Translations under genes and position numbers: made by a program
Part shown: positions 1 to 64,000 of the stretch, one piece after another
How positions within the stretch are numbered: the stretch's first letter is position 1
How the letters are laid out: each line of letters opens with the position of its first letter
Assembly: GCA_973895155.1 (NCBI GenBank)
Contig: OZ316894.1
Location: 13,511,580 to 13,575,579, forward strand
Source: Marsupella aquatica
Lineage: Eukaryota > Plantae > Marchantiophyta
Direction of reading: 5' to 3'
DNA length: 64,000 nucleotides
The notes under the pieces: model-generated
Told to the model about the DNA's origin: nothing
Seen by the model: only the letters and a program-made list of their open reading frames with translations
Database searches by the model: none

Positions 1-201
1 AGTTCGTAGTGTTGCATTTTTTTACTGTCTCCAGCGTTCGGAGAACATGCGTTGAGTGCCAGCCCGGTGAAGAGGAAACTCCGCCACAAAGCTCGAAAAT
101 GCAGAGGTGCAGGCGGACGAGCCTTCGCGAGGAAGAGAGGCCGCCGCAAGCAGCCCACTAGCAAAAGTCGAACCCGGAATACGGTGCCGCACAGCAACAT
201 A

Positions 202-299
202 TGGCAAAACTTACCGGACTAGCGCTGTGTCGAGTGTTACTAGGACCAGTGGCAAAACTTACCGGACGAGCGATGTGTCGAGTGTGACTAGGAGCAGTG
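202..299. repeat. 48-bp tandem duplication (2 copies)
   Basis: TGGCAAAACTTACCGGAC(T/G)AGCG(C/A)TGTGTCGAGTGT(T/G)ACTAGGA(C/G)CAG starts at 202 and 250. Confidence 0.9.
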
Positions 300-1146
300 A
301 GTAGTAGGGGGCCTCAAACTTTAGGCTCCTGAAAAAAATTTCGAAAGAACAGCTTCTTACTCTGCTTTTTATTTCCGAACTGACCTAAATTTTTAACCTA
401 CCCCCATTAGTATATATGAGTTACTTTGAGTTCACCCCAGGTGATTTCTCATTGGTGTATTAACACAAGGTGAATCCACCTTATCCTGACCAAGTTTACC
501 CTCACCTGGCTGGCTCCTTCCCCTTTTTTAATGAGCACTACACATGGTTGGCATGCCCCCCTCTCAAGTTTCAATCCCAATGACCCACCTTGAATCGGGC
601 AGTAAGCCCAAATGTGGGTTTGTTTACACATGGAAAATATGTATATTTTGGGGGCCACTTTCCTTTAGAGAAGTGGGAGTAGGGTGGGTCATTGTTGTGC
701 GAGAGTGCATGGTGATCATTGCCCACCACCATGCCCTGTGCACGCCCATTAAGATATTATGGTAGTTTAGGTTCGTCATTTAGAGGCCATATATGCAAGC
801 TATAGTGTTAGGATTTACTCTTAGATTTAGAGTTACAACTTTACCGTAGTCAAGGCTAACCTTAGTCGCAGACTTGGTTAGGTTAGTCATGTTGTGTACA
901 CTCTATACCTAAGCGGTGTTTGCTTGGAGAGTGGGAACTCAGGCTCATTGTTACAAAGCTAGTTGAGAGATAGCTTGCGTCGTGGATGCATGGTATGGCC
1001 GGTCGGCCGAGAGTACAGTAAAGCTCTTGTGTGTTCCCGTGGACATAGCCTCATGTGGAGGTGAACCACATATCTCTTTGTGTCAACTCTTGTGCGTTTG
1101 ATGGTTCATGGGCTTGTCGTTGTGATTGTCGTCTATACTCAATAAT

Positions 1147-1158
1147 TGGTATCAGAGC
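1147..1158 (+). promoter_or_regulatory. Primer-binding site complementary to tRNA-iMet
   Basis: TGGTATCAGAGC, the canonical plant LTR-retrotransposon iMet PBS. Confidence 0.85.
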
Positions 1159-2958
1159 ATGACTGGTAGATGACGAGGTTTTTTTGTGACGGTTTTCCAA
1201 CGTTCATTGTCGATGTTGCATTCGGAGTTTTTTGCATGAAACTCAAATGTGTGTGGCTGAGCCGATAGATTAGTGAGAGTGCTTTCTATCGGTGTTTAGA
1301 ACTCATTGATCGGTATCCGTGGTGCGGAGGAATCGGAGTTTGCGTCGTTCTGGATTTTTTGTGCTCGACGGTATTTTGGGGGGGAGGGACCAGAGTTTGT
1401 TTTTGCAATGGTGTGAACTGTGCGGTGTGGGAGGTGTTGCATGTTATAGCTCAAGTTGAAGATTAAGGCAAGCTGGTCGTTTTGGTAGCTGAGGTGCTAC
1501 CAAGTGTTTACCGAGTGCAACGCAACGACTGAAAGAGGCGTTCAGATTTTTTCATAAACTATGGAGCTTATTCTCATCTGAATCGGGTTTCTTGTCGTCG
1601 CATCCAACTGGAAGCAGCAAACACGAAGTGCTAGGGCTCAATGGTGACATCGCGACAATGCGGTCATTTTGAGTCCGGGATTGGCACTTGACGTGGAGAA
1701 AGTGTGACCCGGTGGAAGGTTTTTTTCTCTGTTGAGCTTGCAGACTGTGCCGACACAATTTGACAACATTTCCCGTCCACAGTCATCATTTTAATTCATG
1801 GAATTGGCGGCGGCAAGGTGTGTAATCGGCAAATTTTGTCTTCAAAGTCAATTTTTGCTATTAAAGGGGTTTAAGGGCCTCTTTTGGTGTGCTTACACAC
1901 CAACAGGTGTGTACACACCTCTTGGCCCCGACATACCCCGCATACCCCCTTTCACCCCGCATATCCCCCCTCCCAAGCCTGCATACTCAACCGCAAAGCG
2001 GCTCAAGCGCAATGATGCAGCGTCAGCTGGCGCGTTCTGCGCCATCACAAGCCCTTATGCCCGGCCCTGCCCCTCCGATCGTCCCCGCATCAAAGCCCTT
2101 GCCTGGCCCTACTGTCGGCCAGCCGTAACTTTGCGGCGATGGCATTCCCCGGCCCGGCCTCCTACTATACGCGGCTGCGTATGCAGCCGCTCGTCTTTTA
2201 CTCTTGCACCCTCGTACTCGCCCCGTCCCCGCCCTATGGGTACCCTGGCCCCTCATACGCCCATTTTATTTAGAGGGGCTTAAAACCCCCTTTTTAAGGC
2301 CTATTTCTTCCGGCTTTTCTAATTGGTCATCCCGGGCCTGATGACCCACGGATTTAATTGCTTGGACAGGGGGAACGGTCCCGTGTGAGACCTGCTATAT
2401 TGTACAAAGAATATTTCAAAAATACAGAGAGCATGTTTTTGGCCGTCCGACAAAGATTTTGCACGCCAAACTATAACTTTTTTGGTTCTTTTTTGGTGAG
2501 GTCGTAGCCATTGAAGTTAACAACGCGATGCACCAATTGAATTGAAATTCCAATGATAGGTTATACTTGGCATTTTGGTTATTCCCTGAGGTGGTCAAAA
2601 CAGGGGAGTTGCCCAAGGTTTTACCCACCCCGATCAAAATTTGGATAACTTTTCCGTTGAATTTTGATTTTGATTTTGGTTTTTAGTGTTGGACTCCTAG
2701 CTTTATGGGCTACGTGCCGGTGTTTAGTTTTGAGTTTTTTTAGAAGTGGTGAATTTTTTTCTGTGATTTTCTTATATGAGTGATTCAGAGGAGATTTTTG
2801 AAGACGTGGAACGTAAAGCATGAGGATCACCGCCACGGTTTGAGAAGAAGAGAGAGGAGCAGGAGGAAAATCACCTGACACCAGTACCATCACCGGTGCG
2901 GCATGTGGTGGAGGAAGTTGTTCTACTACCGGAGCTTACGGTAGTGCAAAAGAAGAAT

Positions 2959-3049
2959 ATGGGGACATTCAAGCTTGGGGGACCCAAGTATGAAGTCACA
3001 AAGTATGATGGGCGCTCTAACTACTTGCTCTGTGAGAAGCAAGTGAAGG
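2959..3049 (+). pseudogene. gag: Copia gag N-terminal remnant
   Basis: MGTFKLGGPKYEVTKYDGRSNYLLCEKQVK resembles the Copia gag start (K.EI.KFDG..NF.LW); interrupted at CACTACAAC. Confidence 0.7.
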
Positions 3050-3599
3050 CACTACAACACTATGCCCCTGTTTTGCAAAATGCCTTCCTTTGCACCATAC
3101 AAAGGAAACAAATCCAAAATACCCATTTTGCGAACCACCTCACATCGCAACATCTTCGCTCTAACTTTCCCATCCTCAACCTTTTACAAACGGCCCTTCG
3201 CAACTACTTTACAACTTGAAACTTTAAACCCATCACAACATCTCCGCAATGTTGCGACCATATTTTCCTAGCAAATATTGAGAATCGACGCATTTCATTA
3301 TTTTGCAATAATAATTGTATCGCTACTATTGCCATAACAATGATATCGCAGTTTCTGATGTTTACCCATTCTGTAACTTGCAATTCAAAAACCGTCGCAA
3401 CATTGCAACAATCAGGTGACCGCTTAATTGCAAAGTGGTTAAACTTGCAAACTTGCGGGGTGTACGTATTCGCTAGTTTTGCGATTGTGATAGCATCGCA
3501 AGTGTTGCGATGGGTTTGTTCTCAAAAACATTGCGATAATATTTGCTTGGCTCTTTGAGATGGGATTTGGTTCTCAAAAGCTTTGCAAAATGTATTTTT

Positions 3600-3795
3600 T
3601 GTTAAGAGTCAAACCCTAACCCTAGTTACATAGACCTAACACTGGTTACATAGCCTAGGAGGTGGTTGTATAACCACCCTTCATTACCCACCTATATACC
3701 ATGATATGTAACCTATTCCCATATAATGGAATGTGTGAGAGTGTGTGGTGGTTGAAGACATCTTGGCTATGGTGAATTACATTCTCTTCTAAACA
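3600..3795 (+). repeat. 5' LTR of deleted Copia
   Basis: Direct repeat of 5853-6048. Confidence 0.95.
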
Positions 3796-4352
3796 CGTTA
3801 TCAGCACGACTTAGCCGATGAGCAAAAATTTTGAGGCCAAGGAAAGCATGATGCGTTCTTTTTTTGAATTTGGGTTCCCAAATTGATTTTTTTTGGAAAT
3901 TTGAATCGGTATGGAAGATACAATTCCCTGATTGGAATTAAGATAAGATTGCAAAGAGCGGCTCAACTATTGAAAACCACAACGAACATGGGCGAATTGG
4001 ATGGAAGAGCGAAGGGGATTGAAAAGATGCGACAGTCGAATTGAACAATTCAGGGAAGCAATTGAAACATAATCCCCCTTGTCTTCTTCTCCTTCTCTTT
4101 CCATTGCACACACATCAATTCAAAATATCCAAGATCTATGCAATAGACAATATCAACTGCCACTTACTCACAACAAAAAGCTGAATACGAAATCCAGAAA
4201 TATACCCCACAAATCACTACGGAAGCACATTGATCCTAAAGAAAAGGTCTAACTCCCCAAATTATGGAGTAACCACTGCGACCCCCACATTGAAACCTAC
4301 AAAGAGACACAATACAACACAAACAAAAGCTTCCATTAGAAAACTCACAATC

Positions 4353-5285
4353 ATGAACTCAATGGAAAAATTGAATTTCCAGGCATTGACTATAGATGGG
4401 TCAAATTACCTGACGTGGTCTCTCGATGTGGAAGCCCACTTATCAGCAAATGAACTTACAGGAAGCAATTACCACCAATCATGGCCCTATGCTGCAAGAG
4501 AAAGCCAAGGCTTTAGTCTTTATGCGCCACCACCTCGCGGACTCTCTAAAAACACAATATATGAACCAATATTGGGATCAGAGAAGCCATACTTATCGGC
4601 GATTGGGGCCCTAATGTATCTGGCAAATCAGACACGCCCAAATATATCGTTTGCAATCAACCTACTTGCGCGGCACAGTGCTCAACCCACAATCAGACAC
4701 TGGAACGACATAAAGAGAGTCTTCCAATACTTACAAGGCACGACGGATATGGGCCTCTTCTTCCCAAAGAACTCTAATGCCATATTAACAGGATATGCTG
4801 ATGCGGGATACTTGTCAGACCCTGATGACTCAAAGTCACAAACTGGGTACGTCTTCCTCTCTGGACAGACAGCCATCTCGTGGAAGAGCTCAAAACAAAC
4901 ATTGACTACTACATCATCCAATCATTCTGAAATAGTAGCACTTTACGAGGCAAGCCGCGAATGTATATGGCTTTGCCAATTGATAGATCACCTCAACAAG
5001 AACACAGGCAGACCACTGCTGTCAAGCCCCACAATAATATACAAGGACAACAGACCGTGTGTAGACCAGATTTCACAAGGATACATAAAAGGCGATCGGA
5101 CAAAACATATTACCCCAAAATTCTTCTATACACATGAGCAAAATGGTGACAAGATTACAGTCAAATGGAAATCAACAACAGAGAATAGACCGAGCTGATC
5201 TATTCACCAAACCCCTCCCGCCAGCATTACACAAAAACCACGTTCAAGGCATTGGAATGAGAAAGTTATCACTACTGCAACAACA
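4353..5285 (+). pseudogene. gag-pol: Copia gag N-terminus joined to RT C-terminus/RNase H
   Basis: MEKLNFQALTIDGSNYLTWSLD..LKTQYMNQY (gag) joins ILGSEKPYLSAIGALMY..GYADAGY..SQTGY..SSNHSE..DN (RT/RH) near 4570. Confidence 0.9.
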
Positions 5286-5852
5286 AGGTGAATAACTTAC
5301 CTCAACCAGGCACAGGGAAGGCGCACCTCAATCTATGCTGCACAGAGGAAGCGCACAGAGACACCAACAATAAGCCATCTCCCACAAGTGGAGCACTGCA
5401 TTCTCCAGACAGGCCCAATGAAAGCTACTTCAACCCGAACCTTTGCGCGACCAAAGATCGAAGGAAATTGACCCAGAAGAAGGCAAACTCAAACAAGCAC
5501 AGGACGACTGTCATACACACAAGAGTCACCAGCCTCAAGCGACTGGGCATCGACAAACTCAACCTAAAACAGGAATCGACCACGACAAAGACGACCTATA
5601 CATTCACTAAGAAGTAGCATACGAATTCTTTTTAGTTACACCCATCCTCTTAGGGACAATATTAATAATATGTCTTAGTTTACATTATCCACAAATGATC
5701 CCAACATATGTAAGGTTGTGGCACACTTTCCATGAGAAGAAAGCAGCATGGTTTTAATGAGACCAAACCAAAGAATTAGGGGAAACACATTAGGGTTAGG
5801 TTCCCTCCTAGAGTGGTTGATTTTACACTTAGTTCAATCACCCAAGGGGGAG

Positions 5853-6048
5853 TGTTAAGAGTCAAAACCTAACCCTAGTTACATAGACCTAACACTGGTT
5901 ACATAGGCTGGGAGGTGGTTGTATAACCACCCTTCATTACCCACCTATATACCATGATATGTAACCTATTCCCATGTAATGGAATGTGTGAGAGTGTGTG
6001 GTGGTTGAAGACATCTTGGCTATGGTGAATTACACTCTCTTCTAAACA
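5853..6048 (+). repeat. 3' LTR of deleted Copia
   Basis: Preceded by PPT, followed by TSD TTTTT. Confidence 0.95.
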
Positions 6049-7417
6049 TTTTTCATAGTTTTTGGTGTATTTTTAGGGTGAGGGTGAGGGAGACCATTCA
6101 TGGGTTTTGAATGAGGGAGGAAAGTGATATTGACCAATTTGCGGCAATTAAAATGGTATTACTGAAAAAGTACAAAGGTTACAAAATGGAAGGGTAAGAA
6201 CCCTTAGGTAAAGTGCCATGTCCATGCATTCCGATCGCTATAGATGTGAACTCAATGTACTATAGGGTACATGTAAGTGCTCTAGCTACAACTTGTCTAC
6301 ATAGAGCTAGAAAGGAGTGTTCCTATCCCTCCTCGCCTTCTTCCCCTTGGCCTTCTCCTTGCCCTTGCGTGCTCTTGGGGGGGTGCAACCTGGACTTCCT
6401 CCTCCTCTTGGTCACCCTCCTCGTCCTCGTCCTCATCCTCATCCCCACCTCCACCGCCCTGGCTTGTCGCGCTACCACCCCCAGCACCACTGGAATATGC
6501 TGATGCAAATGACTGGTCTCCAGTGCTAGTTGGCCTGACTTGCGTAGCAGGAGCTGTGCTCCCCTCCCCTGTCCCCTCCACGTCCTCATCGCTACTATCG
6601 GTGCCATTCTCGGTATGGGAGTCACCGTCCTCCCCTCCTGCTTCCATTAGCAAACCAGGGCGTCTGTTAGTCTCATATTCTTTACAAGTGTGAACAAAAG
6701 AGATATATTTTCAAAATGTAATAACCTACAAATGCTCACCAATAATTCATCAACTTGCCAAAAGAGATGCTCCTTCCCATGTTTCTAGCGCACCTCCATC
6801 TCAGCCGTCGTAATCTTCCTCTTGTACCTCTTGTACTAAGCCAAATAAAACCGGCACAATTGGGTCAACACCAACCCATAACCCAATTCACATGGCTTTT
6901 AAGATTTAGGGGGGTTGTTGGGGTGCTGGTGGGTTGGGGGATCAGGGTTTTGGGTTTATGGAGGGTGGCATGGGGAGACCCTTAAAGAACACTTGAACGA
7001 CCGGAAATTTTGAAATTTTGAAATTTTGAACTTTTGCAAAGGCATAAGCTTTGGAATCATAAGGACAATTACATTTGCAAAGTTGTTTGCGATGCGAACG
7101 TCTTCGCAACGCCTTCGCAAAGATACGAGGAAAAAAGGGCATAATAAGGTTTGCAAAGCTACCTGCATTGCAAATGTTTTGCAAACTCCGTCATGGCAAA
7201 ATCCCGAGAGGGAAGCAATTGTACATGACCTAATCTGACACAACAAGTCTAATTGTAACTACTTGGTGGAAAAGCAAGAAAGAGTAGGCTAGTTGCAGGT
7301 GTGTTGGAATAGGAATTGGAGTAGCAAGTCAAGGGAGGAGAGGGAGGTGCACTCACGAATGCTGCTTTGAGGCCGGGGAGGCCACCTTGACCCAGCCTAT
7401 GGGTGATGTTGGGCTTG

Positions 7418-10400
7418 TGTGGTGCGTCCCATGGCTCCCTAAACCCAAGAAACCCCCTTGCACAAGCCGATTCCTGCAGGTTTCACCCTTGGCCAGGCCG
7501 GTTTTGCGGCTTAGCGGCATGGGACGCTGCTAACCTCCTTCTACTAACATTTTACACACATATACTGGACATATCCTTCATCGGGTCATGAGATACGTAG
7601 CCGGCCTCTTCTATGTCTTCCCTTGGTCTCCTCTCTTGGTCTTCCTTTAGGTATGTTTGGATTCCGCCGCCGGAATGATCCCCAACTGGCTTGGGTAAGC
7701 CGCTAAGACCTCTCTCAGCTCGACACATCCAACTCTTACTACCTTGTTTACTCCCTTCTCTTGGTTGATGTGGGCAATCTTCAAACAAGTTAATGCGACA
7801 CACAAATAGCAAAATGACTCCTTCTCACTGAGTTATACCATGCACTTGCCATACAAACAGTACTTCTCATACACAAGATCTGCGAACTAAGCCGTGAGGC
7901 CAACTCTATTCATCTCTTAGGCATGAGGAAATGTGAATATACACAAGGGTCACAGCATAACTAACCGAGAGCTTCTTTAACTACTTGATCCTAGCCCTGC
8001 TGGTGCACTAAAAACTTGCTAAGGAAGAAGGCCCTGAACCCCCCCACTGCCCAGGTACTTATCCTGGCAGTGGATCCGCCCAATTCCTTGCAGTGTAAGC
8101 CTAATCTAACCTGACGGTAATCTACCTATGTACAACGAGGCAGGAGCACAAGTGTTGCTCTTACCAGTGGATCCGTAATCCCACTAAGCTAAGTGTCAGG
8201 GCCGCCTGCCGGTCCTGATCCTAATTCTAAACTTGGAGATCTGAGCCCGCCCTGCCCACTCACGCCTCCTCCCTCCACGTCTGCCCTCCTTAAAAGGAGC
8301 GGCCCTCCACCACCGTCATGGTAGCGGTGGCTGATCCTCAATGGACGCCCCAACACTTCCTCCGTAGCCACTACCGTAGGTCTGTCCTCTGACAGATTAC
8401 CTGCTCCAAACCGAGTCAACTCTCCATCGGCCTGACTGGGTCCACCCTTGGCTTCGGCCTCAGCATCGGCCATGGCCTCTAATATGGCTACGGCCTCCCC
8501 GACATGCTCTAGTGGAGGATCCCATACCCCGGCTTCATCACTGATTGTTTCGGCCTCGGCCTTACCATCCCCGCCTTCTAGGGGTGGATCTACCGTGATC
8601 CTGCCTAAGGTTGGCGCCGGTTGTACCTCCTCTGTCACGATGGCTTGAGAAGCCGCATTACTCCTTGACCCAGAAGGTTTCCGCTTCTTCTTCTTCCCTA
8701 TTTTGGCAGCTGGTCCCTTCCCCTTGCCACTTATCTCCGGCACCGGTGCAAGTGTCGCGGCTTGTCCTTCGGCCAGTACTACTCCTGGCAACTTGGTTGC
8801 CCCAATTGGACTTGATGAAGCCAAGCACTTAAATACTGCGGCTTTTTTCTTTAGCCACTCCGTTTGGTTGTTGGCTCGCCGCTGTAAGTTCTCCATCTTC
8901 CTCGTGCTTTCCTCCAACTTCTTCTGCACTTCGTCCAGGTCCTTGCGCGCCTCCTCCAGCTCCTTTTGGGCTTCCTCCAATTCCTTCTTTAAGGTAGCCC
9001 TCTCCTCCTGGGTTGCTCTTAGCTCCTTGTCAAGCTCCGCTACGACCTCAAACTCCATTTTATTCATCTTGGCATAAGTCTGATCGAGTTGGTCGTCTTT
9101 CTCATGCATGTCGGCCTTGAAGCTGGTCGTCAAGGATGCAAGCTCCTGCTACAGCACAATAATCCCTTGATAGGATTTCCCTAACTCGGCCTCCTTTTGC
9201 TCAAGGGCTCCGCGGATATCCTTGAGTTCCCCCTTCAACGCCCTTTCCCTTCTCTGAGTTTCCGCCATGGCCCGATTGTTGGTTGCTATGTGGGCCTCCT
9301 CTGCGTCCCTCAGCTCCCGCTTCCACTTCTCCCTTTCCTTGACCGCAACGGCCAACTCCCCTTGGGTCCGAGTTAGTTTATCCTTGATAATCTGATTATC
9401 AGACTGAGCGGTATCCAATTGCCCATGCATGATGTTTAGCTCATGCCGCTTAATCCGCAGCTCATCTTGGGCTTTCTTGGCCGCCTTCAGGTCTTCCAAT
9501 TTGGCTTCCCTTGCCCTAAGTCGACAGATGACCTCATCTTTCTTTCTTCTCTCCAAAGCCACCGCTTCTTCTAATCGGCGTTTTTCCAACATCTCCCTCT
9601 GGAAAAAAGGTCCCTGCTCCAACTCCTCCCCAAAGATGCTGAGCGCAAGTTCCCCACACATCTCCCTGTACTCCATGGCTCTTTCTTTAGCATAGGTGGA
9701 GTGAGTAGAAGTCATCGGCATCAACCACCGTGGCCTTTGTTCCCAAGCCGCCTTGCGGATTTCTTATATCGTGGCTGGAGGGCTGCTTCATTTTTCTGCA
9801 AGCCGCCTGATGTCCTCTGGCCATTCTCCCCCTGGTAAATCTTTCTCCCTAGCTAGGGCTGCCCTCTCTTCCTCCCTGAGTCGAACCTGAAACTCTTGTG
9901 CCATTTGTTTTATGCCGTCAAAGCTCGGGGGAGTGATATCTGGCGGGGGGGACTTGGGGCTATTCTGCTGGGTGGGGTCCCCTCGAACTACTCTTGGAAG
10001 CATGGGGATGAAATGGCCACAGGTCCTTATTCCTGGGACATGATGGTCCGACCCGTAGCCGGAGTCATCATTGCCGTAGTCCTCCACCGCCTCCTCCACT
10101 GCTTGGACTACCGGCTCCCCCCGCTGCTCCCCTGGTCTTGCCGTGAACACGGCCTCCTGCCGATCATAGCTAGCAGGTCCTAGTTCCTCCTCTGGCTTCC
10201 ATGCTGTCTTCTCCCTCTATTTCCCCTGAACAGGAGCCTTAGACTGCCTTCCCTTGACTACAAGACTCAAGGCTCCTACATACATTCGAACCCCCGGCTC
10301 GTGTTCCGGCCTCCTTCTTTCCTTGGCTCCGGTAAAGGGGTTTCCCTTCATGAGTTGGCTTAGGCCGACCTCTAAAGGAGTGTCATGTACCTGTGTCGTT

Positions 10401-12106
10401 GCCGTTGCCATTCTCTTTTCCTTCTCCAGCAATTTCAGCAGATTCTGCATGCCTGGTTGCTGCATCGGCAAGTCCTCCGTCCTCGGCCTAAACACCTGCT
10501 CAATTGTAGGACTGTCAGGCTGGTTTGGTTTCTCTATTGCCGGCCTCTGTTCCGGAACCTCCTCTGGTGCCCTTGCTTGCAGTGGAAGTACCGGGGCAAC
10601 AGCGGCATGTGATAGCCAAGCCGGGACACGCTTCCCATGCCGATCGCCTGTTGTTCCTCCTTCAAGATCTTCTTCAGTTGGGTGAGGAGGTACCCATTGT
10701 AGTCCCGGCTTGGGTCTGGCCTTTCCGCTAGGTAGACCTATGCCCTGCCGATCTCTGGCCTCGGCAAGTTGCAGTGCATGGTTACCCACAAGAAATTGAT
10801 GATCTCTCCTATGTGCGGGTTGGTGCAGGTGTTCCAAAAGAAGCCATTCTTTGTTGATGGCCCTGGGAACGATCGGAACTCCTTGTCTGGCAAGGTCTTT
10901 CGGGTATCTACTTTGGTCTTATTGCCCGTCGGCAAGCCAAACACTTCGGCAATCACCAAAGGAGTGAGATAGAAATCCTTCCCATACACCCTTGTGGAAT
11001 TGGTCTCAGGTTCCCATGATCCCACAAATTCTAATAAGTCTGAATCCTACACCTCCGGCTTTAGCCATGGTAATTTCACAAAAGCTTCCAAGCCGGATCC
11101 GGCCACAAAGCCCTGGTACTTCCGAGTCTGCATAGCCATAAAGCATGCATCCTCTTCACGTGCAAAGTGTAATTGCACTTCCTCGGGGAGGGTCGCCGCC
11201 CAGCCTTTCCAGGTGTCATCTCTTGTCGGAACGGCATTGATGGGGTTGACCTCCTCTTCTTCGGCTTTGTCCTGCCTCCTCCTCCCTTGCTCGGCTGGCT
11301 TCCTTGGTGCCGCCAACCTCATTCTCTTCGTAGGGGTGGTCACTTTGTTGGCGTTCCCTTTCCTCTTCATAGTTGCTGCCGTGGATGTTTCTCCTAGCAC
11401 GGTTGCCTTCGTCCACCCCTCTGTGCTACCCTTCAACTCCCAGTGTACGTTGTTGCAACAGTTGATGGCTTCCCGGATGCCAACTATTCTATTCTCACAA
11501 AATAGAAGATCGTTGAGTTCATCGCTAGTAGGTGTCCACAGGAATTAAGCCGTGATGAGTTCTCCTCCTAAGAAGGCAGACTTCTGCAACTCCCACAATC
11601 GAGCGAGCTCCTACCATTCTCGAGCGGCTCTCTCCGAGTCTTTGTCCTCGTAGGTCCCAATGTACTCAATTGCCCGTTCTAACAAGCATCCCCAAAAATG
11701 AGCAGCCTGATTGACGTTGCTCATACCCTTCCTTGAATTGATAGTCGGTATCTGCTCCCTCCCCAAGTGCTTGCCTAAGCAGCTGACAGTAGTTGCTTCA
11801 CGTAGTCATCTGCTTAGTTTGTGCTAACTTGCAAATGAGCCACCATTCCTTGCAATCGATCCTTACCCCCCCCCCCGCCTGGTCTTCCTTCCCGTTAGTT
11901 ACCCATAGCCGCCGGTACTTAGCGCGCCCTAACCCTAATTGTGTTCCCTCTCCCGACGTCCTTACTTTCGGCCTCGGCTCGGGTTCCATAGTCACCCTTA
12001 ATTGTTTATATTTTCCTTGTTTTTGCTACTATACTAATGTGTTTCCAGGGTACACTCCTGATTTTACCATTTAAACTGACCTAGTGATTCCTGGCTAGGC
12101 ATCACA
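7418..12106 (-). mobile_element. 4.7-kb solo LTR (family B) containing a long degenerate ORF
   Basis: Ends TGTGGTGCG...GGCATCACA; TSD GCTTG at 7413-7417 and 12107-12111; no gag/pol inside. Confidence 0.85.
8189..11724 (-). pseudogene. LTR-embedded accessory protein (N-domain, plant-transposon-protein-like domain, long coiled coil); stops and frameshifts
   Basis: ATG 11724 is in frame with ORFs 11047-11436 and 10738-11025 (GLEAFVKLPW..LLEFVGSW..TRVYGKDFYLTPLVIAEVFGLPTG); coiled-coil ORFs 9149-9724 and 8189-9133 follow; homologous to the family A LTR ORF. Confidence 0.75.
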
Positions 12107-12129
12107 GCTTGTCTCAGACTTGCTCAGCT

Positions 12130-12240
12130 TGTGATGCCTAACCAGGAATCACTAGGTCGGTTAAGTGGGAAAATGGAAGTGTACCCTAGAAACACCTTAG
12201 TATAGTTACAAGAATGAGGATTAGTTTGAATAGTAATTAA
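12130..12240 (+). repeat. Truncated inverted copy of the family B LTR terminus
   Basis: TGTGATGCCTAACCAGGAATCACTAGGTC.. is the reverse complement of ~12000-12106; 23-bp spacer. Confidence 0.85.
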
Positions 12241-12756
12241 CAGCGCAAGGCCATCTATACTACCTCAACTTTTGTCTAATGCATATGCATTGTGGGAACC
12301 CGGACATCTAAAAGGTATAACATCATGTATGCAATCAATGTTGTTAGTACAGATTTTTTATGCTTGCCCTTCTTTGTTGTGCCAGAATATATATATGTAT
12401 GTAAATGTCTAGGATTCCACAACTTGTTCGTTGCTAATTACTATCCAAACGTACATTTTGTTTCCAGTATTTTCCTCCTACTTCTAGATTTGGCTCATGT
12501 TCATTGAGCCACGTGACCTATAGGCACTGTTGAGCTCGGGTCTCATTCAAGTAATTGTCTAACCTCACTTAGGACATAGGGTATTACAATTTTCCCAAAG
12601 GTTATGATGTGGTTTTTTTGTGCATGACACTCACCTTAATTTGGGTTTCATGCTAACAAATATAAAAGGGTAATAAAACCCCATGTATAAACCTACCTAA
12701 TTGTTTTTTGAGTTCATTTTTTGGAAAATTAGTTTATGGCCTAGTTTTTCCTAATC

Positions 12757-13023
12757 ATGCCCTACATGCAATGTAATGTGGCAGTGGATATCACGTCCTC
12801 TTCCTTTGAACTATCCAGTAGTGAGTACTCCTCCAATGACAATATACCCCCTCCTCCTCAGCCCGAGGTTACTGGTCCTCGTGGTTCACCCCGAAGACTT
12901 TGTGACTGCACCAGATGTGTGGGCCAAATTTCTCAAAAATCTTATGTATGTGCTCAACATATTGAGAGACATGGACGTCATAGAGGTCTTACTCCCAGGG
13001 CTTCTTCATCCCATATATGGTAA
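12757..13023 (+). pseudogene. Probable CACTA transposase-associated Zn-binding domain fragment
   Basis: CDCTRC..SQKSYVCAQHIERHG resembles the CxCxxC..HL..G motif at the N-terminus of CACTA transposases. Confidence 0.5.
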
Positions 13024-14768
13024 GTGTGTTTCAATTGATTGCCGTTCTTTACTCTTATTTTTAGAGGTGAATCAATGTTTACACATGGTTTACACATATG
13101 GTTGTTTGTGGGTGTTTGCATGGAATAGGGATCCAATCACCACCCTATGTCCCATCACAAGGAGTTTTAGATGCTATGGGCAATGCACTTTCACAAGCCT
13201 TGGGTTTGGGAATCAGTACCAGTCATGGGATAGAAGAGGAACACCCTCATGTGCCCACTGAGACACAAAGACCCCGGTCCAGGCCCTAGTCCAACAGGAG
13301 GCAACGAGGTATTCGTTCCCTTTAAGAACAAGATGGGGTTGATTTGATATATAAAACACAAATGAGAGTTAAAGATACTCTCTAACACATAGTAATCAAA
13401 ATTGATTACTTTACTCAGGTATTTTGAAGATCGCTCCACAGCGGTGAGCAGTTTTTTAATGGTAACTCAGCATTATGTAATCATCAATTAATAAAATGAA
13501 ACAATTAACAAAAATATAAGAAAAATATCTTAAAGTATGATAAGGGAGTCTGGAATTTACCAAGGTTTCTCCTTATTCATAAGTCAAAATGAAATGACTT
13601 CATGAATTGAAATCCATATCACTTTTCAGATCTAAAGTACTTTACTAGAGTACTCTTTTAAAATGCCGTTAACATGTCTTGTCCTTTCTTTCTAGGTGGT
13701 ACTCAGACAAGATCTAAAAGGTAACTTCTTCAGTATTTAGATGGTACTAGTTAACACGAAAGAAAATTCATCAAATTCAATGAGACTTAAACTCAATGAG
13801 TAAACTTTAAGAACTCAGGAGATTGTAATGAGTCACCAACAATGGAATCTGGCATTACAACTCATAAGGTTTACACAAATGGAATTTTACTTCCTATGAT
13901 TTATTCAAAGGTATAAACCACAAGAAGGAGGAAAGTCTCTCCTGGTGTTAAGCTTGATCTCAAACTCTTAACATTCATGATCAACTGGCTGAACACCAAG
14001 AAGAGGCAAAAATTGCTGAACTTCTCCTTAAACTACACTAGTGGTAGAGGTAACTTTTAGTGAAAATCTACCAAATGAAAAGACACAAGGTTGAAGAGAC
14101 GTGCCTCTTCATACCTTTCAAAATATCAAAACTTCAAAACTGTGAGTAAAAAGTCAGAAATGTGACTAAGTATGAACTCGTAAACTAGTAAACTAGTAAT
14201 GACTTATACTTGTAATCTCGTAATTGACTAACTTTGTCTATCGGAAACTCGTAAATTTGTAAAGACGTAATGTATACTCTACATGCTGAAGAAATTTCAG
14301 AGTTTTTGGAGTTATCTAGTCTACACAATAAATTCACAAGGATTGCTCTTTCTTAAACTAAGTTTTGTACTTAGAATATGTCTTTGTAGTCTTGCTGTTA
14401 AATGTCTTCGTGCTCAAGGATATGTGGTTGTCTCACAGGGTAATTTTGAATGTCCTCCAGTATCTTTCCTTGTCAAGAATGAGTTTGAGTATAAAGAAAA
14501 TGTTTGATTTGTCTTCCATAATACAGTAGTGACATTCTCTTTCCGGGTAACACTTGTCAATGTGGATAGTTTCTCTTAAAATCCCCAGCACTTCGAGATG
14601 ATTGCAGGTGGTGTGATCTTCACCATTAGGATAGTGGCCTAAGAAACTCTCAGTTGCAAGCAATCTCTTATAATCATGCCTAGGTGTGAAGACATAAACA
14701 TTTAAAAGTATAAAATTTACTCTAAATATCATTCCAAAACTCTTAAACACTCCAAAAAAATTTGAAAT

Positions 14769-14937
14769 TGTTATAAGTGATAAACCTAACCCCAGTAAAC
14801 TAGACTTACCCTAGTGAATAGGGATAAGAGGTGGTTACATAACCACCACACCTTGTACTACATAGGGAGCCCCCATACTCCCAAATGAAACAGAAGGTAG
14901 TGAGTTTGTTGGCGCACGATATCTATGTCTCTGAATA
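14769..14937 (+). repeat. 5' LTR of Copia
   Basis: Direct repeat of 27272-27440. Confidence 0.95.
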
Positions 14938-15354
14938 CGTTATCAGCACGACTCTTGATCTGAGCAATTTTTTTTCTCCTTACACATCAGCTCGAGCAAA
15001 ATTTTGTTTGGAAAATCTCCAAACCAACCCACGGAAGACAAAACCGTCTAAGGATTTTCAGTTTTTTTTTGAGGATTCCAACAATAGCCCTCCTCCCTGA
15101 ACGCGATCTTCTCCACAAAAATTACCAAACATCTGGAGAGGACGGCCCGCGAAAGATCGGAGCAGACACGAGGAAGGTCGATACAAGGCAAACGGACCAA
15201 CAAGAACGGCCCCACACGGAACAATACCAGGGAAGTTCCCACCCCATCCCCCATGATTACACAATTTCAAACAAGATACGCTGTGGAAAACTCAAGCAAT
15301 TTCCATTTATTGAGAGACTCCCGATTACTGAAGATACAATACTTCGATTGAACA

Positions 15355-17628
15355 ATGAATATGATTGAGAAATTACAATTTAAGGCATTAGCCATAGATG
15401 GCGCAAATTATTTAACATGGTCACTTGACATTGAGGCCTATCTCGCATCCAAAGATCTGTAGGACGCAATCCTAACCGATGCAGGCCTCACACTACAACA
15501 GAAGGCAAGAGCGCTAATCTTCATTCGACATCACTTGGTCGAGCCACTCAAGACCCAGTATCTCAACCAATATAATCCCAGAATACTCTGGGAAGATCTG
15601 AGATTACAGTTTGACCACATGCGGCTCGTCTCCCTGCCAGCGGCCCGCCACGACTGGATCAACCTAAGGGTCCAAGATCACACCTCAATCGCCAGCTACA
15701 ACGGCAAACTATTCCAGATCACCTCACAACTGGCAGTCTGCGGCCACCCCATCAACGACGATGAAATGATAGAGCGCACCCTTTCAACATTCAACGCAGG
15801 AAACTTGCTCCTGGCATCGCAGTACAGAAATATGGGCTTCACTAAATATTCCGAACTGATCGCATATATGCTTCTTGCCGAAAAACACCAATTACTCCTC
15901 CTGGAGAATTCCAAATCCCGCCCACTAGGGGCCGCTGCACCACCACCAAGACCAGAAGCCAACTTCAATCGCCAGAACGTCAGGCCCAGAGGGAGAGGAA
16001 ACAGAAACTTCAGAGGGAGAAGAGGCAAAAACCCCGGTAGGGGTAGATACCAACAAGGCGGCAGAGGCAACGGCCAACCCAATAGAGAAGACCAAACATT
16101 TGGAAACTTTAACAGAAGAGGCGGATATAGAGGAAGAGGAGGCGGACTCAGAGGAAGAGGCCGAGGGGGGCGCCACGCCGGGGGACATTACAATTGGAAC
16201 CGAGAAGAAAATAACCCCATTGAATGTTTCAGGTGCGGAACAAAGGGACACCTACAAAGAGACTGTCGGGCACCCGCACACCTGGTCACACTCTACAAGT
16301 AGAGCCGGGAACAACCCACCAACGGAGCACAAGGGAATTACATGGAGGCCCTAGACGACATCGAGGGCTACAGATTAGACCCAGCAGTACCCGAGGTCCA
16401 CACCGCCCAACTAGGCTTCACCTCAACACCACCAAATGACCACAGTAACTGCATTGTGGACAGCGGAACATCTCACTCAATACTACGAGACAGACATTAT
16501 TTCCTCGGAATCACACCATCCAACAGATCCATGACAACGATAACAGGACCTAACCACATACAGGAAGGCTACGGCCCGGCCAGAGTCAGTTTTCCAAAAG
16601 GGACTACAATCTACATCGATTCAGCAATCTACGCACCAAGGGCCACAAGGAACCTAATCAGCTTCAACGATATCCGCGCAAATAATCTACACATCCACAC
16701 AAACACCCACAACAATAGGGAAGTGCTGCAGATACTAGACAACACAAAACCAGGGGGAGGAGTACGAGAGATCTTACCGATTTACCCCCCTGGCTTATAC
16801 ATCACCAGAATACACTCTTACCACACAGAACACCCCACCCTCAACTTAACTCAAACCTGGCATAATCGCCTTGGTCACCCCGGCACCAATATGTACCATA
16901 ACATTATGAAGACCACGGTGGGGATACCCCACGGAGTTTGCCCCTCAACCTCGAATAGACCCTGCATCGCTTGTTCACAGGGAAAGATGGTGACTCGGCC
17001 TGCACCATCAAAAACCATACACAAGATCCCACAATTTTTAGAGAGGATACAAGCAGATGTCTGCGGGCCAATCAAACCACCCTCCGGCCCATTTTGATAC
17101 TTCATGGTCATTATAGACGCCTCCACCAAATGGTCACAGGTCTCCTTGCTCTCCACACAGAACCTGGTCTTCACTAGAATCCTATCTCACATACTGAAAC
17201 TCAAACACCAATTCCCAAAGAATCCAATCAAAACCATCAGAGTCGACAATGCGGGGGAGTTTACCTCAAAAACGTTTGACGACTTCTGTGAGACTGCAGG
17301 GATAGACACCGAATACCCGGTCCCACACGTCCACTTCCAGAATGGTATCGCCAAATCGGTGATAAAATGCATACAGATGGTGGCCAGGCCACTGCTAATG
17401 CAATCCAACTTACCAGCCTCAGCATGGGGCCATGCGGTCCTGCACGCTGCCGCCCTCCTAAGAATAAGGCCATCCTCCTTCAATACCCAGACCCCTCACT
17501 TCTTGGCATACGGGATGCCACCGGACATCACCCATCTCCGAACATTCGGATGCCTGGTCCTGGTCCCAATACTAGGCCCCAAACGGACCAAAATGGGACC
17601 CCAGAGACAACGAGGCATCTACTTGGGA
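15355..17628 (+). pseudogene. gag-pol: Copia gag-protease-integrase (in-frame stops)
   Basis: Zn knuckle CFRCGTKGHLQRDC; protease CIVDSGTSH; GAG-pre-integrase WHNRLGHPG..CIAC; integrase ADVCGP..RVDNAGEF. Confidence 0.95.
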
Positions 17629-18947
17629 TGTCACGTCATCAGCCTTGGCCTTAACTCGGGCTTCAGCTTTAAACGGGCACCTCCTTCGTAAACATGAGGG
17701 TTTGGGCAGGGAGGGAAGAGCGTAATGCACCTAATTCACGTAAACTAGCGCTAAGTGTGCCTACTGTTAGATACGGACATCTCCTAGGTATGGTTTGTGT
17801 TCCACCGCCGGAACGTACCTTAGTCGATAACAGGATCGACCCCGGCTTAAGGACTTCTAAGCCTTCGTGTTGTCCGCCTTCGATCCGGATTCTATGATAT
17901 AGGTCCTCAACCCGTGCTTGCACCACATACCCGCAAGCTGCACCCCGTGCACGACTCAGGTAGTGCGTTCGGCCCGGCGTTGTCACCTATACACGAGATT
18001 CACACACACATACACGCGCACAAGCATACAATCTTGATTTACACGAAGGAAATAATGGGAAAGGATTTTACTACATAGAGGACATGTGCGTACACTTGGT
18101 TGACCCGATAGCTCCGGAATGAACAGGTTCAAGGCCGAGAGAGTATACTACAATGGAGCCCGGCTCCGCACTCGCCCGACGAGCTTAGTCCTACCCCCTC
18201 CCCTTGGTACTCTTTCACTCCTAGAGGTTGGGACTCCCCGCACATACCACAGATGTCCAACTCTGAGACTAAAACCCCCTGCCTCTACCGAGGGGTGCGC
18301 TAAATACTAAGGGCCGAGGAACGGAGTGTCCTCCCGCCCAAAGATTCGCTGACTTAGGTCCTAACTAATCTGACTATCAGGCCGAAAAATGGCTGTGTCT
18401 TATTAGAAGATCCTAATCTACGTAGGCTGGACAGCATGGCAGTGCTGCTGTAACTAAGGCAGGTGCCTGTCCCAATAGCCTGACTTAGCTACTCCTAACC
18501 CTATTCTATTCCTACTCTGCCGCTAATGCCTGGCATGCTTTCTAGAGCCGCCCGAGTGGGAGCGGCCATCCCGCTGCTTACGAAGTCTATCGTTGTCCGC
18601 CTTGAGGAGCTGGACCTGGTCCAGCAGAGATTTGTTCTCTCCCTTCGCCGCGTCTGTCTCCTCCGCTGCCTCCTGGCATGCCTCCTCCAGCTGCTGGGCG
18701 TCGCTCGTCAGCTTGCCCGCCAGCTGGTCTTGCTTCTCGGCTTCGGTTTGGAGCCGTGCCACTTCGGGCTGTAGCGTGGCTATCTCCGCAGTGTCCCACT
18801 GGGCCCGTTCTTCGGCCTCCTCCAGGTCCTTCTGCCAAATGACAGTTTGATTCTTCAAACTGTCAATCTGGTTCCGGAGTCGTGCAATCTCGGCCTCGTT
18901 CCCAGCTTTGGCCTGCTCGGCTAGGGCGGTAAGGGCGTGCGCCTTTG

Positions 18948-21608
18948 TGTCATGCGATTGACATGGGTCTTAACACCAAAAATGTCACTATGGGTGCCAA
19001 AACCTCCTTGTACCTGAGGATCACGAAGGGATGTTGTGAAGGCCGGTAAACACCAATTTATGCCCTTAACACCAGACTATCATAACAAGACTCCGTCACA
19101 CATCACCCAAGCTCAATCCCTAAGAACCAAGGTTGGGAATCAGATCCATGCTCATGATAGTTCTGGTGATAAGGGGTCTTCATATCGAGCCCGTACACAC
19201 AGGGCCTAACGCTACGGTGCGCATATGTCTATACGTATGCTTACTGTCATAGGTATATTTCTATTCCGCTGCCGGAATGTACCCATAAACCAATGACTCC
19301 TGACTGATTCCCGGCTTAGGGACTTCTAAGCCATTGCCCCACCACTCTGCCATTCCACTCTCAGCAATCAGAGTTGTGACAGCCCTCACCCAACCCGCTT
19401 CAATGCACCCTGAACACCTCTCAGTGGCGCTGCTAGTTCCATCATACACTCAGATTGCCTCATACACACACACATCCATGAGAGAAATGAGGCCTGAGAG
19501 GAAAACTCAATTAGATTCAAAGATGTGCACAATAGTTCACTGAGAACACTTGATCCGAACACTAGGGCCGAAGGCTGTCTCCTCCAGATTGTGACGTGCT
19601 TGCCCCGCAAGCCCCATGCTTGCCATGCAAGCTCAATCCTGAACCTGAGCCCGGCTAACTCCAGATTGCGATGGCAGATTGGACTCAAACCAATCCCGTA
19701 CTTGCCTTGCAAACTCAATCCTGAACTCAACCTCCTTCACTGCACTTCATTCTTGGGGGCACATACAGATCTCACACCTCCAATTCAGAACGTCAAGTTA
19801 CGCATGCATAGTTGACTCGACTTCAAAGCTGGTACCAGGCCTAACGGTGATCTACCCCAGACTGCAATGAGGCCCGGCCTCACGCTTGCCCTGCAAGCTC
19901 AGCTCTGGCCATAGATCCCTTAGTGCTCTCCACCAGACAAAGGCCTGGACTCCCCATGGATCACGTAGCCTTGCCAGACTGAATTGTAAATGCTCCTCCT
20001 GCTGCCCCTTAATCAGTATCTCAGCCTCCCTAATGTGCCCACCGCAAATCGAATTGAAATGCTCCCCACAGTTTACAATCACCAATACATCACCTATCAC
20101 CAAGGCTCTATATCGGGGGAAAAGAACCCAGTTGTGTTGCCCACTAGAAAGAGCCACAATCTAGCTCGCAAACCTAGCAACCCGTTGCTGTGAAGCTTGG
20201 CTGATTACTCCCTGAGTAATAGCACAACCAAGCTCTCCCCAACACGCAGCGTCCAAGTCCAGCCTTGCTTGCACAGAGCTCCTCCCTGCTGCTTAGTCTA
20301 AGGGAGATCACACAACTGAAGTCCCCCCCCTTGCCTCTACCGGGGGGCTGCTCTATATACTCTCATACTGAGCCCAAATGGGTGGATACTACGCTGCTGG
20401 AGCCCCATCCCAGCCCTAACAGAGCCGCCACTATCTCTAACTACTGAACCCTAACTCGCAACTTTATTTCTATCTCGAATTGGCTATGTACTTCGGATTT
20501 GGCCCTCCTCCATGGTTTTTGCGAGCTTGCGCCTCCTCTCCCGATTTCTCTATTCAACCATTTGCTGCGTGGATAGCAGCGTTGGAAGCGGCTTGAGCTC
20601 CTCTTTCCAACGAGGTCAATTATAGCCGATTTGGTCAAATACACAGAGAGTTATGCCCCCGCAACCGAGAGGGGGTACTCACTGTTGCGCTAACCCGAGT
20701 TACATAGCTAACCCGAGTTCGGCTAACCTAGCTATCCTATCTAACTCGAGTAGAGCTAACCCGTGGTCTCAGGTTAGGCCGTTACCCGCTATCCACTATC
20801 TGCTAACCTAGCCTAAGCTGAGCCCGAACCCGAGCTTACCTATGCTAACCTGAGCCCGAGTTTAGGCTAACCCGAGTTAAGTCTAACCCGGGATCAATCT
20901 AATCCGAACTCGGGTTAAGCCTAAGCTGAAGTTGTGCTTACTTGAGCTAAGCTGAAGCCGTGCTTACCTGAGATAAGCTGAAGCCGTGCTTACCTAAGCT
21001 AAGCCATGGCCGAGCTTGGGTTAACCCGAAATTGAAGCCGAACCCGCTAATTCCGGCCACAAGTTAACCCGTCACACTAATCAGGTTGTATCTTCCTTAA
21101 TACACCTCCGTTTCCCAAGTGTTTTATATCGATTTTACTCGTCTTGACCAGATCTTTCTAATGCTCTTTACAGATCCGGATTTGGTGACATATTGAACGA
21201 GATATGGTCGCCAACCACCCGCGACATAGCCTTTTATTTCCCTAACATTCTAAGACTAGACTATGAACCACTAACCTAACTAAAAAACTGAAGCTACACA
21301 CCCAAGACATTCAAATTTTATCATGAGAACAATCACCATACCACACAACTTCATATTCAGTTATGGAGACTCGCTTCCTCCTCTCTTCCCCAGCTTCTCC
21401 TTTGTGGCCTTGACAGTGACTACCTCAACTGTGTTTGCCTTGGTTGTGCAGTCTTCAAACTGAAATACCTTTATCCCTACTCTTAACGCCATGATTGCCC
21501 TTATTCTTGCCAGCTTGCTAATTGTTATGCGGTATCAATAGCTACTCCTTGCATACAGCAACCTAATTACTCAGATTATAGAATAAGGACCATGTCATCG
21601 GCGTCACA
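18948..21608 (-). mobile_element. 2.66-kb solo LTR (family C) nested in the family A solo LTR
   Basis: TGTCATGCG..GCGTCACA; TSD CTTTG at 18943-18947 and 21609-21613; the empty site GCGCCTTTGCTAACAA is intact in the other copies. Confidence 0.92.
20688..21070. repeat. Cluster of TAACCCGAGTT / AACTCGGGTTA-like units plus a 26-bp tandem array
   Basis: Many CTAACC(C)GAG units in both orientations; TAAGCTGAAG(C/T)(C/T)GTGCTTAC repeated with period 26 from ~20921. Confidence 0.8.
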
Positions 21609-24305
21609 CTTTGCTAACAAATCATCGGCGGCTGCAACTTTGGGTCGTAGTTGCAGAAACTCAGCCTCTTGAGCCGCAACTTCGTTCTTTAAGTATACGG
21701 ACTCCACCCGGTACCGCTCTATCCTCTGAAGGGCCTCTGACTGGGCCCGACCTGCCTTTACTGCGGCAACTAACTCCTGATTGAAGAAACAGGCTACCTT
21801 CCGGGCCATGAACTCCCCGGTATCCCGGGCAATTTGATGAGAGAAATCTCCTAGAAGCCCGTTCAGAAATGTACCCGGTACGAAGAGTTCCGGGTGGTCC
21901 AGGTTGTGCCTGTCCGGAGTTGGGCACGGGCAGACGTCAACACGCGCGGGGGCTGGGGCTGTGACATCCAGCCCTGGGGACGTAATGTTGGAAGGGGCTG
22001 GAGTGTCCTCCTGCAGCAATGTCCGGTTCTCTGGAATAGCCACCGGTGGGTCTTTGGGAGACCCGGGCTTGAGTAAGACCTCCGCTGTACCGACTTCTGT
22101 ACTTAGCCCGGCCTGTTGGATCGCATCTATGGTTGCGATAACCGACCCATCCGGTACCTCCTCGGTTACGACTACAGCTACTTGTGGGGGTGGGGTGGGT
22201 GAAGTTTGCGTGTCCGCTGGACCTCGGGCCTCGGGTTGGGGCCGTCTCTCCAAGACCGTGAAAACCCACCTAGCTGGGACCAGCTTTGTAATGTTGACAC
22301 GAGGAAGGGTTCGTCGATCAAACCGAGCATACCACTCAAGAATGATCTCGATGTGGCTAGCGAAGTACGCCTTCCCGCCAACGTCTTCCTTCGCCGCTCC
22401 ATCTCTTCATGGAATTTCTTAGCAAAGTAGGACGCTCACTTCCTAGGTCAATAGTTCTTGACCAAGATAACCTGGGCGGCGGAGATCTCCCCCCGGGGTT
22501 CCATCATGTGGAGGGCGTACCTTTGGAACTCCAGTCGCTTAGCTATCTCGGGGATGAGGCAGGTCCTCATCACGAACCCGTTGTCCACTGCTCCCTCTGA
22601 GGGAAAACTCGAGGATTGGTACTTGGCTCCCTTGCCCCCGGGAGCCCGTGATTCGACTCGATGGTCACCTTCGGGTAATCCGAAGATCATCTTGAGCCGT
22701 TCTTCCATGAGGGACACATTCCTTCCCCGTAGCCGAGTATGTTGACGTGCGTCATCATAATTCTTGACGAATTCTGTCATGTCCTCCCTGTAGTACCTGC
22801 AAGTGTTCCAGGGGAGAGAGGTGAGGTGCTCGAATCCCTGAGTCTTCAGGTACATTGCATGCTTGGGATGGAGGATGTTCTTATGCACGTTTTCCCCCAT
22901 GCGGTGCATTGTCACCTTGGCCACGGCTACCGTGGCCAAGGGTAACCCGGATGCAGTGGTGGGTTCCTTCCTCTTCTTCCCCCGTGACTGGCTCGGGGAG
23001 GGTGACACCTCCCCATCCTCTCGATCGGGCATAGGTAGTGCTACCGCCGTTAGTATTGGTCCCGGGGCGGCCACGGTCACCGTGTTGTCTGCTGGAGCCG
23101 CTCCTTGGGTCCGAGCATGGGGAGGGGACGATGTAGTGTCGGCCCCCTGAGTGTTTGCTCCTCTGGGCCGCCTGAGCAAGGGTGGGGTAGCCTCGTCATC
23201 GTTGCTAAGGTCCACAGCGTTGATGACGGAGCGTACTTGTACTGCTGGTGGGGCGATCGGCGGTGGGGGTTGGCTAGGCTGAGACTGAGACTGAGACTGA
23301 AGCTGAGCCTGAGCCTGAGTCTGCGTTGGTGCAGGTACGGGTATGGGGTCGACTCGGTCGGCGCCGGTGGTTGCGGGTCTAGTTCCCATGAAGCTCTGCA
23401 GGTGCTGGTAGAAGTTCTCCGAAGCAAGTGCAGACAACCTTGTCGAACGGGTAGTGCTAGACTCATTGTTGATGATAGCCCAAACCTAAGCAGGGATGTG
23501 GTCGAAGTGATGTCGTTGCAAGTCGATCGTACCCGGGATATTGAAGACCTCGTCCGGAAGCTGAAGCAATGCTTCCCAGAAACCGATATATTTGTCTCTG
23601 TTGAAGAAGTACCCAGATACCTCTGCTGGTCGGTAAAGCTCGCTCTGAGACGGGTAGTCAAAGTTAAGGATGTAGTGGTGTCGTCCTGCTAGGCGGATGG
23701 CTCTCTCGTACTCGCATTCTATTTTGTATCGGCGCGGGTTGACGTGTTTCAATGAGTCGGCCAAGTGTCTTCCGGTAGATAGGAACTGCGTCCAAAATTG
23801 AATGGCCGAACTGGAGAGGATCGTGTGCGACATTCAAAGGAGATAGTAGTGGCGACTTAGAGCGAATGAGAGAGCTGGGGTTGAAGCTGGCGCGTGGACT
23901 GATGGACTGGTGCACTCCAAAGGGTCGGCTCCCTTTTTATACCTTGAGGGCTTGTCGATCCCCCGACATCTCCTCGTTGCCTATAGGCTGAACCGTTCAC
24001 ACTTCTAGTGTACCGGCCACTCCGCCGGTCTGAGTCACCGCGTGTCAGTGGACGCCTCCTGAAGTTTGTTATACGGACCCGAGGGAGGGGCCCCTCCATG
24101 CTCGTAACCCGGGCGTGCGAATGGCGACGCGCCGCCAGCCCGAACATGAATTCCCCTTATTGACTAATGATTTCCTACTCATAATGGCTACCTAAATACT
24201 GTCGTTATGCTAATCATAGCGGCCTAAGATACCCCTAATGCGCGTGCTAGGCACGGTTTAGACCGAATTACTCATTACTTGCCATACCGGCGGCGTCACA
24301 TGGGA

Positions 24306-26775
24306 CTAGACTCACGCTCTATCATCAGGTACCTGGAACCCACGACAGCAGACGTATTTAAAGCAAGGTTCCAAGACTGCCAATTCTTCGAAGAAGAATT
24401 CCCAACTCTCGCCGAAAACACTGCTAGAAGCGGACATGTCAAAGCACATGAACTACAATGGCTGCCCACGAACCCAATCACTGATGACCACCAGACCAGA
24501 GAAGCAGACCAAGGAGTACAGAGGGTCCTCCATTTATAGAAAATGCTCACGAACCTACCTGACTCATTCAACGATGCAGCTGCAGTCACACGGTCACACA
24601 CGGAGGCAGCAAATATACCCGCAAGAATCTCACGGACAGCCCCACCGGCAACGGCAACCGCACCAAAGGCAAAATGGGGACGACCCCCGAGCTCTAAGGA
24701 TACATACCCGCGACCACCACGCAACGCATCACCAGCAACAACGGCCACCCCTGCACGAAGATCACCCCCTCCAAGGGATACAGCAAACAAGGAAATAACA
24801 ATCAGCTACACACACCGGACAGATGCTACAGCAAAATAAAACACAAATCAACGACCACTTCGCATTCCATATCTCTGAGGAGATAACCAACGAAACCCCT
24901 GACCCCATTACGGTAGCAGAGGCTCAATCTCGACCAGACTGGCATCAATGGGAGCTGGCCATAAACTCTGAATTAGACTCCCTGATAAAATGAAACGTCT
25001 TCGGACCCGTAATCCCTGCACCTGCAGGGACACACCTTACGGGATACAAGTTCACTTTCTTGAGGAAACGAAATGCAAAAGGAGAGGTCATCAGATACAA
25101 AGCTCGCTTGGTAGCGAAGGGCTACACCCAAATCCCCAGCCGGGACTTCAATCAAACATACTCACCGGTGATGGATTCCATAACATACCGGTACCTCATT
25201 GCATTTACACTCATGCACAAGCTCGTCATGTACACGCTAGACGTGATCACAGCCTATCTGTATGGTATCCTAGATACCACAATATACATGAAGGCACCCC
25301 CGGAACTGATCAAAAGAATAAGGTTCCACATTGAGGGGGAGAAGAACGGTACCACAGACCGCGTTCTACAACCGGGCATAACCCAAACCGGCCCTATAGG
25401 CAATTTGGACAAAACGACGAGCGGACCTGCAGTACCGACACCAAAGGATGTGCTTCACACATCTGACCGCAGGAAACGAAGGCTCCTCCTACCGAACACC
25501 GCTGCTACACAGCCAAAACGAGTCAAGAAAGAACTTGCAGTCCAAGTCCTATGCTCAATGTACGGATTAAAACAGAGCAGACGCACCTGGTACAAACGAT
25601 TCAAAGCTGAAATGCTCACACTGAACTTCAATACTGACGACATTGCCCCTTGCTTGTTCCTCAAACAGGAGGCAGATGAATTCGTTATCATCGCAATTTA
25701 TGTAGATGACATAAACATCTTCGGCACAGTAACGATAATGCACAAGACAATCAAAATCCTGAAGAAGACATTCGAGATGAGGGATATCGGGAAGCCGAGC
25801 TACTGCCTGGGGTTACAATTCAACTACTTGCAACAGGGCATCCTGATCAACCAATCAACTTATACCGAAAAGGCGCTACGGAAATTCAACATGGCATCCG
25901 CCCACCTGGTCAGCACCCCCATGGACCTGAGATCCTCAGACCCCACAAGGGACACATTTAAAAAACGGGCAGAGACAGAGGAGGTTCTTGGCCCCGAGAA
26001 GCCATACCTCTCAGCCATCGGGGCCCTGATGTACCTGGCGACACAGTCACGCCCCGACATCGCTTTCGCCGTCAATCTACTCGCTCGCCATAGCTCCAAC
26101 CCCACAATCCGACATTGGAACGGAGTAAAAAGGGTATTTCGATACCTGCGCGGCACAACGGACATGGGGCTATTCTTCCCCAAGAACTCAGAAAACATGC
26201 TGACCGGCTATGCAGACGCGGGCTACCTCTCAGACCCAGACGATGCAAAATCCCAAACGGGATACGTCTTCCTACAAGGTGGCACGACGATCTCTTGGAA
26301 AAGCAGCAAACAATCACTCACAGCGACCTCCTCAAATCACGCCGAGATAATAGCACTATACGAGGCCACCAGGGAAAGCATCCGGCTGAGAAACCTGATA
26401 AACCACATATACCTGCATATAGGAAGATCGCAGCTAAAGAAACCAACAACTATATACGAAGACAACCGACCCTGCGTGGAGCAGATAGTCCAAGGATTCA
26501 TTAAAGGGGATAGAATCAAACACATAGCACCCAAATTCTTTTTCACTCATGAACAGCATGGCGAACAGGTCCAAGTACAATGGATTCCAAGTAAGGACAA
26601 CCGCGCGGACTTATTCACCAAACCACTCCCACCAGCGCTACACCGCGAACACGCCCACGGGATAGGACTGCGCAGTATGGCATCACTTTTACAAGGACAA
26701 GAACTTACCATCGAGGAACTTACCCAAACTGCATACCTATTATTGCCGATCAAACCGATACAACGGGAGCTCTAA
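24306..26775 (+). pseudogene. pol: Copia integrase C-terminus, RT and RNase H
   Basis: YKARLVAKGYTQ, MYGLKQS, IYVDD, GYADAGY, YEDN, ADLFTKPL. Confidence 0.95.
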
Positions 26776-27271
26776 CACCACAGGCTAACCCCAATCCGCC
26801 ACCCCGAACCATCGAGAATCACGCAGAACCGATGAGACTTGACCAATCTCAACACACAAACGACGACCTCCCGACATGGCCACACCGACTACCGAACAAA
26901 CGAAGATTCAAACGACGTCAGCAGCCCACCAAAGCAATAGACTGACGACTAGGAGGCGTCCACCCCGTGGCCCGCAGGATTAGGGTAGAAGCGCAAACAG
27001 CTCCTTAAACATAAAGACAGACCACGAGTCTTTAGACACACTAACGAACACATACATAGAGATTACACCCTTTAATTTCCCTTTTGCACACTCAAAGGAC
27101 TTACAGTCAATAACTGGACCCCAACCTATATTATAGTAGTGGCACTCTTTCCATGATGGAAGCATGGTTTTAATGAGACCATACTACATTGGGCCAGACT
27201 ATAGACCATAGGGTTAGCTTTCCCCATCACATGGTTGGCTGTAACACACTCATCACCCAACCAAGGGGGAG

Positions 27272-27440
27272 TGTTATAAGTCATAAACCTAACCCCAGTA
27301 AACTAGACTTACCCTAGTGAATAGGGATAAGAGGTGGTTACATAACCACCACACCTTGTACTACATAGGGAGCCCCCATACTCCCAAATGAAACAGAAGG
27401 TAGTGAGTTTGTTGGCGCACAATATCTATGTCTCTGAATA
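27272..27440 (+). repeat. 3' LTR of Copia
   Basis: After PPT; followed by TSD GAAAT. Confidence 0.95.
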
Positions 27441-27529
27441 GAAATTCTATATATTTCTAGTTTTTTGTAATTTACTCACTACTTACGTAGCCCTCCTCTC
27501 AAACAGCGTCGTGCCCTTACAAGCCATTA

Positions 27530-28539
27530 GAGTGGGGTAGATAATATTTCTTCACTCTGAATCCGTTGATTCTGGTATCAAGAGGTTCTCCATTTAAAGT
27601 TTGAAGTGTGTCCAAATAAGCATTATCTATCTCATTCATTCTTAATTTGCAGCAATCCAATGAGTGAGAAGCTCTCCCTGAAATAACATATACTTGGAGT
27701 CTTACACCAAAAGTGAATTGCCTTTTGAGATATTCATTGGTTTCAATTGTCTATCAAGCTTGATATTTGACCAGATAATGTGTCAATGAGCTTGTGTAAT
27801 TGCATAACTTTTGGTGTAATGAAAATATTTGGCGTTTGTTTATTTTTCTTGATGTTTGCTTTTTCAGATTCAGAGCTGGAGCTGGTTTCATCGTTTAAAG
27901 TACTAGACGTTGTCCTTTTAGTGTTCTCTTCACTGCTGTTGTCACTCCCCTCGTCTGATGTGGTTTCTAATTCAGAATTAAGTTTCTTTTTTCTTTTTCT
28001 ACTTAATATATTTCTTGAGCTCCTTTTTCACTCTCTTCTTTCCAGACACTCCTGAATCGATATATTTCCGTGCTGCAGCTAAAGCTTCTCCATATGTGGT
28101 TCCACCTTCTCTTCTGACTCACATATCTTGCAATTCTAGATGGCAGTCCATTTATGAACCAATCTCGGACTGTGGATTTTGAAGTAGTTGGGTTGTATTT
28201 GTCAACTAACTCTTCTACCTTATCTGCATATTTTTGAACAGATCCATACTTGTTCATTTTTAAATAAGAAAGTTTTGTGAAGGCTCTTGCTGCTGCCCCA
28301 TCTTCTTTGTATTTCTCTAAAAAAAGCAGCTTTTGTCTTTGTCCAGTCATTTTTATCTAAAAATTGATGATGCCACTTTTGTGCTCCTTTCTTCATAAGT
28401 CCTCCAAAAATTCTTGCCTTCTCAGCGCTTGGCTATGTCCATTTGAAATTGCAGTAGCTTCAAACTCCTTCAAGTAGGTCTATGCATCCTCTTTAGATGT
28501 CCCCATGAACTTATCATAGCGGATATTGTTCCAAGCCAT
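27530..28539 (-). pseudogene. Decayed, internally deleted Gypsy (gag next to integrase C-terminus)
   Basis: MAWNNIRYDKFMGTSKEDA..LKEFEATAISNG and VRDWFINGLP (gag); TLNGEPLDTRINGFRVKKYY (integrase tail) at ~27541-27600. Confidence 0.7.
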
Positions 28540-29676
28540 CTTAGTGGGTAACGAATCTCAGTGAGTAAATTACATGTGGAACAATGTTTCTATATTCCAT
28601 ACCCCCAAACCCAGAGGAATGGTCACTTATCATCACATATGTGCCGCGGTCTCGTTCAATCGTTGGGGAAAAGTCTGATATTCTGGTTGTGTCCCAACCT
28701 GAAGATGATGAGGACCAAGTTTGAGGGGTCTGTGTTTGTGGATATACAGTTACACGGATATATAGTTAGATTTGATCATATGAAGATTTCTCTTCTCGAT
28801 ATAATGGAGAAATATGTGCTTCTCAATTATCAATAAACTTATGTTTTGTAAGTATATCATTTTCAAATGTTGTTTTTCTATATCTCCCCATCCCTACCCC
28901 ACACTCACCACACCTTTTGGTAGACTTTATGCAAAGAAAACTCATGTTGCTTGTAGTCCTCCATCCTCCGTGCTTTCCTAATCCCCCTAGCCTTTCTCCT
29001 TATTACTTGTACCCGCCTCCCTCCTCCTTTCTTTCCTTGTTTGTCCCTCTTATTAAACCCTCCTTCCTCTCCTTGTCCCAACCCCTTTCTATTTCAACCC
29101 TATACTTTCCTTACTTTCCAGCCCTGTCCCCCACTCTTACCTATAGAACCTAGCTTCTCTGCTCCCTCCTAAACCTATATACCCTTAAACCTCCCTCATT
29201 CCCTTGTCCCTCTCTAAACCAATACCCTCCCTCCTTTCCTTTTTTTGGTTTTTTTGTTTGGGAATTTTGCATTTATTCCACGTAAACCCCACGGATGGGG
29301 GGACCAGTAGGCCAAACGGCATCATAAAACCCCAATGCCCAAGGAGGCAAAAACAAGAAAGAGTCTCTCATCAAGGGTCACCAGATCTCTCAAGGATGGG
29401 GAAGCCATTCTTTGAGTGGTCCATGCAACAAGTAACCTCTAGCCCTCCCTCCTTTCCTTGTCCCTCTCTAAATCAATATCCTCCCTAAAACGGGGTATTT
29501 ACAAACGATAGGAACCAGGAAACAGTAACAGCAAACAGTTACTGTTACCAGGAGAAATGAAAAAAAACATGTGATTGAGCTCCATTATTTGGTCAAAAAG
29601 TTTTTAAAAACACCATCAATAAACCCCATTTTCAGTTGTTTTCAATAACACCATCCAATTGTGAAGGAAAGTAAGG

Positions 29677-29972
29677 GCCATTAGAAAAAAGGCGTTGCCA
29701 AAATTTCTGAAGATTACCAGCGCCCAGCGCTAGTATGCTGGCAGGGAAGGGCAAATTTTAGGTATTCCTAAAATAATGAAAAAGATGGAGATTCTACGTA
29801 CCATCAATCGAGAAGAGAACAAGAAACTTAATGGCCATTACAACAAAGGCGTTGCCAAAATTTGCAAAGATTAGCAGCGCCTAGTGCTAGTATGCCGGAA
29901 GGGAAGGGGGAATTTCAGGGCAAAAGATAGAGATTGTACGTGACATCAATCGAGAAGTGAACAGGAAACTCA
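29677..29972. repeat. ~156-bp tandem duplication
   Basis: GGCCATTA..AAAGGCGTTGCCAAAATTT..CATCAATCGAGAAG..GAAACT occurs twice. Confidence 0.85.
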
Positions 29973-30755
29973 ATTTCAAGCATTTCCAACCAAGAGTGGC
30001 CACGATAGACGTTGAATATTTGCAGCGATGGGCGCTACCTTAAATGTCGGACTCCTAGAAATCAATAGTTGCAACATACAATTCAACATCTGCACCTAAA
30101 CACGGAACACAATGAACATAAGCAGCGCTCGGCGCTAGCTCAAATCTTGGAATCAACGAATGACCATGAAAGAACAAGAGAGCCGATCCAAAACTGCAAT
30201 CTTTACTTCCAAAATGGGTCAAAACATATAACCGGTATTACACCAACCGCAGATCATCCCCAAATCAACCCACGACATAACATGAACATAAGCAGCACTT
30301 GGCGCTAGCTTAAATCTAGCTCTCTAAAAAGGAAATCATCACCAACACACTAAAACTGGACCTTCTATCACTGAAAGCACCTCCGGCCCAAGCACCAGAA
30401 TCCCTGTGATTTCCAGTCGTCGTCGAAGCCCGCCGAAGCCCGCCCTGGCCGGTCTATGCTTTTTCTTGACCTGAGCCACACATAACTGGGACGCTGATCC
30501 AAAATGGGCCTAAAGATGTAGTCGGAAATACACGAACTCCAAATCAACCATAGAAGAAATCCCACGGTCCAAGACGGACAAAAGCAGCGCTCGGCGCTAG
30601 CTTAAATGGCGATTAAGGAATAACAAATCGTATGCAAGCCTATGGCCACTGAAGCTTGTGTCACTCAAACCACCTCCGTCCAGAACAACTTTAGCTCTGC
30701 AATTGGCAGTCATCGTCGATGCCCGCCCTAGCCCGTCTATGGTTTTGCTTGAACC

Positions 30756-31161
30756 CTAGACCCCTGAGCCGCACATAAGACGACAAGGGGCGCCAAACTC
30801 TGCATACTGATTCCCGGGGTCTGGAACATTTGTATCAAGGAAGTCAACACGTCCCATTCGCTCTTGCACTCGTCGCTCAATAGGCTGAATACCATCAGCA
30901 GGGTATGACTTCATGAAACAAAAACCGATCAGCAACTGCGCGCAAAGTGTCTCGGTCGTCAGTCCAAGGTATGTTTCTCTCCCCAAGACTAATCGCCTCA
31001 TCATAAGGAAGCGCAAAACGATTCCGGAAAGTCGAGGTCTCGGTGGAAGTGTCACCGTGAACGGACTCGAAGGAGCTAAAGTGACTCTCCTCCGATCGAA
31101 CTCTGGAAGGAGCACAGAAGGCAAGCATTTCCTCCAAAGACATGAGTTCCTTCTTCTCCAT
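30756..31161 (-). other. Possible small frameshifted gene of unknown function
   Basis: Overlapping ORFs 30895-31161 and 30756-31124; acceptor-like TTTGTTTAACAG just upstream of the ATG; no known motif. Confidence 0.3.
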
Positions 31162-31934
31162 CTAGTGGGAACTGTTAAACAAAATCAAGGCTAATGACAA
31201 GACCGGTGTTGTTGAAATGACCCAACTTTGAGAGAGGTTGTGCCTGAAATGACTCGCAAGAGTGACCTAATGGAGAGTTTAGGGTCGGAGATCAGCAAAA
31301 ACGTAACACAACAAGGTTCAACGGAAAAAGGACCATTGAGAAAGACCTACCACAACCTCGGGGGTCTCACTATATGGGGACCTCCCCATCGCCTGCAACG
31401 TTTTTAGGCCTCGGACCCCCTAAAATGTAAGAAAAAAAATATTTTTTAACCCCTATAAAGTTGGAATATTCTTGGAATATTCTAAAAATTGGATTAAAAA
31501 GACCCTAATGTTCTTATAAGTCTCAAAATTGAATTTAAAAGATCCTATTGTTCTTCTACAAAAATTCTTAAGTCTTCCCTTAGAACCAATAAAATGACCC
31601 TATCCTTCGTCGCACGTGATATGCCATTTTTGTGGAAGTGAAACCCCCGAGACCACAACATGTGAGAAAGAGACGATTGTTTTTGGTAACGACAAAATAT
31701 GCGGGGCCATGGAACGGACAAAAGATTCAAAATTCATAATTAGAAAAGTAGACATTTGGGGAGCGCCCGACGCTAGTAAGGGAAATGAGGAATTTAATAC
31801 ATTTTATTATCAATGTAATGTAAACCAATCATAACTGGGATAATAAATACATGTATTTTGATAATAGCGCCCGACACTGGTAAAATCTTAGCCTCAAAAA
31901 TGCTTCATGAATCGGATGATTCCGATTTGGAGCT

Positions 31935-33055
31935 CTATGACCTCTCGGTCAAGACCGCCTCGTCATCTACATACTTGCTCCTACAAATGTTGTCTACATA
32001 AGGATTTTGGACAAATTTTCTATCAACTCCTCTCCGTAGCCGAAGACCTTTGTTTTCCCAAAAAAGAGTCCTCTGATTATCTTCCATTCTTGCAGCGTTC
32101 TCAGCATAAGAGGGTAAAACGAAAGGTTTCTCCAGAGTGACAATTTCAAAATGAGCTACTTTTCTTTTGAGTTTGAAGCGCCTTCTCGTATTCCATTCGG
32201 ACCTGGGTGAGAACAGAAGTTCATCAACCGATTGTATGAATGGATAGCACAAAAGCATTAAGGAACTGGAAAGGAGAAAGAAGCTTACGAGTTTAAGAAC
32301 ATTACTCGGAAGAGTCATCGCTGTCACTTTGGCCAGCGGATTGTTCTTGACCCTTCCCCTCAGGTGTGCCATCCTCATCTTTGTCTGCTGTTGCACCACT
32401 TGACTCATCGTCAGAGTCAAAATTCAGTACAAAACGGAGCTTGTCTCTCCTTTTCTTTTCGAGTGGTTGAATTGGGGGAGGCAAGGTTTCGACTTCCTTT
32501 GGAGAAAGTAGATCTAAAAACACCTTGGAACCAGTTTCAACAAAATCTTTCCTATTCTCCACTCCAATTACAAACCTCCCAGAATAGTCTCTAGCTACAA
32601 AAGAGCTACTCGACCCCACTATCCAATCCATGAAAATATCCCTAGGCCAAGTAATGAGCTCAATCACAGATTGCATGAATCCAACCGACAAACGGGCATT
32701 CCCAGCAAATTCCATCTCAGGTGTTGGATCGACTTTGAGAGAGGGAAGTCCAATTAAATTTGTTATGGAGGGATCTTCCATGACAGACAGAGGTCTAAAC
32801 CTCGAGTCTTTTGGCACCTTCCCTTTTTCAGACACTCAACAAAAGACGTCCAGCCTGAGCATGAAGATCTGAAATATAACCCAAGAATGGTATGTCAATG
32901 GATGCATTCATAAACATTCTTTGAACTGCAAACCAGATGTCACGATGAGAAAAATTTACCTGTTGGTCAGTCTTTGGCGCGTACATTGGAACTGTGGGGT
33001 AATTGTAACGTGCGAGCAAACAGTAGAATTTTTGCTCGCACGGGCAAGATGTCAC
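31935..33055 (-). pseudogene. Degenerate N4C/N6A DNA-methyltransferase-like gene (SAM-binding half)
   Basis: VIELITWPRDIFMDWIVGSSSSFVARDYSGRFVIGVENRKDFVE aligns by eye to the N6_N4_Mtase tail LIE..T.PGD.VLDPF.GSGS..VAA...GR.FIG.E. GT-AG intron 32869-32959 joins ORFs 32828-33055 and 32302-32835 in frame, with one TGA. Confidence 0.65.
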
Positions 33056-33751
33056 CTTGTATTGGGGCCCAAAAACGGTCTGGAATATTCCTCGCTAGCA
33101 TGGAGACCCTGTTCGATCAATAAATATAGACGGCTACCCATGGACGGTTCTAGTCCCGTGAACGCAATAGATCAAAATGACATATCTTCAGGCCAGCGAA
33201 ATCGCTAGTCTAATGATGCCAACACATTGAGCCACTCATACGAGGTACGGTCTCCACGTACAGGCTTCCACATGTGAAAATTCCCACCCGAGGAAGAGTA
33301 ATAACAACAAAGTACTGCGCGATTCCCGCGTGAAAAGAATCAACGTGTCATTACTGCCGAGGAAAGGAGGATTAAGGCCGTTTGGACACTAATTAAGTCA
33401 CTTTCAAGTGAATGGGACACTTACTGTTCGAACCAGACTCGAATCCAAGGCGTCGAACCATCCACTTAAACAAATCCGCTAGCCCAAAAACCACCAGTCT
33501 TCCAAATCATTCTCCCGATCACTTCCACCGCGTCCGACTTGATCTCTTTCATTCGGAACTGCTATCAGTGTTCCAAGTTCTCAACACTCTCCAGATCTAG
33601 TTCAGGTAAGCGCGGGTCTATGCTCTGAGCTGTTTTAAGGGAAGAACTCTCCGACAAGGCATGATATTCATCGTATTTCATCGTGAATACTGTTTCCATT
33701 TGTTGAATCCTGTTATATTTAATCACTGTTTGGTTTCGTAAGTGCAGAGAA

Positions 33752-34180
33752 ATGTCTGGTGTTCCAAGCAATCCTCCTCAGGGGAAATGGTGACTTGAGA
33801 TCCATCGTTACAACCCGGCGACAGATGGCCCGCTTGAAGATGACTCTCCTCCGAAGCAGAAACCCGATGCAAAGACTATGAAGGTCTCCGCCGACAGCAG
33901 TGTCCCAACCGAACTCGGTCAATCTGTTGGATCGTCATCATCATTGAGGAGAACACCTACTCCTCCAAAGTTAATTCCAGCAGCAAAGTCTCCACCAAAG
34001 CCAAAGGTGGATACCACACAGCGCGAGGTTGTATCGAAGAGGAAGAGGCTCGCAGAAGAGGAGCAGTATTGGATTGAGAGGGAGATCTATGACTACTGGA
34101 CTGAGGAACGCCTCGCCTCTTCAGATTACGATTCTGAGTCAGACACTGACTCCGATGCATGGAAGGCGTCCAGCCCCTGA
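33752..34180 (+). pseudogene. Small Ser/Pro-rich, acidic-tailed protein with NLS-like KRKR; one in-frame stop
   Basis: ATG 33752 is in frame with ORF 33878-34180; candidate 5' UTR intron 33606-33747 (GTAAG..TGCAG). Confidence 0.4.
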
Positions 34181-34800
34181 GGGTAGAGTCAGGTTGTGGA
34201 TTTACTGAAATTTTTGTAGTTACAAGCGAACCACATGTCCTGATGTACTTTCAATATGTATGAGAAGTAAAGTTTGGGCGGTCCTTTCATTTCTATGTGT
34301 TTCTCTGGAATGCCATTTTGTACATAGTACTTTTATTTTGAAGTCACTGTTGGACCCTTCCCAGACTAGCGATATCGCTAGTATAGAACTGTGTTCATCT
34401 TCGATAATCAATTCGATCGAGTATTACCACAACAACTTCAGGGAAAACTCCCCCTAAACCCTAAACATCCTGTCACATCCTGTCCTAAATTCCGTTGATC
34501 AGACTAGCGATCTCGCTAGCCAAAAACTGGCGTCGTTTTAATGATCAAACCATGAACTCTATAGAAACTTGTCGATAGGTTAACACGTCTGAAAGTAGGA
34601 TGTTTCTGTCAGGATGCAGCAGACTTCCTAAGACTAGAGAGATCGCTAACCTTAAACAGCAAATGCAAACACCATAAAAGTTACCATTATGGACCTCGCT
34701 AACATTATGATTCACTCGGTGAAAACAGATTGATATTTGTGAAACCACAAACTCGAGTAATCCATCCCACCACCCTATAATTAGCATCTCCAATAAACGA

Positions 34801-37800
34801 CTAGTCCCCTATCTGTAACGGAATTAAACTCCTCACTTCCCCAACAGTCAGAATTGGCTGTTTGACAAGGTCATCCTTCTCTAGGTTGAGTGAAAACTTG
34901 TTTAAATACACCCACAGCAGATGTTTACAAGACATGTATGGTTTCCCTCGTGTATGCCTCTTATAAAAGTCTTCACAAGAACACGAAGGGAAACAACAGA
35001 TTTGCACCCAATATGTGTGCGGAACTTGTGAATCAGTCTCGTGAGTGGTGATCAAGTATCTCCAACCCCATCCATTTCCGGTAGTTACCTTCTCATTTCC
35101 GACAACTCTCATGTATTCTTGTGTAGCGGAAATGATGCGCTTGAGCAACTCTGGAGTATTGCTGAAACGCTGTCTTGCACCCTTACCATTTTGGGTTTTC
35201 AACTGACGGTCCACATTAGTTAGATCAATTCGTTCGGGGAATGAGTTAACATCAATTCGTAGGTTGACCCGATTGGGGGACGGGAACTCTCCAACTTGAT
35301 TTGCATCCACATAGGAGAGTCCACTGATCTGGAATCCTAATCCCAGCAGAAACTCTATCTCGGGATGGGAGAGGCAAGTCCCACGCTGAACCTTGAGCGA
35401 CTCGGGTGGGGGGGGTAGTTGAGCTAGAGTTTTGCATCCTCGGCTCTTGTGACACTTATTATTAGGACATAAGTACAACAACTGGCGATGTGGAGACGAT
35501 AATCGCAACCCATGAATGGCGACTCCAACAATTCCCCCTTGCGCGGACTTACATCCAGTCTCCTTGATGAGATTTCTACATTCATCTCTTCCAAAAACGC
35601 TTTAGTCAACCGACCCGTTGCAAACAGGTCCAGCACCTCTACCGCTCCGCCTGAGATGCCAGGTCCCATAAGGAACATCAACCTCTCGGATGGAAGGGAT
35701 CCTTTGGAGGGCATCCCGATGGTCATCCCCGACATCACACGGAGGTTGAGTCCCCATCTTCACGGTATCATTGACATTACGACTTGCATCATCACCATCA
35801 TCATCTAAAATATGGATAACTCCAGCAGAACAACCTCCGACAGGTGTTGCCGAAGTTGTATTATTTGCTACTTCTGGGTCCGCAGAAGTCTCCGAAACAT
35901 TGACGAAGCGAAATTCAGGATAGAGATTACGCCTTTTTAGTCCTGAAGGAGAAGCTGTTGTGCGTGACACCTTGTCATGTCTGTGGGAGTCATTCTCGTG
36001 GATTACAGCTGAAGCTTTCCCTTTCCTCTTCGTGGATGTTGTTCGGAGATCGCCATGTAATGGAACTGTTCTATAGAATTCATACTTAGCTGAAGACTCA
36101 AGCAAAAGATTTGCTGCCTTTTCGTAAGCATCCATGGATCCCATAGCATCGGCGTTCCTATATGCTAATTCAAAAATGGTCGGCCCCTAGCCTCTGTGAA
36201 CACCTTCACTGTAGGCAGTAAAAGCAGCAATTTGCCCCGCAGCACGATTCTGGTCCACCTCACATGCTTCAATCAATCCCACTAGTTTCTTCATTTGGCA
36301 GGATCTCATGGATGCATGGACTGATTCCGCTCCAGTACAATTTGGCATCAAGGCTGACTCCATTGCGGTTTGCGTCTGCAAAAAAGTAGTCCACAGTCAG
36401 ACCTGATATGCTAGCGAGGTCGCTAGCAAAAACAATGATGTCAAAGAGAAATGAAATTGGACACTTACAACGTGGATGAAGTTCCCCCACTGCCTCCACC
36501 TCACGACCCACCAAGATAACCATCCTTGGAGAGACTTCAATTTCCCAGCATAGCAGTTTCCTTCCTTCCACCAACGATGGATTTCGTCAGCAACACGGTA
36601 GGCCTGAACATATGTTGGTGCTGTTCTCAGCCTTTCCCACAGTTTATAGTGCTCTCGATGGCGATCTTCCCAAATACCCTCCAATGTGTGACGACGAAGA
36701 GATTGAGCAAAGTGAAAGGCGTCACTGTGCTCCTTCTGTGGGTGACGGACACCTCCAAAAAAAACATTTCGAATGGCGATCCATCCAGCCTCGGCATTAT
36801 CGGCAATAAATCCTCCAATGAGTGGGTCATGCACATCATGATCAGAGGCAACTTCAATCATATATCTCCATGCGGTTTCAAGAGATAAGGAGTCCTCCGC
36901 ACGGAGCTCACAAGTGAAGATGGTACAAAGGGACCTGTAATTATGGTCGTACACATGGGCGCTGAAAGTCAGCCACCCAGTGCTTATTCTCCGCATTACA
37001 TCAGAACTGACCCATGCTCCTTCCAGCTCACCTCCACTCTTCATCTGCCTGAGAATATCGACACCAGAACCTGGGCCATTTGTACTCATTTTGAAGACAT
37101 GAGCCCTATCGGTCTTGCTCCCCTGCCCAGGGAAAAGGTACCTCTGAATGTAAGGAAAATTATTCCGTGCTTGCATCTCACGAAGAGAATCCAACTCACC
37201 TTTTTTTGGGTTATCCATTTTCACGCTCCGGAATATGTCCTGGAATTTCTCAACAGTGGACACAACCTTCATCGATTCCCAAATCTCTCTCTCTTCTTCT
37301 TTTGATAGTTCTGAAGAAGACTCTGGATGCAAAAGAGAAACCAGGTTTCCTATAGACTTGTTAAGAACACGCCCTGGCGTACACACGGGATTCGCTTTAT
37401 GAACACCAGAAACTATCTCCTCCGCCTGCTTTTTTGCCAATCGAGATTTCCCCTTCCAAACAACGTGGTCATGGAAACCCATGTGAACAGCCAATCGAGA
37501 CATATGTTTCGCAACATTTGACTCAAGAGACGGCTTAGGATAGACGTACAAAAGCTTAGCCAGACATTCACGGATGCAGAGAGGCCTCTCCTCACAGAAT
37601 CCGCACACCAACCCTCCTTCCTCCACAAGCTCACCAAGATGAAACGGCTCAGTAAATTGTCCCTTTCCTCGGAAAGAAGAGTCATTTTTTGAACCGGTGT
37701 GCTTCAACTTTCTACAGACCAGATTTTGGCATTCAAGTACACTGGCACATCTGACTTTTGACACAGACCAATGATTGCGTGGTTTGAGATTAGCTGAAGT

Positions 37801-38514
37801 TGTGAGAAGTGTTGTCCATGGATAGCCGTCATTATCCCTATCCATGTCCTGAAGACCATATCCTCGACAAAATTGATCTTCCACCGGAGGAAGCTCAAAA
37901 ACGCAGTTTCCGTTGTATGAAGTGGGCAAAGTCTGCACTTGAATCTCCTTCCAATCGTTTCCCCTGCAGAAATTTGCCAACTCGCTTGACCCAGTAATAT
38001 TGAGAAAGGCATCATATGCACTAACTCGATAAAGAACTAGCTGAGATTGAAACTTGTTTTGACTCACTACTTCAAAAATGGATTTCTCATAAGACTTTGT
38101 CGACACAGAAGAGACATCCCTACCCACACTCTCAGGGGAGATGTCAATAATTTCTGGTACTGCAGGTGACGAGCGAGTCGGGGATTCTGGATCGGAAACA
38201 TTGATATGTGCAATGTCATCCTTACATGAGACTAGCTCTACATCTGAACCACACTTCAGGTCCCAAGCTCTTTCTGGCAATATTCCTGAACCATTATCCG
38301 ACACCTCGTGACTCCTGGATCCATCCCGAGAGTAAAGAACGAACAACTTCCACATGAAATCATCTTTCAAAAGCCCAAACCTCGATGAGAGAAAAGACTC
38401 CTTTACAGAGATAATAGTATTCTCCGGAACATCCAGAACAACAACATCACCCGTCGTCTTTCTCTCGATCACAACCTTCGATCCCAATGAAGACATGCTG
38501 GAAGTTTTGGACAT
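34801..38514 (-). pseudogene. Mutator-like transposase (~1200 codons): GCM-like Zn domain, MULE DDE core, C-terminal SWIM finger; 1 intron, 2 in-frame stops
   Basis: DGYPW..VRCASVLEC..C..CGFC..C..GFHDH; WVSSDV..GFIADNAEA..DAFH; intron 36376-36468 leads in phase 0 to PNCTGAESVHASM (catalytic E); same frame through stops at 36187 and 35602 to CSCEDF..CKH (SWIM). Confidence 0.85.
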
Positions 38515-38690
38515 TACAGTCTACAACAATCCCCAATGTGAGATACTTCGCTCTCTTCTTTCTCCAAATACACATGAGGAAACGAGCTTGTGTAGGTGTT
38601 GGACTCAACGTATTTATTTAATAAATACCTCTTATTCCCGTTATCTGACCGTTATTTTGTCTTATATGACACTATTTGCGGAATGATAAA

Positions 38691-38803
38691 GCTAGCGATC
38701 TCGCTAGCTCAATGAACCAAGTAAAATTGTTCAAATCCTTACAAAACACCCTTTAGGACTTCATGTATTTAGTGGTCATTTTTTGGCTAGCGATGTCGCT
38801 AGC
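38691..38803. promoter_or_regulatory. Pair of 18-bp palindromes in the divergent transposase/ParB intergenic region
   Basis: GCTAGCGATCTCGCTAGC 38691-38708 and GCTAGCGATGTCGCTAGC 38786-38803. Function inferred. Confidence 0.6.
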
Positions 38804-39188
38804 AAAAATATTTCCTCATAAGAGACCATTGTGACCGTTTATATCCGTTGGAATTGGTCAACGGGTACCTATATGTCAACGGTACGGTACAGTACCGGAC
38901 ACCTGTCTCTTTGTCATTAGATACTTTTCTTTCAGTCGTGAGTTCGGTGGTTCGTATTTCCGGAAGTACATGTATACCTGACGGTGTCTGAAAAATGATT
39001 GCGAGAAGAGTCGTACAGAATATTTGTATCTCTTTTCACGACCGGGCGCAGCATTCAGGTGAAAGCAACAGACGAGGGTACGATTCTGTCTTTGATTGGA
39101 AGATCGATTCTCGGGTTTTTTATGTTCGCAAAGCGTGTCGCCCTCGACCTTGACCTGTTCATACCCTTATCACTTCACGGACCCCCTG

Positions 39189-41132
39189 ATGGAGCCATTG
39201 TCTTCACCCAAGAGCTTGTCATCAATAGGATCGTTCAAGTCAGTCGAGTCAAGCCGAAGGGAGACCAGGTCTACAGTGAACAAGAAGGCGCTCCAGGCGG
39301 GATTGAAAACACCGAGGAGGCCCAAGACGGTGAACCAAGTAGATGTCGTGAATCCAACGTTTCAACCTGGAGCTTCAGAACCCTATTCTGTTGTCATCAA
39401 TCGCCATCTTTTCCCTTTTGGAAATGATGAATTTGGATTCCCGCTCGCTCCTCCAAGGATTCCCCTTTGCAGAATGCAAAACATGCAGATCGTTCGGTCC
39501 TTGCAAACTAACTCGACTGCAATCGAGACACTCAAGAATGAATTCCGGATGCAGGGATACATCGAAGATGCGCCTCGATTTTACGTCCAAATGACCGATG
39601 AAGATGGCCTTGTCCAGATGTGCGAGGATGTGATTCGGGAGTCGTGGGATGACATGTGGATTCTTCAGAATGAAGAATTCGAGAGGGAATGTGATTCTCA
39701 CGAAGCTTTCAAAATTTTGAAAGACAAAATGTTCTGTGTTTTCGATGGAAATCATCGTCTGTACTCATGGATGCAACTTGCGGACGAGAATCCCCATGAT
39801 GTCAAATATCATCCTCGAGTTGTTTGCCGAATTTTCAAGGGTGACAAGAACTCATTCGTGCAGATTGAGTCGGCAATGCATGCGCTGAATAGGTTTGTTT
39901 CTTTTCCTTCAAGCTGTGAATTGTATATAAAATTCTTTCATTTCCTCTTGTTAGCGATCTCGCTGACCTGGCTCTTTTGTTCAGGTTGACTCAATGTCAC
40001 GTTGAGAATTCTTGGGTCCTTGAAGCAGAGAGAGTCCACAAGGTTCTCAGTAATGACCTTTCTGTATACAAAGATATCATCGATGCAGACAACTACAAAC
40101 TTTTCCAGCAGAAGATGGCAAATATCAGGAAACCGGCTTGGTATTCGAAGAACATGACACTCGATGCCTGCACGTACATTCTGTCTGCTGCTAATATTGC
40201 AGCGCAGACGAAAGATTTGAAGAAGAAGTTTCAGTTGAAAGAAGCGCAAGGAGAACCTCTTTCAAAAGCTACGCAAGACATGGCAGTCAAAGACATGATG
40301 AAGGAGCAACTGGCAGATTGGAATGTGAAGGTGCCAAAGATTGGACCTCTCCTGAATCCTGAGTTTGGTGACTTTTTCCAGAAGTGTGTTGAGATGCACA
40401 ACTACTGCGAACATGAGAGGAAGGAGGCCCAACGAACAGACGATAAAGGAAGGGGTAATGTGTCATGTGGTCTCGATCATGCGAGGCTATTTACGGGTGT
40501 CTCGTCGTTGACTCCCCAGCTCAGATGTGTACTCCTCGAGGCACAATGCAGACCTGAGCTTAGCAAGAAGTACTTCCACCCTGGTCAATTCTCGGACAGC
40601 GAAACAAAACTTTGGCTTCACCGATGGGCTGTATGGGAGCAGGTTGAGTCAATTTGTTCTTCGCTCATGTCTGAGATTATTTCAGAGTTGATCCCAACTG
40701 TTCCAGATGCAAGGATCCTTACTTCGTCTGAGAAGACAAAGCCATCGCTGATCCTTGACATAGAGGAGGACTTTGAAGATTTCCAAACGAGAGTGAAATC
40801 TTGTTTTTTCAAACAGATTTGGCCACCAAAGTCGGGTGAGAAGATTGACATCTCACTTTTTCGGAGGAGGGCAAAGAGATATACGTATCGTTTTTTTGTG
40901 GATAGAGAAGTTGCTGACAAAACATATTGGTGGTCCTATCCTGCTTGCTTCTCGCCTTGGATAGCAGGAGTAAAAGAGGATCCGACCTCCGTTAAATATG
41001 GAGAGTACTCGATGTACCCATGTGAGGGAGTGGAGGCTCCAAGGAAGATGAGTGAGTGGGAAGTCCTTCACTGTCCATGGTATTTAGAATCAGACAAATG
41101 GGCAGTGACATTTGACACAGCAGAGAAGGCAG
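39189..41132 (+). CDS. ParB/sulfiredoxin-like N-terminal domain protein, spliced, 3'-truncated by an LTR
   Basis: IVRSLQ..AIETLKNEFRMQGY and FCVFDGNHRLYSW (39744-39758 encodes DGNHR). Intron 39893-39984 joins ORFs 39096-39989 and 39977-41158 in frame; no stops before the LTR at 41133. Confidence 0.75.
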
Positions 41133-44100
41133 TGTCACGTCATCGGCTGCGACCTTAACTCAGACTTCAGCTTAGACGGGCACATCCCTCGTAAACCTGA
41201 GGGTTTGGGCAGGAAGGGAAGCACGTAATGCACCTTATTCTCGTAAACTAGCGCTAAGTACGCATACTGCTAAATACGGACACCTCCTAGGTATGGTTTG
41301 TGTTCCGCCGCCGGAACGTACCTTAGTCGATAGCAGGATCGACCCCGGCTTAAGGGCTTCTAAGCCTTTGTGCTGTCCGCCTTTGATCCGGATTCGATGA
41401 TACAGGTCCTCAACCCGTGCTCGCAACCACTTACCCGCAGGCTGCACCCTGTGCACGTCTCGGGTAGTGCGTTCGGCCTGGCACTGCCACCTATATACGA
41501 GAAACCCACACACATACACGCGCACATGCATACAATCTCAATTTACACGAAGGAAAATGATGGGAAAAGATTTTACTACAAAGGGAACATACGCGTACAC
41601 TTAGTTGACCCGACAGCCCCGGAATGAACAGGTTCAAGGCCGAGGGTGCACACTACAACGGAGCCCGGCTCCGCACTCGCCCGACGAGCTTAGTCCTACC
41701 CCCTCCCCTTGGTACTCTTTCATTCCCAGAGGTCGGGACTCCCCGCACATACCGCGGACGCCCAACTCTGCAACTAAAAACCCCCCCTCCTCTACCGAGG
41801 GGTGCACTAAATACTAAGGGACGAGGGATGGGGTGTCCTCTCGCCGAAGATTTGCTGACTAAGGTCCTAACTAAGCTGACAGTCAGGCCGGAAAACGTCT
41901 GTGTCTTATTAGAAGATCCTAATCTACGCAGGCTGGACAACACGGCAGCGCTATTGTACCTAAGGCAGGTGCCTGTCCCAAGAGCCTGACTAAGCCAGTC
42001 CTAATCCTAATCTATTCCTACTCCGCTGCTAATGCCTGGCACGCTTGCCAGAGCCGCCCGAATGGGAGCGGCCATCCCGCTGCCTTCGAAGCCTGTCATT
42101 GTCCGCCTTGAGGAGCTGGACCTGGTCCATCAGAGATTCGTTCTCTCGCCTCGCCGCGTCCGTCTCCTCTGCTGCCTCCTGACAAGCCTCCTCCAGCTGC
42201 TGGGCGTCACTTGTCAGTTTATCCGCCAGCTGGTCCTGCTTCTCGGCCTCGGTTTGGAGCCGCGCCACCTCGGCCTGCAGCGTGGCTATCTCCACCGTGT
42301 CCCGTTGGGCCCGTTCCTCGGCCTCCTCCAGGTCTTTCTGCCAAGTGACAGTTTGATTCTTCAAACTGTCAATCTGGTTCCGGAGTCGTGTAATCTCGGC
42401 CTCGTTCCCAGCTTTGGCCTGTTCGGCTAGGGCGGTAAGAGCGTGCGCCTTTGCTAACAACTCATCGGTGGCTGCAACCTTGGGTCGTAGTTGCCAAAGC
42501 TCAGCCTCTTGAGCCGCAACTTCATTCTTTAGGTACACGGACTCCACCCGGTACCGCTCTATCCTCTGAAGGGCCTCTGACTGGGCCCGACCTGCCTTTA
42601 CTGCGGCAACCAACTCCTGATTGAAGAAACAGGCTACCTTCCGGGCCATGAACTCCCCGGTATCCCGGGCAATCTGATGAGAGAAATCTCCCAGAAGCCC
42701 GTTCAGAAATGTACCCGGTACAAAGAGTTCCGGGTGGTCCAAGTTGTGCCTGTCCAGAGTTGGGCACGGGCAGACGTCAACACGCGCGGGGGCCGGGGCA
42801 GTGACGTCCAGCCCTGGGGACGTAACGTTGGAAGGGGCTGGACTGTCCTCCTGTAGCAATGTCCGGTTCTCCGGAATAGCCACCGGTGGGTCTTTGGGAG
42901 AACCGGGTTCGGGTAAGACCTCCGCCGTACCAACTTTTGTACTTAGCCCGGCCTGTTGGGTCGCATCAACGGTTGCGACACCCGACCCATCCGGTACCTC
43001 CTCGGTTACGACTACAGCTACTTGTGGAGGTGGGGTGGGTGAAGCTGGCGTGTCCGCTGGACTTCGGGCCTCGGGTTGGGGCCGCCTCTCCAAGGCCGGG
43101 AAAACCCACCTAGCTGGGACCAGCTTTGTAACGTTGACACGGGGAAGGGTTCGTCGATCAAACCGGGCGTACCACTCAAGAATGATCTCGATGTGGCTAG
43201 CAAAATACGCCTTCCCACCAATGTACAGCGTCTTCCTTCGCCGCTCCATCTCTTCATGGAATTTCTTAGCGAAGTACAACGCCCACCTCCTAGTTGGATA
43301 GTTCTCGACCTGGATAACCTGGGCGGCGGAGATCTCCCCCCGGGGTTCCATCATGTGGAGGGCGTACCTCTGGAACTCCAGTCGCTCAGCTATCTTGGGG
43401 ATGAGGCAGGTCTTCATCACGAACCCGTTGTCCACTGCTCCCTCTACGGGAAAACTTGAAGATTGGTACTTGGCTCCCTTGCCCCCGGGAGCCCGTGATT
43501 CGACTCGATGGTCACCTTCGGGTAACCCGAAGATCATCCTGAGCCGTTCTTCCGTGAGGGACATACTCCTTCCCCGCAGCCGAGTATGTTGACGCGCGTC
43601 GTCATAATTCGTGACGAACTCCGTCATGTCCTCCCCATAGTACCTGCAAGTGTTCCTGGGGAGGGAGGCGAGGTGCTCGAATCCCTGAGTCTTCAGGTAC
43701 ACCGCATGCTTGGGATGGAGGATGTTTTTGTGAACATTTTCCCCCATGCGGTGCATCGTCACCTTGGCCACGGCTATCGTGGCCAACGGTAACCCGGATG
43801 CAGTGGCGGATTCCTTCCTCTTCTTCCCCGTGACTGGCTCAGGGAAGGTGACACCTCCCCATCCTCCCGATCGGGCCTGGGTAGTGCCACTGCCGTTAGT
43901 AACGGGCCCGGGTCGGCCACGGTCACCATGTTGTCTGCCGGGGCCGCTTCTGGGGTCAGAGCAAGGGTTGGGGACGATATAGTGTCGGCCCCCTGAGCGC
44001 TTGCTCCTCTGGGCCGCCTGGTCAAGGGTAGGGTAGCCTCGTCGTCATCGCTAAGATCCACAGCGTTGATGACGGAGTGTACTTGTGCTGGCTGGGCGAT

Positions 44101-44724
44101 CGGTGGTGGGGTTTGGCTAGGCTGCGGCTGAGGCTGAAGTTGAAGCTGAGCCTGAGGTTGTATGGGTACGGGTACGGGTATGGGTACGACTGAGTTGGTC
44201 ATGTTGGTTGCTGGCCGAGTTCCTATGAAACTCTGTAGGTGCTCGTAGAAGTTCTCCGAAGCAAGTGCAGACGACCTTGTCGAACGGGTAGTGCTGGACT
44301 CGCTGTTGATGATAGCCCGAACCTGAGCAGGGATGTGGTCGAAGCTGGCGTGTGGACTGATGGACTGGTGCACTACAAAGGGTTGGCTCCCCTTTTATAC
44401 CTTGAGGGCTTGTCGATCCCCCGACGTCTCCTCGACGCCCATAGGCTGAACCGCTCACGCTTGTGGTGTGCCGGCCACTCCGCCGGTCTGAGTCAGCGCG
44501 TGTCAGTGGCCGCTTCCTTAAGTTTGTTATACGGACCCGAGGGAGGGGCCCCTCCACGCTCGTAACCCGGGTGTGCGAATAGCGACCAGCCGCCAGTCCG
44601 AACCTGAATTCCCCCTTATTGCCTAATGATATCCTACCCATAATGATTATCTAAATATTGTCGTTATGCTAATAATAGCGGTCTAAGACACTCCTAACGC
44701 GCGTGCCGAGCGCAGTTAGACCGA
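41133..44724 (-). repeat. 3' LTR (379-bp internal deletion; inner terminus missing)
   Basis: Matches 50774-54773 apart from the deletion at GGTCGAAG (44337-44344) and loss of the last ~34 bp. Confidence 0.9.
42029..43786 (-). CDS. LTR-embedded accessory protein, 585-codon open segment (plant-transposon-protein-like domain plus coiled coil)
   Basis: GFEHLASLP..MTEFVTNYD..TRLRGRSMSLTEERLRMIFGLPEG and a C-terminal heptad-rich region; N-terminal part disrupted upstream. Confidence 0.75.
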   Translation of the reverse strand: MATIAVAKVTMHRMGENVHKNILHPKHAVYLKTQGFEHLASLPRNTCRYYGEDMTEFVTNYDDARQHTRLRGRSMSLTEERLRMIFGLPEGDHRVESRAPGGKGAKYQSSSFPVEGAVDNGFVMKTCLIPKIAERLEFQRYALHMMEPRGEISAAQVIQVENYPTRRWALYFAKKFHEEMERRRKTLYIGGKAYFASHIEIILEWYARFDRRTLPRVNVTKLVPARWVFPALERRPQPEARSPADTPASPTPPPQVAVVVTEEVPDGSGVATVDATQQAGLSTKVGTAEVLPEPGSPKDPPVAIPENRTLLQEDSPAPSNVTSPGLDVTAPAPARVDVCPCPTLDRHNLDHPELFVPGTFLNGLLGDFSHQIARDTGEFMARKVACFFNQELVAAVKAGRAQSEALQRIERYRVESVYLKNEVAAQEAELWQLRPKVAATDELLAKAHALTALAEQAKAGNEAEITRLRNQIDSLKNQTVTWQKDLEEAEERAQRDTVEIATLQAEVARLQTEAEKQDQLADKLTSDAQQLEEACQEAAEETDAARRENESLMDQVQLLKADNDRLRRQRDGRSHSGGSGKRARH

Positions 44725-47700
44725 GGCGTCGTCATCTTGATGGTGGTACTTTTTTACACGATCGTAGCTGATTCGTGTGGGGAGTAAATCGCCGGCATAC
44801 GTCGCAAGCTCCAAAGATCCGTTACGGTAGATCTGATTGACAAGGAAGGGCCCTAACCACCGGGTATGAAGCTTCCCTGGAAACTACATGTACCTACTAT
44901 CGTACAGAAGGACTAGATCGCCTGCCACGACGTCGACCCTCCGTAGTCCTTTGTCGTGCTGCTTCTTCGAAGTTGCCTGTTTCTTCACGGCGTGTCGAGC
45001 TGCTAGTAGCCATGCTTCTTCCAAGGCTTCAATCTGATAAGCTCGGTCTGACAAACTTTCAGATTCAGGTAAGCAATCCCGAATGCTGACTCGTGGAGTG
45101 TGTACTTCAAACTTGACGGGCACTAACGAATGTTGGCCGAACACAAGAAAGTACGGGCTGTGACTCGTAGTAGTTTTGTAAGCGAGATTATACGAGTACA
45201 CCGCTGCGTATAACTTATCATCCCAATCCGTTTTGTGCGCAACTACAGTTTTGTTGAGGATCTTCCCAATGATACCATTTGCCCTCTCCGCCATCCCGTT
45301 GGCTTTAGGATGATACGGGGTAGTCTTGCGGTGCTTGACTAGGTAACGCTCCGTAAGCTGGGCTACGGTATCATTGAGGAAGTGGGTTCCACGGTCGCTT
45401 ACCAATTCTAAGGGCGGGCCGAATCGGGTGAAAATCTGTTCCTATAAGAATCTGGCACTGGTTGCGGCATCGTCCTTTACCGTAGCCCGTGCTTCGACCC
45501 ACTTGGTGGAGTAATCAATAGCTAGTAGGATGTACCTGCATCTTTGCCTTCGGGTAACGGGAGTAAATGGCCCGATATAATCAATTCCCCATTTTTTGAA
45601 TGGTGCCAATGGGAGCACAGATGTGAGCGAGTGATGATGAGCCCGTCTTGGGGCCCCAGCCCGCTGACACAGGTCACAGCCCTTAATGAAGCGCTGTACA
45701 TCCCGATGCAACGTCGGCCACCAATACCCCGAGTCCAGAATCTTTCGGGCTATCGTGACCGCCGCGAAATGGCCTCCAGCTTCTTCTTCATGCAAGGCCC
45801 GCATCACGATAAGCGTCTCCTTATACTCCAAGCAGCGTCATAACTTCCCATTAACTCCTTCCTTATGTAGGTGACCCTGTACCATGACGTAAGGCCCGGC
45901 TTTCTGTAGAAACACAGCGGCGGCCTCCTGATTGATGCCGTCAGGGATGCAGCCTGTTAAAAGGAAGGTGATTATCGAGCCGTACCACGTTGGTGTCCCC
46001 TCCCCTACGTGGAACAACTCCTCATCCGGAAAAATATCATCAATTGGCTGATCGACTGGTATGCCGTCCAACCGTGAAAAGAAGTCGGCATTGAGGTATG
46101 CCTTTCCTGGCCGAACCCGAACTTCGTAGTTAAATTCCTGGAGAAGTAGCACCCAACGGGCTATCCGTCCCGTTACGTCTGCTTTGTTGACCATGTACTT
46201 CAGGCTGTCGTGATCCGTGTGGAAGATGACCTTGTAGCCGAGCAGATAGTGCCGGAACTTCTTACATGAGTAGATTATGCCCAGTGCCTCTCGATCCGTG
46301 GGGGAATAATTTTTTTCGGCTGTGAATAATTGTCGGCTAGCCAAGTAGATGGGGTGATCGCGTCCGTCTATATCAAGCTGACTAAGCACAGACCCGATAC
46401 AGAACCCTGACACGTCAACATACACGTGGAACTCCTTCTTCTAGTCTGGAGTGACCATGATAGGTGCGGTGGTGAGTCTTTTACGGAGTTCTTCGAAAGC
46501 AACCCGTCTCCTTGGGGTCTCCTTGATCACCGCATCCTTTTTCATCATCTTTGTTAGGGGCAAAGCTATTTTAGCAAAATCTTTAATGAACCGACGATAA
46601 TACCCTACGCAGCCCAAGAAGGATCGTACTGCTTTTTGATCCACGAGGAACACCACTGCCATCCAGGCCGCAACTTTCTCTTGGTCCACCTCAATGCCCC
46701 GTTTGGACACACGATGCCCGAGTAACACCCCCTCCTCTACCCCGGAGAAGCATTTGGCGGGATGTAGTTTGAGGTTAACATCTCGGCATCGTTGCAACGT
46801 TCGTCTTAGGTGTTCGGGGTGCATGGCAACGGTTCCGAAGATGGCCAAGTCATCGATAAATATCTCCAGAAATTCCCGTAGGAAATCGTGGAAGATATTC
46901 ATCATCAGGCGCTGAAACATGGCCGGGGCGTTACACAGACCAAAAGGCATCCTCCGAAATGCGAAAGTCCCCCACTCCGTCGTGAAAGTTGTTTTGAGCT
47001 GATCCGCGAGGCGAATCCAGATTTGGTTATAACCTGAATACCCGTCAAGAAATGTATAGATTTCATTTCGGGCTACCATATCTAGAACCATATCCGTGAA
47101 TGGTAATGGGTAATGGTCTTTGCGGGTTGCGTCGTTCAGCCTACGGTAGTCCTGACAAATACGAATCTTAGGTTTTCCATCCGTACCTCCCTTCTTGGGT
47201 ACAATGACAATGGGAGAGACCCAGTTGCTGGCCATTACCGGGTAGATGATATCGGCGGTGAGGAGACGATCAATTTCCTCCTTCACTAAGATGGAGTACC
47301 TCGGGTTCATGCGACGTTGTTGCTGCCGTACCGCATGGGCTCCTAGGTTCAGATCGATCGTGTGTTCTCCCAACTCGGGGGAGACGCCTGTTAAATCATG
47401 ATGACTCCATGCAAACACATCTTCATATTCCTTGAGCAAAGCTTGGATGGATTTTTCAGCCTCCCCTGTCAGAGCGTGGCCCAGGTTAAAAGATTTGTCC
47501 ATCCCAATGGTGTACTTCCGGTAGTGCTCCTTCCTGATGACTTCAACCTGGTTTCGCAAGCTCGGGTCCAGGCTCGCATCAAGCTCGGCTAACCGAACTC
47601 CTCCGTACATGGGTGGAACCGGGATTGGTCTCGGGATTGGAGTTACTTCCTCCAATTGCGGAATGGACGGATCCCATGAGACTCGTTTCTTATGTCTCGG

Positions 47701-50649
47701 TCTCGAGTTTTCGGCCTCGGGCGGTTGTTGGGCTGGTTCGTGGTCACGAGGCTCTACAACGGTAGAAGCAGCCTCGGCTCCCTGCTTAGCTGGAGCCGTG
47801 TCCTCCGTCTCAACGAGTTGTTCATGCGTTTCCTCATCCCTGGCAGTAGATGTGCTTGGGGTGGACTCAATGGCAGCCCTCGGGTAATTTAGGAGATGTG
47901 TTTCGCGGGTTGCTTCAACTCCGAAGACATCTTCCTCGGACAGGGACGAGATGAGTTCAATCATATTGAGTTCCTCTTCCTCCGAGGTCTCCGAATCATA
48001 TTCCTTGGGTCCTTGTGGGGTTTCTCCTTGATAATCGTCCATTGCCCATGATACCCGTACGGTGGGTTCCCCGAACCGTAGCTCCTTCTTTCCCCAATCC
48101 GTGACTACGTGGCCACCGTACAGCCAGGGCCTGCCCAGAAGAACCGGGTAAGAGGAGGGACGAACCGGCCTCATAACTAGGAAGTTGAGATAGAACTCCA
48201 CCCCTCCCACCAGAGTGAGCACTCGTGTGAGCGTGCCTAATGGGAGGACCCTTGCCCCGTTTGCTAATCTGATAGCTCGGGCTGTGGGTTGATACGTGAG
48301 GTATCCTAACTTGACTGACGTTTCTTCAGTCATGATGTTGACTCCCGCTCCTCCGTCTACAAGAACCATCTTGATGGTACAATTATTAATTTCGATCGAG
48401 ATGTCTGGCGCTCCAAGGTCCTTGCATATCATGTTGCAGTCCGCGATCCCAACTCGGGGTAGTCTCCTCCTTCGGCGACCCATGAGCAACTCCCTTAGTT
48501 GCCATTTGTACTGTGGGTTGTTCTGCTGCAGTTGCCCCACCGTCGCTATAACCGGGCAACTCTTCACGTCTTCCTTAATATCGTAGTTCTCCTTTTTATC
48601 CTCTTTCGGCTGCAGCTTGGCTTCCTCTTGCTTTTCTTGCTCCTCTTGCTCCTGGCGCCGGGCGGTCTTGGCTGCTTTGATGTCCTTATCGATTGCCTTC
48701 TGGTATTCCCGAGCTTTGTAGGCCTCCAGCTATTTCTTTACCAATTCTTCGATGCGGGGGAAAAATAGCTTAGGGTCGTCCCGTCGGTAGTCATCGTCCT
48801 TCTCCGGGGGTATATCTATTGCTGGCTGCACTGGAGTAGTATCTTGCTTTTTCCTTCGTTTCTCCTCCGTCTTCTCTTCCTTCCGTTCGGCCCTTGTCGA
48901 CACTCGGTAGCACTCGGCCTCATCCAATGGATCAGGGTGCTCTGCTACATCCACCAAATTCACCCACTCGGTGTTGTCATCTTGCCATTCTACAGCAATC
49001 ATTTGGACGACTGCATCGCTCGTGGCTGGTCCAGCCTAGGCCAGTCTAGCTGCGCTCGTTCGAGCAGCGATTACCAACGGACAGTTGGCCCTGGAATGAG
49101 CCTCCGTTTTGTAGACTTGACATAGTGGGGTGCCTCGGCCATCTCCCTGTCGTCTTGGTTCGGTGCATTCCCTTGCAAAGTGTCCTGGCTTTTCATAGTT
49201 ATAACAAACCGGGGATCGCCAAATCCCTGGCTTAGGAGGGATGCTCGGGTTACTGATAACTTGGAAACTCCGGCCATTGTTTGGGTAGGGGTACGCAGTT
49301 CTACCCGCTAAATTACGCGGACCTACCATTGAAATCTGGTACACGGAATCAGGAGGGTCCTCAAAGAAATACTCTATGGACTCTGATTCGGGACCCGGGT
49401 TGTCAACGTCATCCAGCTCTACTTGGTGAACTCGATTCTTCCACCTTGGGCATTCCTGCACCACATGGCAGGATTGGAAGCACTTTGAACACCACGCATG
49501 GGCTCGAATCTGAGATGGCTTCTTCTTCTCCACCGGCTTTTCCGCAAGATGTACTGACAGTGCTTTGAGTCGATCCGTGATTTCGTTCAGCTTGTCTGCT
49601 TCGGCAGCCTTTGGATCTGGTATCATTCTTCGCGCCCGGGGTTTGATCTTCCCCTCCTTCTTCACTCGTCTCTTCTTCTTTTTGCTCTGGCTTTCGCTCT
49701 CCAAGTCACTTCCTGATGAACTGGATGTAGAGGATCCGGTGCTTGAAGCTGAATCCGAACTGGATTCCGTCTCCGAGCTGGACGAGGTCGAACGATGTTT
49801 CTTTTTCTTCTTGCGTTTCTTCTTCCTCTCGTCCGATTCGGAGTCACTGTCACTGAAGGTCTCGTACTTACCCTTCTTGCGGCGTGCTCGCTGGCTCCGC
49901 CGGGAGTTATAGGTGGACTCCCGTTAAGTTTCGGCGCACGCTATGGCCGCCTGCATTGAAATCGGATTATTCTGGCGTACCCAGAATTACGTATTTGTGG
50001 GCAAACCATGAAGGAACCATGTAAGCTGGAGCGCGTCTCCCGGCCTGGGCCGGATCTTGGCCACAAGTTTCTGAAACTTCTGAATGAACTTCCGCAGGGA
50101 CTCCTTCTTTCCCATGCGAAGCTGGCCAATCTTTAATAGAGAACGTTGTTCCGATCCAATGGCACAAAACTCCTGCAGCAATGCAGCTTGGAATTGTGCC
50201 CATGTAGTCCCGGGCGGCAACGAGTTGTACCATGGACGAGCTTCTCCCCGCATCACTCCCGGGAGGACGGTTAGCTTAATGGCGTCTTCCCCATTAGCTT
50301 TAGCAGTGGCTTCAAACTCATCCAACCATTCATCCGGATCATCCCCATGACGCCCCTTGAAAGGTCGATAATGAAATCGCGATCGTTGCAATATTTGTGG
50401 AGGAGCTTGAGCAACACGGGCCATCGGTGGAGCGGCTGCCATAGGTGGTGGTGGTGGTGGTGGTGGTGGTGGCGGTGGAACCGCAGGAGGACAGGTCGAA
50501 CCGGACCCCGAAGGTCCAGGGGGTATGTTCATACGTTGGGGCGAGTGCGAGTCTTCCGAGTCCGAAGAATCGGAACTTGTTGTGGTTGCACTTTCTCGTT
50601 CGCTGGTCAATCTCCTCAAGTAAGCTGCTTGAGAACGAGTGACGGGCAT
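44716..50649 (-). pseudogene. gag-pol: Gypsy gag-pol, single reading frame with multiple premature stops
   Basis: All listed ORF pieces share one frame. Gag FKGRHGDDPDEWLDEF with CCHC knuckles; PR VLVDGGAGVN; RT LDGYSGYNQI, MPFGL, FIDD; RH YVDVS..DREAL..TDH; INT GHF..C..C, WGIDY, SDRGTHF, NGMAER; WLGPF tail. Confidence 0.95.
50443..50477. repeat. (GGT)n microsatellite encoding a poly-Pro tract in gag
   Basis: GGTGGTGGT.. run; PPPPPPPPPPP on the minus strand. Confidence 0.9.
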
Positions 50650-50741
50650 TTACTCATATAAATGTGATGGTTAGTACTACGTCCTGATGTATCCTGCCTA
50701 GGTGAATACGCACATGTCTCCGCTCTACGATATGTAGAGTG

Positions 50742-50760
50742 CCCCCTCCATCTAGCGCCA
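50742..50760 (-). promoter_or_regulatory. Putative primer-binding site, 13 nt from the LTR end
   Basis: Minus strand TGGCGCTAGATGGAGGGGG between the 5' LTR and gag ATG; tRNA identity not determined. Confidence 0.7.
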
Positions 50761-50773
50761 AAAACAAAGGCTA

Positions 50774-53700
50774 TGTCACGTCATCGGCTGCGGCCTTAAC
50801 TCAGACTTTAGCTTAGACGGGCACATCCCTCGTAAATCTGAGGGTTTGGGCAGGAAGGGAAGCACGTAATGCACCTTATTCTCGTAAACTAGCGCTAAGT
50901 GCGCATACTGCTAAATACGGACACCTCCTAGGTATGGTTTGTGTTTCGCCGCCGGAACGTACCTTAGTCGATAGCAGGATCGACCCCGGCTTAAGGGCTT
51001 CTAAGCCTTCGTGCTGTCCGCCTTCGATCCAGATTTGATGATACAGGTCCTCAACCCGTGCTCGCAACCACTTACCCGCAGGCTGCACCCTGTGCACGTC
51101 TCGGGTAGTGCGTTCGGCCTGGCGCTGCCACCTATATACGAGAAACCCACACACATACACGCGCACATGCATACAATCTCGATTTACACGAAGGAAAATG
51201 ATGGGAAAGGATTTTACTACAAAGGGAACATACGCGTACACTTAGTTGACCCGACAGCCCCAGAATGAACAGGTTCAAGGCCGAGGGTGCACACTACAAC
51301 GGAGCCCGGCTCCGCACTCGCCCGGCGAGCTTAGTCCTACCCCCTCCCCTTGGTACTCTTTCATTCCCAGAGGTCGGGACTCCCCGCACATACCGCGGAC
51401 GCCCAACTCTGCAACTAAAAACCCCCCCTGCCTCTACCGAGGGGTGCACTAAATACTAAGGGCCGAGGGACGGGGTGTCCTCTTGCCAAAGATTCACTGA
51501 CTAAGGTCTTAACTAAGTTGACAGTTAGGCCGGAAACGGCTGTGTCTTATTAGAAGATCCTAATCTACGCAGGCTGGACAGCATGGCAGCAATGCTGTAC
51601 CGAAGGCAGGTGCCTGTCCCAAGAGCCTGACTAAGCTAGTCCTAATCCTAATCTATTCCTACTCCACCGCTAATGCCTGGCACGCTTGCCAGAGCCGCCT
51701 GAATGGGAGCGGCCATCCCGCTGCCTTCGAAGCCTGTCATTGTCCGCCTTGAGGAGCTGGACCTGGTCCATCAGAGATTCATTCTCTGACCTCGCCGCGT
51801 CCGTCTCCTCTGCTGCCTCCTGACAAGCCTCCTCCAACTGCTGGGCGTCACTTGTCAATTTACCCGCCAGCTGGTCCTGCTTCTCGGCCTCGGTTTGGAG
51901 CCGCGCCATCTCGGCCTGCAGTGTGGCTATCTCCGCCGTGTCCCGTTGGGCCCGTTCCTCGGCCTCCTCCAGGTCTTTCTGCCAGGTGACAGTTTGATTC
52001 TTCAAACTGTCAATCTGGTTCTGGTGTCGTGTAATCTCGGCCTCGTTCCCAGCTTTGGCCTATTTGGCTAGGACGGTAAGAGCGTGCGCCTTTGCTAACA
52101 ACTCATCGGCGGCTGCAACCTTGGGTCGTAGTTGCCGAAGCTCAACCTCTTGAGCCGCAACTTCATTCTTTAGGTACACGGACTCCACCCAGTACCGCTC
52201 TATCCTCTGAAGGGCCTCTGACTGGGCCCGACCTGCCTTTACTGCGGCAACCAACTCCTGATTGAAGAAACAGGCTACCTTCCGGGCCATGAACTCCCCG
52301 GTATCCCGGGCAATCTGATGAGAGAAATCTCCCAGAAGCCCGTTCAGAAATGTACCCGGTATGAAGGGTTCCGGGTGGTCCAGGTTGTGCCTGTCCGGAG
52401 TTAGGCACGGGCAGACGTCAACACGCGCGGGGGCCGGGGCAGTGACGTCCAGCTCTGGGGACGTAACGTTGGAAGGGGCTGGAGCGTCCTCCTGTAGCAA
52501 TGTCCGGTTCTCCGGAATAGCCACCGGTGGGTCTTTGGGAGAACCGAGCTCGGGTAAGACCTCCGCCGTACCGACTTCTGTACTTAGCCCGGCCTATTGG
52601 GTCGCATCAATGGTTGCGACACCCGACCCATCCGGTACCTCCTCGGTTATGACTACAGCTACTTGTGGAGGTGGGGTGGGTGAAGCTGGCGTGTCCGCTG
52701 GACTTCGGGCCTCGGGTTGGGGCCGTCTCTCCAAGGCCGGGAAAACCCACCTAGCTGGGACCAGCTTTGTAACGTTGACACGGGGAAGGGTTTGTCGATC
52801 AAACCGGGCGTACCACTCAAGAATGATCTCGATGTGGCTAGCAAAATACGCCTTCCCGCCAATGTACAGCGTCTTCCTTCGCCGCTCCATCTCTTCATGG
52901 AATTTCTTAGCGAAGTACGACGCCCACCTCCTAGGTTGATAGTTCTCGACCTGGATAACCTGGGCGGCGGAGATCTTCCCCCGGGGTTCCATCATGTGGA
53001 GGGCGTACCTCTGGAACTCCAGTCGCTCAGCTATCTCGGGGATGAGGCAGGTCTTCATCACGAACCCGTTGTCCACTGCTCCCTCTGCGGGAAAACTTGA
53101 AGATTGGTACTTGGCTCCCTTGCCCCCGGGAGCCCGTGATTCGACTCGATGGTCACCTTCGGGTAACCCGAAGATCATCCTGAGCCGTTCTTCCGTGAGG
53201 GACATACTCCTTCCCCGCAGCCGAGTATGTTGACGCGCATCGTCATAATTCCTGACGAACTCCGTCATGTCCTCCCCGTAGTACCTGCAAGTGTTCCAGG
53301 GGAGGGAGGCGAGGTGCTCGAATCCCTGAGTCTTCAGGTACACCGCATGCTTGGGATGGAGGATGTTTTTGTGAACATTTTCCCCCATGCGGTGCATCGT
53401 CACCTTGGCCACGGCTATCGTGGCCAACGGTAACCCGGATGCAGTGGCGGATTCCTTCCTCTTCTTCCCCCGTGACTGGCTCGGGGAAGGTGATACCTCC
53501 CCATCCTCCCGATCGGGCCTGGGTAGTGCTACTGCCGTTAGTAACGGGCCCGGGTCGGCCACGGTCACCATGTTGTCTTCCGGGGCCGCTCCTGGGGTCG
53601 GAGCAGGGGGTGGGGACGATATAGTGTCGGCCCCCTGAGCGCTTGTTCCTCTGGGCCGCCTGGTCAAGGGTAGGGTAGCCTCGTCGTCATCGGTAAGATC

Positions 53701-54773
53701 CACAGCGTTGATGACTGAGCGTACTTGTGCTGGCTGGGCGATCCGTGGTGGGGTTTGGCTAGGCTGCGGCTGAGGCTGAAGCTGAAGCTGAGCCTGAGGT
53801 TGTATGGGTACGGGTACGGGTACGACTGAGTTGGTCATGTTGGTTGCTGGCCGAGTTCCTATGAAGCTCTGTAGGTGCTGGTAGAAGTTCTCCGAAACAA
53901 GTGCAGACAACCTTGTCGAACGGGTAGTGCTGGACTCGCTGTTGATGATAGCCCGAACCTGAGCAGGGATGTGGTCGAAGTGATGTCGCTGCAAGTCGAT
54001 CGTACCCGGGATATTGAAGACCTCGTCCGGAAGCCGAAGCAATGCTTCCCAGAACCCGATATATTTGTCTCCGTTGAAGAAGTACCCGGATACCTCTGCA
54101 GGTCGGTAAAGCTCGCTCTAAGACGGGTAGTCAAAGTTAAGGATGTAGTGGTGTCGTCCTGCTAGGCGGATGGCTCTCTCGTACTCGCGTTCGATTTCAT
54201 ATCGGCACGGGTTGGCGTGTTTCAATGAGTCGGCCAAGTGCCTTCCGGTAGATAGGAACTACGTCCAGAATCGAATGGCCGAGCTGGAGAGGATCATGTG
54301 CGACATTCAAAAGAGATAGTAGTGGCGACTTAGAGCGAACGAGAGAGCTGGGGTCGAAGCTGGCGCGTGGACTGATGGACTGGTGCACTACAAAGGGTTG
54401 GCTCCCCTTTTATACCTTGAGGGCTTGTCGATCCCCCGACGTCTCCTCGACGCCCATAGGCTGAACCGCTCACGCTTGTGGTGTGCCGGCCACTCCGCCG
54501 GTCTGAGTCAACGCGTGTCAGTGGCCGCTTCCTTAAGTTCGTTATACGGACCCGAGGGAGGGGCCCCTCCACGCTCGTAACCCGGGTGTGCGAATAGCAA
54601 CCAGCCGCCAGTCCGAACCTGAATTCCCCCTTATTGCCTAATGATATCCTACCCATAATGATTACCTAAATACTGTCGTTATGCTAATAATAGCGGTCTA
54701 AGACACTCCTTACGCGCGTGCCGAGCGCAGTTAGACCGAATCACTCATTAACCGCCGTACCGGCGGCGTCACA
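50774..54773 (-). repeat. 5' LTR, 4000 bp
   Basis: TGTCACGTC..GGCGTCACA; same termini as the TSD-flanked solo LTR 17629-24300. Confidence 0.95.
51670..54306 (-). pseudogene. Full-length LTR-embedded ORF (~878 codons; one frame, four TAG stops seen)
   Basis: ATG 54306 is in frame with ORFs 52594-54042, 52060-52524 and 51670-52005; TATAAAA on the minus strand at 54408-54414. Confidence 0.85.
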
Positions 54774-56916
54774 CTTCTTTCTTAGTCAAGAAGTTCCACG
54801 AGGAGATGAAGCAGCCAAGGAAGACCTTGTACCTCGGCGGAAAGGCATATCTCGCAAGCCACATCAAAATAATCATCGAGTGGTACGCCCGTTGTGACCG
54901 CCGAAGCCTCCCTCAGCTCAATGAGCCCGACCTAACCCCATCATTGTGGGTATTTCCGGTGCAGGAAAGGCGACCCCAGCCCAAGGCCAGAAGTCCGGCG
55001 GCCGTGAGGCCCATGACTACCCTGGCCCCACAACCAGGCCCTGCCGCCCCTCCGTCTGTACCAAACAATGCGATTATCGCGACCTTGGATTCGATCAACC
55101 AGGCCAGCGCAACCATCAAAGTCAGGCTGGTAGAAGCCGGCCCCGGGCCCAAGACTGCAATTATAAAGGACACCCCGGTACCCTCCACGGCTGTCCAAGA
55201 GAACCGCCCATCTCGTGCAAACCCAACCCTTTTTGCCGTCATATTTCAAGGGCTGGACGTCATCACTCTGGCTCCCGCACGAGCTGGGGTCTGCCCAAAC
55301 CCAAGTGGGCATAATCTAGAGTACCTGGAACTCTTTGCACCGGGCACGTTTTTGAATGGGTTGTTGGGTGACTGCTCCCAACAAATTGCGCGAGATACAG
55401 GGGAGTTCATGGCACAAAAGGTGGCCTACTTCTTCAACCAGGAATTGGTTGCAGCCGTGCAAGGGGGGCATGCACAGGCTGAGGCCATGTAGAGGATAGA
55501 GCAGTATAGAGTTGAGTCTACCCACCTGAAAGATGAAGTTTCAGCCCGGGAGACCTCACTTCAATTGCTTCAACCTCAGTTATCGGCCACTAAAGATCAG
55601 GTGGCCAAAGCTAGGGCCCGAGCAGCCTTGGCAGAACAGGCCGAAGTCGGGAAGGATGCCGAGATTGCACGGCTCTGAACCCAGATTGACGGTATGAAGG
55701 GACAAGTCATCATCTGGCAAAAAGATGTGGAAGAGGCCAACACCTGGGCCCAGTGAGACATGGCCAAGATAGACGCCCTGAAGGCGGAAGTGGCAGGGCT
55801 TCAAGGAGAAGCCACAAAGCAGGCCCAATTGGTGGACAAGCTGACAAGCGACGCCCAGCAATTGGAAGAGGCATGCCAAGAAGCCACGGAGGAGACAAAC
55901 ATGGCAAAGAAAGAGAACAAATCTCTGGTGGACCAGGTCCAACTGCTCAAGCAGGACGCCGACCGGCTCAGGAGGCAGCGGGATGGTTGCTCCAAATCCA
56001 ACTCAGGCGGGTCTGGCAAGCGTTCTAGACATTAGCAGCGGAGTAGGTTTAGGATAGAGTTAGGAGTAGGGTAGTCAAACAATAAGGACAAGCGCCAAAA
56101 CTAGTTAGCAGCGTTGTCCTATCCGACCAACCTTTGTAGTTAGAATCTTAGAATAAGACACGCCATTTTACAGCCTAACAATTAGCAGAGTTTAGAATCT
56201 TGGATAGCATAGATTTGAGCACGTGGCCGCTCCGAGCCCCGGCTCTTAGTATTTAGTGCACCCCCAGTAGAGGTAGGGGGGATTTTAGTTTCAGAATCGG
56301 GCATCCGCAGTATGTGCGGGGAGTCCCGGTCTTTGTGAGTAAAAGAGCACCAAGGAGGGAGGGTACAACTAAGCTTGCTGGGCGAGTGCAGAGCCGGGCT
56401 CCGTTGTAGTGTACGCCTCTCTGCCGTTGGGCATATTTACTCAAGAGATGTCGAGTCAACCGTGTGTATGTGTATGACGGGGTCTGAAGTAAAGTCTTTT
56501 CCCACCATTTCCTTTGTGTAAACCAAGATTGAATATTTGTGAGTTTAGTTGCATGTATGAATCTTGTATATGGGTAGAGAATGCTTGGCCGAACGCATTA
56601 TACAAGCCATGCACGGGGTGTTGGATGCGGATAGTGGTTGCAAGCCCGGGTTGGATACCCGTATCATCAGATCCGGATCGGAGGCGGACAACACAAAGGT
56701 TTAGAAGTCCTTAAGCCGGGGTCGATCCAACTATCGACTTAAGGTATGTTCCGGCGGCAAAACACAAACTATACCCATGACATTTCTATAAGTAGGACTA
56801 GGCGCACTTAGCGCTAGATTACGGGAGTAAGGTTCAGTTTGCACATCCCTCCTTGCCCAAACCCTCAAAACTAATGAAGATTATGCCCGTCTAAGCCAAA
56901 ATGTTATGACGTGACA
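54774..56916 (+). mobile_element. 3' half of a diverged family A-related LTR in opposite orientation
   Basis: Encodes KKFHEEM..KTLYLGGKAY..ELFAPGTFLNGLLGD..QLEEACQEA..SGGSGKRSRH (to 56035); ends GACGTGACA at 56916. Confidence 0.9.
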
Positions 56917-57038
56917 ACTGGTTTTGGTAAGAGGATGAAACATCATTTCTTGATGTCTGATAGTGAGAGGATGACAGAAGCAACTTTCCTTGATTGTATT
57001 CAAAAGAGGGATGAGGAATAGGACTGGAAGAGCTTCTT

Positions 57039-59605
57039 TTGGAGTTCAAAAGAAAGCTTAGGCAGTTGCCCGCTACTGATCTTGAGTTCCTTTCTCTTCA
57101 AAAAGGCCTTTTGTTTTTGCGTTCAGCTGATAAGGAACTTAGAGATGAGCTTGAGTATGCCATAGATATTGTTAATCCTTGTAGGAAGTTGAAGCTTTCT
57201 TGGGGGCATGTTGAAGAGGCAGTAGAAATTGTAGCTGAGCGAAGGAGAGATAGAGCTTTGGATAAAGAGGCTGTTGCAAAACCAGCAGCCCCTCTACCCA
57301 AATCAGTGAAGGGAAAGGCCAAAGACGAATCTTCTAAGGATGAGAAGAAGCTTGAGTCATTGGACATATCCAAGATTCTTGAAAGTCTTAATTCGATCAC
57401 TAAGCAGATGGTTGTTCCAAGAGGAGCACCCTGAGGGTTTGATAGAGCTGGTCCTAGTAGAACCACTACTTGGCCATGTTTGTGGTGTGATTCTAAAGAG
57501 CACCAAAAGAGAGATTGTCAAGAGCTTTTCATTGCTCAGATTAGGAACAATCAAGTTAAGTATATAGGTAAGCCAGGCTTGAAGAAGCTTGCTTACTTTG
57601 ATTCAAGTGAAGAAATACCTTTCAACAATGGTAAGGGTGGAATGAAAGCCTTGGTTGAAAAGCATTTGAATGCTTTGGAAGTCAAGATGGTGAAAGTAGC
57701 TTTTGAGACAGAAGTCTACACCTTAGGTCTTGAACATTCTACTTCATTACCCCCTAGTGAGGTTGAGAAGAAGAGGATGGCTGCCTTCATTCGTCTGAAA
57801 ACAGGTTGGGATGATCCGGTCTTGATTTCACCCTATGTTGTTGAGGTTGGTGCTTCTTGGGAAGCAAAAGTAGATGAGAAAAGGAGAGAGAGCCCTACGC
57901 TAAGTGCTAATGAGAAAGGCAAGAAGAAGGTTCAATTTGCTAATGACTTGCCTTTACCAAGTGATGGAGAGTTCAGGCCCTACCCAGTTGAAGGATGAGG
58001 ATGCCGAGGCATCCTCGAAGAATCCAGGTTGGGTGCTAGGCAAAGATATTGAGAAGGAAGTTGCGCCTGAGGCCACTGCTCATAAATTTTGGAAGCAAGA
58101 AGCAAGAGGGTTCACAAATGAAGAGTTGTTTGGGACTATGAGAAAAGAAATCCAAGAGTGCATTCTAGCAAAGGCTAGGACAAAGATAGTTTACAAGGAA
58201 GGGCCACATTCCTTGTTAAGGTTGATGACCAGATGCAAGAGAGTGATGAAGGGAAACCTTACTTGGCAAATGTGTGGGAAATAGGAACCTTGACTAATAT
58301 TCAAGTAAAGGAGGTGAAAATTGAGAGCGAGGTAGTTGAAATGGATGAAGCCAAGAAAAAAGGGGAGGACCATGGTTGCAAAAACATTCTAGACCTTCCA
58401 CTTCCTTCATGTGGTAGTAGTGAGAAAGCTATTATGGCTGTTTTGGAACCTTGCGATTTTTTTTCTTCCCTTTCTGATTTTGAGAAAGAATGGTTAGTCA
58501 AGGTAAGAAATCTTGATGATGGGCAGTTGAAACTTGAGAGCAAGAAGGCAGAATTTGATAGCACTAAGGGACCTTTTAGTGAACTTGTTCCTACCCTTTC
58601 TTTTTCAGAAAAGGCTTGGCTTACACTGACAAGGAAGTATAGAGAAGAGAGTAACAAAGTAGAGGCTAAGAAATTACCCATTGTTAGTGGCAAGCTTGAC
58701 CCTGGTTATGATAGTGCTTACAATTGGGCTAGAGTGTATGATACCACACTTACTAACATCAATAAGTCTTTGGATTGGGGAGGAAAGTCCTACTTGGAAT
58801 CATTTTGGGCAAGAGCTTGTACAGAAGTTGAGATAGAGGTAAGAGGTGTTGATGGACCATTGAGAGCTTTGATTGATTCAGGTTCAGAGGTTAATCTGAT
58901 GTCAATGAGAGTTTATGATGAAGGGAAGTTCTTGGTGGATCGAGATATTGAGTGGGGAGTGAATGGTATTAACAGGGACCATAATACTTTGTGGGGGGCT
59001 TGTCCTGGTGTAACAACTAGGATTGGAAACATTGTAGAAGCCATGAACATTTTTGTGCATGTTAACCTTCCCTATTCGGTCATACTTGGGCAGCCATTCA
59101 TCACTGAAATGAGAATGGAAACCAAGGTTCTGGATGATGAGACTCATTTTGCTAAGATTCGTAGTAGGGATGGGCTAAGGATAGTTCAGTTCCCTACTTG
59201 TCATCCAAGCCACAAGAGGCACCGCCGTGAGTTGAGAGAAACTGAACAAAGGATGGATTTCAGTTAGGTACCTTGTTTGATACATCGGAGGGGCAAGGTG
59301 CCGGTTTCATTTCTCCGTCTTTTGATGTTAGTATTGACCAGTTGTTTGCAAGTTCTTTTTGTGGTATTTCAAAGTGTAGTCAAGTCTGGTTTCTGAGTAA
59401 AGATGAGTGTTTAGGTGTAGGGAGTCAAAAGCTGAAAAAGAAAGAAAAGTTCATGTTGCGTGTAGGAGAGTTGGTTGCTGATGAAGAGATCCTTGGTTTA
59501 TATGATGAGTATGGCAATGAGCCATCTTTTGTACATATTTTGAAAGATATTGCTAAAGGTGAGAGTGAGATAGAGGTAGGGAGACCTGTGTGCACTCAGG
59601 CATAA
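57039..59605 (+). pseudogene. gag-pol: Decayed Gypsy gag-protease region of a different family
   Basis: Zn knuckle CLWCDSKEHQKRDC; aspartic protease ALIDSGSEVNLMS..VILGQPF; many stops and frameshifts. Confidence 0.8.
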
Positions 59606-59792
59606 GGGGCAGTTCAAGTTGGATTGTGATTTGGGTGAAACTTTTAATGTAAAGAGAAAACTGTAATAAGACAAAAGAAGAATAGGGGAAATAGTTTTTG
59701 CCAAGGCTTAAAAGGGCTTTGATGACAAAATTATGAGAGAGAGACACGTGGAGACCTGTGTGCACTCGGGCATAAGGGGCAGTTTGAGTTGG
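59579..59792. repeat. ~170-bp-period duplication
   Basis: GAGACCTGTGTGCACTC(A/G)GGCATAAGGGGCAGTT(C/T)(A/G)AGTTGG at 59581 and 59751. Confidence 0.8.
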
Positions 59793-62700
59793 CGCGCAGA
59801 GTTATCGTTGATGCTGTTGGAGAAGTTTGTGGTCCTAAGCTTGAGGTGTGGAGAGGCGGAATTCAGGGGATGGGGACGAGAAGAAACTGGGATTCTGAGG
59901 AAGTACACAAAAAGGGGGAGGTCGTTGTTGTTATGAAAATAAGATTGAATTTTTTTGTAGCATGAAAAATTGATCGGCTGATGAAGGGCAAAGGGGACTA
60001 AAAGGTTCAGTGTTACTGTCTTGCCGTGAAGCTGATAGGTATTGTGTGTAGAGCCTTGGGGATTTTCGGGAAGGAAGGCGGAGGCGCACGAGATTTTTTT
60101 TGGTGAGTTGAGAGTGAAGCAGCGGAATGGTAGCAGTGTGCGTGTGCTTCGAGTGAGTGGTGAGGAAGATCTTTCCTCTTCAACAACAACGATTGAATCC
60201 TGTAATGCAAGGAGCGATGGACATTCTATCGTGGAAGGAGAATGGGGAAAAGGAAACGGCCAATTGTGGGCATTGTCTCGTGGTGATTATTGAACGATTT
60301 TTGTGAACAAATGAGAAGGAAATGTTGCTGAACGTTGAAGGAGTAAGCTTCGCTACAATGAGAAAGGTCTTAGAGGCTGGGGATGACAGGAGCATAGAAG
60401 CTCATAAAGATCAAAGTACAGACGGAGAAACGGCATTGGAGAAGCTTGACTTTCGTTGTTATCGTTTGAGGACTTTTCTCGAGAGAACAGGTCAGATTGA
60501 GATCCAGGAAGAGAAACGGCAGAGCTTTGTCATGGTGGAAAAATAAAATAAAACATGTGTGCTGAAAGTCTGAGCTATGATGAAGGTAAAGAGGACTGGA
60601 GATCAAAGTGAAAAGGACATGTGATAAAGATCCAAGAATGAATTCTAAGAACGTTGTTGCTGAACAATGATGTGGGAGGTTTAATTTTGTGGACGGCAAG
60701 GAGGGATGGGTGATAGAATTGTGAAAGGTGATCGGGAGGAAAGAAATTCAGAGGCAAGGAAATAAATTTGCGTTGAAGGCTGAGTTCGGGAGAAAAAGGG
60801 AGTCAGGTTGAGGAAAAAGGAACGAAACTCACGGAAAATTAAAGTAAAGGGACACTCTAGTGATGGGGATAGACAGTCTGTACAAGAAGAAAAGAATTGA
60901 ACCGAATGTGGTGCCAAACGCCTTGAACCAAGAAGGGAGGGGAAAACAAATGCTTAATTAAGATGAATTAAGAAGAGAAAGAAGACTACGCGGAGTCTGA
61001 GAACGGAAAAGGGATGCTGACTTGCTGATCCATCAATGACGATGTTAGAAGTGGGAAGATGATCTGACACATTGAAGCAAGTTTAATGGTAGTGAGGGAT
61101 TGGTGTTCATGGTGAGATTCATTTGAAAACAGACCTAAGGAAGAGAGTCCGTCGTGACAGGAGGAATGAGAAGAAACGAAACAAAAAGTGAAAGCGACTT
61201 CTGAAGGTTGAAAGAAATAATACAAGCTGAATGGAAGTTCTTTTTTTGTCTGGGAAGAGCAAGTCTATGGAGTTAAAGCTGACAAAAATTCAGCTAGGGA
61301 AAGAGGAGAAAAGAGCCGTTTATGGAATTAATCAAGAAATTTCAGTTAGAAATATGGATCACTCAGACCGCTTTAGATTTAGTGATGGACCTAACCACCC
61401 AACGCTCTCACCAATCCCAACACTCACGCCTAAGTGCCCTTGGTGCCCGAACGCCTCCACGGAATACCTCGAGCAAGTAAACTAGTGCTCCTTGCACCGC
61501 CAGCGGCCCCTCCCATACAAAGCCGCACTTGCTCTCTAACACGGCCGCTACTCAACGGTCCTCTCTATCTGCACAAGCAACCAAACACCTTGGTAAGTAA
61601 CCCTTCAGGATCTAGAACTCGCCAAGTCTAGCATCCTAATCAAGCTCAACAGACGTTGGTAAATAGGTCAGTGATAGGTCCTTCCGATGCCATAAACCGG
61701 AACCAGAACCCACGTCCACTATTCATCCAGAATAGCTCCTTCCTTGGGCGCGGCCCGGGTTCCCCCTCGTACCTATCCATCACCAACTGACCGCCTTGAC
61801 CTCAGGATATGCTCATGGCCCAAATAGCGTAGCTTGTCCTCAAGCTTATCCCAAGCTTGTCCCAACACGTCGGGACCAAAATGGCCCCGACCCTAGAATC
61901 CACTCCCGGTTCACCTCACTGATGGTCTAGGGGCCGAACACTCTTGGGACTCAACCTCCACACCTACTTGGCCTTGCCTCCCCAACGCAAGCTCCCTTGG
62001 GAGATTGAACGTGACTTGGCTGCTGTTCGGCAGGATTTGGCAAGCGGGCGAGTTAACACCCACAAACCCCAAGACCCCAAGGTAACCCTAGACCCAGCTG
62101 AGCTCAACAGGGCGTAGCCCTCCTCAGGAGGTTTCCAACGCACCCAGGAAGTCCTCCAACGGACTTCCCGTTGGGAAGATATCGCCATTTCTATTTGACG
62201 GTTTCCCTTAGTGTCGCGACCACCGCGGCTCACGACTTCGGCTCGCCCTTAGCCCCCATGGAGACACCACTCCCCTCATATATGCTTCTGCAGACCTGCC
62301 ACCCCTGGACCAGCTTTGGTCCCTAAACATTTGGCCCCCAACCCAGATCCTATCACGCATAATGGGCGCGCCACCAACTGGCAACGCCCATAACTTTCTC
62401 GTTAGGCATCCGCAAGCGGAGTGCCTTAGCCCGTTGTGATCGGGCTGACCCAGTGCTCATGCCTAGGCCCTCAGGTTTGATTGCCGCTCGGGGCCCCCGC
62501 CCAGCCCAACCCGGATCGGGCCATAACTTGCGTCCCAAGTGTCCGTTGCCCATGGCGTCAACTCCATTGGCCTTGGGCCCAAGAGGAGCTCACACTCAAG
62601 CCCTCAAAACTCACAGCCCATCCGGAGGTCTGGACAACCATCCTTGAGCCCGGCTCATTTCCCCTTGACCCGACCAGCTCTCAACTAGTCCAAGTCCTTA

Positions 62701-63689
62701 GTGTGTGTCACCAGCTTGGCTCCTTGCCTCGCTAGCGCTACGTCTCGTTGCCCACAAGTCTCCCCATGCTAAGTGCTCCCCGGATGGCCTCCGGGCCTAG
62801 ACCATAAAGGAGCTCGGCATTGGAGTCAGCGACGCCGGAGCTAAGTGTTAAGGTAGTCGAGTTCCGCGACTGATTTGATGTTTTGGAGCTTTAGTAGTGA
62901 CTTTGAAATAAGGAAGTTATATTCTTTTGATGAGTGGAACCCGGTGATTGGATCAATTTTTAGATTAGGAACTATCCGTGCCATGGGGTTTGAAGATTCT
63001 GGCCGTAGGTTTTTCTTGTTGTGGGATTGGAAAGTTGAGAGAAAGAGGAAAGGAGGGCTTGAAGAAGAGGCCCGGGAAGTGAAGAAGAGAAATGAAGACA
63101 AAAAAGAGGCTCATCGGCGAATGAGGCTCTATAGCAAATGTCTGGGCAAAACAATTGACGACTGACCTGATGAACTGAGACTGACCTGAGCTGAAATGAC
63201 ATTGGAAATCTAGAGTTTGAGACAGCCAAAAAGCCATGTAACTTCAATCCTAAGAAATAAATGGGTGGGTTACCCATTAAGATTGATTGCAACTCTTGAA
63301 TTTAAAAATTGGAATGGATGTTAGAACAAAGTAAATGGATGGAAAGAATTTATTTTAAAAGGTTTTCATTTGAACTAAGCTTAAGGGAGGATTATGTATT
63401 AAATTTAAAAACAAAGTATGAACTTAGAGAAACTTTAGAAACTAGTGGTTAAAAAATAGGGTAAAAATAAAATACAATAGAATAAACCAAAAAGTGCATG
63501 TAAAATTCTTAAAAGAACTTATGTTTAGACTTTTGAAATGCCTTTGTTAGAAACTTAGATGAAACTAGTGAATGAGATTTGATAAAAGATAAAGTATTTA
63601 GAAAGTGATTTAGACTTATCTTCAAATCAAACCCTGAGAAACTATAGAAACTAGTTTTCAGACCGCTTCAAACGGTTCCCCGGACAGCG

Positions 63690-63930
63690 TGAGCTTTGGG
63701 GAGCAAATTGTGCCCTCAAACAAGAAAAAGATTACTTGATAGGAGCGTATGTAGTTCTTCAGACCGATTGTCTTCCTTTGCTTGGAATGATTGTCGATTG
63801 TGATACCCCTGATATTGCCATGCTTAGATGGATAGCCTTCATTTGAATTTTCAATCCTCAATTAGAGCATATCATGGGAAAGGACAATCTGGTGGTAGAC
63901 ATGCTTTCAAGAGCTAGGTTTGAAGATTGT
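63690..63930 (+). pseudogene. pol: Gypsy RNase H C-terminal fragment
   Basis: KQEKDYLIGAYVVLQTDCLPLLGMI..PDIAMLRWIAFI*IFNPQLEHIMGKDNLVVDMLSR. Confidence 0.8.
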
Positions 63931-64000
63931 GAGTCATATGTGAATATAGATAGGTGTGTGTGTGTGTGTTGCAAGTCAACAAAAAATGAGTGTTTGAGAG

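Follow-up and report, generated by a model that had tools for sequence, protein, structure and literature searches.

A probable liverwort-type Mutator-like transposon family with a putative ParB/Srx-methyltransferase fusion predicted to bind the element's own palindromes

VANDAL elements, as outlined in PMC5735166, are Mutator-like elements with an accessory gene whose product, VANC, binds subfamily-specific, often tandem motifs in introns and intergenic DNA. The family described here has a comparable layout, but its motifs are palindromes of 16-20 bp rather than direct motifs of 8-9 bp, and its accessory protein carries prokaryotic ParB and methyltransferase (MTase) folds, known from sequence and models; the likeness to VANDAL lies in motif placement only. 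The CTP clamps of the KorB-OB and ParB-parS systems, as presented in PMC11790492, share the ParB/Srx fold (KorB being the best structural match), and there too the palindromic sites lie on the same mobile element; the Arg of the DGNHR motif is invariant in our family, as is an Asn at the point where the alignment runs out, KorB 146. In contrast to KorB and ParB, the protein here has a long insertion, no identified HTH and no ParA, and is encoded by an intron-bearing eukaryotic gene. Phage ParB-terminase loci with amino-MTases, part of the account in PMC4738411, likewise place a ParB-type protein and a beta-class MTase on a mobile element, whereas here the two are fused, reside in a plant DNA transposon and show a degenerate motif IV. 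Bacterial-type beta-class amino-MTase folds are also present in the eukaryotic proteins MpDN4MT1a/b, from the liverwort Marchantia, and rotifer N4CMT. These are active host genes, MpDN4MT1 keeping TSPPY, unlike the transposon-borne, ParB-fused family here with its non-canonical motif IV. A more distant parallel is DUF3723, listed as a conserved accessory gene of Starship, a eukaryotic mobile element (10.1101/2021.12.13.472469). At the level of features, our ParB-like domain had a DUF3723-bearing cluster as a neighbour (score 0.94, 31% of members), a likeness that serves as a lead only, Starships being tyrosine-recombinase elements of fungi. We know of no MTase fusion for Starship DUF3723.

In the window (the 64,000-nt stretch of Marsupella aquatica DNA that was analysed), the region at 29504-41132 proved to be two multi-copy elements, nested and decayed, that meet at 32995/32996, and not the single three-gene element proposed in an earlier note. 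A transposon end at 32996 divides the region: element A (32996-41132) lies to the right and would extend beyond 41132, where an LTR element truncates it, and the remnant of element B (29504..32995, minus strand) lies to the left, with motif arrays, a small ORF and the 3' exons of the broken MTase-like gene that element A adjoins. The left end of A (32996..33047, plus strand) begins with GGGG and a hairpin and has varied flanks in public contigs; among the matches listed, at least 61 contigs from four runs had unlike flanks before 32995-32997 (agreement 0.42-0.57). B-related copies without A continue past the junction, and their frame, read by hand, stays open and family-like. The class of motif also changes exactly at 32996, from B-type on the left to A-type on the right. 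Of the termini called for earlier, the left one could be defined; neither a TSD (8-11 bp in the Mutator superfamily) nor the right end of A was found in the window, which includes the left end only, and no continuation of element B was found elsewhere in the 64 kb. The end signature at 32996 is partly due to a short related family that diverges at 33047.

Sequencing depth bears on whether A and B form a composite that now moves, or was amplified, as a unit, with the MTase-like exons as a passenger remnant and the ParB-MTase gene as neutral cargo. In run X1, summed contig depth was similar across 29.5-40.9 kb and uninterrupted B-like contigs there were low in depth; with depth so alike left and right of 32996, joint amplification of A and B is possible. 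However, depth over the transposase and ParB genes in run X3 was several-fold that over element B, and the invariant catalytic-type residues, together with intron phases and orientation kept at 25-55% identity, suggest long selection on the gene. We regard the composite as very improbable.

Element A carries a Mutator-like transposase gene (34801..38514, minus strand; 1206 codons, ATG at 38514) with a GT-AG intron of 93 nt (36468-36376), encoding a Cys/His-rich N-domain, a D-D-DxxH-W-E core and a SWIM domain whose CxC..CxH end lies at 34801. Mutator elements (MULEs) are defined by a DDE triad with a CxxH-type motif and a Trp between the second D and the E (PMC5225508), and in our alignment the D, D, DxxH (CSFH in the relative P0027), Trp cluster and E were conserved; the assignment is by motif, the Pfam MULE model having given no match. 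The SWIM domain of P0027 scored 22.8 bits (Pfam cut-off 19.6), and the CSC..CKH of the window copy aligns with it but had no Pfam match of its own. The MULE and SWIM parts of the earlier designation, "GCM-like/MULE/SWIM", were thus upheld by motifs and alignment; the GCM-like part was not, as the N-domain, in which ten Cys/His residues are invariant, matched no WRKY-GCM1 or GCM-like domain in Pfam or PDB searches. The domain may resemble GCM. The window copy of the transposase is decayed, two of its codons, 745 and 940, being in-frame stops (36187-36189 and 35602-35604).

Head-to-head with the transposase gene stands the DGNHR gene (39189..41132, plus strand), which has a 92-nt intron (39893-39984) and 611 stop-free spliced codons from 39207. 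It is truncated at 41132 by the LTR, about 200 codons before the point where its relatives bear an MTase-like domain, and the rest was not found elsewhere in the 64-kb window. DGNHR and N175 were invariant in 20/20 members, and TIGR03187 (DGQHR) matched 4 of 20 members; the DGNHR motif presumably stands in place of the ParB arginine patch. The model of the domain (pLDDT 92) best matched KorB (Z 7.2, rmsd 2.6, 91 aligned), followed by PadC (Z 6.2), Srx (5.9) and SerK (5.7), the top rows being ParB/Srx-fold proteins; Foldseek likewise ranked Srx, ParB and Noc highest, with a best E of 0.095 and none under 0.001. A ParB/Srx fold, as the earlier note had suggested, is supported by the predicted structure, together with a G-x-x-R motif. 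The fold scores are middling, every Z being below 8 and the Foldseek E 0.095. CTPase clamps such as ParB, KorB and Noc have an HTH and a C-terminal dimerisation domain; in the central part of the protein here we found neither an HTH nor any other DNA-binding domain, and a family search with exon 2 gave no match.

Left of the junction, the MTase-like gene (32146..32995, minus strand) is present as its 3' part only: an exon remainder (32995-32960), an intron of 91 nt (32959-32869), an exon (32868-32305) with a TGA at 32838 and the SAM-loop DWIVGSS, and likely a last intron with a short exon from 32202. Its 5' half occurs nowhere in the 64-kb window. With 93, 92 and 91 nt, the introns of the three main genes agree with the 91-93-bp GT-AG introns first noted. 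The match to Pfam N6_N4_Mtase (E=0.008) was below cut-off, but a profile search matched M1.HpyAVI and CcrM, and the model of the relative P0054 (mean pLDDT 61) matched CcrM with Z 13.3 and a Foldseek E of 2.6e-7, besides MboIIA, PvuII and rotifer N4CMT. These results support a beta-class amino-MTase fold, in permuted order (motif IV before motif I), for the gene that the earlier note called N4/N6-methyltransferase-like. A phmmer search with the MTase-like protein gave 44 matches, among which P0066, P0067 and P0073 were set aside as long relatives, being repeat-driven chance matches, and P0058 as a prokaryote-type MTase. Longer MTase relatives did not emerge from a word-based search but did from this HMMER search.

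The state of the catalytic motif bears on whether the fusion could be an active amino-methyltransferase, depositing 4mC or 6mA on element DNA to which the ParB domain directs it. The beta-class fold is retained whole, the SAM-loop GxG is kept in 26 of the 35 readable homologues (the F of FxGxG being replaced), the Asp/Asn and Pro of motif IV are retained in most loci, with DIPW in L058 and L074, and both Marchantia and rotifers have active 4mC enzymes of bacterial origin. Against this, the catalytic motif IV, [DNS]PP[YFW], occurred in 0/17 readable copies (the region is absent from the window), and its aromatic residue was missing in 15 of the 17, including the least decayed ones, which read DYPE, DIPE, DIPE, DPPT, FLPN and ALPT. 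The window copy reads GSS and has lost the second SAM-loop glycine, and inactive copies carried by transposons have a precedent in the MTases of DIRS1 (PMC4738411). With no canonical motif IV among the 17 readable copies, DNA marking is doubtful, which weakens the role proposed in the earlier note, and we consider an active enzyme improbable. Two window candidates for motif IV were dropped: a DIPF at 32890 lies within the 91-nt intron, and an NPPF near 33370 lies in the non-coding arm of element A.

The arrangement recurs in metagenome clusters, where linkage and orientation proved conserved. Among clusters with at least 5 kb of upstream DNA, a transposase stood head-to-head with the ParB gene in 8/14, on the opposite strand in 8/8, and six had no upstream transposase; among those with at least 3 kb downstream, a beta-class MTase-like domain followed ParB on the same strand in 14/25 (two of the 14 built the profile), and 11 had no MTase piece. 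All three parts occurred together in L029, L056 and L076, which are not independent because they are 73-78% alike. Stop-free gene models of a ParB-MTase fusion, each with eight introns in identical phases, were obtained from L008 and L011 (31% identity over 900 aa; scores 709 and 722, against a maximum of 309 over 25 shuffles for each). The spliceosomal structure suggested for the genes is therefore real at other loci, and the MTase-like domain is in these relatives the C-terminus of the ParB gene rather than a gene of its own, as had been thought. The fusion was seen in distant relatives only (25-31% identical), and we infer it for the window's own subfamily; the annotated MTase-like proteins of Calypogeia and Riccia have no ParB domain. 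All named relatives are liverworts, and the region likely holds a liverwort-type jumping-gene family. No relative emerged when viral contigs and prokaryote genomes were scanned; tblastn of P0074 against phages found four MTase matches, all weak, and L077 was rejected as a chance match within an unrelated phage ORF.

The A-type palindrome, CTAGCGA-NN-TCGCTAG, has eight sites, assigned to no strand, in 33193..39966 (33193, 34366, 34504, 34634, 36411, 38692, 38787 and 39951), five perfect and three with 1-3 mismatches. No other occurred in the 64 kb at up to 3 mismatches, and 40 shuffles yielded 0 at up to 2. All eight are non-coding (non-coding share 0.28, p about 3e-5), with 36411 inside the transposase intron and 39951 inside the ParB intron. 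The B-type motif, AGCGC-NNN-GCGCTAG, likewise strandless, has seven sites at up to 2 mismatches left of 32996, in 29719..31776 (29719, 29876, 30024, 30124, 30294, 30586 and 31762), 0 in element A, 0 in the left 29.5 kb and 3 in the right 22.9 kb. The CTAGCG palindromes noted earlier are thus real but not spread over the whole region, the 16-bp type being confined to the right of 32996. In other loci, own repeated palindromes (at least 3 copies) were found in 5/52 ParB-near zones versus 0/29 far zones; the 47 loci without them were mostly short or decayed, and L003 had 13, of which 11 lay upstream of ParB.

Transposases can themselves bind internal motifs, which counts against the fusion as the binder. 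The palindromes might instead be sites for the zinc-binding N-domain of the transposase, for end pairing or self-activation, with the ParB-MTase protein doing another job, such as that of a nucleotide-dependent transposition helper. The ten invariant Cys/His residues of the N-domain would suit such a role, as would the clustering of B-type motifs near the left side of B, like subterminal repeats. MULE transposases with WRKY-GCM1 DNA-binding domains that may self-regulate are mentioned in PMC1702500, and the AtMu1 transposase is said, in the summary of the preprint 10.64898/2026.08.24.746577, to activate cognate copies sequence-specifically. However, the sites are mostly intergenic, between both genes, or intronic (4/8 in A) rather than at a known end, from which all 13 of the L003 sites are also distant, and two-fold symmetric sites of 16-20 bp fit a ParB-type dimer. 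This assignment to the transposase seems to us unlikely.

We favour, with a probability of about 0.5, a family of Mutator-like DNA transposons of plants with a fusion of ParB/Srx and beta-class MTase domains that is predicted to bind the element's own palindromes and to keep the element expressed or unsilenced. Element A would have inserted into B, whose MTase-like exons would be the end of a ParB-MTase gene belonging to B itself. As a dimer, the fusion protein would recognise the 16-20-bp palindromes, both the intronic ones and those that lie between the two divergent promoters; its ParB domain may bind nucleotide, so that the protein would load at these sites and spread, as KorB and ParB do, with the MTase fold, mostly non-catalytic, serving in DNA or SAM binding. 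As with VANC of VANDAL, the element would be activated in a sequence-specific way or shielded from silencing by host 5mC. Binding of subfamily-specific palindromes by the fusion, regulating or de-silencing its element as VANC does, is by our analysis the most likely function, and a role of the putative fusion in DNA loading or anti-silencing is a reasonable inference. A more specific version, a eukaryotic system of ParB-parS type in which an acquired phage-type ParB-methylase gene gained introns and a nucleotide-driven sliding clamp at the palindromes coats and de-silences (or marks) its own DNA, is possible, and we hold it tentatively, as somewhat unlikely.

No description of this element, and no bryophyte DNA transposon with a dedicated prokaryote-derived accessory protein, was found in searches of mainly open-access articles, supplements apart; that of PMC4738411 may list such families. 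If loading of the protein at the palindromes is real, eukaryotic chromatin would have a ParB-type clamp acting on it and, if the anti-silencing role is correct, sequence-specific anti-silencing would have been reached a second time, independently of VANC. The protein-site pairs differ between subfamilies, and specificity is therefore testable by swapping. The family also shows beta-class amino-MTase folds travelling on liverwort transposons, by which enzymes like the 4mC writers of Marchantia may have arrived.

Both small ORFs reported earlier are present, that of B at 30895..31161 (minus strand, 88 aa) and that of A at 33752..34180 (plus strand, 142 codons, low complexity), the latter with a TGA at 33791 that is not a stop in the compared contigs; searches found no family match for either and no relatedness between them. 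Two Gypsy-type LTR sequences on the minus strand, both outside the system, flank the nest. On the left, an LTR (28540..29503, TG start at 29503) interrupts B, its inner limit, set from sequence only, being approximate, with a gag-like ORF beyond it (28006-28356). On the right, a retrotransposon (41133..54743; LTRs at about 41133-44728 and 50774-54743) truncates A, and run X3 showed a loose end behind 41132. Within B lies a strandless 295-bp MITE (31357..31651) of very high copy, with TIRs starting CTCGGGGGT and an 8-bp target duplication, ACCACAAC.

The stretch that the earlier note had read as one three-gene transposon resolves into two nested elements. Contigs from four public sequencing runs were mapped onto 32820-33760, and at least 61 of them carry differing flanks immediately before 32995-32997, the pattern of a transposon end. 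Element A (32996-41132) begins here with GGGG and bears a hairpin. Part of the end signal at 32996 stems from a short, high-copy related family (about 70 bp) that has A's first 52 bases, departs at 33047 and reaches a CCCC end ~21 bases on; this is likely a non-autonomous derivative showing the family's other end. One contig of run X4 has a foreign flank and then matches the window to 33109. Two X3 and two X4 contigs track the remnant element B (29504-32995) to 32991 and then share an alternative sequence that, by hand reading, leaves the methyltransferase (MTase)-like frame open. The repeated motifs also switch at the junction, with A-type palindromes (CTAGCGA-NN-TCGCTAG) to its right (8/8) and B-type sites (AGCGC-NNN-GCGCTAG) to its left (7/7). 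Because the end-type flanks, the open B-like contigs and the motif switch all coincide at this junction, we conclude that A, with its transposase gene, ParB gene and small ORF, inserted within the MTase-like gene of B, and that the locus is a broken composite. Both elements are multi-copy; summed X1 contig depth is ~470-1190 along the region as compared with 10-25 for several single contigs, a depth that does not equal copy number, and its similarity on either side makes joint amplification of A and B possible. A 295-bp MITE with an 8-bp target duplication (31357-31651) has an X1 depth ~80 times that of its surroundings.

Spliced across a 93-nt intron, the Mutator-like transposase gene of A (38514 to 34801, minus strand) spans 1206 codons, of which 745 and 940 are stops. 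It has at least 11 homologues (30-54% identity). The alignment retains a pair of Asp residues, a DxxH motif (in the full-length homologue P0027, CSFH), a cluster of Trp, a Glu and a SWIM end, which together correspond to the Mutator signature of PMC5225508. The transposase appears to belong to a divergent clade, because the Pfam MULE and GCM models give no match to it. Of the label "GCM-like/MULE/SWIM", the Mutator-type residues and SWIM end are upheld by the alignment; the putative GCM likeness comes from a Cys/His pattern.

The ParB/Srx-fold gene runs from 39189 on the plus strand, has a 92-nt phase-2 intron and is cut by an LTR element at 41133, where five X3 contigs diverge from the window with the ParB frame staying open. 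Among 19 homologous gene calls, the majority stop at this intron position, where both modelled relatives, metagenome loci L008 and L011, have a phase-2 intron. The predicted fold is supported by a model of the first domain (pLDDT 92) whose best structural match is KorB (Z 7.2, rmsd 2.6, 91 aligned), followed by PadC, sulfiredoxin, serine kinase, SbnI, SspE and Spo0J; Foldseek returned the same proteins, none of them reaching an E below 0.001. All 20 of 20 sequences share DGNHR and Asn175. The KorB alignment stops at residue 175 of the window protein and 146 of KorB, and from these range ends Asn175 may correspond to KorB Asn146, which PMC11790492 describes as required for CTP hydrolysis. By Atlas features, the ParB-like domain (P0009) neighbours a cluster containing fungal DUF3723, the Starship accessory gene, which suggests that DUF3723 may be ParB-like.

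A metagenome scan based on the ParB alignment retained 76 loci, many of them decayed copies, which group into 53 clusters at 95% identity. These loci support linkage and orientation beyond the window. Transposase sequence lay upstream in 8/14 clusters with at least 5 kb upstream, head-to-head in all 8, and an MTase-like domain lay downstream in 14/25 clusters with at least 3 kb downstream, a count that includes L008 and L011, from which the MTase profile was built; it was on the ParB strand in all 14 and 2.4-4.1 kb away in 13. All three parts occur in L029, L056 and L076, which are mutually related, and L021 has a transposase piece downstream rather than upstream. In relatives, the separate MTase gene of the earlier note gives way to a predicted fusion: in L008 and L011, stop-free models (909 and 927 residues long) continue from ParB to the MTase end as one gene, and both contain 8 GT-AG introns in phases 2,0,0,0,2,0,0,1. 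Their scores are over double the highest among 25 shuffles, they are 31% identical throughout, and they also resemble the MTase family of the window (P0074, E 6e-16). Given these models and the cluster layout, the family unit is a transposase, a divergent promoter region and a ParB-MTase fusion. Alignment of the window ParB protein to the L011 model extends as far as residue 460 (E 8e-25), and the gene is truncated ~200 codons short of the expected MTase-domain start; judging by its relatives, A's own ParB gene probably ended in an MTase-like domain, and B's exons are probably the tail of another such gene. A region that follows the MTase in L021, L038, L046 and L052 sits inverted between ParB and transposase in L018, possibly a second family arrangement.

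For the MTase-like gene, the beta-class fold stood, and the window holds its 3' part only. The exon at 32868-32305 matches Pfam N6_N4_Mtase weakly (E 0.008), the exon before it is reduced to its final 12 codons, and the 5' half, including motif IV, was not found anywhere in the 64 kb. A HMMER search of 1.84 billion proteins gave 44 matches, for the most part 36-63% identical. They include two proteins from Calypogeia, one from Riccia that bears the label DNA methylase N-4/N-6, and one prokaryote-type beta-class MTase. The family profile matches M1.HpyAVI and CcrM, and the model of homologue P0054 (mean pLDDT 61) is closest to CcrM (Z 13.3), then MboIIA, RsrI, PvuII and rotifer N4CMT. Motif IV reads DYPE, DIPE, DIPE, DVPS, DVPR, DIPS, DIFR, NIPR, NVPS, NVPG, NFLG, DIPW and DIPW in the 13 loci where it can be read (in L052 it cannot) and DPPT, FLPN, FLPN and ALPT in four proteins; the canonical motif occurs in 0/17 copies, and the aromatic residue, which stacks the target base, is missing in 15/17. 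The GxG of the SAM loop is kept in 26/35 readable homologues. On these motifs, an active DNA methylase is unlikely, and the MTase fold would most likely be a non-catalytic module of the fusion protein.

All eight A-type palindromes are non-coding, two of them intronic, a placement that agrees with that of the VANC motifs in VANDAL21 (PMC5735166). Palindrome sequences depend on the subfamily: L003 has 13 copies of a different one, L041 five, and L002, L017 and L052 three each, as compared with at most 1-2 copies in shuffles of four tested sequences. Repeated palindromes occur in 5/52 ParB-near zones and 0/29 far zones, and their symmetry agrees with that of ParB-type operators. The main rival reading has the transposase bind them instead. 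Most likely, a dimer of the fusion protein would bind the palindromes, the ParB domain with nucleotide would load and spread it, and the fusion protein would keep the element transcribed or unmethylated.

In the literature searched, we found no description of a Mutator-like element with a ParB-MTase gene. PMC4738411 reports phage-derived ParB-linked MTases in algae and fungi, and states that such enzymes are few in land plants. The element appears, from sequence, to be a novel Mutator-like form whose accessory gene is unusual and derived from prokaryotes. For each of the three proteins, the plant relatives that have a name are all from two liverworts, Calypogeia fissa and Riccia sorocarpa, which makes a bryophyte host probable.

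The surrounding eukaryotic DNA of the window is rich in transposons, and elements of copia and gypsy type flank A and B on either side. A gypsy-type element with 3.6-4 kb LTRs occurs at 41133-44728, 50774-54743 and 17629-24300, and inverted at 54750-56900; each LTR contains a long ORF that ends in a coiled coil and measures 671 aa in one copy, and a search with this ORF family returned coiled-coil matches and nothing further. Copia-type elements at 3600-6048 and 14769-27440, the latter broken by a long-LTR gypsy element, have short LTRs containing a GGTGGTT-N-AACCACC palindrome. Unconnected to A and B, L077 (11654-13756), a P2-like phage contig, carries beside a HipA-like ORF a reverse-transcriptase ORF and an adjoining ORF, which we take to resemble a retron.

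What the first reader, a model, noticed from the sequence alone, without database searches (positions are those of the whole stretch)
50774..54773. 4-kb LTRs that contain a complete ~878-codon gene: solo LTRs as self-contained gene cassettes
Seen: the LTR limits are fixed by the TSD-flanked solo copy (17629-24300). Each LTR has TATAAAA (54408-54414), ATG 54306, one sense frame to 51670, then a second TATA-like box (~51449-51456) and the U5-side motif. Four copies occur in the window, including a diverged one (54774-56916) with protein-level conservation. Established: Athila/Tat/Ogre accessory ORFs normally lie outside the LTRs; LTR-encoded genes are known mainly from retroviruses (e.g. MMTV sag in U3). 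Inference: the ORF sits in an expanded U3 with its own promoter, is duplicated at each replication, and survives solo-LTR formation.
Basis: partly seen in the sequence, partly recalled or inferred. Interest (0 to 1): 0.82.

Follow-up and report, generated by a model that had tools for sequence, protein, structure and literature searches.

The report
Retrotransposon LTRs carry a VANC-fold gene
A plant jumping gene, likely from a liverwort, has 4-kb terminal repeats that each hold a long protein gene shaped by selection (broken in all four copies here), whose core is predicted to fold like the anti-silencing protein VANC21, so each repeat left in the genome would carry its own, likely silencing-countering, gene.

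Summary
The layout is real. The 4,000-bp unit at 50774-54773 is the LTR of a Ty3/gypsy element: TG…CA ends, a primer-site-like motif and gag-pol next to it, a solo copy with a 5-bp target duplication, and many unrelated flanks at the same end in four public runs. Two thirds of it is one 878-codon frame under purifying selection between subfamilies (dN/dS 0.2-0.4; indels in threes).

Correction: no copy here is intact. This one has four stops; two copies lack the start. An intact, collinear 906-aa homologue exists elsewhere; named homologues are from a liverwort.

New: the protein core folds confidently, and its only clear PDB match is VANC21 (Z 8.0, next 2.2; 10% identity, borderline scores). 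There is no membrane helix, so it is not env-like. It is likely a DNA-binding, silencing-countering accessory protein; binding, expression and the U3 position are untested.

I found no plant precedent in print; MMTV sag is the closest layout. This scan already noted the same layout and fold in a 4.7-kb LTR family elsewhere in this genome; a probable member of that family also lies in this window.

The parts
50774..54773 (-). Copy A: 4,000-bp 5' LTR (TGTGACG...CGTGACA)
   Evidence: boundary at 54773 with heterogeneous flanks in 4 of 4 runs
54408..54414 (-). TATAAAA followed by a pyrimidine-rich stretch; candidate promoter of the LTR gene (inferred)
   Evidence: present in A, B, C
51670..54306 (-). 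878-codon accessory-gene frame inside the LTR, broken by 4 in-frame stops in this copy
   Evidence: collinear intact 906-aa homologue
53932..54306 (-). N-terminal helical domain (about aa 1-125), conserved in homologues, no known family
   Evidence: pLDDT about 90 in the homologue model; dN/dS 0.29 A-C
52732..53421 (-). Core domain (aa 296-525), predicted VANC21-like fold; a basic RGKKRK motif lies just upstream
   Evidence: homologue
51712..52233 (-). Long C-terminal helix, predicted coiled coil; a basic GKRARH tail follows
   Evidence: dN/dS 0.12-0.18 over codons 646-878 for the four pairs A-C, B-C, A-D, B-D
51449..51456 (-). Second TATA-like box, start of a module shared with an ORF-less LTR; candidate promoter of the genomic RNA (inferred)
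50742..50760 (-). Primer-binding-site-like motif TGGCGCTAGA..., 13 nt from the LTR end (tRNA-Arg type by recall, not tested)
44728..50649 (-). gag-pol frame (gag, zinc knuckle, protease, RT, RNase H, integrase), 1,974 codons with 8 stops
41133..44724 (-). Copy B: 3' LTR lacking its first 34 bp, with a 379-bp deletion and a frameshift; 96.6% identical to A
17629..24300 (-). Copy C: solo LTR with TSD TGGGA, about 90% identical to A, split by a nested insert
18948..21608 (-). Nested 2,661-bp LTR-like insert without a long ORF (TSD CTTTG); shares the downstream LTR motifs; tandem arrays upstream of its TATATAG
54774..56916 (+). Copy D: 3' half of a diverged LTR (about 72% nt identity), frame conserved
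7418..12106 (-). Copy E: candidate 4,689-bp solo LTR of a second family with a broken gene holding the same core (25% aa identity); limits provisional

Best explanation
The 4-kb unit is the LTR of a Ty3/gypsy retrotransposon, likely of a liverwort, and it holds a selected accessory gene whose product is predicted to have a VANC/PMD-type DNA-binding core and a coiled coil, and likely binds the element's own DNA to counter host silencing. SHOWN: LTR limits, the frame inside them, purifying selection, the frame kept in a solo LTR (about 0.95). PREDICTED: VANC21-like fold with real kinship (about 0.7). INFERRED: (1) the gene lies in an expanded U3, with its own mRNA starting near the first TATA and the genomic RNA starting near the second box (about 0.65); (2) it likely got there when plus-strand priming moved upstream of a sense accessory gene that lay between pol and the 3' LTR, the place where Athila-type ORFs lie; (3) the protein likely enters the nucleus by its basic motifs, oligomerises through the coiled coil and recognises short motifs in the LTR; (4) it would then lower DNA methylation or Polycomb marks on its family, as VANC and MAIN/MAIL proteins do (about 0.5). 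Young solo LTRs would keep supplying it in trans until they decay; the four copies here have decayed.
For: LTR: TSD and ends; primer-site-like motif then gag-pol; loose ends at 54773 in 25, 18, 26 and 7 contigs of 4 of 4 runs with only 0.38-0.48 agreement, i.e. many different flanks; no inner terminal repeat. Selection: dN/dS A-C 0.31 (CI 0.24-0.41) and A-D 0.21 (0.15-0.29); 0.40-0.44 and 0.35-0.41 with transition weighting; shifted sense frames 0.90-1.50; A-D indels in threes 5 of 5 inside the frame, 0 of 15 outside, p 6e-5. Real protein family: 44 hits at E<=0.001; intact 906-aa homologue, 29% identity end to end, E 9e-97. Fold: core model pLDDT 90.5; VANC21 first in Foldseek (prob 0.99, TM 0.53) and in the wide search (Z 8.0, rmsd 4.2, 205 aligned; the only other row Z 2.2, of 48,161 chains); first again with the homologue model (Z 8.2, rmsd 3.9, 196 aligned). 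The core is net basic in 16 of the 20 rows printed, with conserved K/R columns. VANC binds short motifs in its own transposon and removes methylation (PMC5735166, passages); its domain resembles PMD of MAIL1/MAIN, and some PMD clades are Gypsy-encoded (bioRxiv 2024.09.27.615353, PMC5418596, PMC13547354, passages). For U3: the module downstream of the gene is shared with an ORF-less LTR-like insert and with copy E.
Against: No copy in the window is intact, and A-B divergence is neutral (dN/dS 0.80-1.11), as expected after insertion. The fold match has 10% identity, Foldseek E-values of 0.028 and 0.31 (not significant), and Z 8.0-8.2, the edge of what the tool calls a common arrangement; the two models share alignment rows, so they are not fully independent. 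No Pfam match to PMD, DUF1985, ATHILA or Transposase_32 for the window protein; 1 of 42 aligned rows hits Transposase_32, at E 0.059. The non-coding LTR has no tandem motif array like VANDAL's (only ACTAAG x7 in A exceeds the 95% null of 6, and it is x4 in C). The first TATA is the more canonical one, and several TATA-like sites exist. A shared fold shows no function, and PMD proteins act both for and against silencing.
Confidence: 0.5

Rival explanations
1. Same gene in the LTR, other job: the protein binds DNA or chromatin to guide integration, import the pre-integration complex or regulate transcription, without removing silencing marks.
For: No VANDAL-like motif array in the LTR; long coiled coil and basic motifs fit a tether; nuclear regulatory roles have been proposed for other accessory ORFs (PMC7264820; PMC11963269, passages).
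Against: The only clear fold match is an anti-silencing protein; a place inside the LTR keeps the gene when integrase is lost, which suits a factor acting in trans on chromatin (inference).
Confidence: 0.3
2. The gene lies in a very long R or U5: the first TATA is the only promoter, and the ORF is the 5'-most cistron of the genomic RNA, like Ogre ORF1 or Retrosat2 ORF0 but upstream of the primer site. This changes the position, not the function.
For: TATAAAA plus a pyrimidine-rich stretch about 360 bp into the LTR is the most canonical promoter; the second box is TATTTAG, a weaker match.
Against: It needs a minus-strand strong-stop DNA of about 3.6 kb and gag translation behind a 2.6-kb ORF (inference); the downstream module is shared with an ORF-less LTR that has TATATAG at the matching place.
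Confidence: 0.3
3. The 4-kb unit is not an LTR but a separate small mobile element that happens to flank a gag-pol region.
For: A and B share no TSD, and B has lost its 5' end and polypurine tract; no polypurine tract showed among the loose ends printed.
Against: Primer-site-like motif 13 nt from its end, then gag; direct orientation and 96.6% identity on both sides of gag-pol; TG...CA ends with a 5-bp TSD; no transposase or RT inside.
Confidence: 0.04
4. The gene is an env-like membrane protein.
For: Sense orientation downstream of pol in the 3' LTR; Athila-type ORFs have been called env-like (PMC7264820).
Against: No hydrophobic stretch long enough for a membrane helix: highest 19-residue hydropathy 0.88-1.29 in 4 of 4 proteins tested; no clear viral fold match.
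Confidence: 0.03
5. The frame is a neutral by-product of a GC-rich repeat.
For: All four copies are broken.
Against: dN/dS well below 1 under three weightings, frame-keeping indels, distant homologues with the same domain order; stop density like that of gag-pol (4 in 878 vs 8 in 1,974 codons).
Confidence: 0.01

Closest known systems
VANC anti-silencing proteins of VANDAL (Mutator-like) transposons; VANC21 structure 9lnj/9lnk
   Same: Predicted fold of the core (Z 8.0-8.2, about 200 residues); transposon-encoded accessory protein; VANC21 is also reported to have a coiled coil (PMC13547354, passages).
   Different: 10% identity; host element is an LTR retrotransposon, not a DNA transposon; VANC is described as dicot-specific (PMC13547354); no tandem target arrays found in this LTR; binding and demethylation untested.
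Extra ORFs of non-chromovirus Ty3/gypsy elements: Athila ORF-1 (PF03078), Transposase_32 (PF20167), plant mobile domain (PF10536) of Ogre, Transposase_28 of Retand
   Same: Accessory ORF conserved across a family; weak leads to Transposase_32 and ATHILA (atlas scores 0.84 and 0.83 for a homologue; E 0.059 in 1 of 42 rows); PMD is structurally like the VANC domain (bioRxiv 2024.09.27.615353).
   Different: Those ORFs are described in the internal region, 5' or 3' of gag-pol (PMC7264820; PMC6317226; PMC11963269); here the gene is inside the LTR. No Pfam cut-off is met.
MMTV sag/naf ORF in U3 of the LTR
   Same: A protein gene inside the LTR, with a U3 promoter of its own (PMC9412291, passages); copied into both LTRs.
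   Different: Animal retrovirus, unrelated protein; here two thirds of a 4-kb LTR is coding, and U3 is inferred, not mapped.
Rice Retrosat2/RIRE3/RIRE8
   Same: LTRs over 3 kb, many solo LTRs, an extra ORF (PMC3485330, passages).
   Different: ORF0 is described upstream of gag-pol and was searched separately from the LTR; the elements are chromoviruses (Tekay, PMC6317226 table).

Membership tests
LTR (Ty3/gypsy) | Direct repeats flanking gag-pol in the order gag-PR-RT-RH-INT | tested here: met
LTR (Ty3/gypsy) | TG...CA ends and 4-6-bp TSD | tested here: met
   copy C, TSD TGGGA; heterogeneous flanks at 54773. The A+B pair has no common TSD.
LTR (Ty3/gypsy) | Primer binding site after the 5' LTR | tested here: met
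   TGG-starting motif 13 nt after the end of A; tRNA identity recalled, not tested
LTR (Ty3/gypsy) | Polypurine tract before the 3' LTR | tested here: inconclusive
   junction deleted in B; none among the loose ends printed (28 rows not shown)
LTR (Ty3/gypsy) | U3-R-U5 map (cap and poly(A) sites) | not testable with these tools
   needs RNA reads
Tat clade (TatI-III, Ogre, Retand) | Additional archaeal-type RNase H | tested here: inconclusive
   none between RH and INT (109 residues apart), so not the Ogre/Retand order; the region after INT is deleted
Non-chromovirus (OTA/Phygy/Selgy) | Placement in an RT/RH/INT tree with REXdb references | not tested
   no reference sequences at hand; assignment rests on a non-Met-type primer site, a long LTR and recall
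Athila ORF-1 / Transposase_32 / PMD / DUF1985 Pfam families | Profile score above the curated cut-off | tested here: not met
   0 of 28 proteins; 1 of 42 rows at E 0.059
VANC | VANC21-like fold of the conserved domain | tested here: met
   predicted only: Z 8.0, rmsd 4.2, 205 aligned; Z 8.2, rmsd 3.9, 196 aligned; borderline scores
VANC | Encoded by a Mutator-like VANDAL transposon | tested here: not met
   encoded in a gypsy LTR; works-like claim only
VANC | Target motifs in tandem arrays in non-coding parts of the element | tested here: not met
   for copies A, C, D; arrays occur only in the ORF-less nested insert
VANC | Sequence-specific DNA binding and loss of methylation | not testable with these tools
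   needs bench work
env-like protein | Transmembrane helix | tested here: not met
   hydropathy scan, 4 of 4 proteins

The most novel reading that the evidence does not exclude
Liverwort gypsy families have turned their LTR into a self-contained anti-silencing cassette: promoter, VANC-fold gene and target sites in one unit that is doubled at each replication and scattered as solo LTRs, which supply the protein in trans. The VANC/PMD/Athila-ORF fold would then be an old retrotransposon invention that predates flowering plants.
Probability: 0.35. Interest if true: 0.88.

Novelty: new variant of a known kind. Interest (0 to 1): 0.72.

Why it matters
Solo LTRs are treated as promoter-only leftovers, and surveys of extra ORFs describe them in the internal region. 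Here the LTR itself is two thirds gene, so every solo LTR starts as a gene copy, and unequal recombination, the host's usual way of removing retrotransposons (general knowledge), would not remove it. The fold link offers a testable function for the long-unexplained accessory ORFs of plant gypsy elements. It also bears on an open question, whether the plant mobile domain arose in genes or in retrotransposons (stated as open in PMC5418596), by placing a VANC-like fold in a likely bryophyte retrotransposon. Sequence-specific anti-silencing proteins are also of interest as epigenome tools (PMC5735166).

Tried and rejected
No whole genome is held for this window, so intact elements could not be counted. 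No RNA holder was listed; this says nothing about expression. Word-based protein searches found little: 0 hits for the core among proteins of 482-1,537 aa, 0 among proteins of 1,587-4,530 aa, 2 already known hits. Sequence searches of the PDB gave only coiled-coil noise. The viral fold library gave no clear match (best E 0.022, TM 0.22). The N-terminal domain was not folded alone; the full-length search was filled by coiled coils, so its fold is untested, not new. Atlas hits were under 0.9, leads only. The polypurine tract was not recovered from contig loose ends. Summed contig depth over the LTR was 4.2 and 5.1 times that over the internal part in two runs; this fits many solo LTRs, but the tool states depth is no copy number, so it is a hint only; the other two runs were too uneven to use. 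GTATTTAG occurs three times in the non-coding LTR and resembles the VANC21 motif YAGTATTAY; rejected as evidence: it was found after the fact, the 12 window matches include 8 in homologous LTR copies, YAGTATT is not clearly enriched (17 vs 11.3 expected, 9 of 100 shuffles), and VANC6 uses a different motif. Dating from A versus B (K2P about 0.03) was rejected because they share no TSD. No complex prediction was run. The VANC21 structure paper and Sasaki et al. 2022 are not held, so DNA-contact residues could not be compared.
Full report
WHAT IS THERE. Self-comparison shows four copies of one repeat. Copy A (50774-54773, minus strand, 4,000 bp) starts TGTGACG and ends CGTGACA. Thirteen bases after its end comes a primer-site-like motif, TGGCGCTAGA, then a 1,974-codon frame with gag, zinc knuckle, protease, RT, RNase H and integrase matches and 8 stops. 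Copy B (41133-44724) follows integrase directly; it lacks the first 34 bp, and no polypurine tract is visible. A and B have different outer flanks, so the element is rearranged. Copy C (17629-24300) is a solo copy with TSD TGGGA, split by a 2,661-bp insert with its own TSD. Copy D (54774-56916, plus strand) is the 3' half of a diverged copy.

IS IT AN LTR? A has no inner terminal repeats, so it is not a small element with short LTRs. In 4 of 4 public runs laid on 54640-54800, contigs leave the stretch at 54773 (25, 18, 26 and 7 contigs) with flank agreement of only 0.38-0.48: many independent insertions share this end. With the TSD, the primer site and the position around gag-pol, the LTR reading is firm.

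IS THE FRAME A GENE? From ATG 54306 to the stop at 51670 there are 878 codons with four internal stops. B, C and D carry other lesions, none shared with A; at one of A's stops nearly all contig depth in four runs reads otherwise. The lesions are therefore private decay, at a density like that of gag-pol. Between subfamilies the frame is constrained: dN/dS 0.31 (A-C, 867 codons) and 0.21 (A-D, 403 codons), and 0.35-0.44 when transitions are weighted 4-8 fold, with all intervals below 0.6. A-B is neutral (0.80-1.11). Shifted sense frames give 0.90-1.50; the mirrored antisense frame gives 0.35-0.40, as expected from shared third positions, but holds more stops (27-28 against 3-4 in the A-C comparison). 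A-D indels are multiples of three in 5 of 5 cases inside the frame and 0 of 15 outside (p 6e-5). Constraint is strongest in the N-terminal part, the core and the coiled coil, and weaker in the two low-complexity linkers.

RELATIVES. A search of 1.84 billion representatives with the longest open stretch gave 44 hits at E<=0.001; one (P0026) is an unrelated repeat protein. Of 10 clusters looked up, 4 are named as Calypogeia fissa (a leafy liverwort, by recall), 1 as hypothetical and 5 are unnamed. One cluster holds an intact 906-aa protein that aligns end to end with the LTR frame (29% identity, E 9e-97). Whether these homologues lie inside LTRs I could not test. Within the window a profile of the core also finds 10597-11169 (E 8e-30). 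That copy (E) lies in a GC-rich unit that carries the same downstream LTR motifs and has a candidate TG...CA pair with a 5-bp TSD 4,689 bp apart. This was the best of 7 candidate pairs, and one end lies on a fold-back arm, so the limits are provisional. It suggests two families, 25% identical in the core, with the same layout.

THE PROTEIN. Pfam gives only coiled-coil matches. The core alignment used 37 of the 44 hits plus 4 cluster members (dropped: six hits that cover little or none of the core, and P0003, replaced by its full-length cluster member). It gave a model with pLDDT 90.5. VANC21 bound to DNA is the top Foldseek hit (probability 0.99, TM 0.53, E 0.028; the next row TM 0.13) and one of only two chains above Z 2 among 48,161 (Z 8.0, rmsd 4.2, 205 aligned). 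The full-length homologue model shows an N-terminal helical domain, a disordered linker, the core, a second linker and a 165-residue helix; VANC21 is again first. Identity is 10% and the scores are borderline, but the match covers the whole domain and stands alone. I obtained this result before reading the scan's earlier notes. There is no membrane helix.

HOW IT LIKELY WORKS. Anything inside an LTR is copied to both ends at reverse transcription and stays after solo-LTR formation (established). The part of the LTR downstream of the gene shares motifs with the nested ORF-less insert, which has TATATAG where A has TATTTAG. I infer that this is the ancestral promoter-R-U5 module, and that the gene with its own TATA was added upstream, in U3, most simply by a shift of plus-strand priming that took in a 3' accessory gene. 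The rival R/U5 position stays open. VANC21 binds a short motif in non-coding parts of its transposon and causes loss of methylation (PMC5735166, passages). Its domain resembles the PMD of MAIL1/MAIN, which counter Polycomb silencing, and some PMD clades are Gypsy-encoded (bioRxiv 2024.09.27.615353, passages; PMC5418596, passages; PMC13547354, passages). I therefore commit to a DNA-binding, silencing-countering role at about even odds. Against it: no tandem target arrays in this LTR, and no binding or expression data.

WHAT IS KNOWN. Reviews and surveys place extra ORFs in the internal region: PMC7264820 (parts 1 and 2 of 3 read, the whole main text), PMC6317226 (passages), PMC11963269 (passages), PMC3485330 (passages), PMC11728184 (passage linking Transposase_32 to Athila ORF1). 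MMTV has an ORF and a promoter in U3 (PMC9412291, passages). Seven searches for a plant precedent or for the domain families (0, 3, 8, 14, 2, 25 and 2 papers) showed no plant LTR with a gene inside; most rows were seen as listings only, and PMC7319988 and PMC12885004 (passages) did not bear on it. These are exact-phrase searches of open papers. Steinbauerova 2011, Sasaki 2022 and the VANC21 structure paper were not read, and the REXdb supplements, which may list such ORFs, were not opened. The scan itself noted the same layout and fold for a 4.66-4.7-kb LTR family in this genome, and LTR-internal genes of unknown fold in two other genomes; these are unreviewed notes and not counted as support.

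VERDICT. It is a new variant of a known kind: an accessory gene of a familiar plant-transposon fold in an unfamiliar place. Interest 0.72.

Noticed in passing
window 7418-12106 (-): Candidate 4,689-bp solo LTR of a second family, with a broken gene of roughly 1,100 codons holding the same core and a long coiled coil; may belong to the 4.7-kb family in the scan's earlier notes (not compared).
   Followed up: partly
window 18948-21608 (-): ORF-less LTR-like insert with tandem arrays (26-bp and 16-bp periods, 20855-21004) upstream of a TATATAG; a candidate non-coding relative or target in trans.
   Followed up: partly
window 12020-12215: Fold-back of two arms of about 86 bp, 23 bp apart; one arm coincides with the candidate start of copy E. 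MITE-like, or two LTR starts head to head.
   Followed up: no
window 34801-41158: Divergent long ORFs without Pfam match: a minus-strand set with a SWIM-like Cys/His motif and a plus-strand pair with a ParB-like DGNHR motif (both labels recalled); likely a DNA transposon with an accessory gene. LTR copy B cuts into the plus-strand ORF.
   Followed up: no
window 3600-6048 and 14769-27440: Copia-type elements with short LTRs (196 and 169 bp); solo copy C sits inside the integrase region of the second.
   Followed up: no
window 54666, 51449, 50911 (-): GTATTTAG three times on one strand in the non-coding part of the LTR; candidate binding word, not beyond chance when found after the fact.
   Followed up: partly
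window 57435-59267 (+): Broken frame with an aspartyl-protease-like DSGS motif (recalled) and no Pfam match, right of copy D; likely another retroelement.
   Followed up: no
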